From positions 393,576,001 to 393,640,000 of the forward strand of contig OZ024741.1 of assembly GCA_964016885.1 (NCBI GenBank): DNA of 64,000 nt, given 5' to 3'. Below, piece after piece: positions 1-64,000 of the stretch (the stretch's first letter is position 1; each line of letters opens with the position of its first letter). Origin of the DNA: Eledone cirrhosa (lineage: Eukaryota). The translations under genes were made by a program, and so were the position numbers. The notes beneath the pieces are model-generated. The model was given only the letters and a program-made list of their open reading frames with translations, searched no databases and had not been told where the DNA came from.

Positions 1-835
1 TTTTAAGGTTAGATTTATGGGGTCGCCTGTTATATGGAGACTACTTTTGAGGGGCTTGAAATTCAAGCTAGAATCCAAAGTACCATATCAGAAGCAGAAG
101 CCCAACTGATCTCTAAACGAATCAATACAAAAACACAATAAATTACAGTAATTTAATCCCATTCTATGCATCAAAACACATCTTAGTAAATAAAAAAATC
201 CATAAAGAAGGCCATACAGCTCTTATAAATATTTACAATTGCTCTTTTAGTAGTATCTATCAAACTTAACTGACTAACTTAGGCTATGGTAAGGTAGACA
301 CACTTTTGGGTCAATTTTTAGTTTTAGATATGTATTTGCAATAATAGAAATTTGCCTTAAATTCATGACAATTTTGTAAGTGTTATTTCTACGTACAAGG
401 ATGACCTGTTATCCGTGGAATACTAGGATTGACTTTTTATTAAGTCTATGGAAAATTCCAGATTTTAGGGCCCAAAATAGGGGGTCAACATGTGTGTGTG
501 TGTGTGTGTTTGTGTGTGCATGTGCAAGTGTGTATAGGTTTGTATATATGTATATATGTATTAAATGTAATCTGAGTTTTTCGAATATTAATAAGAACAA
601 GATATTTCGAATATTAATAATAACATTCGATTTGTTTGCAATTATGCAAATAAGCCTCAATTTTATAGCCATGTCAGTAGAATGAACCCTTCATTCTTGC
701 TCTTGTGTTGGCATGTAAACAGAACTGCAGACACTAATGCTTCTGGGTATCACCCTTCATCAGTACAGCTCACTGTTCACCTGCCAAACTGTCAGAGCTA
801 GTGAAAATATATGCTACTTTCTAAAATACACAGTG

Positions 836-936
836 ACTGATTGGCTTGATTTATATATTAGCAGACTGGCTGATCAGTCAGATCTGCATATTAGCAGATC
901 CACTGATCAGCCAGATTTGCATATCAGCAGACTGGC
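836..936. repeat. Degenerate 33-bp tandem repeat, about 3 copies
   Basis: Unit approx. CTGATCAGTCAGATCTGCATATTAGCAGACTGG, seen as a D(Q/W)xDLxISR repeat in ORF 737..997. Confidence 0.8.
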
Positions 937-1004
937 CAGGCAATTTTCGCTCTACATGGCTGAATACAATAAATGTAAATTAGAATTGGTGCTCTGAAAT
1001 AGCG

Positions 1005-1144
1005 ATATATATATGAATGTATATATAGTGTATTTTGCAATACACTGTCGCTACTTTAAAACAATAGCGTATGGTCTTCAAAATGCTTTTAATTAAGCAT
1101 ACAGTGTATTGCAAAATACACTATATATACATTCATATATATAT
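1005..1144. repeat. Small foldback: perfect 44-bp inverted arms around a 52-bp spacer
   Basis: 1005-1048 is the exact reverse complement of 1101-1144. Both ends run into (TA)n. Confidence 0.9.
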
Positions 1145-1147
1145 ATA

Positions 1148-4100
1148 CTGTGACAGTAATATCTGCGTAAGCACCCCAATCCGGACTGCCTGGCGCTATA
1201 AAAGGCAGATTCTATGAGACACTGATCCTCACTACCTCCGAAATAACCGACAGTGACTATATAATTATTGCTGGCGACCTAAATGGTCACATTGGACAAC
1301 ATTGTGACGGCTATGATGGAATCCACGGAGGCTATGGGTTTGGTACTAGAAACGAGGAAGGCTCCAGAATCCTGGAATTCTGTGACGCAAATAACCTAAC
1401 TATCTGTAACACTAACTTCAAAAAACGAGACAATCACTTGATCACCTACAGATCGGGGGAACACACAAGCCAGGTAGATTATATCCTTACCAGGAGACGT
1501 GACAGAGTGTCTGTTGTAAACACTAAATCCCTCCCCCATGAAGAATGCACCTCCCAACATAGACTGATAATTAGCGACCTCATAGTCAGGACGAGACGTA
1601 CTCGACAACAGAAGAGGACTATCCTCAGGAGAAAAATATGGAAGCTAAAGGACCCCACAGCCAGAAATAAATTTAAAAGCATACTACTTGATGCTTTCGA
1701 CAGTAAGGAAGAGCATTTAGAGTCGTACAATATAGAGGAACAGTGGGAATTCCTGAAAGCAAACCTGCTGATGGCGGCAGATGAAGTCTGTGGCTGGAGC
1801 AGGCCTATAGGCAGGAGGAGAGTAACATGGTGGTGGAACAGTAAGGTGGAGGAGTCAATTAAGGCCAAAAAGCAGGCTTGAAAAGTATGGCGGGATGGGG
1901 GAAGTAGAGAAGACTATCAAGTGGCCAGGAGGGAAGCTAGGAGGCAAGTGTACTTCGCAAGAAGGGAAGCAGAGGAAAGAAAGTTCAAGCATGTTCTACA
2001 ACGCGAGGACCAAAAACGTGAGGTGTTCAGGATTGCTAGGCAATGTGTCAAGGAAAACCGTGATATTGTCGGGGAGAAGTGTGTCCTTAATGATGATGGT
2101 GTACTTGCCATCACTGACACTGATAAGAAGGTAGCTTGGAAGTGTCACTACGAAAGGCTACTAAATGAGGAGAATAAATGGGAGAAAGACAGTCTCCCCC
2201 ACATCGATCCAATAGAGGGACCAGCAGTGTTAGTCGAAGGTAGTATAATAAGTAAGGCATTCAAAGATATGAAGACGGGTAAGGCGGCTGGGCCTTCAGA
2301 AATAGTTGCTGAAATACTGAAAGCTTCTGGAACGGTGGGACACACCATGGTCACCCGGAGAGTAAACCAAGTCATACAGAATGGGGTTGTTCCGAAGGAC
2401 TGGCGTAGCAGCATCATCATTAACTGTTACAAGGGTAAAGGAGATGCCCTAGATAGGAGTAACTATAGAGGCATTAAATTAATCGACCAGGTCATGAAGG
2501 TCACAGAAAAAGTAATAGCGCAACTAATCAGAGAGAGAATTGATCTAGATGAAATGCAGTTCGGGTTTGTGTCAGGTAAAAGTACCACAGATGCTCTTTT
2601 CATTGTACGACAACTACAGGAGAAGTACCTAGCTAAAAGTAAACCCCTATACTTAGCCTTTGTCGACTTGGAGAAAGCCTTCGACAGAGTCCCCCCGTTC
2701 CATTATCTGGTGGGCTCTTAGAAAACTAGGTGTTGATGAATGGCTTGTGAGAGCTATACAAGCCATGTATAAAGAAACAGTCAGCAAGGTTAGAATTAAC
2801 AATGAATATAGTGAAGAGTTTAGCATAAAAGTTGGTGTTCATCAGGGCTCCTTTCTTAGCCCCCTACTATTTATTATTGCCCTTCAGGCTATAACAGTGG
2901 AGTTCAAGACCGGCTTCCCATGGGAACTCATATACGTAGATGATCTAACGCTCATAGCTGAATCAATGGCCGAACTAGAGAAGAAATTTCAAACATGGAA
3001 GCATGGCCTAGAGTCAAAAGGCCTTAAAATTAACCTGTCTAAGACTAAAGTTCTAGTTTGTAGGAAGGAAAATAGGGCACCGGTCCTATCCGGGAAATGG
3101 CCATGCCCAGTGTGTAGGAAAGGTGTAGGTAGAAACTCCATTTTATGTCCCAAATGCAAAGTATGAGTGCATAAAAGATGTAGTGGGATCACAGGTAAGC
3201 TAACTAAGAACATAGATTTTATATGTGGCCGGTGCTCTGGTGCAATAAGTAGCAGCAAGTGCCCACAGAATACTAGCTCATTCCATTGCACAGATGGTTC
3301 TATAGAAATAGTGGACACCTAACGTTACTTGGGTGACAAAATCAGCAGTGGTGGAGGGTGCTCTGAAAGTACAGTAGCTAGAGTCAGAACTAGATGGAAA
3401 AAGTTCAGAGAGCTTATACCACTATTAGTCGCTAAAGCGTTCTCTCTAAAAATGAAAGGCAGGCTGTATGATGCCTGCATACGAACAGCAATGTTACATG
3501 GCAGTGAGACCTGGGCATTGTGTGCAGAGAAACGAAGCTTGCATGCTCCGCTGGATGTGTAATAGTAATATACGTGAACGGCAAAGCATAAACGAACTAA
3601 GGGAGAAATTAGGAATAAGAGAGATCAGATGTTGTTTACCCGAGAGAAGGCTACGTTGGTACAGCTGTATAAAAAAGTGCAAGGCAATAAAAATAGACGG
3701 TAGCCACGGAGTAGGCAGACCCAGAAAAACCTGGGACGACTTGATAAATTCCGACCTCACACTTACACCTCTCCAAGACAATGTCACTGGACCGAGATCT
3801 TTCGCGCTACACAGTTATACAGAAGACCCGCCTTGCCTAAGTACAAAGCAAAACCTACAGTCTGTAGGCACCTCTAACAAAATACACCCCCCGTCCCACT
3901 ACCCCATCCACACCACCCCTTAAATGTGAAGTAATGTTGGTACCACAACATCCAGTCCGAAACAAATGAGGTCGTGTAGGTGTCATGACAAAAAAACACA
4001 CAGTCCACGCTGTAATATGGCCGTGTAGGTAACACGGTAAAAACCTCCCAGTCCACACTGTAAACGTGGTTGGTGTTAGGAAGGGCATCCAGCCATAGAA

Positions 4101-4220
4101 AACCCGCCAGACAGTCCTATACAAGCAGGACAACCAATCTTGCCTCAAGTGGGAAAACTCCCATCCAAACCCATGCAAGCGTGGAAGATGGACGTTAAAC
4201 GATGATGATGATGATGATGA
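1148..4220 (+). mobile_element. RTE-clade LINE, 5'-truncated, frameshifted (APE + RT + Cys-rich C-terminus)
   Basis: APE motifs (AGDLNGH, SQVDYIL, SQHRL), RT motifs (QFGF, AFVDLEKAFDRV, GVHQGS.LSPLLF, YVDDL), CPVC..CPKC motif, (GAT)n tail. Confidence 0.93.
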
Positions 4221-4245
4221 TATATATATATATATATATATATAT

Positions 4246-4420
4246 CATCATCATCATCGTTTAACGTCCATCTTCCACGCTTGCATAGGTTTGGACGGGA
4301 GTTGTCCCACTTGAGGCAAGATTGGTTGTCTTGCTCGTATAGGACTGTCTGGCGGGTTTTCTACGACTGGATGCCCTTCCTAACACCAACCACGTTTACA
4401 GTGTGGACCGGGAGGTTTTT
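4246..4420 (-). mobile_element. Inverted copy of the RTE 3' end (tail-to-tail with preceding LINE)
   Basis: Reverse complement of about 4040-4220, separated by (TA)n. Confidence 0.9.
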
Positions 4421-4459
4421 ATATATATATATACATACATACATACATACATACATAGT

Positions 4460-5052
4460 GGCTGCCAACTCGTTTTCGAGTACGGCCACTACTTTATATC
4501 CATGTAGGAGAACCCCTACCGATGCGCTGAACGAGTGTGACTTTTTAGTCCAGCCAGCGACTTGAAAACTCTGGTACAAACACTACACTTGTGACAATTA
4601 TTGACACATAGTGCTGGGCCCATGGTACAATGTGACGACAAGTGCAGAGAGATTTCCAGATATAAAGCAATGCCTGTGCCATGAAGCTTTTATAGTGAGC
4701 AAAGGCATTGCACAAAGCCAGTCCCACTCTCTTAACCAAGATGATATTTACCAAAAAGAAGAACAAGTCAACATCATTGGATACCATCAGGGTTGCAGGT
4801 GTTATATCAGAGTTTTCCTTCTCCTAGAATTCTGCCTTGACAAAGGCTAAGGGGTCATCTCTCCCGGTGATTTTGGATGGCCATTGACTCTTAAGAGCTC
4901 CTTTGCCCCTTTGACAGGTTTTGTTTTTAGTCCTGCAGGATGTCCAAAGTCACCCTCCTCACCAAGAAACCTTGGTGGGGTTGCCAGTTTAGTCGCCAAC
5001 GACCCGACCATGAGACAGGTTGTACTGGGATACATGTTACCAGTAGCACCAA

Positions 5053-5055
<3 letters not shown>
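4460..5055 (-). mobile_element. RTE 5'UTR-like dispersed repeat
   Basis: Minus strand contains ctaggagaaggaaaactctgatataacacc. Related sequence lies at about 18480-18800, 27010-27125 and in the 5' region of the RTE at 27520. Confidence 0.55.
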
Positions 5056-5094
<39 letters not shown>

Positions 5095-5270
5095 GCTAAA
5101 AAGGCTTGAGCTCTGCTCTCGGGGTCATATTTTTTCCTATTTCCCACTCTACTACCCTAAGTATTGAGTACTCTGGTGCGTTATGGTCCATCTGGTTCCT
5201 TACCACATTTACTTTGTTATATATATATATATATAAGTAAGTATGTTTTGAAACAGTGAGCGAGTTTGAA

Positions 5271-5474
5271 ATTAGAAAATATATAGCTTTCACCGTATTT
5301 TTAACTAAAGGAATTTTAGTTTGATAACGGGGTTTAGAACCCTCAGATAAATGGAAAAAGATGAGTATTGACGTCAATACTCATCTTTTTCCATTTATCT
5401 GAGGGTTCTAAACCCCGTTATCAAGCTAAAATTCCTTTAGTTAAAAATATGGTGAAAGCTATATATTTTCTAAT
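5271..5474. repeat. 204-bp loopless palindrome between (TA)n tracts
   Basis: 102-bp arms centred on GACGTC at 5372/5373, only two mismatches seen. Confidence 0.95.
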
Positions 5475-5698
5475 ATATATATATATATATACTTATGTAT
5501 AATGGTAGCTATGGTGCTTCCATAGGCAGTATGCCAAAATTAGCACTGAATATTCAACAGAGTAGAGTGTGTAGGAACCTGCAGCCGTAGAATCAGCCAG
5601 ATCCATACAGGGACCATATCTCGATCTACCTGCCGGCGAAACAATTGTAACACACAATAAATTGAGTCCAGATGCATCACTGATTTTTGGTTTTTTTA

Positions 5699-5765
<67 letters not shown>

Positions 5766-6032
5766 AATTCAAGGGTAAGATATTGCCTAGATAAATGTAT
5801 CCACATTATGCGTTTTTGTACGAATAAGAAGATCTAAGGGAAAAGATGCTATAAGATCGATTGTTACTATCCACACACATACATATATATATATATACAG
5901 AGATACATTGCCAAAGAAAAATCGGATAGCAAGCCAAAGAACTTACTTAATAATGGTAAAATTTCAATTATTTTCGAATTGGAAAGCAAGAAATAAAACT
6001 TACTTAATAATGGTAAAACTCCAAGATTTCAG

Positions 6033-6112
6033 TATTTTATACAACACTGTTTCATGAGTGGAAAATAGATTGGCAAAACTATAAGATGAAACACTCAATT
6101 ATCAGTAGACAT
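6033..6112 (-). ncRNA. Degenerate type I hammerhead ribozyme motif
   Basis: CTGATAA (core mutated) - TGAGTG...CACTCA - T GAAA CA GTGT TG TA. Stem I is decayed. Confidence 0.4.
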
Positions 6113-6289
6113 TTTTATCTTACTAAATACAATATATGACTCATCTCCATATCTTCAAAACAGGTTTTGAATGCACATGGAGAGGGAACGTAATAATATG
6201 AGGATACAGACGGGCCACCAGAAATATCAGTGTGTCTACAAAGAATCAGCTCTACAAACATTTACTGTTAGGATCAGACAATATGATTA

Positions 6290-7610
6290 ATTACTTCACA
6301 TATTAATCAATACTTTAGTGCATTGTCAGGACCAGGTATGCAGATACTATTGCATCTAAATTCAGAGAACTCCCTCAGCAAACTGAGCACATTGAGACGA
6401 GTAGAGATTGTTTAGCGCAGCAGTTTGTGCATCAGCTGTCAAGTGCTACTGATGAAAGAGGCTTGCATTGGCGCTGGATGGCAGGCAGGAGAACCCCTTA
6501 GTTCAATCAAGAGGTGAAAGATGCCATCTGAGCAAAGAAGAAGGTTTACAAAGCTTGGCTTAGAAAAAAGTACCCCCTTCTTGCACTTGCGGTACAAGCA
6601 GGGAAGAAGAATCGCAGCAGAGACAGTAAAGGTGGCGAAAGTTAAGACATGAGAGGTCTTTGGGGTTAAGCTGGAATCCAACTTCAGATCAGTAAATAAA
6701 GTGTTCTGGCAGACCATCCAAACAGTGTGGTGCCATTTTCGCCTTGGATGCAGAGCAGCTGACCAAATATTTACACTGCGGCAGATATTCGAGAAACTGG
6801 GAGTATTGTCAAGAGGTATATTTTTGTTTTGTCAACCTTGAAAAGGCATATGACCACATTCCTCGGGACCTGCTGTTGGAGGCTCTGCAGGAGTATGGGA
6901 TCAATGGTCAGCTCCTTGCTACCCTGATGTCTCTATACAAATTCCCAACTATTTGTGCTTGGATAAATGGTGCTAAATTGAAACTATTCAATCTGGGAGT
7001 CAGACTCCACCAAGCGTGCATATTGTCACCTCTCCTGTTCAGTATTTACATGAACAGGATTAATGTCCTTTCAAGGAAGCTTGTGCAATGCACTCTACAT
7101 GTAAATGGAGTTCCACTGAAGCAGGTAGAGAAGTTCAAGTATCTTGGGGCAATGTTCACCAGTAATGAAAGGCAGAAAGCTGAATTAAGTACAAGAATTG
7201 CAGGGGCTGGTGCAGTAATGTGCCAGCTTCAGCATTCAGTAATCAGAAGAAGGGAGGTAGGTGTAAAAGCCAAACTCGCTATCTTCAATTCAGTATTTGT
7301 GCCACCCCTTACCTATGGTCATGAATCTTGTGTAATGACCGAAAGAAAACAATTGCAAACACAAGCGGCCAAAATGGGGTTCCTCTGAAGGGTTTTCAGA
7401 GTAACGTTACTTGATAGTGGGCATAGCTCAGAGATCAGACAGTCACTCCAGTTAGAGCGGCTACTTCTCCGAATTGAGAGATCACAGCTCTGATACTATG
7501 GGCATGTGGTTAGAATGTCTCAGGAAAGAATCGCTGGACAGATTTCATGGGCAAAACCAACCAGCAAAAGACTTAGGGGTAGACCCCAAGTAAGATGGTT
7601 CGATAACATA
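6290..7610 (+). mobile_element. Decayed RTE-type LINE (RT and C-terminal region)
   Basis: FVNLEKAYD, LHQACILSPLLF, KFKYLG, LTYGHES, GRPQVRWFD. Same family as 9470-9790 and 53885-54400. Confidence 0.8.
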
Positions 7611-7619
7611 TACATCACA

Positions 7620-8375
7620 GATTTCATGCACCAGGACAGAACAGATTGTGATTTTATGCCTTGGTTCCTGTTTCCACAATGGACTCAACCCCCCTCCCCA
7701 ATTTCTTTAATCTTACACACATATGTTTATTCTTATTTCTCTACCCCTTGCCACCATCACGTTTACCCTGTCCATTGTCACACACATGTGCATACATTCC
7801 TATGGCTCTTATGGTCAGATACATACACTCTTACAGCTTATATAGACCAACAAAATACTCACACCTCTATATTTACCTTCACAGTTCTGTACACACACCC
7901 TTATATACACATACTTTTGCTCATGGCTTCGTACTTACAAGCACGCAGACACATTCTTTTACTTACATATGTGCACACATATCTTCTTAGGTTTGTACCA
8001 ACGTATAATAACACACACACACACATGCATCCGCACGTACACACACATAACTCTATATTCAAAACGTATTTTTTTCCCTGTCAGGTAGAAGCGCTCCATC
8101 ATGTACTTTTCTAAAAAAATATATCATACACAAAACGCCAGCATCAACAGTTTTCCAAGAGATGGCAACATGAATGGACCTGTTATTTTGCCCTAAAAGA
8201 TTTTTTCCAATTCCGCCCTGCCCGTCCCCTCAATCTTTCTAATTTGTCATTCTTTCTTCTGATGAAGGACTAGCGTCTGAAATGTTAAGACCCTCTTCCT
8301 GCTATTTCAAGCGTTAAACTAATATATTTCTTCCATATACTGTACCATATGTGTTATTTCTGTTTACCTTTTACA
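7620..8375 (+). mobile_element. Penelope-derived non-autonomous element with terminal hammerhead
   Basis: 3' about 300 bp closely matches 54640-55070. Residual RWQHEW.CYF.LK.FFP resembles a GIY-YIG C-terminus. HHR at 8255. Confidence 0.6.
8255..8290 (+). ncRNA. Minimal type I hammerhead ribozyme motif
   Basis: TCTT CTGATGA A GGAC tagc GTCT GAAA TGT TA AGA. Confidence 0.65.
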
Positions 8376-9469
8376 TATATATTATAATATCATCATCACC
8401 TTTTTACGTCCATTTTTCCAGACTAGGTTAGATGAGTTGTCCCGTTGTGGGCAATGCTAGGTCAGGTGATCATGTCTTGCTCATACAGATCTGATTTTGG
8501 TCTGGTTTCTGCAGCTGGATGCCCTTACATGAACCTTATAGCAGTGTGTTCAGTGTGCTTTTATTGTGTAGATCAGCAGTATGGAGGCTGACATGCTCTT
8601 GACACACCAAAAGCATCCTCCCAACTCTTTGTTTAGCAAGCTTTCTACAGCTGGATCAACCACTTTACAGTGTGTACTGGGTGCATTTATCATGTTGATC
8701 ACCAAACACTAGGGAGGTTGTGTCTTTGACACAACTAAAGTGTCCTCTCAGCCCTTTTAGGCATGGTTTCTACATTGGGGTGCTCCTCCTATCACCAACC
8801 ACCTAAGTTTTTGTAATATCTCATTAATATTCTATTGTGGTAGGATGGAAGAAAATGTTCAAAGGCAATTTATTACATAGGGGCATCATTTACCCTTTGT
8901 AACTTTCTTCATGTGTTTTTCTTAACATAGCTTTAATCCTTATTTTTGGAAATTTCAATATGGCACTCTGTTATATTGAAATTTATCTACAAGATTTTTA
9001 CGAGAAACAAAATTGATATCTCAGTTTTGTTTTCCCCATTCACTATTATTAATAGAAGATCCATTTTTCATGCTGATTGATTGATAAGTATTTGAATTTA
9101 GGTCTCTAGCAAGAACTTTCAATGATTCAAGTTTATCTCTTTGAAAGATATCCTTTTCTTCATTTTTCCTATTCGAGATGCCCATTATGATTATCATGTT
9201 TAATACTATGATAACATTTTAAAACTTGATACCATGATTATGTGTTGAGGAATATAATAGAATGTTTAATTTCTAAAAATGTTATATGCAGAAAGGAAGA
9301 TCATAAAGTAGAAAAGGAATGAACTTCTTTCTTGGCTTTGCCTAAATTTACCTTGATATAATACATATAAATAAAATCTGCCAAGCATTTCAATGGAAAG
9401 TAAACCTTTGAGAAATATTCCATGATTAGGAGAAAAAATTAATTCATTGTGTAATTCAGACACCACAAT

Positions 9470-9790
9470 TTCTTCTTCTTCTTCTTCTTCTTCTTCTTCT
9501 TCTTCTTCTTCTTCTTCTTCTTCTTCCAGCGAGTCCTGTCAGAAGCAACCATCTTCAACAGATCCAGCTGGATCCCCCAAAAGAGACCAGCTGAGCTCAT
9601 GGATGTTATCCAGCCATCTTGCTGGGTCTCCTACTGGTTGGTTTTTACCCATAAAATCTGTCCAGTGATACTTTCCAGAGACATTCTAACCACATGCCTG
9701 TAGTATTGGAGCTGTGATCTCTCAATTCAGAGAAGTAGCAGCTCTATCTGGAGTGATTCTCTAATTTCTGAGCTACACACTTTCCTGTAG
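9470..9790 (-). mobile_element. RTE 3' end with (GAA)n tail
   Basis: (CTT)n at 9470-9525 followed by the reverse complement of the family seen at 54060-54400. Confidence 0.7.
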
Positions 9791-9864
9791 AATAATAAAT
9801 TAATTTAAACCCATGCTAGCGTGAAGAGTGGATGTTAAATGATGATGATGATGATCAGAAATAA

Positions 9865-10045
9865 TTTGTTTCTACTTTTGGCACAAGGCCAGCAATTACC
9901 CAGTACATTACTGGTACTTTATTTTATCGACCCCGTAAGGATGAAAGGCAAAGTTAACCTTGGCGGGATTTTAACTCAGATCATAAAGGGGCATAACTCT
10001 ATGCTACAAAGCATGGCGTCCGACTCTCTACTGATACTGCCAATC
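9865..10045 (-). mobile_element. tRNA-derived SINE with Deu/Nin-type core
   Basis: Core gcctttcatccttacggggtcgataaaataaagtaccag. Further copies at about 20660-20870(+), 37280-37415(-), 43790-43945(-), 44355-44545(+), 47630-47730(-), 50840-51005(+), 62915-62990(+). Confidence 0.8.
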
Positions 10046-10359
10046 CATCAGAAATAATATACACAATATATCTTTGATAATTTCAGAATGCTTTCTTTAA
10101 ATTTCATGATCAATTTTTCTGTTAATTTTAAATGTAAGTTGTGGTTAGACATCTCGAAAAGAAAATTAAAAGCTTACTTTTAGATTTTTTAAAACCTATA
10201 ACATGAGTGCAGAATTATGATTATTACACAGTGTGAAATAGAGTAACATTTAAAGATATATTTTATATATTAGATATTTAAACAAAAGATTACAAAGGAA
10301 AGAATTGAAAAGATATTCTTGTACCATCAAATATTTTAGTTGGAATGAAATTTACTCAC

Positions 10360-10434
10360 CAAAACCAAAACGACAACAGCAAAAGAGTAGTAAATTGAAT
10401 CTCTGCAAAGGGGCCACCATGACAAAGACACAGC
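10360..10434 (-). CDS. SLC24A: SLC24/NCKX exon (75 nt)
   Basis: Acceptor ttgtag, donor gtgagt. Translates AVSLSWWPLCRDSIYYSFAVVVLVL (NCKX L.WWPL.RD..YY motif). Confidence 0.95.
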
Positions 10435-10729
10435 CTACAAATAATAAAACTTCTTAGTATAAGCCATTAATCTCCATAATTTCTAAAATATATGTAAGCT
10501 AGCATAATTACATTACAATACAAAGAAAACTAGCAATATAAGTTTTAAGTTATGATATTCACAGATGTATGTATATATATCATCATCAAAGACAAGGCTG
10601 TGATACTGTTCAATTAAAGAAATTCAAATATGGCGGAGCATTTGGAAACCCAGCTATCCAAAGAAGGTAACAAAGGGAAATGGCAGAAATCAGGCAGTGA
10701 TTTTGACGACAATTTTAGGGAACAAAGTG

Positions 10730-12420
10730 TCATCATCATCATCATCATCGTTTTTATGTTCGCTTTTCCATGCTTGCATGGGTTGGATGGGTCTTTCTCA
10801 GCATGGCATCTCTCCACTTGTCACGTTCCTTCGTCATCTCCACTGTCATCTTAGCAATTTGAGGTTCGCTCTCATAAACCTCTTCTCAGGTTTTTTTGGT
10901 CATCTTCTACTGTGGCTTCCTTCCACTGGGATTTCCTGGCATTTCTTCCCACATCGGTCATTATCCATGTGCATCACTTGTTCATACCAATGCAGTCAGT
11001 CTTCTCTCCTGCACACCACATCGAAGTCCCCTTAAACTTAGCTTTTCTCTTAGTCATTCAAGCTCTGCCTTTCTCTCACAATTACATCCAAAGAAACATG
11101 GTTGCTTCGTTTCTCTCCAATCTATGCATGTCCTCTGCAATCACAGTCCATGTTTCACTACCATGCATTATCGCGCATTGCACACAGGTGTCATACAGCC
11201 TTTCTTTTGTATGTAGGGAGAAACCTTTTGTTGTCAGCAGTGGGAGTAGTTCTCTTAACTTCTTCCAACCTATCCTTATTCTAGCTATTATACTCTTGGC
11301 GCATTGCCCTCCGCTGCTAATTAGGAGACCTAGATAGCAGAAGCTATCAACCACATCTATGAATCTTTCATGTAACTGGAAAAGGTTTATATCATTAGCA
11401 CTATTCCTCTTGATTTCTCCTGTGCATCTTCTACAAGCAAAGTTCTCCCTTCCTGTTAGTCTACTCGTTATCTCTTTACATCTTTTGTGAACCCAAGATT
11501 TACATTGTGTATATTGTATGGAGTTTATGCCTACTCCTTTTCTGCATATTGAACATGGCCACTTCCCTGGGGTATCTGGGTCCTATCTTCTCTCCTACTC
11601 ACTAGCACTTTAGTTTTGGCTAAGTCTACTCTCAAACTAAGTTTACTCCAAATTCAATTTCCATAATTGGAATTTATTCTCTAGTTCTTTTTTGGTTTCA
11701 GTTATGAGGACCAAATCATCTGCATAGAGAATTTCCCTGTGTAGCCCGTTTTAAACTCCTCTGTTATGGCTTGAAGAACTATGATGAACAACAGTGGGCT
11801 AAGAACTGAACCTTGATGAACTCATACCTGTACCTTGAATTCCTTGCTAAACACTTTACTGACAGTTCCTCTGTACATAGCTTGCACTACTCTCACAAGC
11901 CATTCTTCTTCATCTAATTTCCTTAAGGACCACCAGATAATAGATCAAGGTACTCTGTCAAAGGCCTTCTCTAGATCAACAAAAGTTAAATATAGTGGTT
12001 TATTTTTGGCTATGAACTTCTCTTGTAGTTGCCTCACTAAGAAGAGGTCATGTGTAGTACTATTTTGACTCTTTCCCTAATTAGCTGCGCTATAACTCTT
12101 TCTGTCACTTTCATAACTTGGTCCATTAGTTTTATTCCTCTATAGTTGCTCCTCTCTAGGGCATCACCTTTGCCCTTGTAGCAATTTACAATTGTACTGC
12201 TGCGCCACTCATTAGGTATGACACTGCCATGTATTTCTTGATTTACTAGCTTGACTCCTACCTCTCCCAATGCTTTTAGCATCTCAGCAACTATTTCTGA
12301 TGTCTTGCAGCTTTACCATTTTTCATCTCCTTGATTGTGTCTTTGTCCCTAAAACTATAAACTTCAATAGCTGGTCCTTCCTTTGGGTAAGTTGTGGGTA
12401 GTTTCTCTTCCTCCTATTCA
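10730..12420 (-). mobile_element. Decayed RTE LINE (RT to 3' tail)
   Basis: NYRGIKLMDQVMKV, DSFCYLG, AIMHGSETW; (GAT)n tail at 10730-10750. Confidence 0.88.
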
Positions 12421-12599
12421 TTCTCTACTTTGATCAATTTATATATAACTTCTAAAATAGATGAAAGCTAGAATGCTTACATCACAGTGCAGTTTATTCC
12501 TTACTCTCTCTATAATGTATCACATGAGGTGGAAGTTGTGTATGGATCTGGTCGGGATTGTGCACATCTGCACTCCCCCTACCAGGACCTCGACAATAA

Positions 12600-15200
12600 G
12601 CACCAACCTCATTGCTAGCACCTTGGCCTAAATCTTAAACTCAGTATTTAGTAGAGTTATGGGCCTTCAGTTATCTAAAATGTCCCTCCTGTTCTCGTCT
12701 TTCCTTTTCAGCGTTACTCTGCCCCAACTCACAGAACTGAGAATTCTCCCATTCTGCTGCCAGTTGCAGTAGATAGCTTTGAAGACATTGGAGAACAAGT
12801 CTTGTATATCTATGTAAAGCTCAAAGGGTAAACTATCCTAACTTGGCAATATGCATCTCGTATGGTTGGCTAAGGCTTCCTGAATTTTGGCTGCTGTTAT
12901 TGGCTTTTGCAGTACTCTGCATCAGTTGCTGACAGTCTTGATAGGCTGTCAAGGTATGAAAAGCCTATCTATATACGATCTAGATGACCCTATGCGGTTG
13001 GCCCAGGCTCATACTGGAACTTTCAGGAAATCTTGTCAGTATTTGTCAAACAGTTGCAACTGCCTGATGAGGTTTTTCAGGCTTTTTCACCAAAGCTTGT
13101 ATCTGCTACTCCTACTGAAACCAACCCAGCATGCATTGAAGATGCTGTTCCAGTTCCCTGATAACAGTAAAGAACAAGATTTTCATAGAAAGGCTTCTAG
13201 ATGCCTGAAGAAACCCGACTGTCCAGCCGCAGTCGAGGTGTAGATGGCAACCAGTCTTAAAGGCACCACTTTCACTATTGTTCATGTTTGGGACCACGAG
13301 CTTACCATCTAAGTCCAGGTCCAGGAAGATTGTCTGTACCTTGAGATTCAGACCTTTCTAAAACAGCACCGCTACTCTGTCCCTCATTCCAGGCTGACTA
13401 AGAGATACAAAGATCTCATAGTTGTCATAATGGCATGCATTTTGGAAATTCTGGTCTCACTGATGGCAGTCACATTCATATCTAGTGACCAGAGGTCATT
13501 CAGCGAGGGACCTTATTTCCAGGATGCTGTTGAAGATAGGTGGTTTGACCACCATATTTTGTGGGGTTTCCTATGGGAACTCCTCTAAAAGCCTACCTGT
13601 AGCTCTTACATTAGGGATTCTCACGTCATACAGGGTTTTATAAGTTTCAAGTGGCACTCCCACTGTCATTAGTATCTCTGCCACTTTGAAGATGCTGGTC
13701 TCAAACAGCTCCCCTTCTCTATCAATATTTTTGCTTCATGCTACGATGGCCATCATTTCTTGGCTGGCCATTTTTACTGCCATGTAGTTTGGTGTATATG
13801 TGGTTAGTTGTTGGGTAGTGTATGTTTGCATTTGATTGGTTTTGCTGCTAATGGTAACAGTGAGAGTGTTGGTTTTGGTGGTGCTTGAGTTGTTACGGAT
13901 GTGTCTGTATTTGTTGTGTGTGTGTGGTCTCTGCATTTTTTCTTTGTGAGTGTGGAATTACTTTGAGATGAGGAGGTGGCTGTGTCTGTGGAATCTATTT
14001 CAGATGTTAGTGGGTGTGTATTTGTGTGCTTTTGTGTTTAGAAGAGACGGAGAGAGAAGGAGAAGGAGAGCTTTTGGGACAGAAACCCTGGAATCTGTTG
14101 TTGTTGTTGGTTTTGTTGTTGCTGGTGATGTTGTAGGTGCTGCAGTTGCTATTTTTGTTGTTGCTGTTGAGGTCCCAGTGTTGGCAGCAAGGGGACCCTG
14201 TGATTCCCCATCTTCTGTTCAGAGAAAAAGGCTCTTAGGTGTTTGATTTTCCCGCAAAAATGACAGCGGCGGACGTTTTTCCCCTCAACGATAACACTTA
14301 TCTTCATGCCACCTGGAAAGCGAACAAGATCTGAGATCTTTCCAATTTTCTTTAGTTCGATCTGGAGAAGTATCTCCAGACTGATCCCAGACCTATTCTC
14401 CCTCCAGATCCTCTTTACCTCATGGAGTGTTTCATTTCTCTCTAACATTATGCATGCTAGGATTCACCAGGTGTCTATTTCTGGTGGGATCCCAACAATA
14501 TAGATATTGATCTTCCTTCTTCCTATGTGAGAGGGAAACACAATAAATTGGTTTGTTTTGCAAGGGAACCACAGAGTACGTTTTTGAAAGAGTCTTGCTA
14601 CAGAAAATCCCTAAGATGCTCTCAAATTGCTTGGCTCTTGCCATATGTTGGATGTCTGGCATTAAGCTTTTCAGAGATGCTTCCACCTGGAATGGTGGGG
14701 GCCAATTCTAGCTTTTGGGACTTAATGCCAAAACATCTATATGTGAGAATTTTTTCTGTTGCTGCCAAGACCTCCAGCAGAATATTTATGTTGGCCCAAG
14801 TTTTATCAACTTTTACTAGTTTGGTTGCCTGAGTCAAACATTCCTCTCCCCTAGTGATGTCCATGTGGAATAGTTCCATAGTCTTTGCAGCTGCTGCTGC
14901 AAGCATGCGTTTGTTGTTGATTGTATTGCTGTTGTTGTTGTTGCTGCTGTTGTTGTTGCTGTCATTAATGTTTCGGGTGTTGCTGTAGTGGTTGCTGTCG
15001 TTGATGGTTCTGATGTGTTTGTTATATTTGCTGATGATGTTGTTGGTGACTGTGGCCTTGTTGTCTGTAGAGGTGGTGGGAGTCACTGTCATGGTACAGC
15101 TGGCTGAAAGCGGAGGGGCAAGTTTCCTCCATTTATTAACGCTTGTAAGCATGAAAAATGAAAATAAATTTTTAATATTTGCGCCAACAGTCCAAATACA
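12600..15200 (-). mobile_element. Decayed L1/Tx1-like LINE 5' half (ORF1 zinc knuckle + APE endonuclease remnant)
   Basis: RRCHFCGKIKH knuckle at about 14250-14280. AISETRI and GNWNSI APE-like remnants at about 13100-13560. Low-complexity N/T-rich ORF1 linkers. Confidence 0.6.
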
Positions 15201-15208
15201 ATGGGGTC

Positions 15209-15267
15209 TCCTTTTCAGAGGGTAATGTCCTTTTCAGAGGGTAATGTCCTTTTCAGAGGGTAATGTC
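15209..15267. repeat. Perfect 19-bp tandem repeat x3
   Basis: (TCCTTTTCAGAGGGTAATG)3. Confidence 0.95.
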
Positions 15268-15479
15268 GATGTCCTATTGACAGTTTGTGACAAAAATATA
15301 ACAATGAATATTATGTAAACATATGAAAATTAACAAAACTTATGGAGCAAAATGTACACACGCCTTGACAGACTGAACAACAATAATAATAATTGTTTCT
15401 ACTTTAGGCACAAGGCCAGCAATTACCCAGTGCATTAATGAAAACAAAAATAGAAATACTAATAACAAGTAATAACAAA

Positions 15480-17185
15480 AATAATGGTAATACTAATAAT
15501 TATGGTAATAATAATAGTAATTATAATAACAAAATAATAAGTTAATGATAATAAATAAGGTAAATATTTTCAGAGTAAGGACTAAAGGTATGGAAATCGT
15601 TGTCATACATAAGTATGGGCTTACAAGTGTGGATGTATGTGTTACCAAAAGATATAGACTATTTACTACATCATGACATATAACATCTGCATATTGTTCA
15701 TACTATCTGTTAGGATACAATATTGGGCTGTAAATATAAGAATGTATAATTTATGTTTAGATTGTTTTGTTTAAAATACATTCGTTGACATAAAAGATTT
15801 CCAAAGCTTCAGCAACACAAAGATCACAAGGTCTTTTATTGTGTTTATAGGATCTGGTTTTAGCTAGAAACTCCCAGCATAACCTATATCTCATATTTTT
15901 GTCTTTTAAACTCCAGATAAAGGTCAAAGGTAAAGGTAAAATCATATTCTTTTAAAGGATATCAAAATTAATTTGAATGCATAGATAAATGCTGTTAACT
16001 CTATGTAAGCCTTATTAGTTGTGGATGTATCAACCTTACATTTATAAACTATATTACTTGTTAAAGTCATTATTAATACAATTACAGCTAAAAACTAAGT
16101 TTAGGGCTAGGTAACTTAGCCAAGCTAGATGCAGTGATGGTGTGTGTGAGGTTGTGAGTTGTGAAATAAAATATTTTAACTGTGTTTCTGTTAAAAATCT
16201 TATGATATTTATGTACTAAAGGGAAATGCTTCATAATTAATGTAAGGAAAGCTTTAGCTATATGTGTGGCCACTTTCATATTATATGAGGGGTTATACTA
16301 TACAATGCGTCTAGATCTATATTTCTTAATTTTGCATTTGTACATAGTGTATTCTACCTTATTTAGAAATCTGTTCCGAGCCAAGCTTCATTGTAATATG
16401 TGAAATGATTGGTGAAGAGATGTTCATTAGCTGATAAATGAGAAAGCCTTTTTGACCAGATTTTTAGTTATATTGGCTGGATGGTTAGAATGCTTACTAA
16501 TGTAATTTAAAGTGTCATTGGGCTTTCTACACAGGTAGTACAGTCTGTTCGATATACTGAGTGCCACATCGAGGAAATTCACCACAGATAGATAAGTGAC
16601 CACTTAAAAAAAACGATAAGCTCCTTTCTAAACCTATCAATATCTCGAGGTCCGCACATACTTATAGTTGAAAGACCATCATCATGATACAGACCCCCTC
16701 CACTCGACATTGGGGAATTCATCCTTAATAGAGAAAAGTAAAAATAGATGAATTGCTGGCATCCATGCTCTTGTCGAAAGGAGTACTATTTGATTTCTTT
16801 AACAAAATAGAGATTTCAAAGTTTATCACAGACTTACGAGCATCTATAATGACATCAACTTCGAAATCCTTAATCTCTGTAACCATTTTGGTGAAATTAA
16901 TAGTTCTAAAAAGGAGTGGTAAGGTGATGGAAGAATAGTGGTTGTTGATGTAGAATTGGATAAAGTGACAGTGTTCCTTGTTATGTATGTACCTAAATCA
17001 ATCAATCACCATGAAAGAATTATTCCACAAGGCTAAAGGGGCAATATTTCTAATTTGGGGTATGATTATATCTAAAATTCTTTCACTAAGCCTACCTAAA
17101 TCAGACCTGGTGGGGTTAATGGGCCGAATAGATGAATTGTTATCAAAATTCAATTTATGATCCTTCAGAGTAAAATGAGGAGTAA
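15480..17185 (-). mobile_element. Decayed Penelope-like element (RT + C-terminal GIY-YIG)
   Basis: LKDHKLNF...IRPINPTRSDLGRLSERILD, GLYHDDGL, NFLDV, HSNHP, HFP..HKYHKIFNRNTVK, IWSLKD...CDLCVAE. Confidence 0.88.
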
Positions 17186-18834
17186 CACACACATATATAT
17201 ACATATTATCATCATCCTTTTATGTTTACTTTCTATGCTGGCAGTAGTTGGACGAGTTGTCGTGGTCAGGTTGGATGTTTTTTCATGGTCAAAAGAATAA
17301 GCAAGTCAAGGATAACGTCTTGCTAGCATAGAAGAGAATCGTTCAAGGTTCTGTGCAGTAGGGGTGATCCCAGAATCATATAATTTTGAAGCAACCTTTT
17401 AAACTACACAACTATGCCTGCAGCCCTTCATAGCATCAATTGGTGAAACGGATGTCATAGATATAAGTACCCAATTTTAATTGCAATATCATCTGGTAAA
17501 ATATTTCACCTCTGGTTCAATGTTACTTTCTAACTTTCATATCCAACTTATCAACTTGCAAGTAAATGATTTATATGTATGCAGGAAATATTACTGTTCA
17601 GTTGAGCAAAGGATATTATAAACATATTCATATAGTTATAAGTATTTAAAAAAACGTGAAAAAATGATGGAATCTACTAAAATTTCATGAATGTAGTGAT
17701 GCAGGTAAACAAAGTATTAATTTTTATGAATGTTTCAGACATATGGATGACAAAACATCAATACATTTCAGTAAGACATTTTCTTAGAGGAAGTGATTTA
17801 TTTCTGCAGGTGTCTGAGACAGTAATATCTCCGAATGGTTATTTTACTACATCTGATTTAGTATTTCAGAAATGTAATTCTGTCTCTTTACAATTAATAG
17901 AATAATACAAAATCTAAGCTTATAACTTTATTCTTAAAAGTGTTAGTTACTAATAAATATACATAATTATTTATCAGTATATAAACTCCTAAAATTGTTG
18001 ACCTTGTGCCTAAATCAGAAATCATTACTTATCAGTGTATAAGTCACATCTATTCTTTTGAAACTTAACTTTAAATATGAAGAAATGTTCAGAAGGAAAG
18101 GGACTGTACCAAACAGAAACACCAGAACAATAGCAGTAATTCAGCTGAGCCCAGGAGAAAGACTCTAAGCCATCACACAATCTTATAGATATGAACTGAT
18201 AAAAATAAAATAGTAACATTTATATAATAATAATGTACAGAACTTATAGAGTGGGGGCTCCAGCCAGTACATCTGTCTAGGGGCCAAAGATCCCAGAAAC
18301 AGCCAGTGAATATATGATCCACCCCAACACAAAAAAGGAGATGCACTAAGACTTCCGGAATTTTATGAAGAGCCCCAAAAGCAGTCTCATTTTGCCTTGG
18401 AAAATATCTCACAGGTTTGATGATATATACATAATGGCTGCATTTCAGCACCCTTTGACCTTTTCTCATACATGAATGGCATGAACATGACCTTTTAGCC
18501 CTTGCAAGGACTTAGATTCCTTGTTGTATATGCTGCAGTGAAAGAAAAAAGAAAAGGCCATGTTCACACAACACGTGAAAGTTGTTTAGATCAAGTGGTG
18601 TCTGTACTTGAAACTCTTTTAAGTGAAGAAAGGTCTTGCACTGGACTAATCCTACTCTCCGCTGAACAACGGTGACAGGTATCCAAAAAGAAGAATAGGT
18701 CAACATCATTAGCTGCCATCGAGTTGCAGGTTTTACATCAGTGTTTTATTTCTCCTAGAATGATATCCCAACAAGAACTAGGGATCTTTCACACCTGGTG
18801 GGCTACATCATCATCATCATCATCATCATCATCA

Positions 18835-19550
18835 CTTAGATGACAAGCAAACTAATAGGAAAGGAAGTATGTAGTAGATGTTTAAGGTCAATTGATAGTA
18901 AGAATGCCACTGATACAAGCCTTTTCCAATCTCAGGAAGGATCCATAGAGGTGGTTGATGACTTATACCTAGGTGATATAATTAACAGTGGAGGAGGGTC
19001 CTCCATGAGCATAGTAGCTAGAATAAGAACAAAAATGGAAGCTGTTTAGGGAACTACTATCCTTATTGACAACAAAAGGTTTCTCTCTATGAATTAAAGC
19101 TCAGCTGTATGATGCCTGTGTGCAAAGTGTGATGTTGCATGGTAGTGAGACATGGGCAGTGAAAGCAGAGGATATGCAAAGGCTGGAGAAAAATGCAGCA
19201 AGTATACTTCAATGGACGTACAATGTTAATGTGTGAAAATGACAAAGCATGGATGAACTGATGGAGAAACTGGGTACAAGAGAAATCATAAGTAGTGTGC
19301 ATGAGAAGAGACTGTGGTGGTATGGACATGTGATGTGCATGGATGATGGTTGCTGGGTGAAGAAGAGCCAAGAAATCCAGGTGGAGAGAATATCAAGGAA
19401 AACCTGGGTGGGGGTGCTGAGAGCTGATCTCAAATCGCTGAAGCTTATAGAGGAGATGATAATGAAGTGTAACATGTGGAAAGATGCTATGCTGGAAAAG
19501 ATCCATCCCCCTTTGCAAACGTGGAACAGTAGATGTAAAATGATGATAAT
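18835..19550 (+). mobile_element. Decayed RTE LINE 3' part
   Basis: GGGSSMSIVARIR, MLHGSETW, RLWWYGHVM; GAT-type tail. Confidence 0.8.
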
Positions 19551-19820
19551 GTTGATTATAATTAATTTGATCCTATTCCTGAATATTGTTACAGTTCTTA
19601 GATATTATTAGACTATTTATGTTTTTTCTTCTCATCTCAGAACTGTAGAAACATATCATATGTTGATCTTTGAACCACCTGTTTTATTGTCATATCCTAT
19701 AATTTCAAATGATACTTTTAAAAACGGCTTGTCAGTTTAACATTTAATAGTTTTAATTTAAGTTATTCATGTATGTATAAATTGTAGCATTTAGCAGGGA
19801 AATTTTTGAACAACAATTAC

Positions 19821-19924
19821 CTGTACAGTTACAAGTCCACATAAACCAATCACAAAAAGTATATTGAATACTGCTGATCCAACGATTGTCCCAACTCCGA
19901 CATCTCCTTTTGTAACAAACACAC
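19821..19924 (-). CDS. SLC24A: SLC24/NCKX exon (104 nt)
   Basis: Acceptor ttttag, donor gtaat. Translates (G)VFVTKGDVGVGTIVGSAVFNILFVIGLCGLVTVQ. Phase 1 start matches the previous exon. Confidence 0.97.
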
Positions 19925-22900
19925 CTAAAAGAAGTAAAAATTAATAAATGTAATATTATAGAATGAAAGTGTGCTTTAAATGACAGTAATCCAAGAATTT
20001 AAGCTACATTCTAGTGATTTTACTATTCTTTAAGTAAAATAGTATATTGCTATTCTCCAAATAATTGATAAATATTTAGAAACATTAAAAAATCACCCAA
20101 AATTATCGTATATACTCAAACATAAGTTAACCCACTATTTTATGTGAGAAATGGACAAAATTCCAAACCCCATTTATAAGCTGAGGCAGCTAATGAACAC
20201 TTAATATTTGGATAAGGCAGTTTCGAAATTCTCATGAGTGGAGAATATATTTGTGAAGTTTTAATATTTTGATGTTGAGAATGTTTTAAATGTCATTTAA
20301 AGTATAGATTTTGTTTCAGAACTCCATTATGTAATGATTTAAAAAAATAAATTTCCAAGTTTTCTTGGAATACATAAAAAACAATAGGAAAAACGAATTT
20401 CACATTGAAAGCGAAAATATTCTAGTACCACATTTATGTAGAATATGAAGCTGGGTAAATTTTTACCTCAAATTTTAATAACCCCCCCCCCTTCCAATTT
20501 TACCATCGATTCTTTTTTTGTCATATATTTCTCAGCTTATGGTAATTTTAAAATGTGTTTGCATTTCTCATCTAATGGATTTGTATCAAATTCTATTCAC
20601 AATTCAGTATATCCCAAAAGTGACATGTCCCAGAATAGAATAATTAATTAGTATTAACAGTGGATTGTCAGAACCATTAGAACGTCGAGCAAATGCTTAG
20701 CAGTATATGTTTTAGCACTTTACATTCTGAGTTCAAATCTCGTCAAGGTCAACTTTGCATTACATCCTTCCGTGGGTGACAAAATAAAGTACCAATCAAG
20801 TACTGGAGTGATTTAATTGTCTTTCTTTTTACTCCAAATTTGCTGGCCTTGTGCCTAAATTTGAAATCAGTATTAACACATACATATAATATAAGGAAAC
20901 ATTGACATAGTTATGTTATGTTCGAATGTCTCTTGTAACACATTATAAAGTGAAAGCATAAAGTTAGAATGATATATTTTTTTTGCTATTTAGTCAGGAA
21001 ACAAAGAGCAATGTCCATGACCACTTTCAAAGCCTCCATAACTGATGAGAGAGAAGGAAGATGGCATCCTTAAACTAGAAATTTGACCTGAATAGCTGCA
21101 AAAGTGTAGACTTCAATAAAGGCACTCAAAAGTTATATGGGGATGTTAAATAAAGCACTATATTAATTCTACCACCCCAAAAAATGAAAATAGATTTCAT
21201 CTTACTGAAGCTGATGGTCATTTAATGTAAAAACCTGAACAATTTCAAAGAAGACTTTATTAGATGAGACTAAGAATGAATATGTACTGCAGTGAATCCA
21301 ATTTCCTCTTTTCATTTAAAACTATTATACAACCAAACAGTATCATACAACCAAAGTAAAAAACATTACTTTCTATTTCTACTTCACTCAAATGAAAGAC
21401 TGAAATATTAGATTCTTCACTCCTTAGAGAAACTTATTAAACTGTTCTATGAACTTTCCATAGCATTATTTACTTTGTCAAGATTTTGGTGATCACATAG
21501 AGCAGATATTTTTCTCATTGAAGGCCGAAAATATTTGTCTGCATCTGTTAGTTATAACATCAAGTAATTTTATAAAAAGTTTCTTTAGTGTAGCTCCTGC
21601 ATAAATGTTCACTAGTTAACAAGGAAGCTGAGTTTGTTATAAATCTCTTCTGACTGTGGCTATTACTGGAGTGAAGTAAGGAACTACCTAAAATCCTGAT
21701 AGATTAAGCAACACAGAGCCAACAAAAGATCCTTTATATGGTTGTTCAGCCTGAAATACTCTCAAATTATACGTCTCTTTAAAAATGGAAGCACAGGTGG
21801 CCTATTGCAAGATAACAGTTAAGCAGAGTTTTAAATTGAATGAATGAGAAAAATATGTCTTTTATAGTCCTATAATTTTAAAATATAATTCCTATAAATT
21901 CTTTAAATCATTTCCCTCTACTTCCCTTTTTGTAATAAAGTAAGGAGTGCGGGACTGCGTCCAGAATATATATTTTTTATCCCGGTTGTAAAATAAGTTG
22001 GATTACTTTGAATAAATAATGAATGAATATTACATAATTTATCTACTAAATTTCGTTATTCTTGATTAAATATATTTTATTACTTATTTAAAGATTCACT
22101 TCTTTAAAATTTTCAAATGTCAACACTTCCGGTTAGCGATCACTTTAATAAACATTCATATATTTCCGTTACTAATTTTTTTCCTAATGTAGTTTATATA
22201 TAATATTGTCTTTTTTTAATGTATCATGGATTACTTTACTGATTACATAAGACAATGTAACACAGACTTTGTTCAATTTCTGTGTATATTGTCAATTCTA
22301 CAGTGGTAGGCCCCTCATCTGGGATGTCACATATTGTGACACCTTCCCCAGCAGCAACCTGGTGTGCTCGGCTATCAGCTCAGGTGTCCCTATTCATCAG
22401 GCCGAAGTGAGCAAACTGACAGATTTGTAGTTGAGCTTGTGGCAGTGGAGACTTCTGGCGTTCTTAGCACTCCACTCCACAACCCTGCTTACTGCTATCA
22501 GGGCAGAGTTGCCTACCCACGAGTGTGAGCCCCTTGAGTGGAGTGGCTGTTCCAGCATGTCTCCCTCACCATCCTCTGGGGCAGTGTCTTTTCCATTCTG
22601 TCTGCCAGAACTCACAAGTAAAAAGTATCAAAGAGATGATTGGAACTTTAATATACATTTTATTTTCCTCTGTTCCATTCTTTATATGAACAAGTTCAAT
22701 AATTTGCATTAGACTGTTTGTTTGTTCATTCTTTTATCCTTTCATTCTTGTGTACTTCTATATATATATATTTACTTCTATAAGTATATGTATTTCATTT
22801 AAATTCTAAGTCAATCATTTGTTTCCAGTTTTTGAATATTGAGATGTTGCCCTAAAATATAAGTATCATGCTGGTTGTTAAAAAGCAATTGTTAATATGA

Positions 22901-22981
22901 TTTGATTGTTTCAAATAAGTGATATCTAACATTGAAAATTACAATAAGTTGAGGTTACAAAAGAAAAGAAAATTATCTCAC

Positions 22982-23066
22982 CGATTATAGACGTAAATAG
23001 TTCTGGTGCAGAACTTCCAGCAGCCATAAATGTGGCACCAGCAACATCTTCTCCAAAGCCAAGAGT
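22982..23066 (-). CDS. SLC24A: SLC24/NCKX exon (85 nt), alpha-1 repeat
   Basis: Acceptor ttttcag, donor gtgag. Translates [28 protein letters not shown](G), the canonical NCKX alpha-1 signature. Not in the ORF track. Confidence 0.97.
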
Positions 23067-23448
23067 CTGAAAAAATATTACAATAATTTACAATATTGGA
23101 GTCAACAAAACAAAATAAAATTTATATTCTAACAAACATATAATCTTCCATTGCTCAGTGAATATGTAAATGGCAGTAATAGTACTAATTTGAAAATAAA
23201 TGTTTTGATCTTAAATCAGTTCAGATTCTTGCTGTAAACAAATCTTCCCAGCACCACAATGAAATTGTGAGACATGTTAAACTGGAAATTGTGAGACTTG
23301 CTCATAATCTCCCAGTTTCTTTGTCCATTCTCTTTAGATATATGAAATTCATGTTATTTTCCTTACATTGTATTTTCTATGTGTGTGATAACATACATGC
23401 ATACATACATGCATACATACATATACATGCATACATACATACATACAT

Positions 23449-25992
23449 CAACCAAGACGCAGTGTGGCTAAAAGAAATCCAAAAGAACTATTGCTCCTAC
23501 ACTACAACAAAAACATACAAAATAAGTGAGGGTAACCTTGAGACTGTGATAAGAAAACTCCAAGATAAGAAAACACCAGGAAGGGACATGATTGTCGGCT
23601 ACTGGTACAAAAAACTGATATTCTATCGGAGGTATCTTAGCACAAACATTACTGGTCCCCAAGAACAAAGACACCCACTTGGCAAAATACTACCGACCCA
23701 TTGCATGCTAGAACCTGATGTATAAGATGTATACAGCTTGCCTTTCTCCAAGATCACTGTGAAAATAATAACATCATCACAGATGAACAAGCAGCTGGAA
23801 AGAAAGGTGTTTGGGGATGTGCTGAACAACTCCTAATCAACAAAACTGCGATGTCGGAGGTGCAACAACTTAGGAGGAATATATCTACAGTCTGACTGGA
23901 CTACAGGAAAGCTTTCAATTCTGTTCTCCACTCTTGGATGATAGAGGCCCTCCAACTTGCTAAAGTCCCAGACATTATTATCAGACCCATAGAGAAGCTG
24001 TCTTCTTCTTGGGCTACTATCCTAAAGTTAAAGACAGAGAAGGAGAACTCTATTTTCACTGATAAAATAGAATATCACAGGGGTATATTTCAAGGAGACA
24101 GTCTCTCTGTGATATTATTTATCCTGTCATTAAACCCCTTGTCCTTTCTGCTCACAGGAGGACAGAAATACGAACCTAACCCATAATTTCTTTGTGGATG
24201 ATCTGAAACTCTATGCCAAGAACATGGATGGGATGAAGAAAAATCTTGACCTGGTTACAGCATTCTCAAGGGATATAGGAATGGAGTTTGGCCAAGATAA
24301 ATGCTCATATATGACTGTAAAGCGGGGAAAAACAACAACCCAATCTAGCAACATTGTCATCAATGGCCTAACTGTTTCACCGATATCTGATGAGGACTGC
24401 TACAGATACCTGGGGATACATGAGAACATATCCTATAATGGTATCTGTAATAAAGATCACATAACCAGGGAATACTACACCCGATTAAGAAAAATATGGT
24501 CATCAGAACTCTCTGTGCACAACAAAACAGTGGCTCACAATGTGTTTGCTGTGCCTGTCCTAACACCAACGTTTGGAATATTCAATTGGACGATAGACGA
24601 AATCTGAGCAGTTGATGTTGGAACTCGAAAAATACTAAACAGTACCGGAAACTTCCACATCAACAGTGACATAGACCGCCTTTACTTGAAACATAAGCAG
24701 GGAGGCAGAGGCCTAACATCAGTCCAGACAACATTTGAATGTCGCATCATATCTCTCCGACAACATCTACGAACCTCGAAGCATAGGAGCCCGTCTCTCG
24801 AGCAAGTTTATCTGCATGAAACAGGTAAGACCATGAGAGTTGGGAAGGAACTCCTCGAAATATATTCCCCGTGTGATAATCAAAAACTCACACATCAAGT
24901 CGCTCAGCAGTATCGCAGTGAATCCATGGATGAAAAACTGCATGCTTATCAGCAAAAAATCACGCAGAGAAATGTTGCCAGGAAGCTCCAGAGTGAGAGA
25001 AATATAGATAAACAAAGCAGTCTATCTTGGACCAACAACCGCTATATTGGCTCCCACTTTGAAGGATATGCTTTTGCAATCCAAGAACAGGAAATCAACA
25101 CGAAATACCTGATTCACAAAAGAGATAGGGATGCAGGCAAAACACCAAGATGTGATAACAAGTGCAGACTCTGCAGAATTAACATCGAAGATGTAACCCA
25201 TGTCATAAGCAGCTGTCCAAAGATGTCATCGTGGTACTATCTACCTATGAGGCATGATGTAGTGGCCAAAACACTGTACAATGCAATCCGTAGAAAAGAT
25301 AGCCCCAATAATAAACACATTAAAAGCTACAGCAATGTGGAAGACATACATACACATAATATGAAAGAGTACTGCTGGAATGTTCCAGTAAAAACCCCAA
25401 TAAAATGCAAGCATAACAGACCAGATATAATGATATGGGACAGGGAAAAGAAGGCATGCACAGTAGTGGAAGTTAGCTGCCCAGCAGATGCCAATATAAT
25501 ATCAAAGATTAGTGAAAAGGAGAATATTTATTTATGCAGAACTGATGAGATATCTGCAGATACTCCACCCAGATTATATCTTCAGATTTATGCCTGTGGC
25601 TATTGGGGCACTGGGATATGTTAGTAACTGCCTCAATACAAATCTTGAAAAGCTGGGCTTCACAGGAACAGAAAGAACACAGCTAGTTAGGAAATTACAA
25701 GTACAATCCATTAATGGAACAGTAAAAATATGTAAAACATTCCAAAAATGTTGCATCTAATAAGTGCATATACACATGTACAGATACTAAGCATATACAC
25801 ATGCACACATACAACTCAAAACATCCACATCCACACATACAATAACATCCATATCTATATATGCATGCATGCAGACATACATATCTACCTTGTTGATGTT
25901 GTGTAAATTCCAATGAGAGAGTCTTGTGTCTATGTTAGAAACCGACTCTCTCTTTATTGGCAAAAATTTGTGAAATTATAAAACCAGAAGAA
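23449..25992 (+). mobile_element. R4/Dong-like non-LTR retrotransposon (RT + CCHC + restriction-like endonuclease), 5'-truncated
   Basis: LDYRKAFNSV, RGIFQGDSLS, DDLKLY, YRYLG, GGRGL, CRLC...HVISSC, RHD, NRPDI...VVEVSCP. Flanked on both sides by (CATA)n. Confidence 0.9.
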
Positions 25993-26099
25993 CATACATA
26001 CGTACGTACATACATGCATACATACATACATACATGCATGCATTGGGTCTGATAATCAGTCTGGTCAAGACAGTTGTTATGAATCAACCTGTTATGGAC

Positions 26100-26650
26100 G
26101 AGGAATTTACTGAACATAGTATTTATGTGTATGGCTAAACATTGAAGTTTGTGAATGAATTTGTGTATTTAGGCAGCACAGTTAACATGGCACTCTTGAT
26201 GATGAAATCTCTTTATGTCTAAAGAAAGCAAGTCATTCTTTTGATAAATTAGATGGGTATCTCTAGTGTTGTATGCATATGAAATTTTGGTCATATACCA
26301 AGGAAATATAAAAATGTTTGTACATTTTCATCAATGTTGTCTTTGCTGACTACTCAGTATCCATTGGAGATCACATATGAGTGATGTTGAAGTACTGGAA
26401 TGAAGTCAAGTCATTTTCAAAGTATTTAAGCTCTCATAATTCAGTATAGATTGCACTGGAGCAGCCATGATATAAGAATGTCAGATCATCATATTCCTAA
26501 GCAGTTAGTATATGGGAGGTTAGTCAAAGCCAAATGAACAAATCATAGATCAAAACTCAGGTATAAAGACTGCATCAAAAAGAGCTTTGGTAAAGTAAAA
26601 AATCAGAGAAGATAACTCATCTTCGAGGAAAACAGTGCTTAATGGAAAAA
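26100..26650 (+). mobile_element. Highly decayed RTE C-terminal fragment
   Basis: EFVYLGS and RMSDHHIPKQLVYG remnants, similar to 30360-30800. Confidence 0.55.
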
Positions 26651-27519
26651 TAGAAATATGAAAAATCTCATGTGGAGCATGAAACATTTAAGAGAGGTCT
26701 AAGTAAGGGTGTATACAATATTATTTTACCTGGATTTGCAATGAGTGTGGATGAATTTGCCTCAGTAGAGCTGGTCTTAGAAGTCATCATAGAAGCAATG
26801 TACACAATGTTGCCGATTATGGTCTTTTTGGCAATTCTTCCTGTTTGGAAGTATGAAAAACAATGTGCCTTGGTCGGTAGACCACAATGTCATTTGAAAA
26901 CTAACCAAAACAAAATAGGGAACCAAAGTGGAAGTAATGTTCATCACTGCAGCATATGCAGAAAGAAATATAAATCATGTATGTATGTTGAGTTTTTTTC
27001 ATCCCACAGTGTGTCCAAATACCACCCTCATCACCAAGCAAGTTCGGTGGGGTTGCCGGTTTAGTCACCGATGACCTGACCATGAAACAGGTTGTACTAG
27101 ATTACATGTTACCGGTAATGCTCAAGTGCAACCTGACATAACAAAACTCGAGAAAGGGCGGCGGAACTCAATAGAGTCAACAGCCATCCAAATACTGTGT
27201 TCCTGTGTGTGGGTGTATGAGTACTCTATTTGTATATACTTATGTATATGCATTTTTTTTGTGTGTGTATATGTGTGTGTATGTGTGTATATGTATATGT
27301 ATGTGTGTGTGTATGTATGTGTGTGTGTATGTGTATGTGTATATTTGATATATCCTGTCTGTTTGCATACGTATACCTTTTTGTATACATTTTAAAATCT
27401 TTTAGCTCTTAATTCTTTTAACTTTTTCAATCTTTAAATCTTTTGTCTCTTATATATCCTCTGATGTAAAGGAGTGTGCTTTTACATATACATGTTTTTT
27501 TTTTTTAAATAGTGTGTAC

Positions 27520-30500
27520 ACATGTGTGCGGGGACAAGAAATACCTGGGTTGGCACCCAGATGTGCAGATAGCCCACTGGGAGTGAGATGCCCTCTTAGC
27601 TGTTGTCACAACACTTCTCTAGGAGAGGGAACCCCCAAATAAACACCTGCGGTATTGAGGGCACCCGATGATGTTGACCAGTTTTTCTTTTCGGTACATG
27701 CTCTCCATGCTCAGAGAGTGGTATTAGTTCTGTGCAAGGCTTTTCTTCACTTTAAAAAATATCAAGCATAGGCATCGCCTTATCAATTTGAACAAATAAT
27801 TTGTTGCATTGTGGCTGGCCGTAGCCAAGAAAGGCAAAAATATTCAATGATGAACCATGATAATGTATGAATTAATGGAGGCTCTGGAACTGATGGTAAA
27901 AGTGTCTAGCCTGGCAGGTGTCCCATGGCACTGCATCCTGCCACTGCGAAGAAGTTAAAACCTATGAATATCGGTTGCTGGAACATCCTGACCTTATTAG
28001 ATTTGGTGTCTTCAGAGCCACAACCAGAAAGATCAGCTCTTGTTGCCAAAGTGCTGGGTCGATACAATATGGATATTGTTGCCTTATCTGAAACAAGGCT
28101 ACTCGAAGAAGGTCATATCACTGAAATGTCCAGTGACTACACGTTTTACTGGAGTGGCAGAGCAGCAGGATAAAAAGGGAGGAGGCAGGTGTGGCTTTTG
28201 CAATGAGAACGTCTTTGGTGTCGACACTTGACCAGTTTCAGTGTGGCATCAGTGATCATCTCATGTCAATGAGAATTCCTCTGATGTACAATCACTACCT
28301 TACCATTGTCAGTGTATATACCCCGACAATGAACTCCAATAAAGATGAGAAACTTGCTTTTTACAGGTCGCTGAAGGAACTTGTCAAAAAGATTCCTTCA
28401 ACAGACAAAATTGTCGTACTTGGTGATTTCAATGCACGTGTTGGCAGGGATTATGAGACTTGGGATGTGATCGGCAGACATGGCATAGGGAAATGTAACA
28501 GCAATGCGCTTCTCTTGCTACAGATGTGTGTGGAGTTAGATTTGTTCATTGCAAACACGATGTTCCAACAAAAAGATAAATTCAAGACAACATGGATGTA
28601 CCCTGGGTCGAAGGTGTGGCATCTGATCGACTTTGTTCTTGTGAAGAAACGTGACATGCAGGATATCAAGCATGTGCGTGTTCTGCATGGCATAGAATGC
28701 TGAAAAGACCATTGTATAGTGCGCGCCAAGGCAAACTTCGTGATCAAACCACAAACAAGAGCAAATGGTGCCAAGATTCCAAATCACTTGAATATAGATC
28801 ATATGAAAGATAAGGGTGTCAAGGAAGAGCTGTGTCGCAGGATTGAAAACATTGATTGTGCAAACAACTGGAATGACTTTAGGAGCTCAGTCTATGATGC
28901 TTCAGCAGAGGTACTTGGCTTTGTCACAAGAAAACACAAGGACTGGTTTGATGAGAAGGAAGTCAAGGCTCTGTTGGACAGAAAACGAAAGGCACTCGAT
29001 GCAGTTCTTAAAGGTTGTAGCTCTGTTGTTGACAATTATGAACGTTGTTATGAGCGTAAAGAAGGAAGTGCAGGTGAAACTCTGGGCTAAGCAAAATAGC
29101 TGGTGGAGCAACAAAGCAGATGAAGTTCAAGCAGCATCTGATGGCAACAATGTGAAACTGTTGCACACTCTACTCAGAGAAGTGTATGGCCCTTTCAGCT
29201 CACCAGTGACACCCTTAGAGATCAAAAGATGGCAAGCAGTTACTACGCGACCCAAAAGACATACTCGACAGATGGAGAGATCACTTTGATGAGCTCTTAA
29301 ACCAGCCATCCCAGGTTGATGATGATTTCATTTGCTCCATTTCTATTGAACCAGTGAAGCATGAGATGGCTGATGTACCTTCTCTTGCAGAGGCGACTTC
29401 TGCTGTGCATAAGCTGAACTGTGGTAAGTCTCCTGGTAGGGATGATCTGAGTGTAGAAGTTTTGAAGTGCGACGGTGGAAACTTCATGCAGCGCCTGACT
29501 GACCTCATGAAAAAGGTGTGGGAAGATGAGGGTATCCCACAAGATTGGAAGGATGCGCTCATGGTGATTCTCCATAAAGGAAAGGGTGGGAAAGACAAAT
29601 GTGGCAATTTTCGTGGCATATCACTTCTTTCAGTGGTTGGTAAAGTCATGTGTTGAATTTTGATGGATAGATTGATCTCAAGGGTTGCTCTGAATGTGTT
29701 GCCTGAGTCGCAGTGTGGGTTCAGAAACGAAAGAGGAACAGTGGATATGATCTTCTCTACACGGCAGCTGTAAGAAAAGTGTATCGAACAATGTAAGGAC
29801 CTTTACCAGGTCTTTGTTGACTCGACAAAGGCCTTTGACACTGTCAATTGAACTGCAAAGTTTGTGAAGATTTTGCCCTCCAAAGTTTGTGAAGATTTTG
29901 CATCTTTTTCTGGATGACATGAAGGCTTTGGTCAGTATTGGTGGTAGCATCTCTGAACCAATATCACTTGAAAATGGAGTGAAGCAGGGGGACATTCCAG
30001 CTCCAACTCTGTTTTCCTTATATTTTATGATAGTGTTTCTCATGGCATTCAGGAAAATTTGTTCGCATGGAGTTTACATGGGGTATCACACTTCAGGAAG
30101 GTTGTTCAACATCAGGTGCTTTGGTGCAAGCACAAAGGTATTAACATCTATAATCCGAGAGTTTTTGTATGCCGATGACTGCGATCTTTTTGCATACTCA
30201 CAAATTGAGATGCAGCATATTATGAACTCTTTTTCTGAAGCTTGCAGTGCTTTGGGCGTCACAATAAGCTTGGAAAAGACTGTTGTGATGTATCAGCCAG
30301 CACCTGGAAAAGAATACACTACACCAAGTGTGTACGTGTACGGAAAGAAGCTAAAAGTTGCTGACAGGTTTGTGTACGTTGGTAGTACGTTGAACACTGT
30401 ATGATGAAATATCTTTAAGAATCAAGAAAGCCAGAGTTGCTTTTGGACGGCTGCCTGAACTAGACTAGGTATCACCATCGAAACCAGGGTAAAAGTTTAT

Positions 30501-31312
30501 CTGACTTGTGTCATCTCCTCTTCGCTTTACGCTTGTGAAACATGGGTCACATACAGAAATCACCTCAAGGAACTGGAGAGGTTTCACCAACAATCTCTTT
30601 GTAAGTTACTTGGAGTGTGATGGAAAATGTTCGTCAGTGATTTGGAAATTCTTGAACGGAGCAGGTGCGTAACTATAGAGAGCATGATCTTTTGGCATCG
30701 GTTGAAGTGGTGCGGTCACGTGGTCAGGATGTCTGATGATCATATTCCAAAGCAACTTTTCCACGGAGAACTGTGTGAAGGAAGGAGACAACCGCACAAA
30801 CCAAAAATGCGGTACCGAGACTGACGAATGGGAGAAAATGACCGAGGAACGTGGGAAGTGGAGACTTTTGATCAAGTCAGGAAGTGAACACTTTGAAACT
30901 CGTCAAAGAGAACACCTAACACTGAAAATGAAGATGAGGAAAGGAGACTGTTCTGAACTGCCTGCTGTTGGGAAACATCTGGTTTGCCAGCCCTGTGGTC
31001 GAGTCTGCCTGAGTAAAGCTGGTTTGACTAGACACGAACAAAGTCATATCAGTAGACCTCATGTAGATCATGATCTGAAAAGGTCTAATGAATGTGGCAA
31101 GAAATGTGCAAGCATGGGAGGTCTTAAAAGACATATGAGAACACAGTCAGAACCAAGCAGTGGAAAGTCCCAGAGGAGCCTACAGTTGCCATGTATGTGC
31201 CAGAGGGTGCAAGTCTTTGGCTAGTTTAAAGAGCCACATTCGTGCCTCACATTTTTGAGCATTTTATCAGGCGATGGCAATGTTCGATCATGAGTTTGCA
31301 GTCATCATCATG
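27520..31312 (+). mobile_element. Near full-length RTE (BovB-like) LINE with C-terminal C2H2 fingers, pseudogenised
   Basis: CWNI.TL, ALSETRL, LGDFNARVG, HLIDFVL, NFRGISLLS, GVKQGD..APTLF, LYADD, CQPCGRVC...HEQSH; several stops and frameshifts. Confidence 0.93.
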
Positions 31313-31739
31313 ATGTATGTATGTAGAAGTAGATCGGACAACACACACACAGTCTTTTTCGGGGGGAGGGCGCGGGGTAAGTTTTATTTAATTTCGTATT
31401 CTCAAACATCCAAATTCGACAAATGTTTGCCCCCACTTGATTCTGCAAATAACCAGACAGAAGTTGTGAAAGTTGCATAAATATTTTTATATATTTTCCC
31501 AATGCAATCATTTGTTTGCATTTTATTTATACCCTAATGCATTTTAATCAAATATGGCTAAATTTCAAATTTTGAAAAGAAAAGAAAAGGGACAAATGAA
31601 ATAGATACATTTCACTGCTCCCACCACCACATTTACGTCTACACTTTCCCCACCACCACATTTACACTCACACAAGTCAATCTCCAATCTATTTCTAGAC
31701 TAAAAAGTCACTGACCTTGCAACCTGCTAACCAAGCTCC

Positions 31740-34700
31740 CTTACTTTTATTCAAAAGAAAAAAAAATTAAAAAAACCTTATTTAGTAAGAAAAAAAAAGG
31801 GAAACAAAAGGAAGAAGGAATAAGGAAATATAGAAAAAAAAAGAGAGAAAGAAAGAAGAAAAAGAACGGGAAAGGGAAGGGATGGCAAGAGTTCTGGTAT
31901 CGCAGAAGAGAGGGGCTGAGGGGAAGGGTGATTGGGCTTTGGGCCTAGGGCAAAGGGGAAGGAGTGCTGCGCCCCGTGGACAAGACGGCAAAAGCATCCC
32001 CTGGGCGATAACCAGTGATACCCGCTGCAACAGTCACCCAACCTAGCGGGGCTGCCTCGTCAGACGGGCTGCCGACCTTCCGATCTTGTGGCGGAGCTCA
32101 GCAGTACGGGGTCTAAGTATACCTGAGGTCACAACAACGACACGTGTGAAGAGGAAGCGGCCGGCCAAACCGTATTGATATTTGTTAATTTTGCGTTTTT
32201 CTGCGAGGCGGGCCAAGATGCTGGGGTTTGTGGCTGAAGCGACTAAGTTGGAGGCGGAGAACGTGTTGAAGCAGGTGGCATCCCAGATGAGGGATCTATC
32301 TCCTTCGAATGGGAAGAGGGTGATTCCATTGGGGCGTTTGCCATCTCTGCAGTCCAGGCCTGCTGGCTCCAGTTGAGATGGAAAGCCAGCTGCGTCCAGA
32401 CTTCTTCTCAATATGTCGTTGAGAGTGGCATGTCGGGGGAACCGGCCTGCGCTCTGGCGGCAAGACAGGGTGCAAGCCGAACTTATTAACAACTTCCCTG
32501 CAGCAGCATTTATGTGGATCACACACGCGGAGGCCAAGGCGTTGAGCTACTCCGATGCGAGTGCACTCATCCTCTAGTAGGGTACAAGTTGATGAGGAGG
32601 GCACAGAATTGAGCTAATCACCGCTGTTGGGCTGAGAAGTGGAGTGGAGGCAGGCGAGGTGGTGTTGCTCCAAGCCAGACTCGATCCGCCCGACAGAAGA
32701 CCTGCAATTGATGTCACCCCAGTTATGTTGGATCGTAGTATACTGGGGGATAGAGAGGGCTTCGCCTGTCCAGTAGGCCAGAGCCTGTTCCATCTTGGGG
32801 GCCAGGTTAGGTTCGGCCGTCTGGATGAGAACCTCGCTGATGAGAGCACGAGAAGAGGAGATAGAGGAGAGGTAGGCAGATAATGCTAGGTCCGAAGCTG
32901 ATTGGAGGCTAAGGCTACAGAACCTCGCTGGGAGTGTCGCCTGTTGCCAGCCTGCGCTGTCAAACTAACATTGAAGATGAGTTTCGCACAGCGTCGAATG
33001 GTGGCGTCAAATTCCCCTAGAAAATCTGCGTTGGGGTGGCAAGGTGCCTTGTACAGTGTGAATGTGAGTTTGGGAAGGGTGAACCAGTCTCTCAAGAGGA
33101 AGACTGCAGGGTGAGCGTCAATGAGGCGCAGCCTTTCTGCTAATCGGTAGAAATCTGCGTGCTTGGTCTCCAGGCATTCTCTTGTGGCTTTCAGGAGAAT
33201 GGGGGAGCAGAGAATGCATGCGGCGTCCTTGAAGGTCGGCCAAGCACCGACCAGGAAGAGGTCGGAACAGAGTACGGCATTGCAGAATTCAGCATCTCCC
33301 TAGCTGATGTTGGTAACCTCAGACTTGGTTGGGTTGACCTCAAGTCCGAGGAGATTCAGAGCTGGAATGATATGTCGGAGGTCCTCAACCACCGTCTCAG
33401 CCGGCTCGCCCAAGGTCGTGTCATTGAGGTACCAGGCATTGAGGGGTAACTGGACCGACCGGGCTACGTTGTCGACTGCCAGCGCAAATAGGAACGAGCT
33501 GAGTGGATCCCTCTACTGGACACCTGTGGCGGAAGTAACCCTGTTGTCAGCGGCCAGGAGTGAGCTGGGTCTTCTGTACGAAAGGTGAACGAGGAGGTAG
33601 ATGGAGGGGGCTCGTCTGATCCCGTCTAACTCTGTTGAAGGCGTTAGTCATGTTCAGCTTTACGAGGAGGTGGGGTGACGAGGGAGGCGCGTGCTCTATG
33701 AAGTGTTTGGCCACATGAGCTGCAGCCTCACAACCGCACTTGATTCCCACTCCGAGCTGGACGGGGCTTAGCACCTCGTTCAGGTCGTCTTTGACTGACT
33801 TGCAAGTTATCTTAGCTGCAAGTCATCAGAAGACGCTACCCACCGCGATGGGGCGGACGCCTCCGTCATTCTTCCTCAGAGTGGTTAAGCTGGCTGAGAA
33901 GAAAAGATCGCAGGCATGGCTGGGCAAGTTGGCACGGAGGAGACAGTTGGTGAGGGCTGTCAATGACTGGAGCAGTCGGACCCCTGCTTCCACCGCGTGA
34001 GACGAGATAAGGTCTTGGAGGTGGCCGGGGCGCAAGCTGTCTACTCCACCACCGCTGCTACCAGGAAAAGATCTTAGGGTGGCTACCACGTCCTCGCTGG
34101 ACGCTGCCGGGGAGAGATTGCTGGCCGGGGCTGGAGCATCCCTGATGTCGGTAGGAGGGTCCAGATGTTTGAGGCGGAGTGCTGACAGAACATCCAGTGT
34201 TGGTGGGAGCACAGCGGCGCTTGAGGCCAGCACACGAACAGCTGCCGAGATGTCACCTTCAATTAGTTTGAGGTTGACTCTGTCCCGGAGACATTTCCTG
34301 CTGTCGTGGGTAGACTGGAGTCATTGTGTTGGCACAAGTGGGCAGCACAAGAGTGCCAAGAGGCTTGGGGGCGAAGGGTCGTAGAAAGAGGTGATATTGC
34401 CCTTGAGCCTCGAAGCCAGGGAGGGGCCCGATCTGTCTCTCACTGTTGGGTTCCCCACAAATGGGATCCTGAGTAAGAGAGTAGCAAAACTGAACAATCT
34501 GGTCCAGTACCGTGGATTGCCCGAGTCAAGTACTTGGTCGATTAAAGTTACTAGCGCTTCAGCCACGGGAGTGCGGGCAGACCTGGGTATCCTGGTGATG
34601 ACTTTCCCTGGCTGCCTGAGGCGGAAGATCGCCACCAGACACTCGTCCGAGTTGAACGCGTTCAGGTCCCTGGCAAGTCAGGCGCCCGTGACCACCACGG

Positions 34701-35640
34701 TGTCAGGGTGGATAGACATGATCGGCAGTGCCACCAGTGCAAAGAATCCGATGCGCATCTTGTGAGTTTGACGCAAGAGAGGTGGAAGAATTGTTGTAGT
34801 AGGAGCAATTCCTTCCTCTCTTGCACTTGTTGTGCGTGTCGCACGAGTGGCATTGGTCAACTATCTTTGGGGTGGAAGGTTGAGGAAAGGCAGGCATTGC
34901 GTTCAGAGGTGCAGGAGGTCAAATCTTCCGCCATATGGCTAAGGAGAAGAGTTGCCTGGACCGCATGAAATAGGCTGGGACAAGCTAGACTGGACGGTTG
35001 TAAACTTTGCCTAGGGGCGAGTGCACGCATGGTGTTGAGACGAATGCCGTGTGTGTCCGGGCACGTTAAGCAGCAAGTTCGATAACAGTGAAGGAGAAAA
35101 AAAAGGGGGGGGGGAGAAAGGGGAGAAAAAAGAGAAGAGAAGAAAAGAAAAAAAAAGTTTTTTTTTAGAGCAATGAGTCACATAGACGAAGGAGAAAGGA
35201 GGTAAAAAATTGAAGAAGGAGCCATGAGGTCCTGAGATGCACCGAAACGAAGAAGTGCCGAGATGGACGTCGTGTATGTGTGTGTGTGTGTGTGCGAGCA
35301 TGCATTCAAAACGGCAAATTCGACAAAAGTGTAAAGTTGGAGTTGAAAGTAAAGCACCGAAGAGAGGAAGCCGAAACTGGAGAATTCCGAGAAGTGTCAG
35401 AGACTGTGAAGGAAAAAGGAACAAGTATGTGATGTGTTCACAAGACACGTGTCAAGCGCGATCACGAACATTTAGTACAGGAGTGGCACCAAACTGGGCC
35501 CCGAAGCTGTCGATAAAAGAGACCTTCTTCAGTACAGGCTGTTGTGGTGTGACCCGAAAGAGCTTTGACCGCCGCCTCCAGCAGGTCAAGCAACTACATA
35601 GAGGCCCTCACTCCCTTGCTTCAAGCAAACACAATTGTAG
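31740..35640 (-). mobile_element. CRE-clade non-LTR retrotransposon (RT + RLE), near full-length, GC-rich
   Basis: GGVRPIAVG, QLGVG...GCEA..H, NAFNRV, RHATLND...LEP.GL...DGKRP.G.TL.PF..DRSLIWDAT. Frameshifts present. Ends approximate. Confidence 0.9.
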
Positions 35641-35987
35641 TAGGGATTAAGCATAGGATCCGTATACTGGTGATTCCTGATATATATATATATACTAACA
35701 GAGACAGAAGGACAAACACGGAGAGAGATATGAACTTTCCTTTCAAAATATATATGCAAAAATTAATAATTTTTCTTCCACTTTTTATTATTATTATTTG
35801 TATAAATATGGAACTTAACCATATTATGCATATCCGCAGTTGACAATACATATAATACTGAAACCGGTACCATTATTAAATGCGGAAATATCATCTTTAT
35901 AAATATATAAAAAAGTAAATAAATGTTTTGATATTACACTGAAAGAATCTCTTCAGAATTTTCTACTAAAAAAATCTTTTTCCTTTC

Positions 35988-36029
<42 letters not shown>

Positions 36030-36033
<4 letters not shown>

Positions 36034-36483
36034 AGTTAAAGACTTAGTTGATATATAATCAACTGACTTATGTGTATAACAGAAACGAAGCATTCAACAG
36101 CTAATATTTATCTGGAGTATTATGATAATAATAGTAATAAACGAAAGATATATACTTTATAACATCCCTATTTATTTCATTATATATATTTCGGGGATGC
36201 AAAGTTTTATGTGTAACATAAATCAGAGCATGCCCTCATCAGATAAAATACATATGAGATGTATAATTTTTTTCATGATATCCCAGCATCAACGATCTTG
36301 ATAGATCAGTGTCAGGCAAGTATACGAGTGTAAAAAAAACTCTCAGAATTTCTTAGGATGTAATATTAGTGTCAAAATAAAAACAGTTAATTTAAAACAC
36401 TTCATATGTTTTTTAAAATACCGTAATTAGATTGGTTGGAAAAAAGAGCGTTATATATTATATATGTAGCTTATTATCAAAGT

Positions 36484-36563
<80 letters not shown>

Positions 36564-39010
36564 GATATATACGCATATATATACACACATATATATACGC
36601 ATATATATACATCGATATATACATTATATTATATTATGACAAAGGAGGAAAATATACTTAGGATTAAAATGAAAGTTGCATTTAAACAAGGGGGAGAGAA
36701 TTTAAATTATTTATATAAGGTAAGTTTTTAAAATATTATATAATAATAGGGTTTTATAAATATACGAGATTAAGTACATCTAATATTATGGGTGGTATTA
36801 ACTATTTTTATTTATAACTAAAAATTATATAGTTCAGGGGAAAAGAATTTATTAGCGAGGTTAAAGATAGATAAATAAATAAATAAATAAATAAATAAGT
36901 AGATCAGCAGTTTTAATTATATAGAAACCGATAGGTATTTTATATAATTATTGTAGATATAGAAGAGACATGTATAACTTGCTATTTATATTAAATTAAA
37001 TTTATTTATATACAATCCAAGGTTTTGGTAGGTGACATAATAGTATGTAGGAATTATAATGGATAAATCAGATAAACATAGTGGAGAAGGGAAAATGGTT
37101 AACACCTGTTTTCTTACAGATTAAAATTGAAATAGAATATAAGGAATAACGGAAGGTATGCCAGAATAAATATGTAATCGAAAAAATAAATGATTGAGAA
37201 AATAGAGAATAAAAATAAAAATATAAAATATATAATATATAAAATAGCAGAATGCCTTGAACATTTTTTTAATATAAAATAATTGTTTTTACTTTTGGCA
37301 CAAGGCCAGCAATTATCCCAGTGCATTACTGGTACTTTATTTTATCGACCCCGTAAGGATGAAAGGCAAAGTTAACCTCGGCGGGATTTGAACTCAGACC
37401 GCAAAGGTACGTAACTAATAATGACACTTATTAAGTTGTTACTAGATACATATGTATATATAAAACCATATATGTATACACATATATACATACATAAATA
37501 CATATACAACCATACAAATACATATATGATCAGTTTAGCTAAATATTCTGTGAAAAGACCAAGAGAATTTGTGCAAACAACTGCTGAATATCTCAGAACA
37601 TTTATTAATAATAGATTTCCTATTATTAATAATATAAAGAATTTCGGTAGTACAGAGATTACAATTATTAGAAATAGAAGTATTTACATATGGTAGGGCA
37701 TTAACTAGTTTATGCCAAGATAGCGAGTAATCTATGTTCATATTAACTGTGACAAAGGAGTGGAGAATCTTTTATCTATTCTCTTAAACGTATGTCTATG
37801 GTTGTACCATTTTTCTTTAAATTTAAAGGAAGTAGCACCGATATGATTATACGACTTACCTTTAGTTTCAACATTGCATCTATACACTAGATTACGGTCA
37901 AAACAGTTATTATTTAGCTGGAAAGAATGACTGCTTTTACAATTACAATTATTTATGTTATTATTTGATGGTGCTCTCTGTGATCAAGGTGTGTGAGATT
38001 ATTATCGTTTATGTTATTTGTATAGTTAATTGATAAATCATTAGTATTATCATTATTACTATCGTTATTTCTATAGTTAGCAATGGGGGTTAATTCTATC
38101 TGATTAATTGCAAGATTTCTATTATTGAATTTAGCTATATTTTGGGCAATATTCATAGTTGTTGAGTATGTTGAGTATGAGTTTAGTAGTATGCCTGTTA
38201 AACATCTGGTAATATATATGGGTTCGTGGAAAACATTTATCAAGAACCTGGAAAAACTGGTGAGCCAAACTACTTTTAATTCCTGGAGATAGTGGTGGAG
38301 AATACTATAAAATAGATCAGGAATGGGATTTACTATTAAATTTATTATTTTTATTTTCATATGAGTTATGTTAATTATAAGACTGATTTATTCTAATTTT
38401 ACAGTTTCGGTTATTATTATTATTATAATTGTTATTTGTATTGATATTAGAGGAATGATTATCCTTATATGAGGGGGTATAAATATTCTTATCTATGTAT
38501 TTTATTTTATCAGAGTAACCTGCCCTGTTTAACGCATCGTTATAATTGTTGGCCTTATTGTCAAAAATATCCTTATTGGCAGAGAGTCTGGAGATTCTAA
38601 GCTGAACACTGTTAACTATAGTCCTCTTAACGTTTTTAGGGTGGTTGGAAAAGAAACTAACATAATTGAGGTTTTCATTCAATTTATGGAATGGGTAGTA
38701 GAGGCCAGGTTTAAGATTTAATGTTATGTCTAGGAAGTTGACTATTCTATTATTATTCTCAATTTCAAGTTTAAGGCCATAATTACTATAAAAGTCAATT
38801 ATAATTTTCTTTTTTCTATTAAGGGCACTATTGTTAGTTAATACAAAAAGAGCATCATCACGATATAAACCGCCGGCAATTTCCAGCAGTTTTCTGTGGA
38901 TGATGTTGAGGATGAAAATACCAACGAGGTCAGTAACTTGAGCTGAGTTCGTGGACCCCATGGTAATATCTAAATTTTCAGGTCTATCAGCTCTGGTCTA
39001 AAGATCGAAA
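36030..39010 (-). mobile_element. Penelope-like element (RT C-half, GIY-YIG, long AT-rich 3' region with hammerhead), ending in (TA)n
   Basis: DITMGS..SAQVTDLVG, GLYRDDAL, NFLDITL, SNHP, CNC.......NNC, YIGATS, CNLCTTE. SINE inserted at 37280-37415. Confidence 0.9.
36173..36250 (-). ncRNA. Type I hammerhead ribozyme motif (sense to SLC24 intron)
   Basis: TATTTTAT CTGATGA GGGCATGC..TTTATGT tac ACATAAA..GCATCCCC GAAA TATATA TA ATGAAATA. 8-bp stem I, palindromic stem III. Confidence 0.8.
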
Positions 39011-39029
39011 TTAAAGTCAATACAGTTTT

Positions 39030-40310
39030 CCTCGCAGTAAGGATGATGTTTATTTCATCGCTTGAATGATCAGTGTGTTTTGTTGCATAAGATAAGGCTT
39101 TGTTGAGTAAACTTGATCTCTAAAGTTTTCCAAAGCGGCCTCAAAATTAAAACCATCAAATCTTCCAGTTAGGGTTGCACGCACATCTGCTCGCCTCAGT
39201 TTGGTGACACCAATGCCTTTAGGTGCTTTCACTCTACTCATACGAATTCTTTTGCACATGGAGGCACATGGCTTAGTGATTAGAGCATTGGCCTTGCAAT
39301 CGAAAGGTTGTGAGTTCAATTCTCAGACCGGGTGATGTGTTGTTTCCTTGAGCAAGACACTTTATTTCACATTGCTCCAGTTTACTCAGCTGTAGAAATG
39401 AGATGATAGGGACTGGGGTCCCTATCATTCCACTGCAAAGTGGTCGTGGAGGTGCCACGGCAAAAAAGCACCCAGCACTCACTGTAAATGAGGTTGGTGT
39501 TAAGAAGGGCATCCAGCTGTAGAAATCAAGCCAGAATCAGTTCCCGTCCCACCCTTGCAAGCAGGGAAAAAGCGAACGTAAAATGAAATGAAATGATGAA
39601 ATGATTCTCATCTTGAACTTTCCTCGCGCTAATTTTTGGTCAGTGCCATATTCTGCACTATGCGACACATGCACTGTACACACATCAGTAAGAGTAATAA
39701 TGAAATCAATCATTTGTCCATACTTGGATCTTGGATGATACCAGGTAGCTTTGTATTTGTGCTTCTGACGGAAAAGAGTGTTGCAGATGGTTAAGTTGAG
39801 TTTTGAGCAAAGTTCAAGCAACTTCAGGCCACTAATGTTCATTTTACCAATACCAAATGGACCAATGGCGCCCCACGTCTCGTGATCACTACCCACACGA
39901 ACATTAAAATCACCGACAAGTAATAGCTTATCGTCAGAAGGTGTGCATGCAATGGCAGCAGGAAGAGACTCTTAGAAAGAATCAAGGACCATCTCACTGA
40001 TGATATTTCTGTTAACTGATCTTCTCCTGCCAAACATGTTTCAGATAAAGCTGCTATGTCTATATTTAATCTTCTGAGTTCTTTTGTCACAAATGCAGTT
40101 CTACGTTCTGGACGTCCAGACGAGTTTCTGTCCAGGAGTGTCCTAACGTTCCAACAACAAATGATGAGTTTGACTCGATCTTTCGCGTATTTTGAGGCAA
40201 AGTAAGCTCAGGGCACCTGTGTGTAGACTTGTGACTATAAGCTTCCAACAGGTCAGGTCTGCACATGTTACCCCTCGTCTATCACCGCAGTATTTAGAAA
40301 TAGGATAGAC
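39030..40310 (-). mobile_element. RTE LINE 5' fragment (APE domain), interrupted by a SINE
   Basis: IDIAALSETCL, GDFNVRVG, TICNTLF, TWYHPRSK...IDFI. Confidence 0.8.
39260..39605 (+). mobile_element. tRNA-derived SINE with RTE-derived tail
   Basis: A box tggcttagtgattag, B box gagttcaattc, core ccttgagcaagacactttatttcac, 3' end shared with RTE tails. Confidence 0.8.
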
Positions 40311-40556
40311 GAAGAAAGATGTAAGAGGCATCTGTACACCAGTATATTATCGTGGTAAACGCTTGTACAACACGAGTACCACTCTCTGAGTATCCGTAGC
40401 TGTAGCCCAGTATTAATAATGATAGTAATATATATGTATGTGTGTGTGTGTTTGTGTGTGAGTGTGCATGTGTGAGTGAATGTGTATGTGAGTGTTTGTG
40501 TGTGTATGTGTAGGTATGCATGTGTGTCATTGAGAAGGAAACTCCTTGAAACAACT

Positions 40557-41478
40557 CCCATCCATCCATCCATCCATACATACATCCATCCATCCATCCA
40601 TCCATCCATCCATCCATACACCCATCCATCCATCCATCCATCCATACATCCATCCATACACCCATCCATCCATCCATCCATACACCCATCCATACACCCA
40701 TCCATCCATCCATACACCCATCCATCCATCCATCCATCCATACATCCATCCATACACCCATCCATCCATCCATCCATCCATACACCCATCCATACACCCA
40801 TCCATCCATCCATACACCCATCCATCCATCCATCCATCCATACATCCATCCATACACCCATCCATCCATCCATCCATCCATCCATCCATCCATACACCCA
40901 TCCATCCATCCATCCATCCATCCATACACCCATCCATCCATCCATCCATCCATCCATACACCCATCCATCCATCCATCCATACACCCATCCATCCATCCA
41001 TCCATCCATCCATCCATACACCCATCCATACACCCATCCATCCATCCATACACCCATCCATCCATCCATCCATCCATCCATCCATACACCCATCCATCCA
41101 TCCATACACCCATCCATCCATCCATACACCCATCCATCCATCCATCCATCCATCCATCCATCCATACATACACCCATCCATCCATCCATCCACCCATCCA
41201 TACACCCATCCATCCATCCATCCATCCATCCATCCATCCATCCATCCATCCATACATACATCCATCCATCCATCCATCCATCCATCCATACACCCATCCA
41301 TCCATCCATCCATCCATACACCCATCCATCCATCCATCCATCCATACATCCATCCATCCATCCATACACCCATCCATCCATCCATCCATCCATCCATCCA
41401 TCCATCCATCCATACATCCATCCATACATCCATCCATACACCCATCCATCCATCCATCTATACATACATACATACATA
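40557..41478. repeat. About 920-bp compound (CCAT)n microsatellite with ACAC/ACAT interruptions
   Basis: Directly visible. It generates the spurious long WMDG/HPSI ORFs. Confidence 0.98.
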
Positions 41479-41479
41479 C

Positions 41480-41697
41480 AAAGTGGACGTGTAGGCGCCA
41501 TGGAAAAAAGCACCCAGCACTCACTGTAAATGAGGTTGGTGTTAGGAAGGGCATCCAGCTGTAGAAATCAAGCCAGAATCAGTTCCTGTATGAGCAAGGC
41601 ATGGTCAGCCGACCAGACACTGCCCACAACAAGACAACCCGTCTAACCCATGCTAGCATGGAAGAACGGATGTAAAACGGTGATGATGATGATGATA
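41480..41697 (+). mobile_element. RTE 3'-tail fragment
   Basis: aaagcacccagcactcactgtaaatgaggttggtgttaggaagggcatcc... ending in (GAT)n. Confidence 0.85.
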
Positions 41698-42523
41698 CAT
41701 ACATACACACATACATACTTATATACATACAATACTAACAAGTTGATATTGACTAAATTTTAATGTATGAGCTATCTTTCTGGGTTGGAGACAATCTATT
41801 TCTCTATTTGAGATAAATTTGCCAACTCAGAGGAATATACAACAGGCATTTATAAATGATAATGACCATCACAATCACTGTTTTAATGACTATTTTTCTT
41901 TTGTGTTTGGATGATTTGGGGAGATAAGCAATAATAAATATTTCCATTTGTCTTAATCTAGTAATCATCTGACTCCCTCTAGTTGTTTTCTGGTTTATAT
42001 AGATTGTTGTCGTTTTTGTTGTTATTGATTTTATTGGCACTAGAGCATCAGACACAATTATTTTGTAATATATAGTTACATCCATTTATATTTTGTGTTC
42101 AAATCATGCTGAGGATGATTTTGCTTTTCATACTTCTTGGAATCGATAAAATAAGTACCAGTCAAGTTAATTAAATCAACTATACCTTCATTCAAACAAT
42201 TATTGAGAAAGTTAACGAGGGGTGCGTTAGCAAAGTTGTTAGAACATTTAACTAAATGACTTGAGGCATTATTTTGGCTTTTTACAATCTGAGTTGAAAA
42301 GTTGCTAAGGTCAACTTTGCCTTTCATATTTCTGAATTTGATAAAACAGATTACTAGTAATATACTGGGTTTGATTTAATCAATTAAACCCTTCCCACTA
42401 CAATTCCTGGCTGTGCGCCTACAGTGAACTTTCTGAAATGTGGGTGAGAGTAGCAAGAATGGCCTGAGTAGATGGTCCCACTCTCAACCTGTACATGTAG
42501 GCCAAATAACACAATTGAGAGAG

Positions 42524-42561
<38 letters not shown>

Positions 42562-42932
42562 TGAGAGAACTTGCCTTTGGTAGTTAAGGCAATCCTGGAT
42601 CTGTGTGGTGTCGTGATTGTCCTTCAGTGGCTCTCACCTCTTTGGGATATCTCATTTCATTTCTTTTATATACAGTTGTTTTCTATGTCTATTTTTTCAT
42701 AATTGATTCTGAGTAAAATCCCCACTGTTTTTTTTTTTGTAATTTGTTCTGAACTGTTCCTCATCCAGCACCCTTGTAGCAAACAAAAAATAAGTCATTA
42801 TCATTATTATTATTGTAAACTTCAGTTCATCATTTGTATTCATTGCTCACCATGTCATCATATTACAATCTAGAGACAGGGAATTTATAACTCGAATATC
42901 ACAGACTATAAATATATATATATATATATATA

Positions 42933-43179
42933 TTTAATTAGAAAGTGAACAACACAAAATATAACTACTCCATTACCAAAGGTTTCTGGATCCCAGACAA
43001 TAATAATATACGTCTGGATTGGTCATCAGACAGAGATGTTATCTAAGAGACATTAACATCTCTGTCTGATGACCGATCCAGACGTATATTATATTTTATG
43101 TTGTTCACTTTCTAATTAAATAGCTCTGTTCTATACATAGAGCACTCTTTTTTCCTTTGCTTTTCCTTCGGAATTACCT

Positions 43180-43180
<1 letters not shown>
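42933..43180. mobile_element. (TA)n-anchored foldback mini-element carrying a hammerhead
   Basis: Arms 42933-42964/43089-43120 and 43004-43041/43054-43091, 12-nt loop, (TA)n on both sides. Confidence 0.85.
42962..43041 (-). ncRNA. Type I hammerhead ribozyme motif (sense to SLC24 intron)
   Basis: TAACATCTCTGT CTGATGA ccaaTCCAGAC...GTCTGGGAtcca GAAA CC ttt GG TA ATGGAGTAGTTA. GUA cleavage triplet. Confidence 0.75.
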
Positions 43181-43219
<39 letters not shown>

Positions 43220-46200
43220 CAAGTGAAAGTAAAATATATTTAACAAATTCGTTAATGCCTATTCATGTATGCTATTTTAAATCTACATAGTAATTCTCTC
43301 ATCACTACTTTGGCTAGTATAGTGAGGTCTATGCTTCATAGGGGGGATTTTATAATGCTGAAATATATCTAGATTTTTCTTCCATACTTTCTGAAATGGT
43401 TAAAATAATATTAGTCTGTGAGCTGACGTTATCTTTTCCACATTACATAATTATTTCTAATTGAAATTTTAATGCTCACTACATTAAATATGTTAACACT
43501 AACTTAACTATTGTTTTTCATGTGGAATGTGGATGACATCTTTGAGTAATTAACTTTAGTGATTTGTATATAGATATACAGAGTGTAGAGACAGTACTTA
43601 TATGGACAATGCTCTATAAAGGATATGCATGACCTGGCATGGTCCCAAAACTCCTGAGGGAGATGTAAGGATATTGTATTGGGTATTTTTCAAAATCTGG
43701 CAGAGCCCATCTCCTCTCCATGTCTGAATACAGTAGATTTCTTCCAGAGAAAAATAGAGAGGGAGAGAATGGAAGTGAAAAAGAGGTATAGAGGAAGAAT
43801 TAAACCCAGTACTAGAATGGTGCTTCTTTTATCAATCTCAAATGGATGAAAGGCAAAGTTGACCTTGGTGGGATTTGAATTCAGAGAGCAAAGAATCAAA
43901 ACAAATATTGTAAAGCATTCTGACATACTAATGACTTTGCCAATAAAGAATATAAGTAGTGCTAATATTAATAATGTTTTGTATTTCATATTTATTAACC
44001 AAAATATGGTGGAGAATTTATTGCAACAGTTGCAGATGGGTATTTTTCTATTTGTAACTCTTTATATTTCACTTATACATGAAAGTACTGAGGTTGATTC
44101 TTCTTTCTCTCTGAATTGGCTTTACTGCTCAGGGGTAAGGGTCATGAGAGACCACTCACACCATCCTTTTCTCCACAAATGGAGAAGAGTTGAGTAAGGA
44201 GCTACCAACCTTTTCTATTAGAAAAACCTATATGCGACCAAAACCATCCAAGGATGTCCAAAATGCATAACACAGCATGGAATAGTTAAAGAGAATATGT
44301 GATTCACCTTTGTAGAAAGATTAAACAAGAAGATTGTCTTATTATATAATGCTGTAGATTGGCAAATTTAGTTAAAATGTCAGACAAAATGGTTTGTGGT
44401 ATTTAGTTATGACTTTCTATTCTGATTTCAAATCCCACCATGGTCAACATTGCCTTTCATCCCTTTAGGGTTGATAAAATAAAGTACTAATTAAGTACTG
44501 GTGTCAAAATTGTTGGCCTTGTGCCAATGTTAGAAAAAATTATTATATTATGCAATTTGCTTTGAATAACTAATTGATGTACCTTTTCATATTTCGTAAT
44601 TTACCTGTTTTTAACAGAACTTACAAGATACTAGAAAATATTTTATTGGTTAAATTAGTTAAGCTATTATTGAAGCTGATACAAACTAAAGAGTTGATAA
44701 GAATATCAGACTGAATGCTTTATACTATGTAGTTTTTGTTTCTCTACTGTCTCAGGTAATTTCAATCAACTACATTCTCTATCCTATAAACAAAATGAAA
44801 TTTATACCCAATTATTTTAACCACTGTACATTCACCAAAAACAAACACCGCCCCTAATTATAATCCTCATTATCATCATCGTTTTTATGTCTGTTTTTCC
44901 ATGCTTGCATGGGTCAGACAGGTCCTTCTCAGCATAGCCTTTCTCCACTCATCACGTTCCTTCGTCATCTCTGTGAGTCTCAGTGATTTGAGGTCAGCTC
45001 TCATTACCTCTACCCAGGTCCTTCTTTATCTACACTCAATAAACAATATTTTAAATGTAAAATATTATTATATACTATTTTCCTCTTTCCTGTTACAAAA
45101 AATATTTCAATGATGGTACTATCTTGGTTAATAGATAATTGAAACAATGCTGCACCATTCTAAAATGGCCTAATATCTATTAAAGAGTTGAAGTATATTT
45201 CACATTTATGTGATCAAAAGTATTTCAGGCATGATTATCCCATCTTTAGTGTTAGATTGTGTTATCTAATAAGTCCTGACCTTTTATATAAGATGATAAG
45301 GTGTTATATAAGAATGAATGACTGCACATAAGTTCCCTCATTAGCTCATAAGTAAATAGAAAAGGTGACTGTGCATCAGTGATATTGTACATGTGCTTAA
45401 CAGAAATGGTTACACTAATATGAACAGATATTGGTACATTATTATGAAAATTATTCTAAAAGTCTAAAACCTGTCTCAGGACTGGAGGCTCATCAAGCCA
45501 TTATCCCAGTTAACATGGTGTCAAGTGACTAAGAATACAAAACTCCCTCCAGTGGACAGGATGCCAGTCCATTGCAGTGTTAAACCCTTAGCTATTGCTG
45601 GTACTCATTTTCAGCTGAGTATACTGGAGCAATGTGAAATGAAGTGTTTTATTCAAGAACAGAACACACAACCCAGTAAAGGAAACAAACCCTCGTTATT
45701 ATGATCATATTATGATCATAAGTCCAACACCCTTACCATTAGGCCCACATGCCTGTATAAACCAATATATTTTTTGTGCAGATCTGAGGAAACTTTCCAG
45801 CAAACTATCCTAACTATTTCATTCAATTAAATAATTAAATTCATATGTTCGATTAGAGAAGATAGAACGATTCTCACACTGTCTTTTCTGCATAATTTCA
45901 TACACAAAAAAACAACAACAAAAAACCCCACCAGTAGTCCTAACTGCAGTTCAATGAAGATTTAAAACTGAATCAATTACTATAATAAGTAGAGGAATGT
46001 ATACTATTGCTAGGAATAAGAGAAAGAAGATATAAAGACTTAGTTATTGTTAATATGTAAGTGCTAATAAATAACCAAACAAAGGGTTGGAAGGACCCTT
46101 CAGTTGTGTCAAGGACATGACAGCCTCCCTAGTGTTGGTGATTTTACATGATAAACACACCCAGTACATGCTGTAAAATGGTTGATGATATGAAGGGTAT

Positions 46201-47999
46201 CTACCTGTAGAAAACTTACCAAATAAAGGGTTAGGAGAATCTTTCAGTTGTGTCAAAGTCATGACAACCCTTCCTGTGCACTCAGTAGAATGTGGGACCA
46301 TTCATAATCGAGATAACAGACCCCTAGCCTGTTTGGGAAGTCAGTACTCCCACTTCAGTACTGATTTGGTCTATGTAGACCCATCCTACCCTTGCTAGCA
46401 GGGAAAGCAGACATTAAAATGACAATGAAGATGATATTAAATTGAGAATTGTGCATGAATTATAGAAAAAAAAAGTCAAACTAGTTTAATATAACATTAT
46501 AGGGGTTTGACAAAAAAAAAAAAAATTGATGATGGTACTACTAAACTAAAATGATAAATCAATAAATTCCTAGATTTAAATGATAAATAAATCAATAGCG
46601 ATCTAACTATGAAAATTGCATTAATATATGTGATAGTTAAATTTTACTTTTATTGTTTAAATATGTAATAATTAATTTTTTACCTTGATGAATGTTGCAA
46701 CTACCTTTATGGCATGACACCAACATTTATTTATAATGGGATTCTTAATTATTTATTAGCAGCAGGTGATGTTTGAGAAGTCAACAAAAGAAAAACATTA
46801 CATAAATAATGCTGGGATATATTAATGATATTATTGATTATTATTAATATTAAAAATATTGATTTTTTTTTTTTTTTGTAAGGCATGAAGCCAATTTTGA
46901 AGGTGACCTTATAAATCAAATGAATCAAGTACAGTATGTTACTGGTAGTTATTTTATCAAGTCCAATGAAATGAAAGGCAAAGGAAAGCCCAGTGAAAGT
47001 CATGTTTATATAAAATCTTCGCACATTTTGCTCAATCATGCTCATTCTGAGTCATATCTCAAATCATCTAAACATGGGGAATCCATCAATTGGCAAATCA
47101 GCATGTGACTTAGGTTTTGGACTATTCTACAAAGATAGGTTATTCCATAATATGTCCCTATAAGTGTCCCCTGTTAAACCAAATTCAGTTAAACCAAATA
47201 ACATATTTTCTGATGGTTGTATCGATCACAGACTAAATGATGGGATCGATATCATTGATTAAAACCCATGAAGAAAGTACTCCAGCATTGCTGTAGCTCA
47301 ATGATTGACACAAGTAAATAAATATAAGAATAAGAAACATGATGGTTGAGAAATTAAGATTCTGGGCTACTAATCACATGTACATAACTTCAAATTGTGG
47401 TGTGCTCCTGAACAAATCACTTACCATTGCTACCTCACAGTTTGTCTTCCTGATAAAAAAAGTTCCAGTCTTATTTCACAGTTTAGTGGGTAGTAGTAGG
47501 GAGGACATGCAGAAATAAAATCAACTGATTCAACAGATAAACTACCATTCTTATGCAAGCAAAGAAAACTAGATTCAAAACAATAAAAGGAAAAAAGACC
47601 CACAGGGACAACATCATAACATTGGAAATTTAAACCTACTGGTACTTTATTTGTTGTCTTCAAATGGATGAAAGGCAAAGTTGAACTTGGCAGGATTTGA
47701 AAACTAAAACAAATATTGCAAAGCATTCTATCTGATGATTTCTTTTTTCCATCATCAGTGGCATTTATTTACTGACATTTATTTACTGAGAAAAAATAAG
47801 CTATACCTTGTATACCTTTTTAGTATGAAATATCTTTTGGAGAAGTCCATCTGTATATAATGCTTGCTTCACTTGTTTACTCACACAGCTACTGAGATAC
47901 TGCTGACATGATCATAGCTTAAAACGTTCATAGTGAGATGTATATATGGATATTATACATTAACATATTGTATATACTTTCATATACACCTCTATTACA

Positions 48000-48180
48000 A
48001 TAATTGTTTCTACTTTTTGGCACAAGGCCAGCAATTACCCAGTGCATTACTGGTACTTTATTTTATTGACCCTGTAAGGATGAAAGGCAAAGTTAACCTG
48101 GGCAGGATTTGAACTCAGAATGGCGAGGACCATAACTCTATGCATCAAAGCGACCCTCTACCGATACTGCCAATCCACCG
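48000..48180 (-). mobile_element. Deu/Nin-type tRNA SINE, full copy
   Basis: Reverse complement of the 51150-51330 family consensus. Confidence 0.85.
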
Positions 48181-48516
48181 TTATAAATAATGCTATGTTA
48201 ATGTGACTGCTAGCTAATAGCAGCCAGGTCATGCACTTTAAATGCAATGGAACTTCTCCACAAAATGTGTGTAAGATATAGCTTACAATAAAGAGTGAAT
48301 AAATGTCACTAAACCACACATGGTTTCTGAGATAGCTGTAATATAATTACAGCTTAAAACATTCATAGAAAGACATGTACATGTTTATCATATTGTACAT
48401 AATCATATCACATATGCCTTTGTGTTATGAATCATAGTATGTTAGTATTAGTGTTATGTATATATATATTTATATATATATATATATATATAAATATATA
48501 AATATATATATATATA

Positions 48517-48870
48517 TTGTTATGCTTTGGGAGGGTCATGTTGCCACACACAAAAACAAGATGGCGTAGGACAGAACAAAGGAGAGGCACAAAAACAAAG
48601 AAAAGAATCCCCAGTTACTGAAGAGGTCACAGAATGTGTGACGAAAGAACTTTGACAATATATGAACAACCGTCCGGTTATGGAACCAACCAATCAACCG
48701 GAAATTTATAAATTCTTAAATTTATAAATTTAATTTATAATAAATTGGAGTGAAAGCAACTGGTGCGTGTGTTTCTTATTGGCAACATGACCCTCCCAAA
48801 GTATAACAATATCGGTTTCAACACACGATTTCAGATAAAGAATCTTGCTAAACAAATTCAGAAACGAAAT
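48517..48870 (+). mobile_element. Non-coding hammerhead mini-element family A, copy 1, in (TA)n
   Basis: Highly similar to 60893-61215 (inverted). First 29 bp are an inverted copy of 48780-48809. No ORF. Confidence 0.85.
48613..48657 (+). ncRNA. Minimal type I hammerhead motif (family A)
   Basis: AGTTA CTGAAGA G GTCACA gaatg TGTGAC GAAA GAAC TT TGAC. Confidence 0.65.
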
Positions 48871-49184
48871 ATATATATATATATATATAAATATATATAT
48901 ATATCATCATCATCATTGTTTAATGTCTATTTTTCATGCTAGCATGCGTTAGACAGATTTGTCTCATTTAAGGCAAGTTGGGTCAGGTGACCATGTCTTG
49001 CTCATATATATATATATATATGTGTGTGACAACTTCTCCTGTGAATGTATGACTGCATGAGATGCAGACCCTCCAGCCTGTCTGGGAAGTCAGTAGCCCT
49101 GCTTCAGTACTGTCTTGGTCTATGTAGACCTGTCCAACCCTTGCTAGCAGGGAAAGCAATCGTTAAATGACGATGATGATGATC

Positions 49185-49825
49185 ATCATCATCATCATTT
49201 TACATCCGCTTTTCCCTGCTTGCAAGGGTGGGATGGGTCCTATTCAGCACAACATCTCTCCACTTGTCACGATCCTTCGTCATCTCCACCATGAGCTTCA
49301 GCAATCTGAGATGAGCTCTCACCACCTCCGCCCATGTTTTTCGTGGTCTTCCTCTACTATGTCTTCCTTCAACTGGCATTTCCTGGCACTTCTTCACCCA
49401 TTAGTCATCCTCCATGCGCATCACATGTCCATACCATCGCAGTCTCCTCTCCCGCACACTACAATTTATCCCTCTCAGACACAGCTTCTCTCTCAACACA
49501 TCTATGCTCGGTCATTCACGCACATTGACATTGCACATCCAACGGAGCATGCTTGCTTCATTTATTTCCAGCCATCGCATATCCTCTGCAGTTGCTGCCC
49601 ATGTCTCACTACCATGCAGCATTGCACACCTCACACAGGCATCACATAACCGGCTTTTCGTACGCAGGGAGAAACCCTTCTTCGTCAGCAGAGGAAGCAG
49701 CTCCCTAAACTTCTTCCAACCCGTCCTTATTCTAGATACTATAGCCTCGGGACAACCCCCTCCCATGCTAATCTGATCACCTAGCAACCGGAAACTATCA
49801 ACCACTTCTAGAGCACCCACCTGCA
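49185..49825 (-). mobile_element. RTE LINE 3' fragment
   Basis: RIRTGWKKFRELLPLL, AMLHGSETW, RGRPRKTW; (GAT)n tail. Confidence 0.88.
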
Positions 49826-49839
49826 TTATATATATGACT

Positions 49840-50165
49840 TCCCACGGGAAAAAGCTGAAGCCGAAGCATATAGACAATATGTCCCCACCCCTCCCACTGC
49901 AAAGTGGTCGTGGAGGTGCCATGGCAAAAACGCACCCAGTCCACACTGTAAAGTGGTTGTGTAGGTGCCACAGAAAAAAAGCACCCAGCACTCACTGTAA
50001 ATGAGGTTGGTGTTTGGAAGGGTTCCAGCTGTAGAAATCAAGCCAGAATCAGTTCCCGTATGAGCAAGACAAGGTTACCCGACCTAACATTGCCCACAAC
50101 AGGACAATCCATCTAACCCATGCTAGTGTGGAAGAATGGACATAAAACGGTGATGATGATGATGA
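49840..50165 (+). mobile_element. RTE 3'UTR/tail fragment
   Basis: Inverted near-copy of 55750-56080; (GAT)n tail. Confidence 0.85.
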
Positions 50166-50304
50166 TATATATATGTATATATATATACACACACACACAT
50201 ACATACACATACACAAACACACATACATATATAACACATTAAAATATGATATAAAAATGTTAGTGTCATGTTTGGCTCTGAAATCAACAAAAAGAGAAAC
50301 TTAC

Positions 50305-50456
50305 CTGGCATATTTTGTCAAGAGATGTCACAAAATATTCATCGCATACGATTGATAATGCATAAAACATGTATAAACCCAAAATAAAATGCAAAACCAT
50401 AGCACCATGATATCGCTGGTCATTTGTAAATAAGTCTGGTGGAAACTCTTTATAGG
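50305..50456 (-). CDS. SLC24A: SLC24/NCKX K+-dependent Na+/Ca2+ exchanger, internal exon (152 nt, first seen in window)
   Basis: Acceptor ttctcag, donor gtaag. Translates (A)[50 protein letters not shown], matching the NCKX EFP.DLF...YMF.AL.IVCD.YFV.SL..IC motif. In phase with the next exon. Confidence 0.95.
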
Positions 50457-51149
50457 CTGAGAACAGAAAGGGAAAATATATTTTAAAAATTAAATTTATA
50501 TGTAACATCCAGAAATGTATTTATAAATAAAAGATTATTTGACATATAGGCTTAAGTGTGGGAAAGCTGAATTTTGATTCTCGTAAAAGTAAAATTTCTG
50601 AACCCATTCTCTATCCTTATTTTACTTCACTAATAAACGTAAATTCTTAGTTTGTTTGTTTTATTTTTTAAAAGATAGATATGTTTGAAAAATATATATT
50701 GTTTTCTATTAACCCTTTCTTTACCAAATTTTTAATGAAAAACACTAATGATTTTCAAATCTTTTAAAAAATAATTAAGAATTTTGAAGGATATAGTAAT
50801 GTAAATCACTTTTTCATTATTAAGGTGGTGTGAGGGTGGTGGATTGGCAGTATTGTGAGATCATCAGACACCATGCATAATGGTTAGCTTTGCCTTTTAT
50901 CCTTACGGGGTTGATGAAATAAAATACCAGTAATGCACTGGAGTCAATTCAATTGACTTCTCTTCCCCCAAAATTGTTGGCATTGTGGCTATACCAGAAA
51001 CCATTATTAAGGTGGTGTTTGTAATATAACATTGTATTGGGTGCCTGTTATCGTGACACTAGCACTAGAAAGGCTGTGTTAAATCTTTGGGCTATCTGGG
51101 AAGTTCTCTCTCCTCTCTGATCTTACCATTCAATATTATTTGTCGGTGA

Positions 51150-51330
51150 ATTGGCAGTATTGGTAGAGGGTTGGACGCCATGCTTTCTAGCATAGTTACG
51201 TTCCTTTACAGTCTGAGTTCAAATCCCGCCGAGGTTTACTTTGCCTTTCATCCTTACGGGGTCGATAAAATAAAGTACCAGTAATGTACTGTGTAATTGC
51301 TGGCCTTGTGCCAAAAGTAGAAACAATTAT
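51150..51330 (+). mobile_element. Deu/Nin-type tRNA SINE, full copy
   Basis: tggcagtattggtag (A box-like), gagttcaaatccc (B box), Nin-type core, ATT tail. Confidence 0.85.
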
Positions 51331-53884
51331 TTGTTGTGGTCATATCACTCTGAGGCAAGCTTAGGCCACCTTGTTCCAGGGAGACATGATCAATAGTGGG
51401 GATAGTGAGGAGGCCTAAGATGGGTATATGTGCAGGACTATGATGGTAAAGAAGACATAGCTACATATTAATTGTTGGTATGGGGAGGAGGAGGGTGGTT
51501 AACAGCAAAAATGTAATAAAAAACTAGTGTGGATGAGCCCTATGGGAGTGAGAGAGTGAGTGATGTTATCTAGTGATAGCAAGTGCCCTGATAGAGGAGA
51601 GAGAGAGCTATGGTGAGTAGTGGTAGATAATGGTGGAGATAAGTAGATGGTTGGATGGGGGATGGAGGCAAGAGTACATAATACATAAGAGAGTATTAAT
51701 AATAGTGGGGTTGGTGGGATTGGACATAGTGAAGCCATTTGCTAGAGCTAGCTACATGGTGGTGTTGCATTATCTTCTTACTATCTAATATATTTGGTAT
51801 TGAGGGGAGTGAGGGACATTTAATTGGACCATTTAGAGAGCATTACTTGTAATGGTGGAGGGATTTGCTCCAGCACTGCATACCACCATTCATTATGGTC
51901 TTTCATCATCATCATCGTGAAATTTAGCTTCTTGAGGTCTATCTTCATCACTTTGTTCCACATCTTCTTCAGGTTCATCTTCCATAAGTTCCATCAAATT
52001 CAGGTGTTTAACACTTCTTTATACAGCTAACATCCTCTGAGCATACAATTGCAACCTTCTCTCATGTGTACTATATCTGATTCCCCTTATACTATGTACT
52101 GCTGTTCATGCACACTTACATTACACATCATATATCCCTGAGGTTAACACCAAAATAAAATTAAAACTAAATTATGAGAGACACACCACATATCTCACAA
52201 AACATCAAGTTACAAAACACAACACCTACATAAAAAACGAATGTCCATTACAAACAAACTCTTCTATTAAATCATCTCACATTTTACAAATATAATACTT
52301 ACATACAAAACAGTACACTAAATATATACATTATATACAAACACTATACATCATATTGATATTATTTCTCTACAATCACCCTACAATCAAGAAAGGATTC
52401 TATTACTTCTTTCAATATTATTATTTTTAATATCTAGAAGCATGTAAGCTATACTGCAGGTTTACTTTTCCTTGCTAAATGAAGTAAACTTTTGTCCCAC
52501 ACCTTTTCTTCATTTGATAATGAATATCATAGCAAAAGGATCATGAAAAAAAAGGACATTCCTTTAATCAGCACGAAAATCAAGAAATAAGGGTTTAGCA
52601 TTTAAATAATTTAACCTAGCAGAAACAAACAATGTCAGAGAACTGAAAGAAAAAAAAAACAAACAACAACATAAAACAAGTTAGCTTCTCATGTCAAGAA
52701 GATAATCAATTCTTTATGGAAAAATTTAACCATAAGTTATAGAAGAAATGTTTTTAGACTTGCCATTAGAAAATGCCACCCAAATGCCAGAATCTGCATA
52801 AAAATTTTGCTGAAAAAAAAATCAGTTTATTTTTTTTGGCACAAAAGTAAAGGCATTTCAATTTTATTTAGATGCTATCTTCTCCAGTAAACCAAGAAAT
52901 TCTTTTTTTATCTGATACCCAATCATAGATGTCTGTGAAGATCAAATGAAAAATTCAACAGAAATTGCTTATAACAGACAAAGATGGTGACATTAGAGTG
53001 TGGAGGTATTTCACGTGTCAAGATGTTTGACTATTACATTCCTCTGCAGTAAAAATGTCACTGCACAATATGAAATTTTACTAAATTGACTTCTCTTTAT
53101 AGGTTATTTATTCCAGAAAGGCAATTAACTAACCTAATAATGCATCTATTCATTCTACTAAATCTCTCACATCATAAAAATTGGGACATTATTTTGGTCT
53201 TCACAGTCCCCAGACCTATATAGAAAATATATGTAAAATCATTATGTCAAAGCTGAATTCAAAAAGTGTTAAATACAAGCTATCTTTACTTCTTACTATT
53301 CAAAAGTTTAGTAACAATTGGAGACTGGTTTATTGAAAATGCTTTCTGCCAGCATAATTGAAATATCTACCAGATAATAGGTATAGGGACAAACAGAGAG
53401 ATATTGTGATTTATCTCCATAAACATTAAAATACCCAATATACACTGGTAGCCAGATAGGAAAATTCCAGATAGGAAAATTCTGTTATTGTAATAAGCAT
53501 TTGTAAATAACTGTTTATATCTCCACTCTCTTTCTCTCTCTCACACTCACAGACGCACATACATTCATGCATATATCTAGAATATTAAATGAAAATTTGT
53601 GTGTATATGTGTGTTCACATAGCTTATTGGCTTATAGACTCTCTATAGGCTCCAACTGTATCTCTTTTACCCTGTCTGAGGAGCTGTTGCTGTATTTTTC
53701 CCTATGTTTGTAGCTTTTATTCTCACTCTCTTTCTCTGTATAAGTCTCTACCTCTCTCTCTCTGCAATTCTTAGTATATCTATTTTAACATAAATGACTG
53801 AAAGTATAAGTATTGTACTTAAGTACTAATTAAATAAATCCACAAAATCAAATATGTTGTTGCCTTTTAATTGTAAGAGATTTG

Positions 53885-54402
53885 CATTCGGCAATCAGAA
53901 GAAGGGAGGCAGGTGTAAAAGCCAAATTCACTATCTTCAATTTGGTATTCATGCCAATCCTTACCTATGGTCATGAATCTTGGGTAATGACTGAAGGAAT
54001 ACAATCACGAATACAATACCTGAAATGGGGTTCTTTCAAAGGGTCTTTGGAGTAACATTACTACGGAGCTTGGAGATAGTGAGTTGCTCCAAGTAGAGCT
54101 GCTACATCTCTGAATTGACAGATCACAGCTCCAATATTATGAACATGTGGTTAGAATGTCTCAAGAAAGAATTGCTGAACAGATTTTATGGGCGAAAACC
54201 AACTGGCAGGAGACCTGGGGTAGGTCCCAAACAAGATGGTTGGATTATATCTATGAGCTCAGCTGTTCTCACTTGGGGATCCTGCTGGATCAATTGAAGT
54301 TTGTTACTTCTAACTGGACCTACTGGATGGTGTGCTTGAGGACTCTGCCTCCACAACCCTCCCAAGAAGAAGAAGAAGAAGAAGAAGAAGAAGAAGAAGA
54401 AG
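53885..54402 (+). mobile_element. RTE 3' end with (GAA)n tail
   Basis: LTYGHESWVM, VRMSQERIA, PPQPSQ then (GAA)n. Confidence 0.8.
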
Positions 54403-54639
54403 CTATGGAGTATTCAATTTTATGTGAAAATCATTAAATATTTCAATCTCATAAGAGCTGCTGAGCTGTTTTAGTCATGCCTCTGTATATTACTAGTCCA
54501 TAAACCATCTTTGCTTAAAATAGTTAGGGTTCACCATTTTACAGAGAATAGATAGTGCATTAATTTAAATAAATTGCAAGATGAAATATTCATATGATTT
54601 GTATGTCAAAAAATGTAGTTTTCTCTTTTCATACAGTTG

Positions 54640-55070
54640 TCAACATTAATACATACCTTATGAAACACACACGTACAAATTTCCACTATCAGAAAACCAC
54701 CTTCAAGGTAACACACACACACGTATACTCATGCACACATGTACAGCTCTACATACAAAACGTATTGTTTTCCATTTCAGATAGACACTCTCCATCATCA
54801 CCTTTTCAAAAAAGTACATCATACACAAAATGCCAGCATCAACAGTTTTCCAAGAGATGGCAACATGAATGGAATTGTTATTTTTCTCTAAAAACATTTT
54901 TTCCGATTACGCCCCACCCGTCCCTTCAATCTTTCTAATTTCTCATTCTTTTGATGAAGGACTCGCGTCCGAAACGTTAAGACCCTCTTCCTGCTATATC
55001 AAGCGTTAAACTAGTATATTTCTTCCATATACTGTACCAATTGTGTTGTTATTTCTGTTTACCTTTTACA
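54640..55070 (+). mobile_element. Penelope-derived non-autonomous element, second copy
   Basis: Matches about 8100-8375 closely. HHR at 54947. Confidence 0.65.
54947..54982 (+). ncRNA. Minimal type I hammerhead motif
   Basis: TCTT TTGATGA A GGAC tcgc GTCC GAAA CGT TA AGA. Palindromic AACGTT stem III; C3 changed to U. Confidence 0.6.
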
Positions 55071-55746
55071 CACACACACACATACAATATGGTTAATGTC
55101 TTCAACACATAAAAGTTGCTACCTCCAGTTTCAAATTTTCAAACATTGCATGTATGCTAGAATGTGCTATTGTATATACACATGCGATGCTATGTTTCAG
55201 GCAACTGTAAAGTAAGATGGCTGGGGTTTTTAATGTGATATCTTGTTAGGTCTAAGAGGGATAACCCTGTACCTTAATTGGCTTTTTGTTTTCCTCATGC
55301 AAGTGGAATAACTCTTGCTAATATTTTGAATCAATTACTAAACTGTATTTTCAAGTCTAGGGAAAAGACTGTTGCTTATAAGGTGTATCATGATGTGTAT
55401 TAGAGTCAAATTCTGATTATGTATCTGCTAGTGTTTGAGGCCCTTCTGCATATCTGGGTGTGAATTTCTCTAAGGTGTTTGTGGGTATACGATATTACTA
55501 TCAAATTAGTCGTAAAGTTATATGTCAAAGTTTGTATAGGATACATATTATATATGTGCATTTGTATGTTACTATACGTATCCTGGTGTTGTGTCTAAGG
55601 TGTTTGTAGGTTTGTGATAATGTTGGCCTATGCCGCAAGCAGGTGTGCGGTCATATGTTGGCATTTTCTGAACCCTGTAATATCCTGTATTTTTCACTAA
55701 TACAGAGGGAACATTTTTTTCCCCTTTAATATAGGGCTTGGTCTTA

Positions 55747-56170
55747 TCATCATCATCATCACCATCACCGTTTTACGTCCGTTCTTCCACGCTAGCATGG
55801 GTTAGACGGGTTGTCCTGTTGTGGGCAGTAGCCGGTCGGCTGATCATGCCTTGCTCATACGGGAACTGATTCTGGCTTGATATCTACAGCTGGATGCCCT
55901 TCCTAACACCAACCTCATTTACAGTGAGTGCTGGGTGCTTTTTTTCCGTGGCGCCTACACACCCACTTTACAATGTGGGCTGGGTGCTTTTTTGCCGTGG
56001 CACCTCCACGACCACTTTGCAGTGGGAGGGTGTGGGGGCATATTGTCTATATGCTTCAGCTTCGGCTTGTACCCGTGGGGCTCAGGTCTTCTGTATTACT
56101 GCGTGACGCCAGAGCTCACGCTCGTGTGCCTTTGAGAGGTGTAATTGGGTAAGGTCGGCTTTTATCACCT
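55747..56170 (-). mobile_element. RTE 3'UTR/tail fragment
   Basis: (ATC)n followed by the reverse complement of the RTE tail family. Confidence 0.85.
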
Positions 56171-56330
56171 TTATATATATATATATATATAAGTATTAAG
56201 TTGTTAAACAATATTCGATGATTATGTCAAAGAATGAGTTTTACAGTAGATTGGAAGCACTCAACGGGAAAATAATTTTCAGGAGTTATTAATATATAAG
56301 TATTAATAAAATAGATGTTCTTTTGATCAA

Positions 56331-56391
56331 TTACATTTTCTTATACATATTTCGGATGTAAAACAGTACGTCCACATCAGACAAAATATAA
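56331..56391 (-). ncRNA. Hammerhead motif with mutated core (CTGATGT)
   Basis: Mirror copy of 59730-59790 with the conserved A9 changed to U. Confidence 0.6.
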
Positions 56392-58911
56392 TGATACATG
56401 ACATACCCTGAGATATTAAATGGTTAAGATTTAATCAAGGTAGTGATTACCCGATAGAAAATTTTATTTATATAATATCTGTGTGAGAGTGCGAAAACGT
56501 AATGAATTCATTAGAGAGTGTGTGAGTAAGAAAAAAACGTTGCATACTTAAAGTGTTCTAAAATTTTAAATTGTATGATACTACGATATAATATATCTAG
56601 GGAAACGTCTCATGAATCATAGCAGCTAGTGATAGCCACTGGAAAAAGATTTATAAGGAGGGAAAGATAAAGTGTGTGTGTGTATGGGGGGGGGGGGATT
56701 CGAAAGTTAAACGGTTTAATTTATAATATTAGGGTGAAGACTCCAGATTTCACGATTATTTGCTATTTATTTATATATTATTTATATAAATTCGATAAGT
56801 GTGTTATCATTTCTAAACATCTGGATTGTGAGAATAACATTTTAAAGGATTTAGCTGGCACGTAAAGAATGAAATATTATACTGTTGATTAATTACCTAA
56901 ATCTAAACTTTAACAAATATCTCAATGTAAAGCTATGTAAAGCTTTTGAAGGTATGTAAAGCTTTTGAAGTACTTATTGTTATAAATATTTAAATAACTA
57001 TTATGTATAAAGGTATATATTAATGAGTCAGTATGTATAAGGTAAATAATACCGACGAAGATAAAAATAAAATAAAATAAAATAATATGTTACGGATAAA
57101 ATTTATACATATGTATAACTGGGTGTAAATGTACTAATTATTCTTCACATTTATATATAAGTTTGAATCCGTCTCAAATTTAGATTTTATAGTGCAGTAA
57201 GTATATTTAAAAGAAATATATGCTATATTATACTATAAATAATAGATCAAAAAGTCATTAAACATTTGGAGTTATGGATAAGTTTCGTAAAAGTTTTTGG
57301 ATTGGGTATTAAAACTAAAATTTAAAAGAGATTACAAATGTATTAAAAATTCACAGTTAAATAAATTCAATAGATATGTAAGGATTATGTAATGTACTAA
57401 ATTATAGATAAATGATGGTGTTGATCAAAGTTAACAAATAAAGTTGTATGTATCAATGTTTAGGCATGCTAATTGAAATATTGTCATTCATTCTAACGTT
57501 GTTTTTTCTATAGATATTTATAAAATAAAGCAATATTAAAGGCCATTGATGTTTTTTACTGTTGATTATATATTCCTGGTAACCGAGTTGTTATTGGTTC
57601 TTTCTTTCTTGTTTCATGTGAGGCTAAAAAAGTGGACATAGCTTTATGGAGGTAATTAGAGAATAATTCACTTTTTTTGTTAAATAAGGTCTCATAATTA
57701 TTAATAATCAACAGGGTCTCCATTGTACAGAGCGGGCAGTTATTTGATATACTAGAGTTGCGGTAAATTCCACAGTTCCGAAGTTTTGTCCAAAGAATGG
57801 AGTATTCCAGATTCTTCTCTTTTAAAGACCATATGAGCTGTGATAAAGACGTGGATGATTTCTTCTTAGAGTTCGAGAATGAGTATTTATGGTTCGCGAA
57901 ACGAAGTTTGAATGTGGACGAAAAACCAAACCAACATAATGATCATAATAATAGAGTTAACATTAATGATACTAAACCAAATTGTAATTGTAGAAATAAA
58001 AGTAATTGCCCTTTGCAAAATAATTGTTTAGATAGTAATTTGGTTTATAAATGCACCGTAAAAACTGACCATAAAACATACAATTACATTGGATCAACCT
58101 CGTCCTCGAAAAAACAACGTTAGAATGAATGACAATATTTCAATTAGCATGCCTAAACATTGATACATACAACTTTATTTGTTAACTTTAATCAACACCA
58201 TCATTTATCTATAATTTAGTACATTACATAATCCTTACATATCTATTGAATTTATTTAACTGTGAATTTTTAATACATTTGTAATCTCTTTTAAATTTTA
58301 GTTTTAATACCCAATCTAAAAATTTTTATGAAATTTATCCATAACTCTAAATGTTTAATGACTTTTTGATCTATTATTTATAGTATAATATAACATATAT
58401 TTCTTTTAAATATACTTACTGCACTATAAAATCTAAATTTGAGACGGATTCAAACTTATATATAAATGTGAATTTTACGCTGTACTTTCGATCTCTTATT
58501 TATTTATTTATTTATTTATAATATAATGTTTTATAATATATATGTAGTTATATATTGTATTTTAAATATTTTAAAATATACCTACCATACTTCTATATAC
58601 ATGATTCAAATATTGAGAAAATATCCAAACTAAAAATATTATAGACATTATTTTGAACTTTATACATGCACTCATTATTCGTTTTTCTTATATGTATATA
58701 TATATTTAAATGTAACAGTATGTTAAGAGTATACTACATTAATAATACCTAATATATATCTATATATATATACATCCCTATATCTAATAATATGTTGATA
58801 TCTTGGTTGAAGAATAATTAGTACATTTACACCCAATTATACATATGTATAAATTTTATCCGTAACATATTATTTTATTTTATTTTATTTTTATCTTCGT
58901 CGGTATTATTT

Positions 58912-59090
58912 TGGCAGTATCAGTAGAGAGTCGGACGCCATGCTTTCCAGCATAGTTACGTCCCTTTACGGTCTGTGTTCAAATCCCGCCGAGGTTAACT
59001 TTGCCTTTCATCCTTACGGGGTCGATAAAATAAAGTACCAGTAATGTACTGAGTAATTGCTGGCCTTGTGTCAAAAGTAGAAACAGTTAT
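58912..59090 (+). mobile_element. Deu/Nin-type SINE inserted in the right arm only
   Basis: Left arm shows the empty site at about 57040-57050. TTATTT occurs on both sides of the insert. Confidence 0.9.
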
Positions 59091-59729
59091 TTACCTTATA
59101 CATACTGACTCATTAATATATACCTATATACATAATAGTTATTCAAATATTTATAACAATAAGTACTTCAAAAGCTTTACATACCTAATATGTTGAGATA
59201 TTTGTTAAAGCTTAGATTTAGGTAATTAATCAACAGCATAATATTTCATTCTTTACCTGCCAGCTAAATTCTTTAAAATGTTATTCTCACAATCCAGATG
59301 TTTAGAAATGATAACACACTTATCGCATTTATATAAATAATATATAAATAAATAGCAAATAATCCTGAAATCTGGAGTCTTCACATTAATATTATAAATT
59401 AAATATTTTCAAAGTCTAACCGTTTAACTTTCGACCCCCCCCCCCACACTTTATCTTTCCCTCCTTATAAATCTTTTTCCAGTGGGTATCACTGGCTGTT
59501 ATGATTCATGAGACGTTTCCCTAGATATATTATATCGTAGTATCATACAATTTAAAATTTTAGAACACTTTAAGTATGCAACGTTTTTTTCTTACTCACA
59601 CACTCTCTAATGAATTCATTACGTTTTCGCACTCTCACACAGATATTATATAAGTAAAATTTTCTATCGGGTAATCACTACCTTGATTAAATCTTAACCA
59701 TTTAACATCTCAAGGTATGTCATGTATTA

Positions 59730-59790
59730 TTATATTTTGTCTGATGAGGACGTACTGTTTTACATCCGAAATATGTATAAGAAAATGTAA
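59730..59790 (+). ncRNA. Type I hammerhead motif (PLE 3' region)
   Basis: TTATATTTTGT CTGATGA GGACGTA ctgttt TACATCC GAAA TATG TA TA AGAAAATGTAA. Confidence 0.75.
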
Positions 59791-59861
59791 TTGATCAAAA
59801 TGTAATTGAACATCTATTTTATTAATACTTATATATATATATATATATATATTATAGAAGG

Positions 59862-59912
59862 AGCTTCTACAGGACTAGTACTGTTTCATTCAGATGAAAT
59901 CTTCAGGAAGCT
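59862..59912 (-). ncRNA. Type I hammerhead motif (family B)
   Basis: Exact reverse complement of 61445-61495. Confidence 0.8.
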
Positions 59913-60393
59913 GGGTATCATATTAAGTTCTGGTATTTATACATTTAGGTAGTGGTAAGGGAGGGGTGGTGGATGGGGGGGGGGGTATTTAGATACACAG
60001 GATCACTTCATGGCACAGACCGTTTTTTCTTTGGGGAGTGGTCAATTAGCCAGAGTGCTTTTTTGAAATAAATAAATAAGTAAATAAATAAATAAATAAA
60101 TGAATAAATAGATAAATGAATAAATAAATAAATAAAAAAAAAAAATAAAAAAAAAAAAAATAAAAACCCCAAGAATAGTAATTCAATATATAGTAGGGAA
60201 ATTTTTTAGGTGGGTTGGTAATAGAAATGAAGCATTTAACAAGACCGAATCATGGCACAGACTGGGGTGAGTGGTCAAGTTAACATACAAGCCACAGGTG
60301 GCCAGAGTGTTTTTGTAGGATGGAAAGAATAAAATATATTTACATATTCACAACCACATACAAAAACACTTACACACACACATACATATATAC

Positions 60394-60426
<33 letters not shown>

Positions 60427-60440
60427 CACACCTACACATT

Positions 60441-60482
<42 letters not shown>

Positions 60483-60660
60483 TATGTGTGTGCGTATACA
60501 CATACACATACACATACACACACATACATATACACACACACACACATACATACACATATATACATATATACACAAGAAAAACACAAACACACAAATATAC
60601 ACACACACGCGCATACACATACACACACATATATATATCTACACATACACACGTGCGCAT

Positions 60661-60691
<31 letters not shown>

Positions 60692-60892
60692 TGTATACAT
60701 ATATATATATATACACACCTACATGTACGTATATATCTCGGTATAAACTATACTATACATACACATACATACATATGCACACACATACATACACATACAT
60801 ACACACACACATACATTCACACATATATATACATATATAAACATACACACACACATACATATATAATCTCATATATATATATATATATATAT

Positions 60893-61314
60893 TTCGTTTC
60901 TGAATTTGTTTAGCAAGATTCTTTATCTGAAATCGTGTGTTGAAACCGATATTGTTATACTTTGGGAGGGTCATGTTGCCAATTAGAAACACACGCACCA
61001 GTTGCTTTCACTTCAATTTATTATAATAAATTTATAATAAATTTATAAATTTATAAATTTCTGGTTGGTTGGTTGGTTCCACAACCAGATAGTTGTTTAT
61101 ACATAGTCATAGTTCTTTCGTCACACACTCTGTGACCTCTTCAGTGACTGGGGATTCCTTTCTTTGTTTCTGTGCCTCTCCTTTGTTCTGTCCTACGCCA
61201 TTTTGTTTCTGTGTGTGTGTTGTGTGCTCAGTCTGCGCATGCGCCACATCCGGGTGTCTGTGTGTGTTTATGTTCATTTGAAAGCAACTGGTGCGTGTGT
61301 TTCTTATTGGCAAC
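60893..61314 (-). mobile_element. Hammerhead mini-element family A, copy 2
   Basis: Inverted homologue of 48545-48870. Its 5' end (61279-61314) is an inverted copy of 60975-61010. Confidence 0.85.
61105..61149 (-). ncRNA. Minimal type I hammerhead motif (family A)
   Basis: AGTCA CTGAAGA G GTCACA gagtg TGTGAC GAAA GAAC TA TGACT. Perfect stems I and II. Confidence 0.75.
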
Positions 61315-61444
61315 GGCCTGTGCCATGAAGTGGTCCTGTGTATCTAAATACCATCCTACCCCCAAAAATCCACCCCCCCCCCATCCACCACCCCTCCCTT
61401 ACCACTACCTAAATGTATAAATACCAGAACTTAATATGACACCC

Positions 61445-61495
61445 AGCTTCCTGAAGATTTCATCTGAATGAAACAGTACTAGTCCTGTAGAAGCT
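61445..61495 (+). ncRNA. Type I hammerhead motif (family B)
   Basis: AGCTTC CTGAAGA T TTCA tc TGAA T GAAA CAG tactagtc CTG TA GAAGCT. GUA triplet. Confidence 0.8.
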
Positions 61496-61581
61496 CCTTC
61501 TATAAAATGAAAAAAATTTACTCTGCCATGTATTGAGTACCTTACTTACTGTGGTTATCCCCGACTCAACCCGGGACCTAC

Positions 61582-61582
<1 letters not shown>

Positions 61583-61652
<70 letters not shown>

Positions 61653-61654
61653 TG

Positions 61655-61686
<32 letters not shown>

Positions 61687-61813
61687 TGTATATATATATA
61701 TATATATATGCACATGTATATATATATATATATATGCACATGTATATATGTATATATATATATATATGCACATGTATATATATATATATATATGCACATG
61801 TATATATATATAT
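61583..61813. repeat. (TA)n tract with six periodic TGCACATG interruptions
   Basis: Directly visible; spacing about 26-34 bp. Confidence 0.95.
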
Positions 61814-61924
61814 AGTTCGAAATAACCCCCAAAAAATCAAAAAACAATAAACAAACAAATGTAGGAGTAAATGTTACATGGCATTATTAGCTTCATGCTT
61901 GGTAGAATATATATATATATATAT

Positions 61925-62574
61925 CAAAATTGATGGAAGTTACGGAGTAGGTAGACCCAGAAAAACCTGGGACTATTTGATAATAAATTCCGACCTTGCA
62001 CACTTGCACCTCTCTAAGACAACGTCACTGGATCGAGATCTTTGGCGTCACACAGTAATACAGAAGACTCGTGTTCCCTACGTGCAAATTTAACCTACAG
62101 TCAGTAGGGCCCTCCAAACCAAACATACATCTAAACCCACTACCCCTACTCCACTCTTCCACTCCCGCCGACACCACCCTTTCTCTATAAAGTTATGTTG
62201 GTACCACAACATCCAGTCCAAACTAATGAGGTTGTGTAGGTGTCACGACAAAGAAAAAGGAAGAAGGAAAAGGGAAGGGAAAAAAAGGGTTAAAAAAAGA
62301 AAGGGAGGGGAAAAAGAGGGAAAGAGAGAAGAGGAAAAAAAACAAAAAACACAGTCTACGCTGTAATGTGGCCGTGTAGGTAACACGGTAAAAAGCACCC
62401 AGTCCACATTGTAAATATGGTTGATGGTAGGAAGGGCATCCAACCGTAGAAAAACCTGCCAGACTCTTATATGAGCGAGACACGGTCACCCGACCAATCT
62501 TATTTCAAATTCCCGTCTAACCCATGCTAGCGTGGAAGATAGACATTAAACGATGATGATGATCATGATGATCA

Positions 62575-62578
<4 letters not shown>
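61925..62578 (+). mobile_element. RTE 3' end
   Basis: IDGSYGVGRPRKTW, homologous to 3690-4220; GAT tail. Confidence 0.85.
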
Positions 62579-62624
<46 letters not shown>

Positions 62625-63359
62625 TACTAATAAGATTAGAAGATGTCTATTTTTATGGCATGTGAGACATGTGTGGGATAAAAAATGAAAACTACAGCTC
62701 ACACCTATGCAGGTTTAGCTGGCTTCCCACAAAGTTTTGCGGGTGTTTTAACCATAAGGGCTCCAGTCCTATCCCAGAGAGCAATGTGAAATGAGATGTC
62801 TTGTTTGAGAACATAAAGCACTGCCTGGTCCACAGATTGAATCCCCAACTTTGTGATCATGGTTCCAACACCAAGAGTACCAAACCACATGACTCCACAT
62901 TATTGTTATTACACCAAGGTCGATAAACTAAAGTACCAGTAATGCACTGGGTAATTACTGGCCTTGTGCGAAATGTAGAAACAATTCTTGTTATTACACC
63001 GACAAACAATCCTTCAATACTTTACCACCTTAAACTTAACACACAAACACAACACATAACATAAATAGAACTCAGCATGAAGCAAGTAAAAGAAGACATA
63101 CCAAAGGAATTAAACCACACAAACTAAAAACTGATAAACATTTGTATCAAACAGAAATCACAAAACAATAAAAAAAAATCCCTATACAATGCATTAATAT
63201 ATCAAACAGTGGCTAAAACACACCACATAATGCTTTCTAATTTAGGAACATGGGCAGTAATTTGTGATGAGGGGAAAGTCAATTATATTGCCCCCAGTAC
63301 TTAATTTGTACTTTCTCTGCCAATGGTTTTGTCTATCTTTAACCCTCTCTCACCATATA

Positions 63360-64000
63360 TATCATCATCTCCGTTTAATGTCTATTTTTCCATGCTGGCA
63401 TGGGTTAGATGAGTTATCCTATTGTGGGAAATGCCAGGTCAGGTGACCATGTCTTGCTCATACAGAACCAATTTTGGCTTAGTTTCTACAGCTGGATGCC
63501 CTTCCTAGTGCCAACCTCATGTGCAGTGAGCACTGGGGGATTTTTATCACGACGCCTACACAACCACTTTACAGTGTGGACTGGGTGCATTTTACCGTGA
63601 TGCCTACACGACCACTTTACAGTGTGGACTGGAGACATCACTGGATGTATGCTTCAGCCTGTCCCCATGGGAATGGATGGGGTGGGATGGTACATACTAT
63701 ACATAGGCTTCAGTCTTGGCCTGTGCCCATGTGAAGTCTCGTCTTCTGTAATACTGCAGAGGTCTTGGTCCTGTGTCATCACCTTTGAGAATTGCAACTG
63801 GGCAAGGTCAGGTTTTATCACTTCATACCAAGTCTTCCTGGGTCTCCCCACTCCAAGGCTTCCATCTACTTTGAGCACTCTGCACCTTTTTATGCAGCTG
63901 CTATCTTTCATATGAATCACATGTCCATACCAATGCAATCTCCTCTCTTGAACACTGCATCTGATTCGTTTTATGCCTAGCTTCTATCTCAGTACGTTTA
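63360..64000 (-). mobile_element. RTE 3' end, continuing beyond the window
   Basis: WYGHVIHM...GVGRPRKTW; tail at about 63360. Confidence 0.85.

What the first reader, a model, noticed from the sequence alone, without database searches (positions are those of the whole stretch)
59730..61813. Ribozyme-dense composite: four hammerheads in 1.8 kb, nested foldbacks
Seen: PLE hammerhead (+, 59730) converging across a TA run on family B (-, 59862), then family A (-, 61105) and family B (+, 61445). The two B motifs are identical over 51 nt and have the most canonical fold (6-bp stem I, 4-bp stem III, GUA). The A/B junction at 61312-61314 shares AAC with no TA spacer. Inference: A and B may have been co-mobilised, and two same-strand ribozymes could excise an approx. 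1.24-kb minus-strand RNA (about 61110 to 59868) capable of circularising like a retrozyme.
Basis: partly seen in the sequence, partly recalled or inferred. Interest (0 to 1): 0.75.

Follow-up and report, generated by a model that had tools for sequence, protein, structure and literature searches.

The report
Nested Penelope retroelement ends in microsatellite
The four hammerhead-ribozyme motifs are the end pieces of three Penelope-like jumping genes piled into TA repeats, one of them riding inside another and likely copied along with it through RNA; this is ordinary retrotransposon nesting, and no sign of a new circular RNA was found.

Summary
All four hammerhead motifs are real. Each is the 3' end of a coding Penelope-like element (PLE). 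B and C have Hydra-clade features; A is Neptune-like. The two B motifs are the mirror-image arms of one two-armed insertion: one arm tailed, one tailless, joined at the AAC microhomology. A sits in a TA run inside B's long 3'UTR. The same A-in-B arrangement occurs at five other loci, so co-mobilisation is supported. In two sister loci A's 62-bp fold-back is A-to-G hyper-edited, which points to an RNA stage left uncut at A. The retrozyme-like circle is not supported: no tandem unit, 0 of 7 composite arms end at a cut site, and the junction would not rebuild a ribozyme. B is not the most canonical fold: U·U replaces G10.1-C11.1 and helix II has 3 bp. A weak excess of B copies starting at its cut site (19 of 85) was not repeated in two other families. 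The scan has noted such Hydra nests and editing scars before at other places in this genome. Verdict: known kind, low-to-modest interest.

The parts
56190..59832 (.). Family C: two-armed, decayed Hydra-type PLE; tailed arm on minus (56190 to about 57940), tailless arm on plus (about 57940-59832); GIY-YIG endonuclease remnants at the centre
   Evidence: self-alignment and translations; 1143 candidates in the genome
59734..59786 (+). Hammerhead C (core 59741, predicted cut after 59779), minimal type I with self-complementary loop III, G·G in stem I
   Evidence: relaxed descriptor
59831..59850 (.). TA run: right end of C and left target of the B insertion
59849..60892 (-). B left arm, tailless: distal part of the microsatellite-rich 3'UTR of a Hydra-type PLE
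   Evidence: colinear with B copies downstream of the ORF
59862..59912 (-). Hammerhead B, left arm (predicted cut after 59868)
60893..61279 (-). Passenger A: 3' end (pLTR 61279-60949 plus 56-nt tail 60948-60893) of a Neptune-like PLE inserted in a TA run of B's 3'UTR
   Evidence: empty sites
61105..61149 (-). Hammerhead A, minimal type I (extra G before G10.1-C11.1, 6-bp helix II, 2-bp helix III; predicted cut after 61110)
   Evidence: architecture as in PMC4209133
61279..61314 (+). Remnant (36 of 62 nt) of A's own inverted tailless arm, complementary to 60975-61010
   Evidence: full 62-nt form in L082, L087, L093
61312..61314 (.). AAC microhomology: joint between the two arms of the B insertion
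61312..61582 (+). B right arm, 5'-truncated, with tail (about 61509-61582) that leads into the ORF start in full-length copies
   Evidence: L294
61445..61495 (+). Hammerhead B, right arm (predicted cut after 61489); U·U at 10.1/11.1, 3-bp helix II
61583..61814 (.). TA-rich microsatellite, right target of the B insertion; source of most of the nested foldbacks

Best explanation
The locus is a nest of three Penelope-like element ends in TA microsatellites, and the B-A-B block was likely laid down in one two-armed insertion, copied from RNA of a B copy that already carried A in its 3'UTR. Shown: A, B and C are each the 3' end of a family with a PLE-type open reading frame and C-terminal GIY-YIG endonuclease (reverse-transcriptase motifs seen for A and B; only endonuclease remnants for C); each family has a tailed and a tailless end class; A sits in a TA run that is empty in other B copies; the A-in-B form recurs at five other loci. 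Inferred: the B endonuclease cut both strands of the TA run beside C; reverse transcription began at the two internal start sites, giving a short tailed arm (271 nt) and a long tailless arm (about 1.47 kb) that ran through A's hammerhead; the arms were joined at 3 nt of microhomology. The hammerheads are the normal pLTR motifs of these elements. They are likely weak or dimer/protein-dependent and were not needed to define this insertion's ends.
For: ORFs upstream of A (L081: 4094-bp tandem, YVDD, GIY-YIG; many copies) and of B (L082, L294, L282-L293); endonuclease remnants in C. Two end classes and TA flanks. Empty site: 0 of 11 other ORF-selected B copies that span the site carry A there. Composites: window, L082, L087, L089, L090, L093/L295. 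L087 and L090 have the window's geometry (short or inverted tailed arm facing a tailless arm); L089 has the reverse. A-to-G changes confined to A's 62-bp fold-back: 11 of about 20 A versus 0 of 141 outside in L082, 6 versus 0 in L087; 1 such change in 21 free A copies. The tandem/inverted/tail anatomy and TA bias are described in PMC8557442; two-strand cleavage, two internal RT starts and use of uncut RNA in PMC11167929.
Against: The window's own A copy is unedited, so its RNA stage is inferred from structure, not from scars. The two B arms differ by a 21-nt deletion and 3 substitutions, and the right arm lacks one mark (position 46) found in most other composite arms, so it could come from a second B RNA. 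L082 and L087 share 6 edited sites, so they may reflect one editing event. No target-site duplication can be read in TA runs. Clade calls rest on motifs; no tree was built. Pfam gave only a weak RVT_1 hit for A and nothing relevant for B or C.
Confidence: 0.88

Rival explanations
1. A and B act as a heterologous ribozyme pair that excises a 1242-nt RNA, which is circularised (by RtcB or similar) and acts as a retrozyme-like unit.
For: Both motifs are on the minus strand with intact cores. Doubly cut RNAs have ligatable ends, and RtcB circularises retrozyme monomers in vitro (PMC7229834 passages). B stem I covaries across families.
Against: 0 of 7 composite arms start at A's cut or end at B's cut; no tandem of this unit among fetched loci; 0 of 17 non-full-length A copies start at A's cut (read by eye); the joined ends do not re-form stem I; A is a minimal motif of the kind that did not cut as a monomer in PMC4209133; edited sisters were copied through A's cut site.
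Confidence: 0.05
2. The B-A-B block is a non-autonomous DNA transposon (MITE) with long terminal inverted repeats and a TA target duplication.
For: 136-nt arms at 99% with TA at both ends.
Against: The arms are unequal (tail on one side only), copies are 5'-truncated at scattered points, and both B and A lie directly downstream of RT-endonuclease ORFs.
Confidence: 0.02
3. A, left B and right B inserted independently at this locus, or the composite spread by DNA duplication or gene conversion.
For: All target TA runs; A has entered B 3'UTRs independently elsewhere (L081, L112); the two B arms are not identical.
Against: The same A 5' inversion junction is found at the window and L082 and by alignment at L087 and L093; the A-tail/B junction recurs on several contigs with different outer ends; editing scars need an RNA stage; the AAC joint has no TA spacer.
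Confidence: 0.05

Closest known systems
Hydra clade of C-terminal EN+ PLEs (Craig et al. 2021, PMC8557442; Hydra-1_Obim listed in its File S1)
   Same: B has RWR (for RWK), DKT, CxCX5C linker, no CCHH, CxxC and CxH around the conserved E and N, a hammerhead, and (TA)n targeting; C has the same linker and CxxC.
   Different: B is about 4 kb with a roughly 2-kb microsatellite-rich 3'UTR (Hydra usually under 3 kb; Hydra-1_Obim 2507 bp); its hammerhead has U·U at 10.1/11.1; one lineage carries a passenger PLE. The paper's sequence files were not held, so identity with Hydra-1_Obim is untested.
Neptune (or Nematis) clade PLEs
   Same: A has a C-terminal GIY-YIG with two cysteines between the GIY and YIG halves, a CX4CxxC linker, partial tandems, a tail that overlaps the ORF start, and TA targeting.
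   Different: Neptune versus Nematis was not resolved by a tree.
Minimal PLE hammerheads (Cervera and de la Pena 2014, PMC4209133)
   Same: A matches: extra nucleotide before 10.1, G10.1-C11.1, long helix II, 5-bp helix I, tiny helix III. Pairs of motifs on opposite strands 100-700 bp apart were already noted there.
   Different: B lacks G10.1-C11.1 and has a 4-bp helix III with an 8-nt loop.
Metazoan non-LTR retrozymes (PMC7229834; bioRxiv 10.64898/2026.07.22.740005)
   Same: Type I hammerheads; PLE ancestry.
   Different: Retrozymes are head-to-tail repeats of 150-450 bp with the same ribozyme in each unit; here there are two unrelated ribozymes, a 1.24-kb non-tandem interval and coding parents.
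PAc Poseidon element of Anolis (Frangieh et al. 2024, PMC11167929)
   Same: Two RT start sites defining a tail, tail inside the ORF start, AT-rich targets, uncut RNA as main template.
   Different: Different clade; mechanism here is inferred, not assayed.

Membership tests
EN+ PLE | Single ORF with RT and C-terminal GIY-YIG endonuclease | tested here: met
   A: L081 and many copies; B: L282-L294; C: endonuclease remnants only. Motifs read by eye; Pfam weak.
EN+ PLE | pLTR/partial tandem, inverted 5'-truncated arm, one-sided tail | tested here: met
EN+ PLE | Hammerhead in the pLTR | tested here: met
   (motif only)
Hydra clade (B) | CxCX5C linker, no CCHH, CxxC and CxH flanking E and N | tested here: met
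   translations against section 11 of PMC8557442
Hydra clade (B) | RWK and DKT motifs | tested here: met
   RWR and DKT in L294; RWK is present as RWR
Hydra clade (B) | Short length (generally under 3 kb) | tested here: not met
   ORF about 2.2 kb plus 3'UTR about 2 kb; the paper gives this as typical, not strict
Hydra clade (B, C) | Placement in the Hydra clade by RT phylogeny | not tested
Neptune/Nematis (A) | CX2-5CxxC linker plus CCHH in the endonuclease | tested here: met
   L081 translation against passages
Neptune/Nematis (A) | Clade by RT phylogeny | not tested
   no tree built
Type I hammerhead (B) | CUGANGA, GAAA, UH core with three helices | tested here: met
   26,697 pattern matches, control 0; compensatory stem I change
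Type I hammerhead (B) | G10.1-C11.1 pair and stable helix II | tested here: not met
   U·U in the window and in most listed matches; helix II probability 0.01
Type I hammerhead (A, B, C) | Self-cleavage | not testable with these tools
   indirect test by 5' ends of copies was weak for B and negative for A and a B sister family
Non-LTR retrozyme | Head-to-tail tandem of a 150-450-bp unit with the same hammerhead | tested here: not met
Non-LTR retrozyme | Monomer ends at ribozyme cuts and circle restores the ribozyme | tested here: not met
   0 of 7 composite arms; junction fold
Non-LTR retrozyme | Expressed as linear and circular RNA | not testable with these tools
   no RNA holder listed
MITE/TIR DNA transposon | Symmetric fixed termini, no RT parent | tested here: not met

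The most novel reading that the evidence does not exclude
The B-type hammerhead, with U·U in place of the conserved G10.1-C11.1 pair and kept in over 26,000 genomic copies, cuts in the germ line, and its 3' cut product is sometimes reverse-transcribed, leaving copies that start at the cut site. Together with ADAR-type scars in passenger fold-backs, the genome would hold a fossil record of both ribozyme cleavage and RNA editing of PLE transcripts, and Hydra 3'UTR microsatellites would act as landing pads that let unrelated PLE ends hitch-hike.
Probability: 0.25. Interest if true: 0.6.

Novelty: new member of a known kind. Interest (0 to 1): 0.27.

Why it matters
As a system it is ordinary: PLE ends in TA repeats. 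Its use is as a natural test case. A passenger ribozyme inside another element's transcript was copied through uncut several times, which fits the in vitro report that PLEs use unprocessed RNA. The edited sisters show A-to-G changes fixed in inherited DNA. B offers an abundant non-canonical hammerhead (U·U closing helix II) that is simple to assay, and the role of PLE hammerheads is still open in the papers read.

Tried and rejected
Rfam at gathering threshold: 0 matches in the window, so no help. Single-strand folds are not better than shuffles. Pfam: only RVT_1 below cut-off for A and an irrelevant weak hit for B. Sequencing runs: no RNA holder listed. Contigs of 4 of the 5 listed runs, of unrecorded type, were laid on part of the locus; they are mixed repeat copies, no piece spans the stretch, and no joint matched the proposed circle or the AAC junction; this says nothing either way. 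Cut-site footprint test: B 19 of 85 truncated tailed copies start within -8..-5 of the anchor (cut at -6; binomial p 0.004 against uniform; 7 of 18 for TA-run junctions, 7 of 29 other, 5 of 38 inverted), but windows -18..-21 (15) and -29..-32 (22) are as high, microhomology is not modelled, and only the first 100 of 210 matches were fetched (101 copies found, 16 set aside as internal deletions or longer). Sister family B': 2 of 30 within one base of the cut, as chance would give (30 of 796 matches analysed). A: 0 of 17 (by eye). My first idea that A and B were non-autonomous families, and that B and C were Neptune, was dropped. MITE reading rejected. An alternative terminal hairpin that would block B's stem I is predicted at only 0.07. 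Paper searches listed no paper on a PLE carried in another PLE's 3'UTR or on edited PLE copies; the library is partial, so this is not proof of absence. Sequence look-up and near-place look-up in earlier findings were blank.

Full report
Observation. The window is G000:C2:393576001-393640000 of a 3.0-Gb animal genome; it looks octopus-like by my recall of its repeats, which no call establishes. The 59741 motif passes only a relaxed descriptor. Rfam finds none. The B motifs lie in inverted arms of 136 nt at 99%, with 65 identical bases around the motif. AAC is shared at 61312-61314. Most of the other fold-backs are TA and CA microsatellites.

Three repeat families. B, A and C give 911, 366 and 1143 first-look candidates (40 scored each). 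In the fetched copies A and B each show two 3' end classes, with and without a tail (56 nt for A, about 65-75 nt for B), nearly always followed by TA runs; C shows the same asymmetry in the window. This is the PLE anatomy described in PMC8557442 (passages): partial tandems, an inverted 5'-truncated arm, a one-sided tail.

Coding parents. Upstream of A lies an RT plus GIY-YIG frame; L081 holds a 4094-bp tandem whose ORF begins in the pLTR and crosses the tail. Its CX4CxxC linker and paired cysteines fit Neptune or Nematis (passages). B is the end of a roughly 2-kb 3'UTR behind an ORF with RWR, DKT, YRDD, a CxCX5C linker, no CCHH, and CxxC and CxH motifs; these are the Hydra features in section 11 of PMC8557442, whose File S1 lists Hydra-1_Obim with (TA)n preference (two rows per term seen; sequence files not held). 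C is a two-armed element from about 56190 to 59832 with Hydra-type endonuclease remnants at its centre. These calls rest on motifs read by eye; Pfam was weak and no tree was built.

The composite. In B copies without A the site is a plain TA run. Of 24 other ORF-selected B loci, 11 span the site and 0 carry A there, so A-in-B is a minority lineage. It occurs in the window and at five other loci: L082, L087 (both arms), L089, L090 and L093/L295 (the exact pattern gave 5 matches including the window, and L082 was found by alignment and). In L082, L087 and L295 the passenger is whole (62-nt inverted arm, 331-nt body, tail) with B 3'UTR on both sides. The window's left arm stops 36 nt into that inverted piece, where the AAC microhomology joins it to a short tailed B arm. 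L087 and L090 show the same tailed-versus-tailless layout with different joints; L089 has the tail on the long arm. The composite B arms checked share three subfamily marks. The AAC joint is therefore the centre of a two-armed insertion.

RNA stage. In a B transcript the passenger's inverted piece can pair with its own 3' part over 62 bp. In L082 that stretch has 11 A-to-G changes among about 20 A, with 0 among 141 A outside (Fisher p 5e-12); L087 has 6 versus 0 (p 2e-6); their inverted pieces carry 3 and 6 more in transcript sense; L090 and L093 have one each on the main strand; 21 free A copies have one in all. This is the pattern expected of ADAR editing (established knowledge; an earlier scan note, e1-8671701, reported it elsewhere in this genome and gave me the lead). 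Caveats: the two edited loci share six sites and may descend from one edited RNA, and the window's copy is unedited. The duplex encloses A's hammerhead, and these copies read through its cut site, so their templates were uncut there. That agrees with PMC11167929 (parts 1-2 of 4), where the protein cut and extended both strands, started at two internal sites that define the tail, and used mainly unprocessed RNA.

The ribozymes. A fits the minimal PLE hammerhead of PMC4209133 (parts 1-2 of 4), a type that did not cut as a monomer there. C has a self-complementary loop III and a G·G in stem I. B has good helices I and III but U·U at 10.1/11.1 and a 3-bp helix II; the full fold has probability 0.001 in the ensemble. 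It is still likely selected: a B-type pattern has 26,697 matches against 0 for the reversed control, loop II and N7 vary, and stem I shows a compensatory C-G to A-U change among the 30 loci examined (by eye). An indirect test for cleavage was weak: 19 of 85 truncated tailed B copies start within the four positions around the cut (p 0.004 against uniform), but two other windows are as high, and neither A (0 of 17) nor a B sister family (2 of 30) repeats it.

The circle. A double cut would give 1242 nt, but its ends come from unrelated ribozymes and the joined junction does not rebuild stem I. Retrozymes are tandem units of 150-450 bp with one ribozyme (PMC7229834 passages; bioRxiv 10.64898/2026.07.22.740005 part 1 of 5). 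None of the 7 composite arms starts at A's cut or ends at B's cut (starts at A positions 116, 298, about 323, or beyond A; ends at the tail, the tailless site, or far upstream of the cut). An incidental by-product RNA cannot be excluded, because RNA could not be examined.

Density. Four or more motifs in about 3 kb occur in 4 of 29 B-selected loci, 1 of 29 A-selected, 0 of 18 C-selected and 3 of 30 unselected B-type loci. Shared TA targeting and paired arms explain this. Earlier scan notes describe the same kind of Hydra nest at other places in this genome; they are unchecked and are not counted as support.

Verdict. New member of a known kind; interest 0.27. What remains worth a bench test is cleavage by the U·U variant B and the editing record in the passenger. 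PMC13282606 (passages) counts Penelope-like families in Octopus vulgaris and does not mention ribozymes or nesting. Searches listed no paper on this passenger arrangement, within a partial library.

Noticed in passing
window 48514-48868: A second family A insertion: short inverted tailless arm plus tailed arm in a TA run; its hammerhead has a UU triplet and a stem I mismatch.
   Followed up: partly
window 38371-38997 (+): ORF fragment with YRDD resembling the RT of a Hydra-type PLE (by eye).
   Followed up: no
window 58912-59086: SINE-like insert (recalled as an octopus-type SINE) in the right arm of family C, absent from the left arm; a relative at about 62918-62989.
   Followed up: partly
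L084 about 6850-7760; L106; L115: Other, unrelated inserts in the same TA run of B's 3'UTR (a partial tandem of about 620 bp in L084; a fold-back in L106): the site is a repeated landing pad.
   Followed up: partly
L081 2830-8697; L112 about 1100-1210: Independent A insertions next to or inside B 3'UTR sequence; L081 holds a 4094-bp A tandem whose ORF starts in the pLTR and runs through the tail.
   Followed up: partly
G000:C2:103770916-103771158: Inverted A pair whose hammerhead GAAA box reads as a G run in both arms, an editing-like scar that destroys the core.
   Followed up: no
genome-wide: 26,697 B-type hammerhead matches; many are tiny inverted pairs whose centre lies 5-20 nt upstream of the core; loop II varies while U·U at 10.1/11.1 is mostly kept.
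   Followed up: partly
window 61487-61501: Hairpin just 3' of B's cut site, next to the tailless end, kept in sister families; could mark an RT start site.
   Followed up: partly
window 1171-3923, 6696-7388, 23189-25624, 28137-31224, 32043-34968: Decayed LINE-type ORF fragments of several kinds (by eye).
   Followed up: no
window about 40300-41560: Long tetranucleotide (CATC-type) microsatellite giving spurious ORFs.
   Followed up: no
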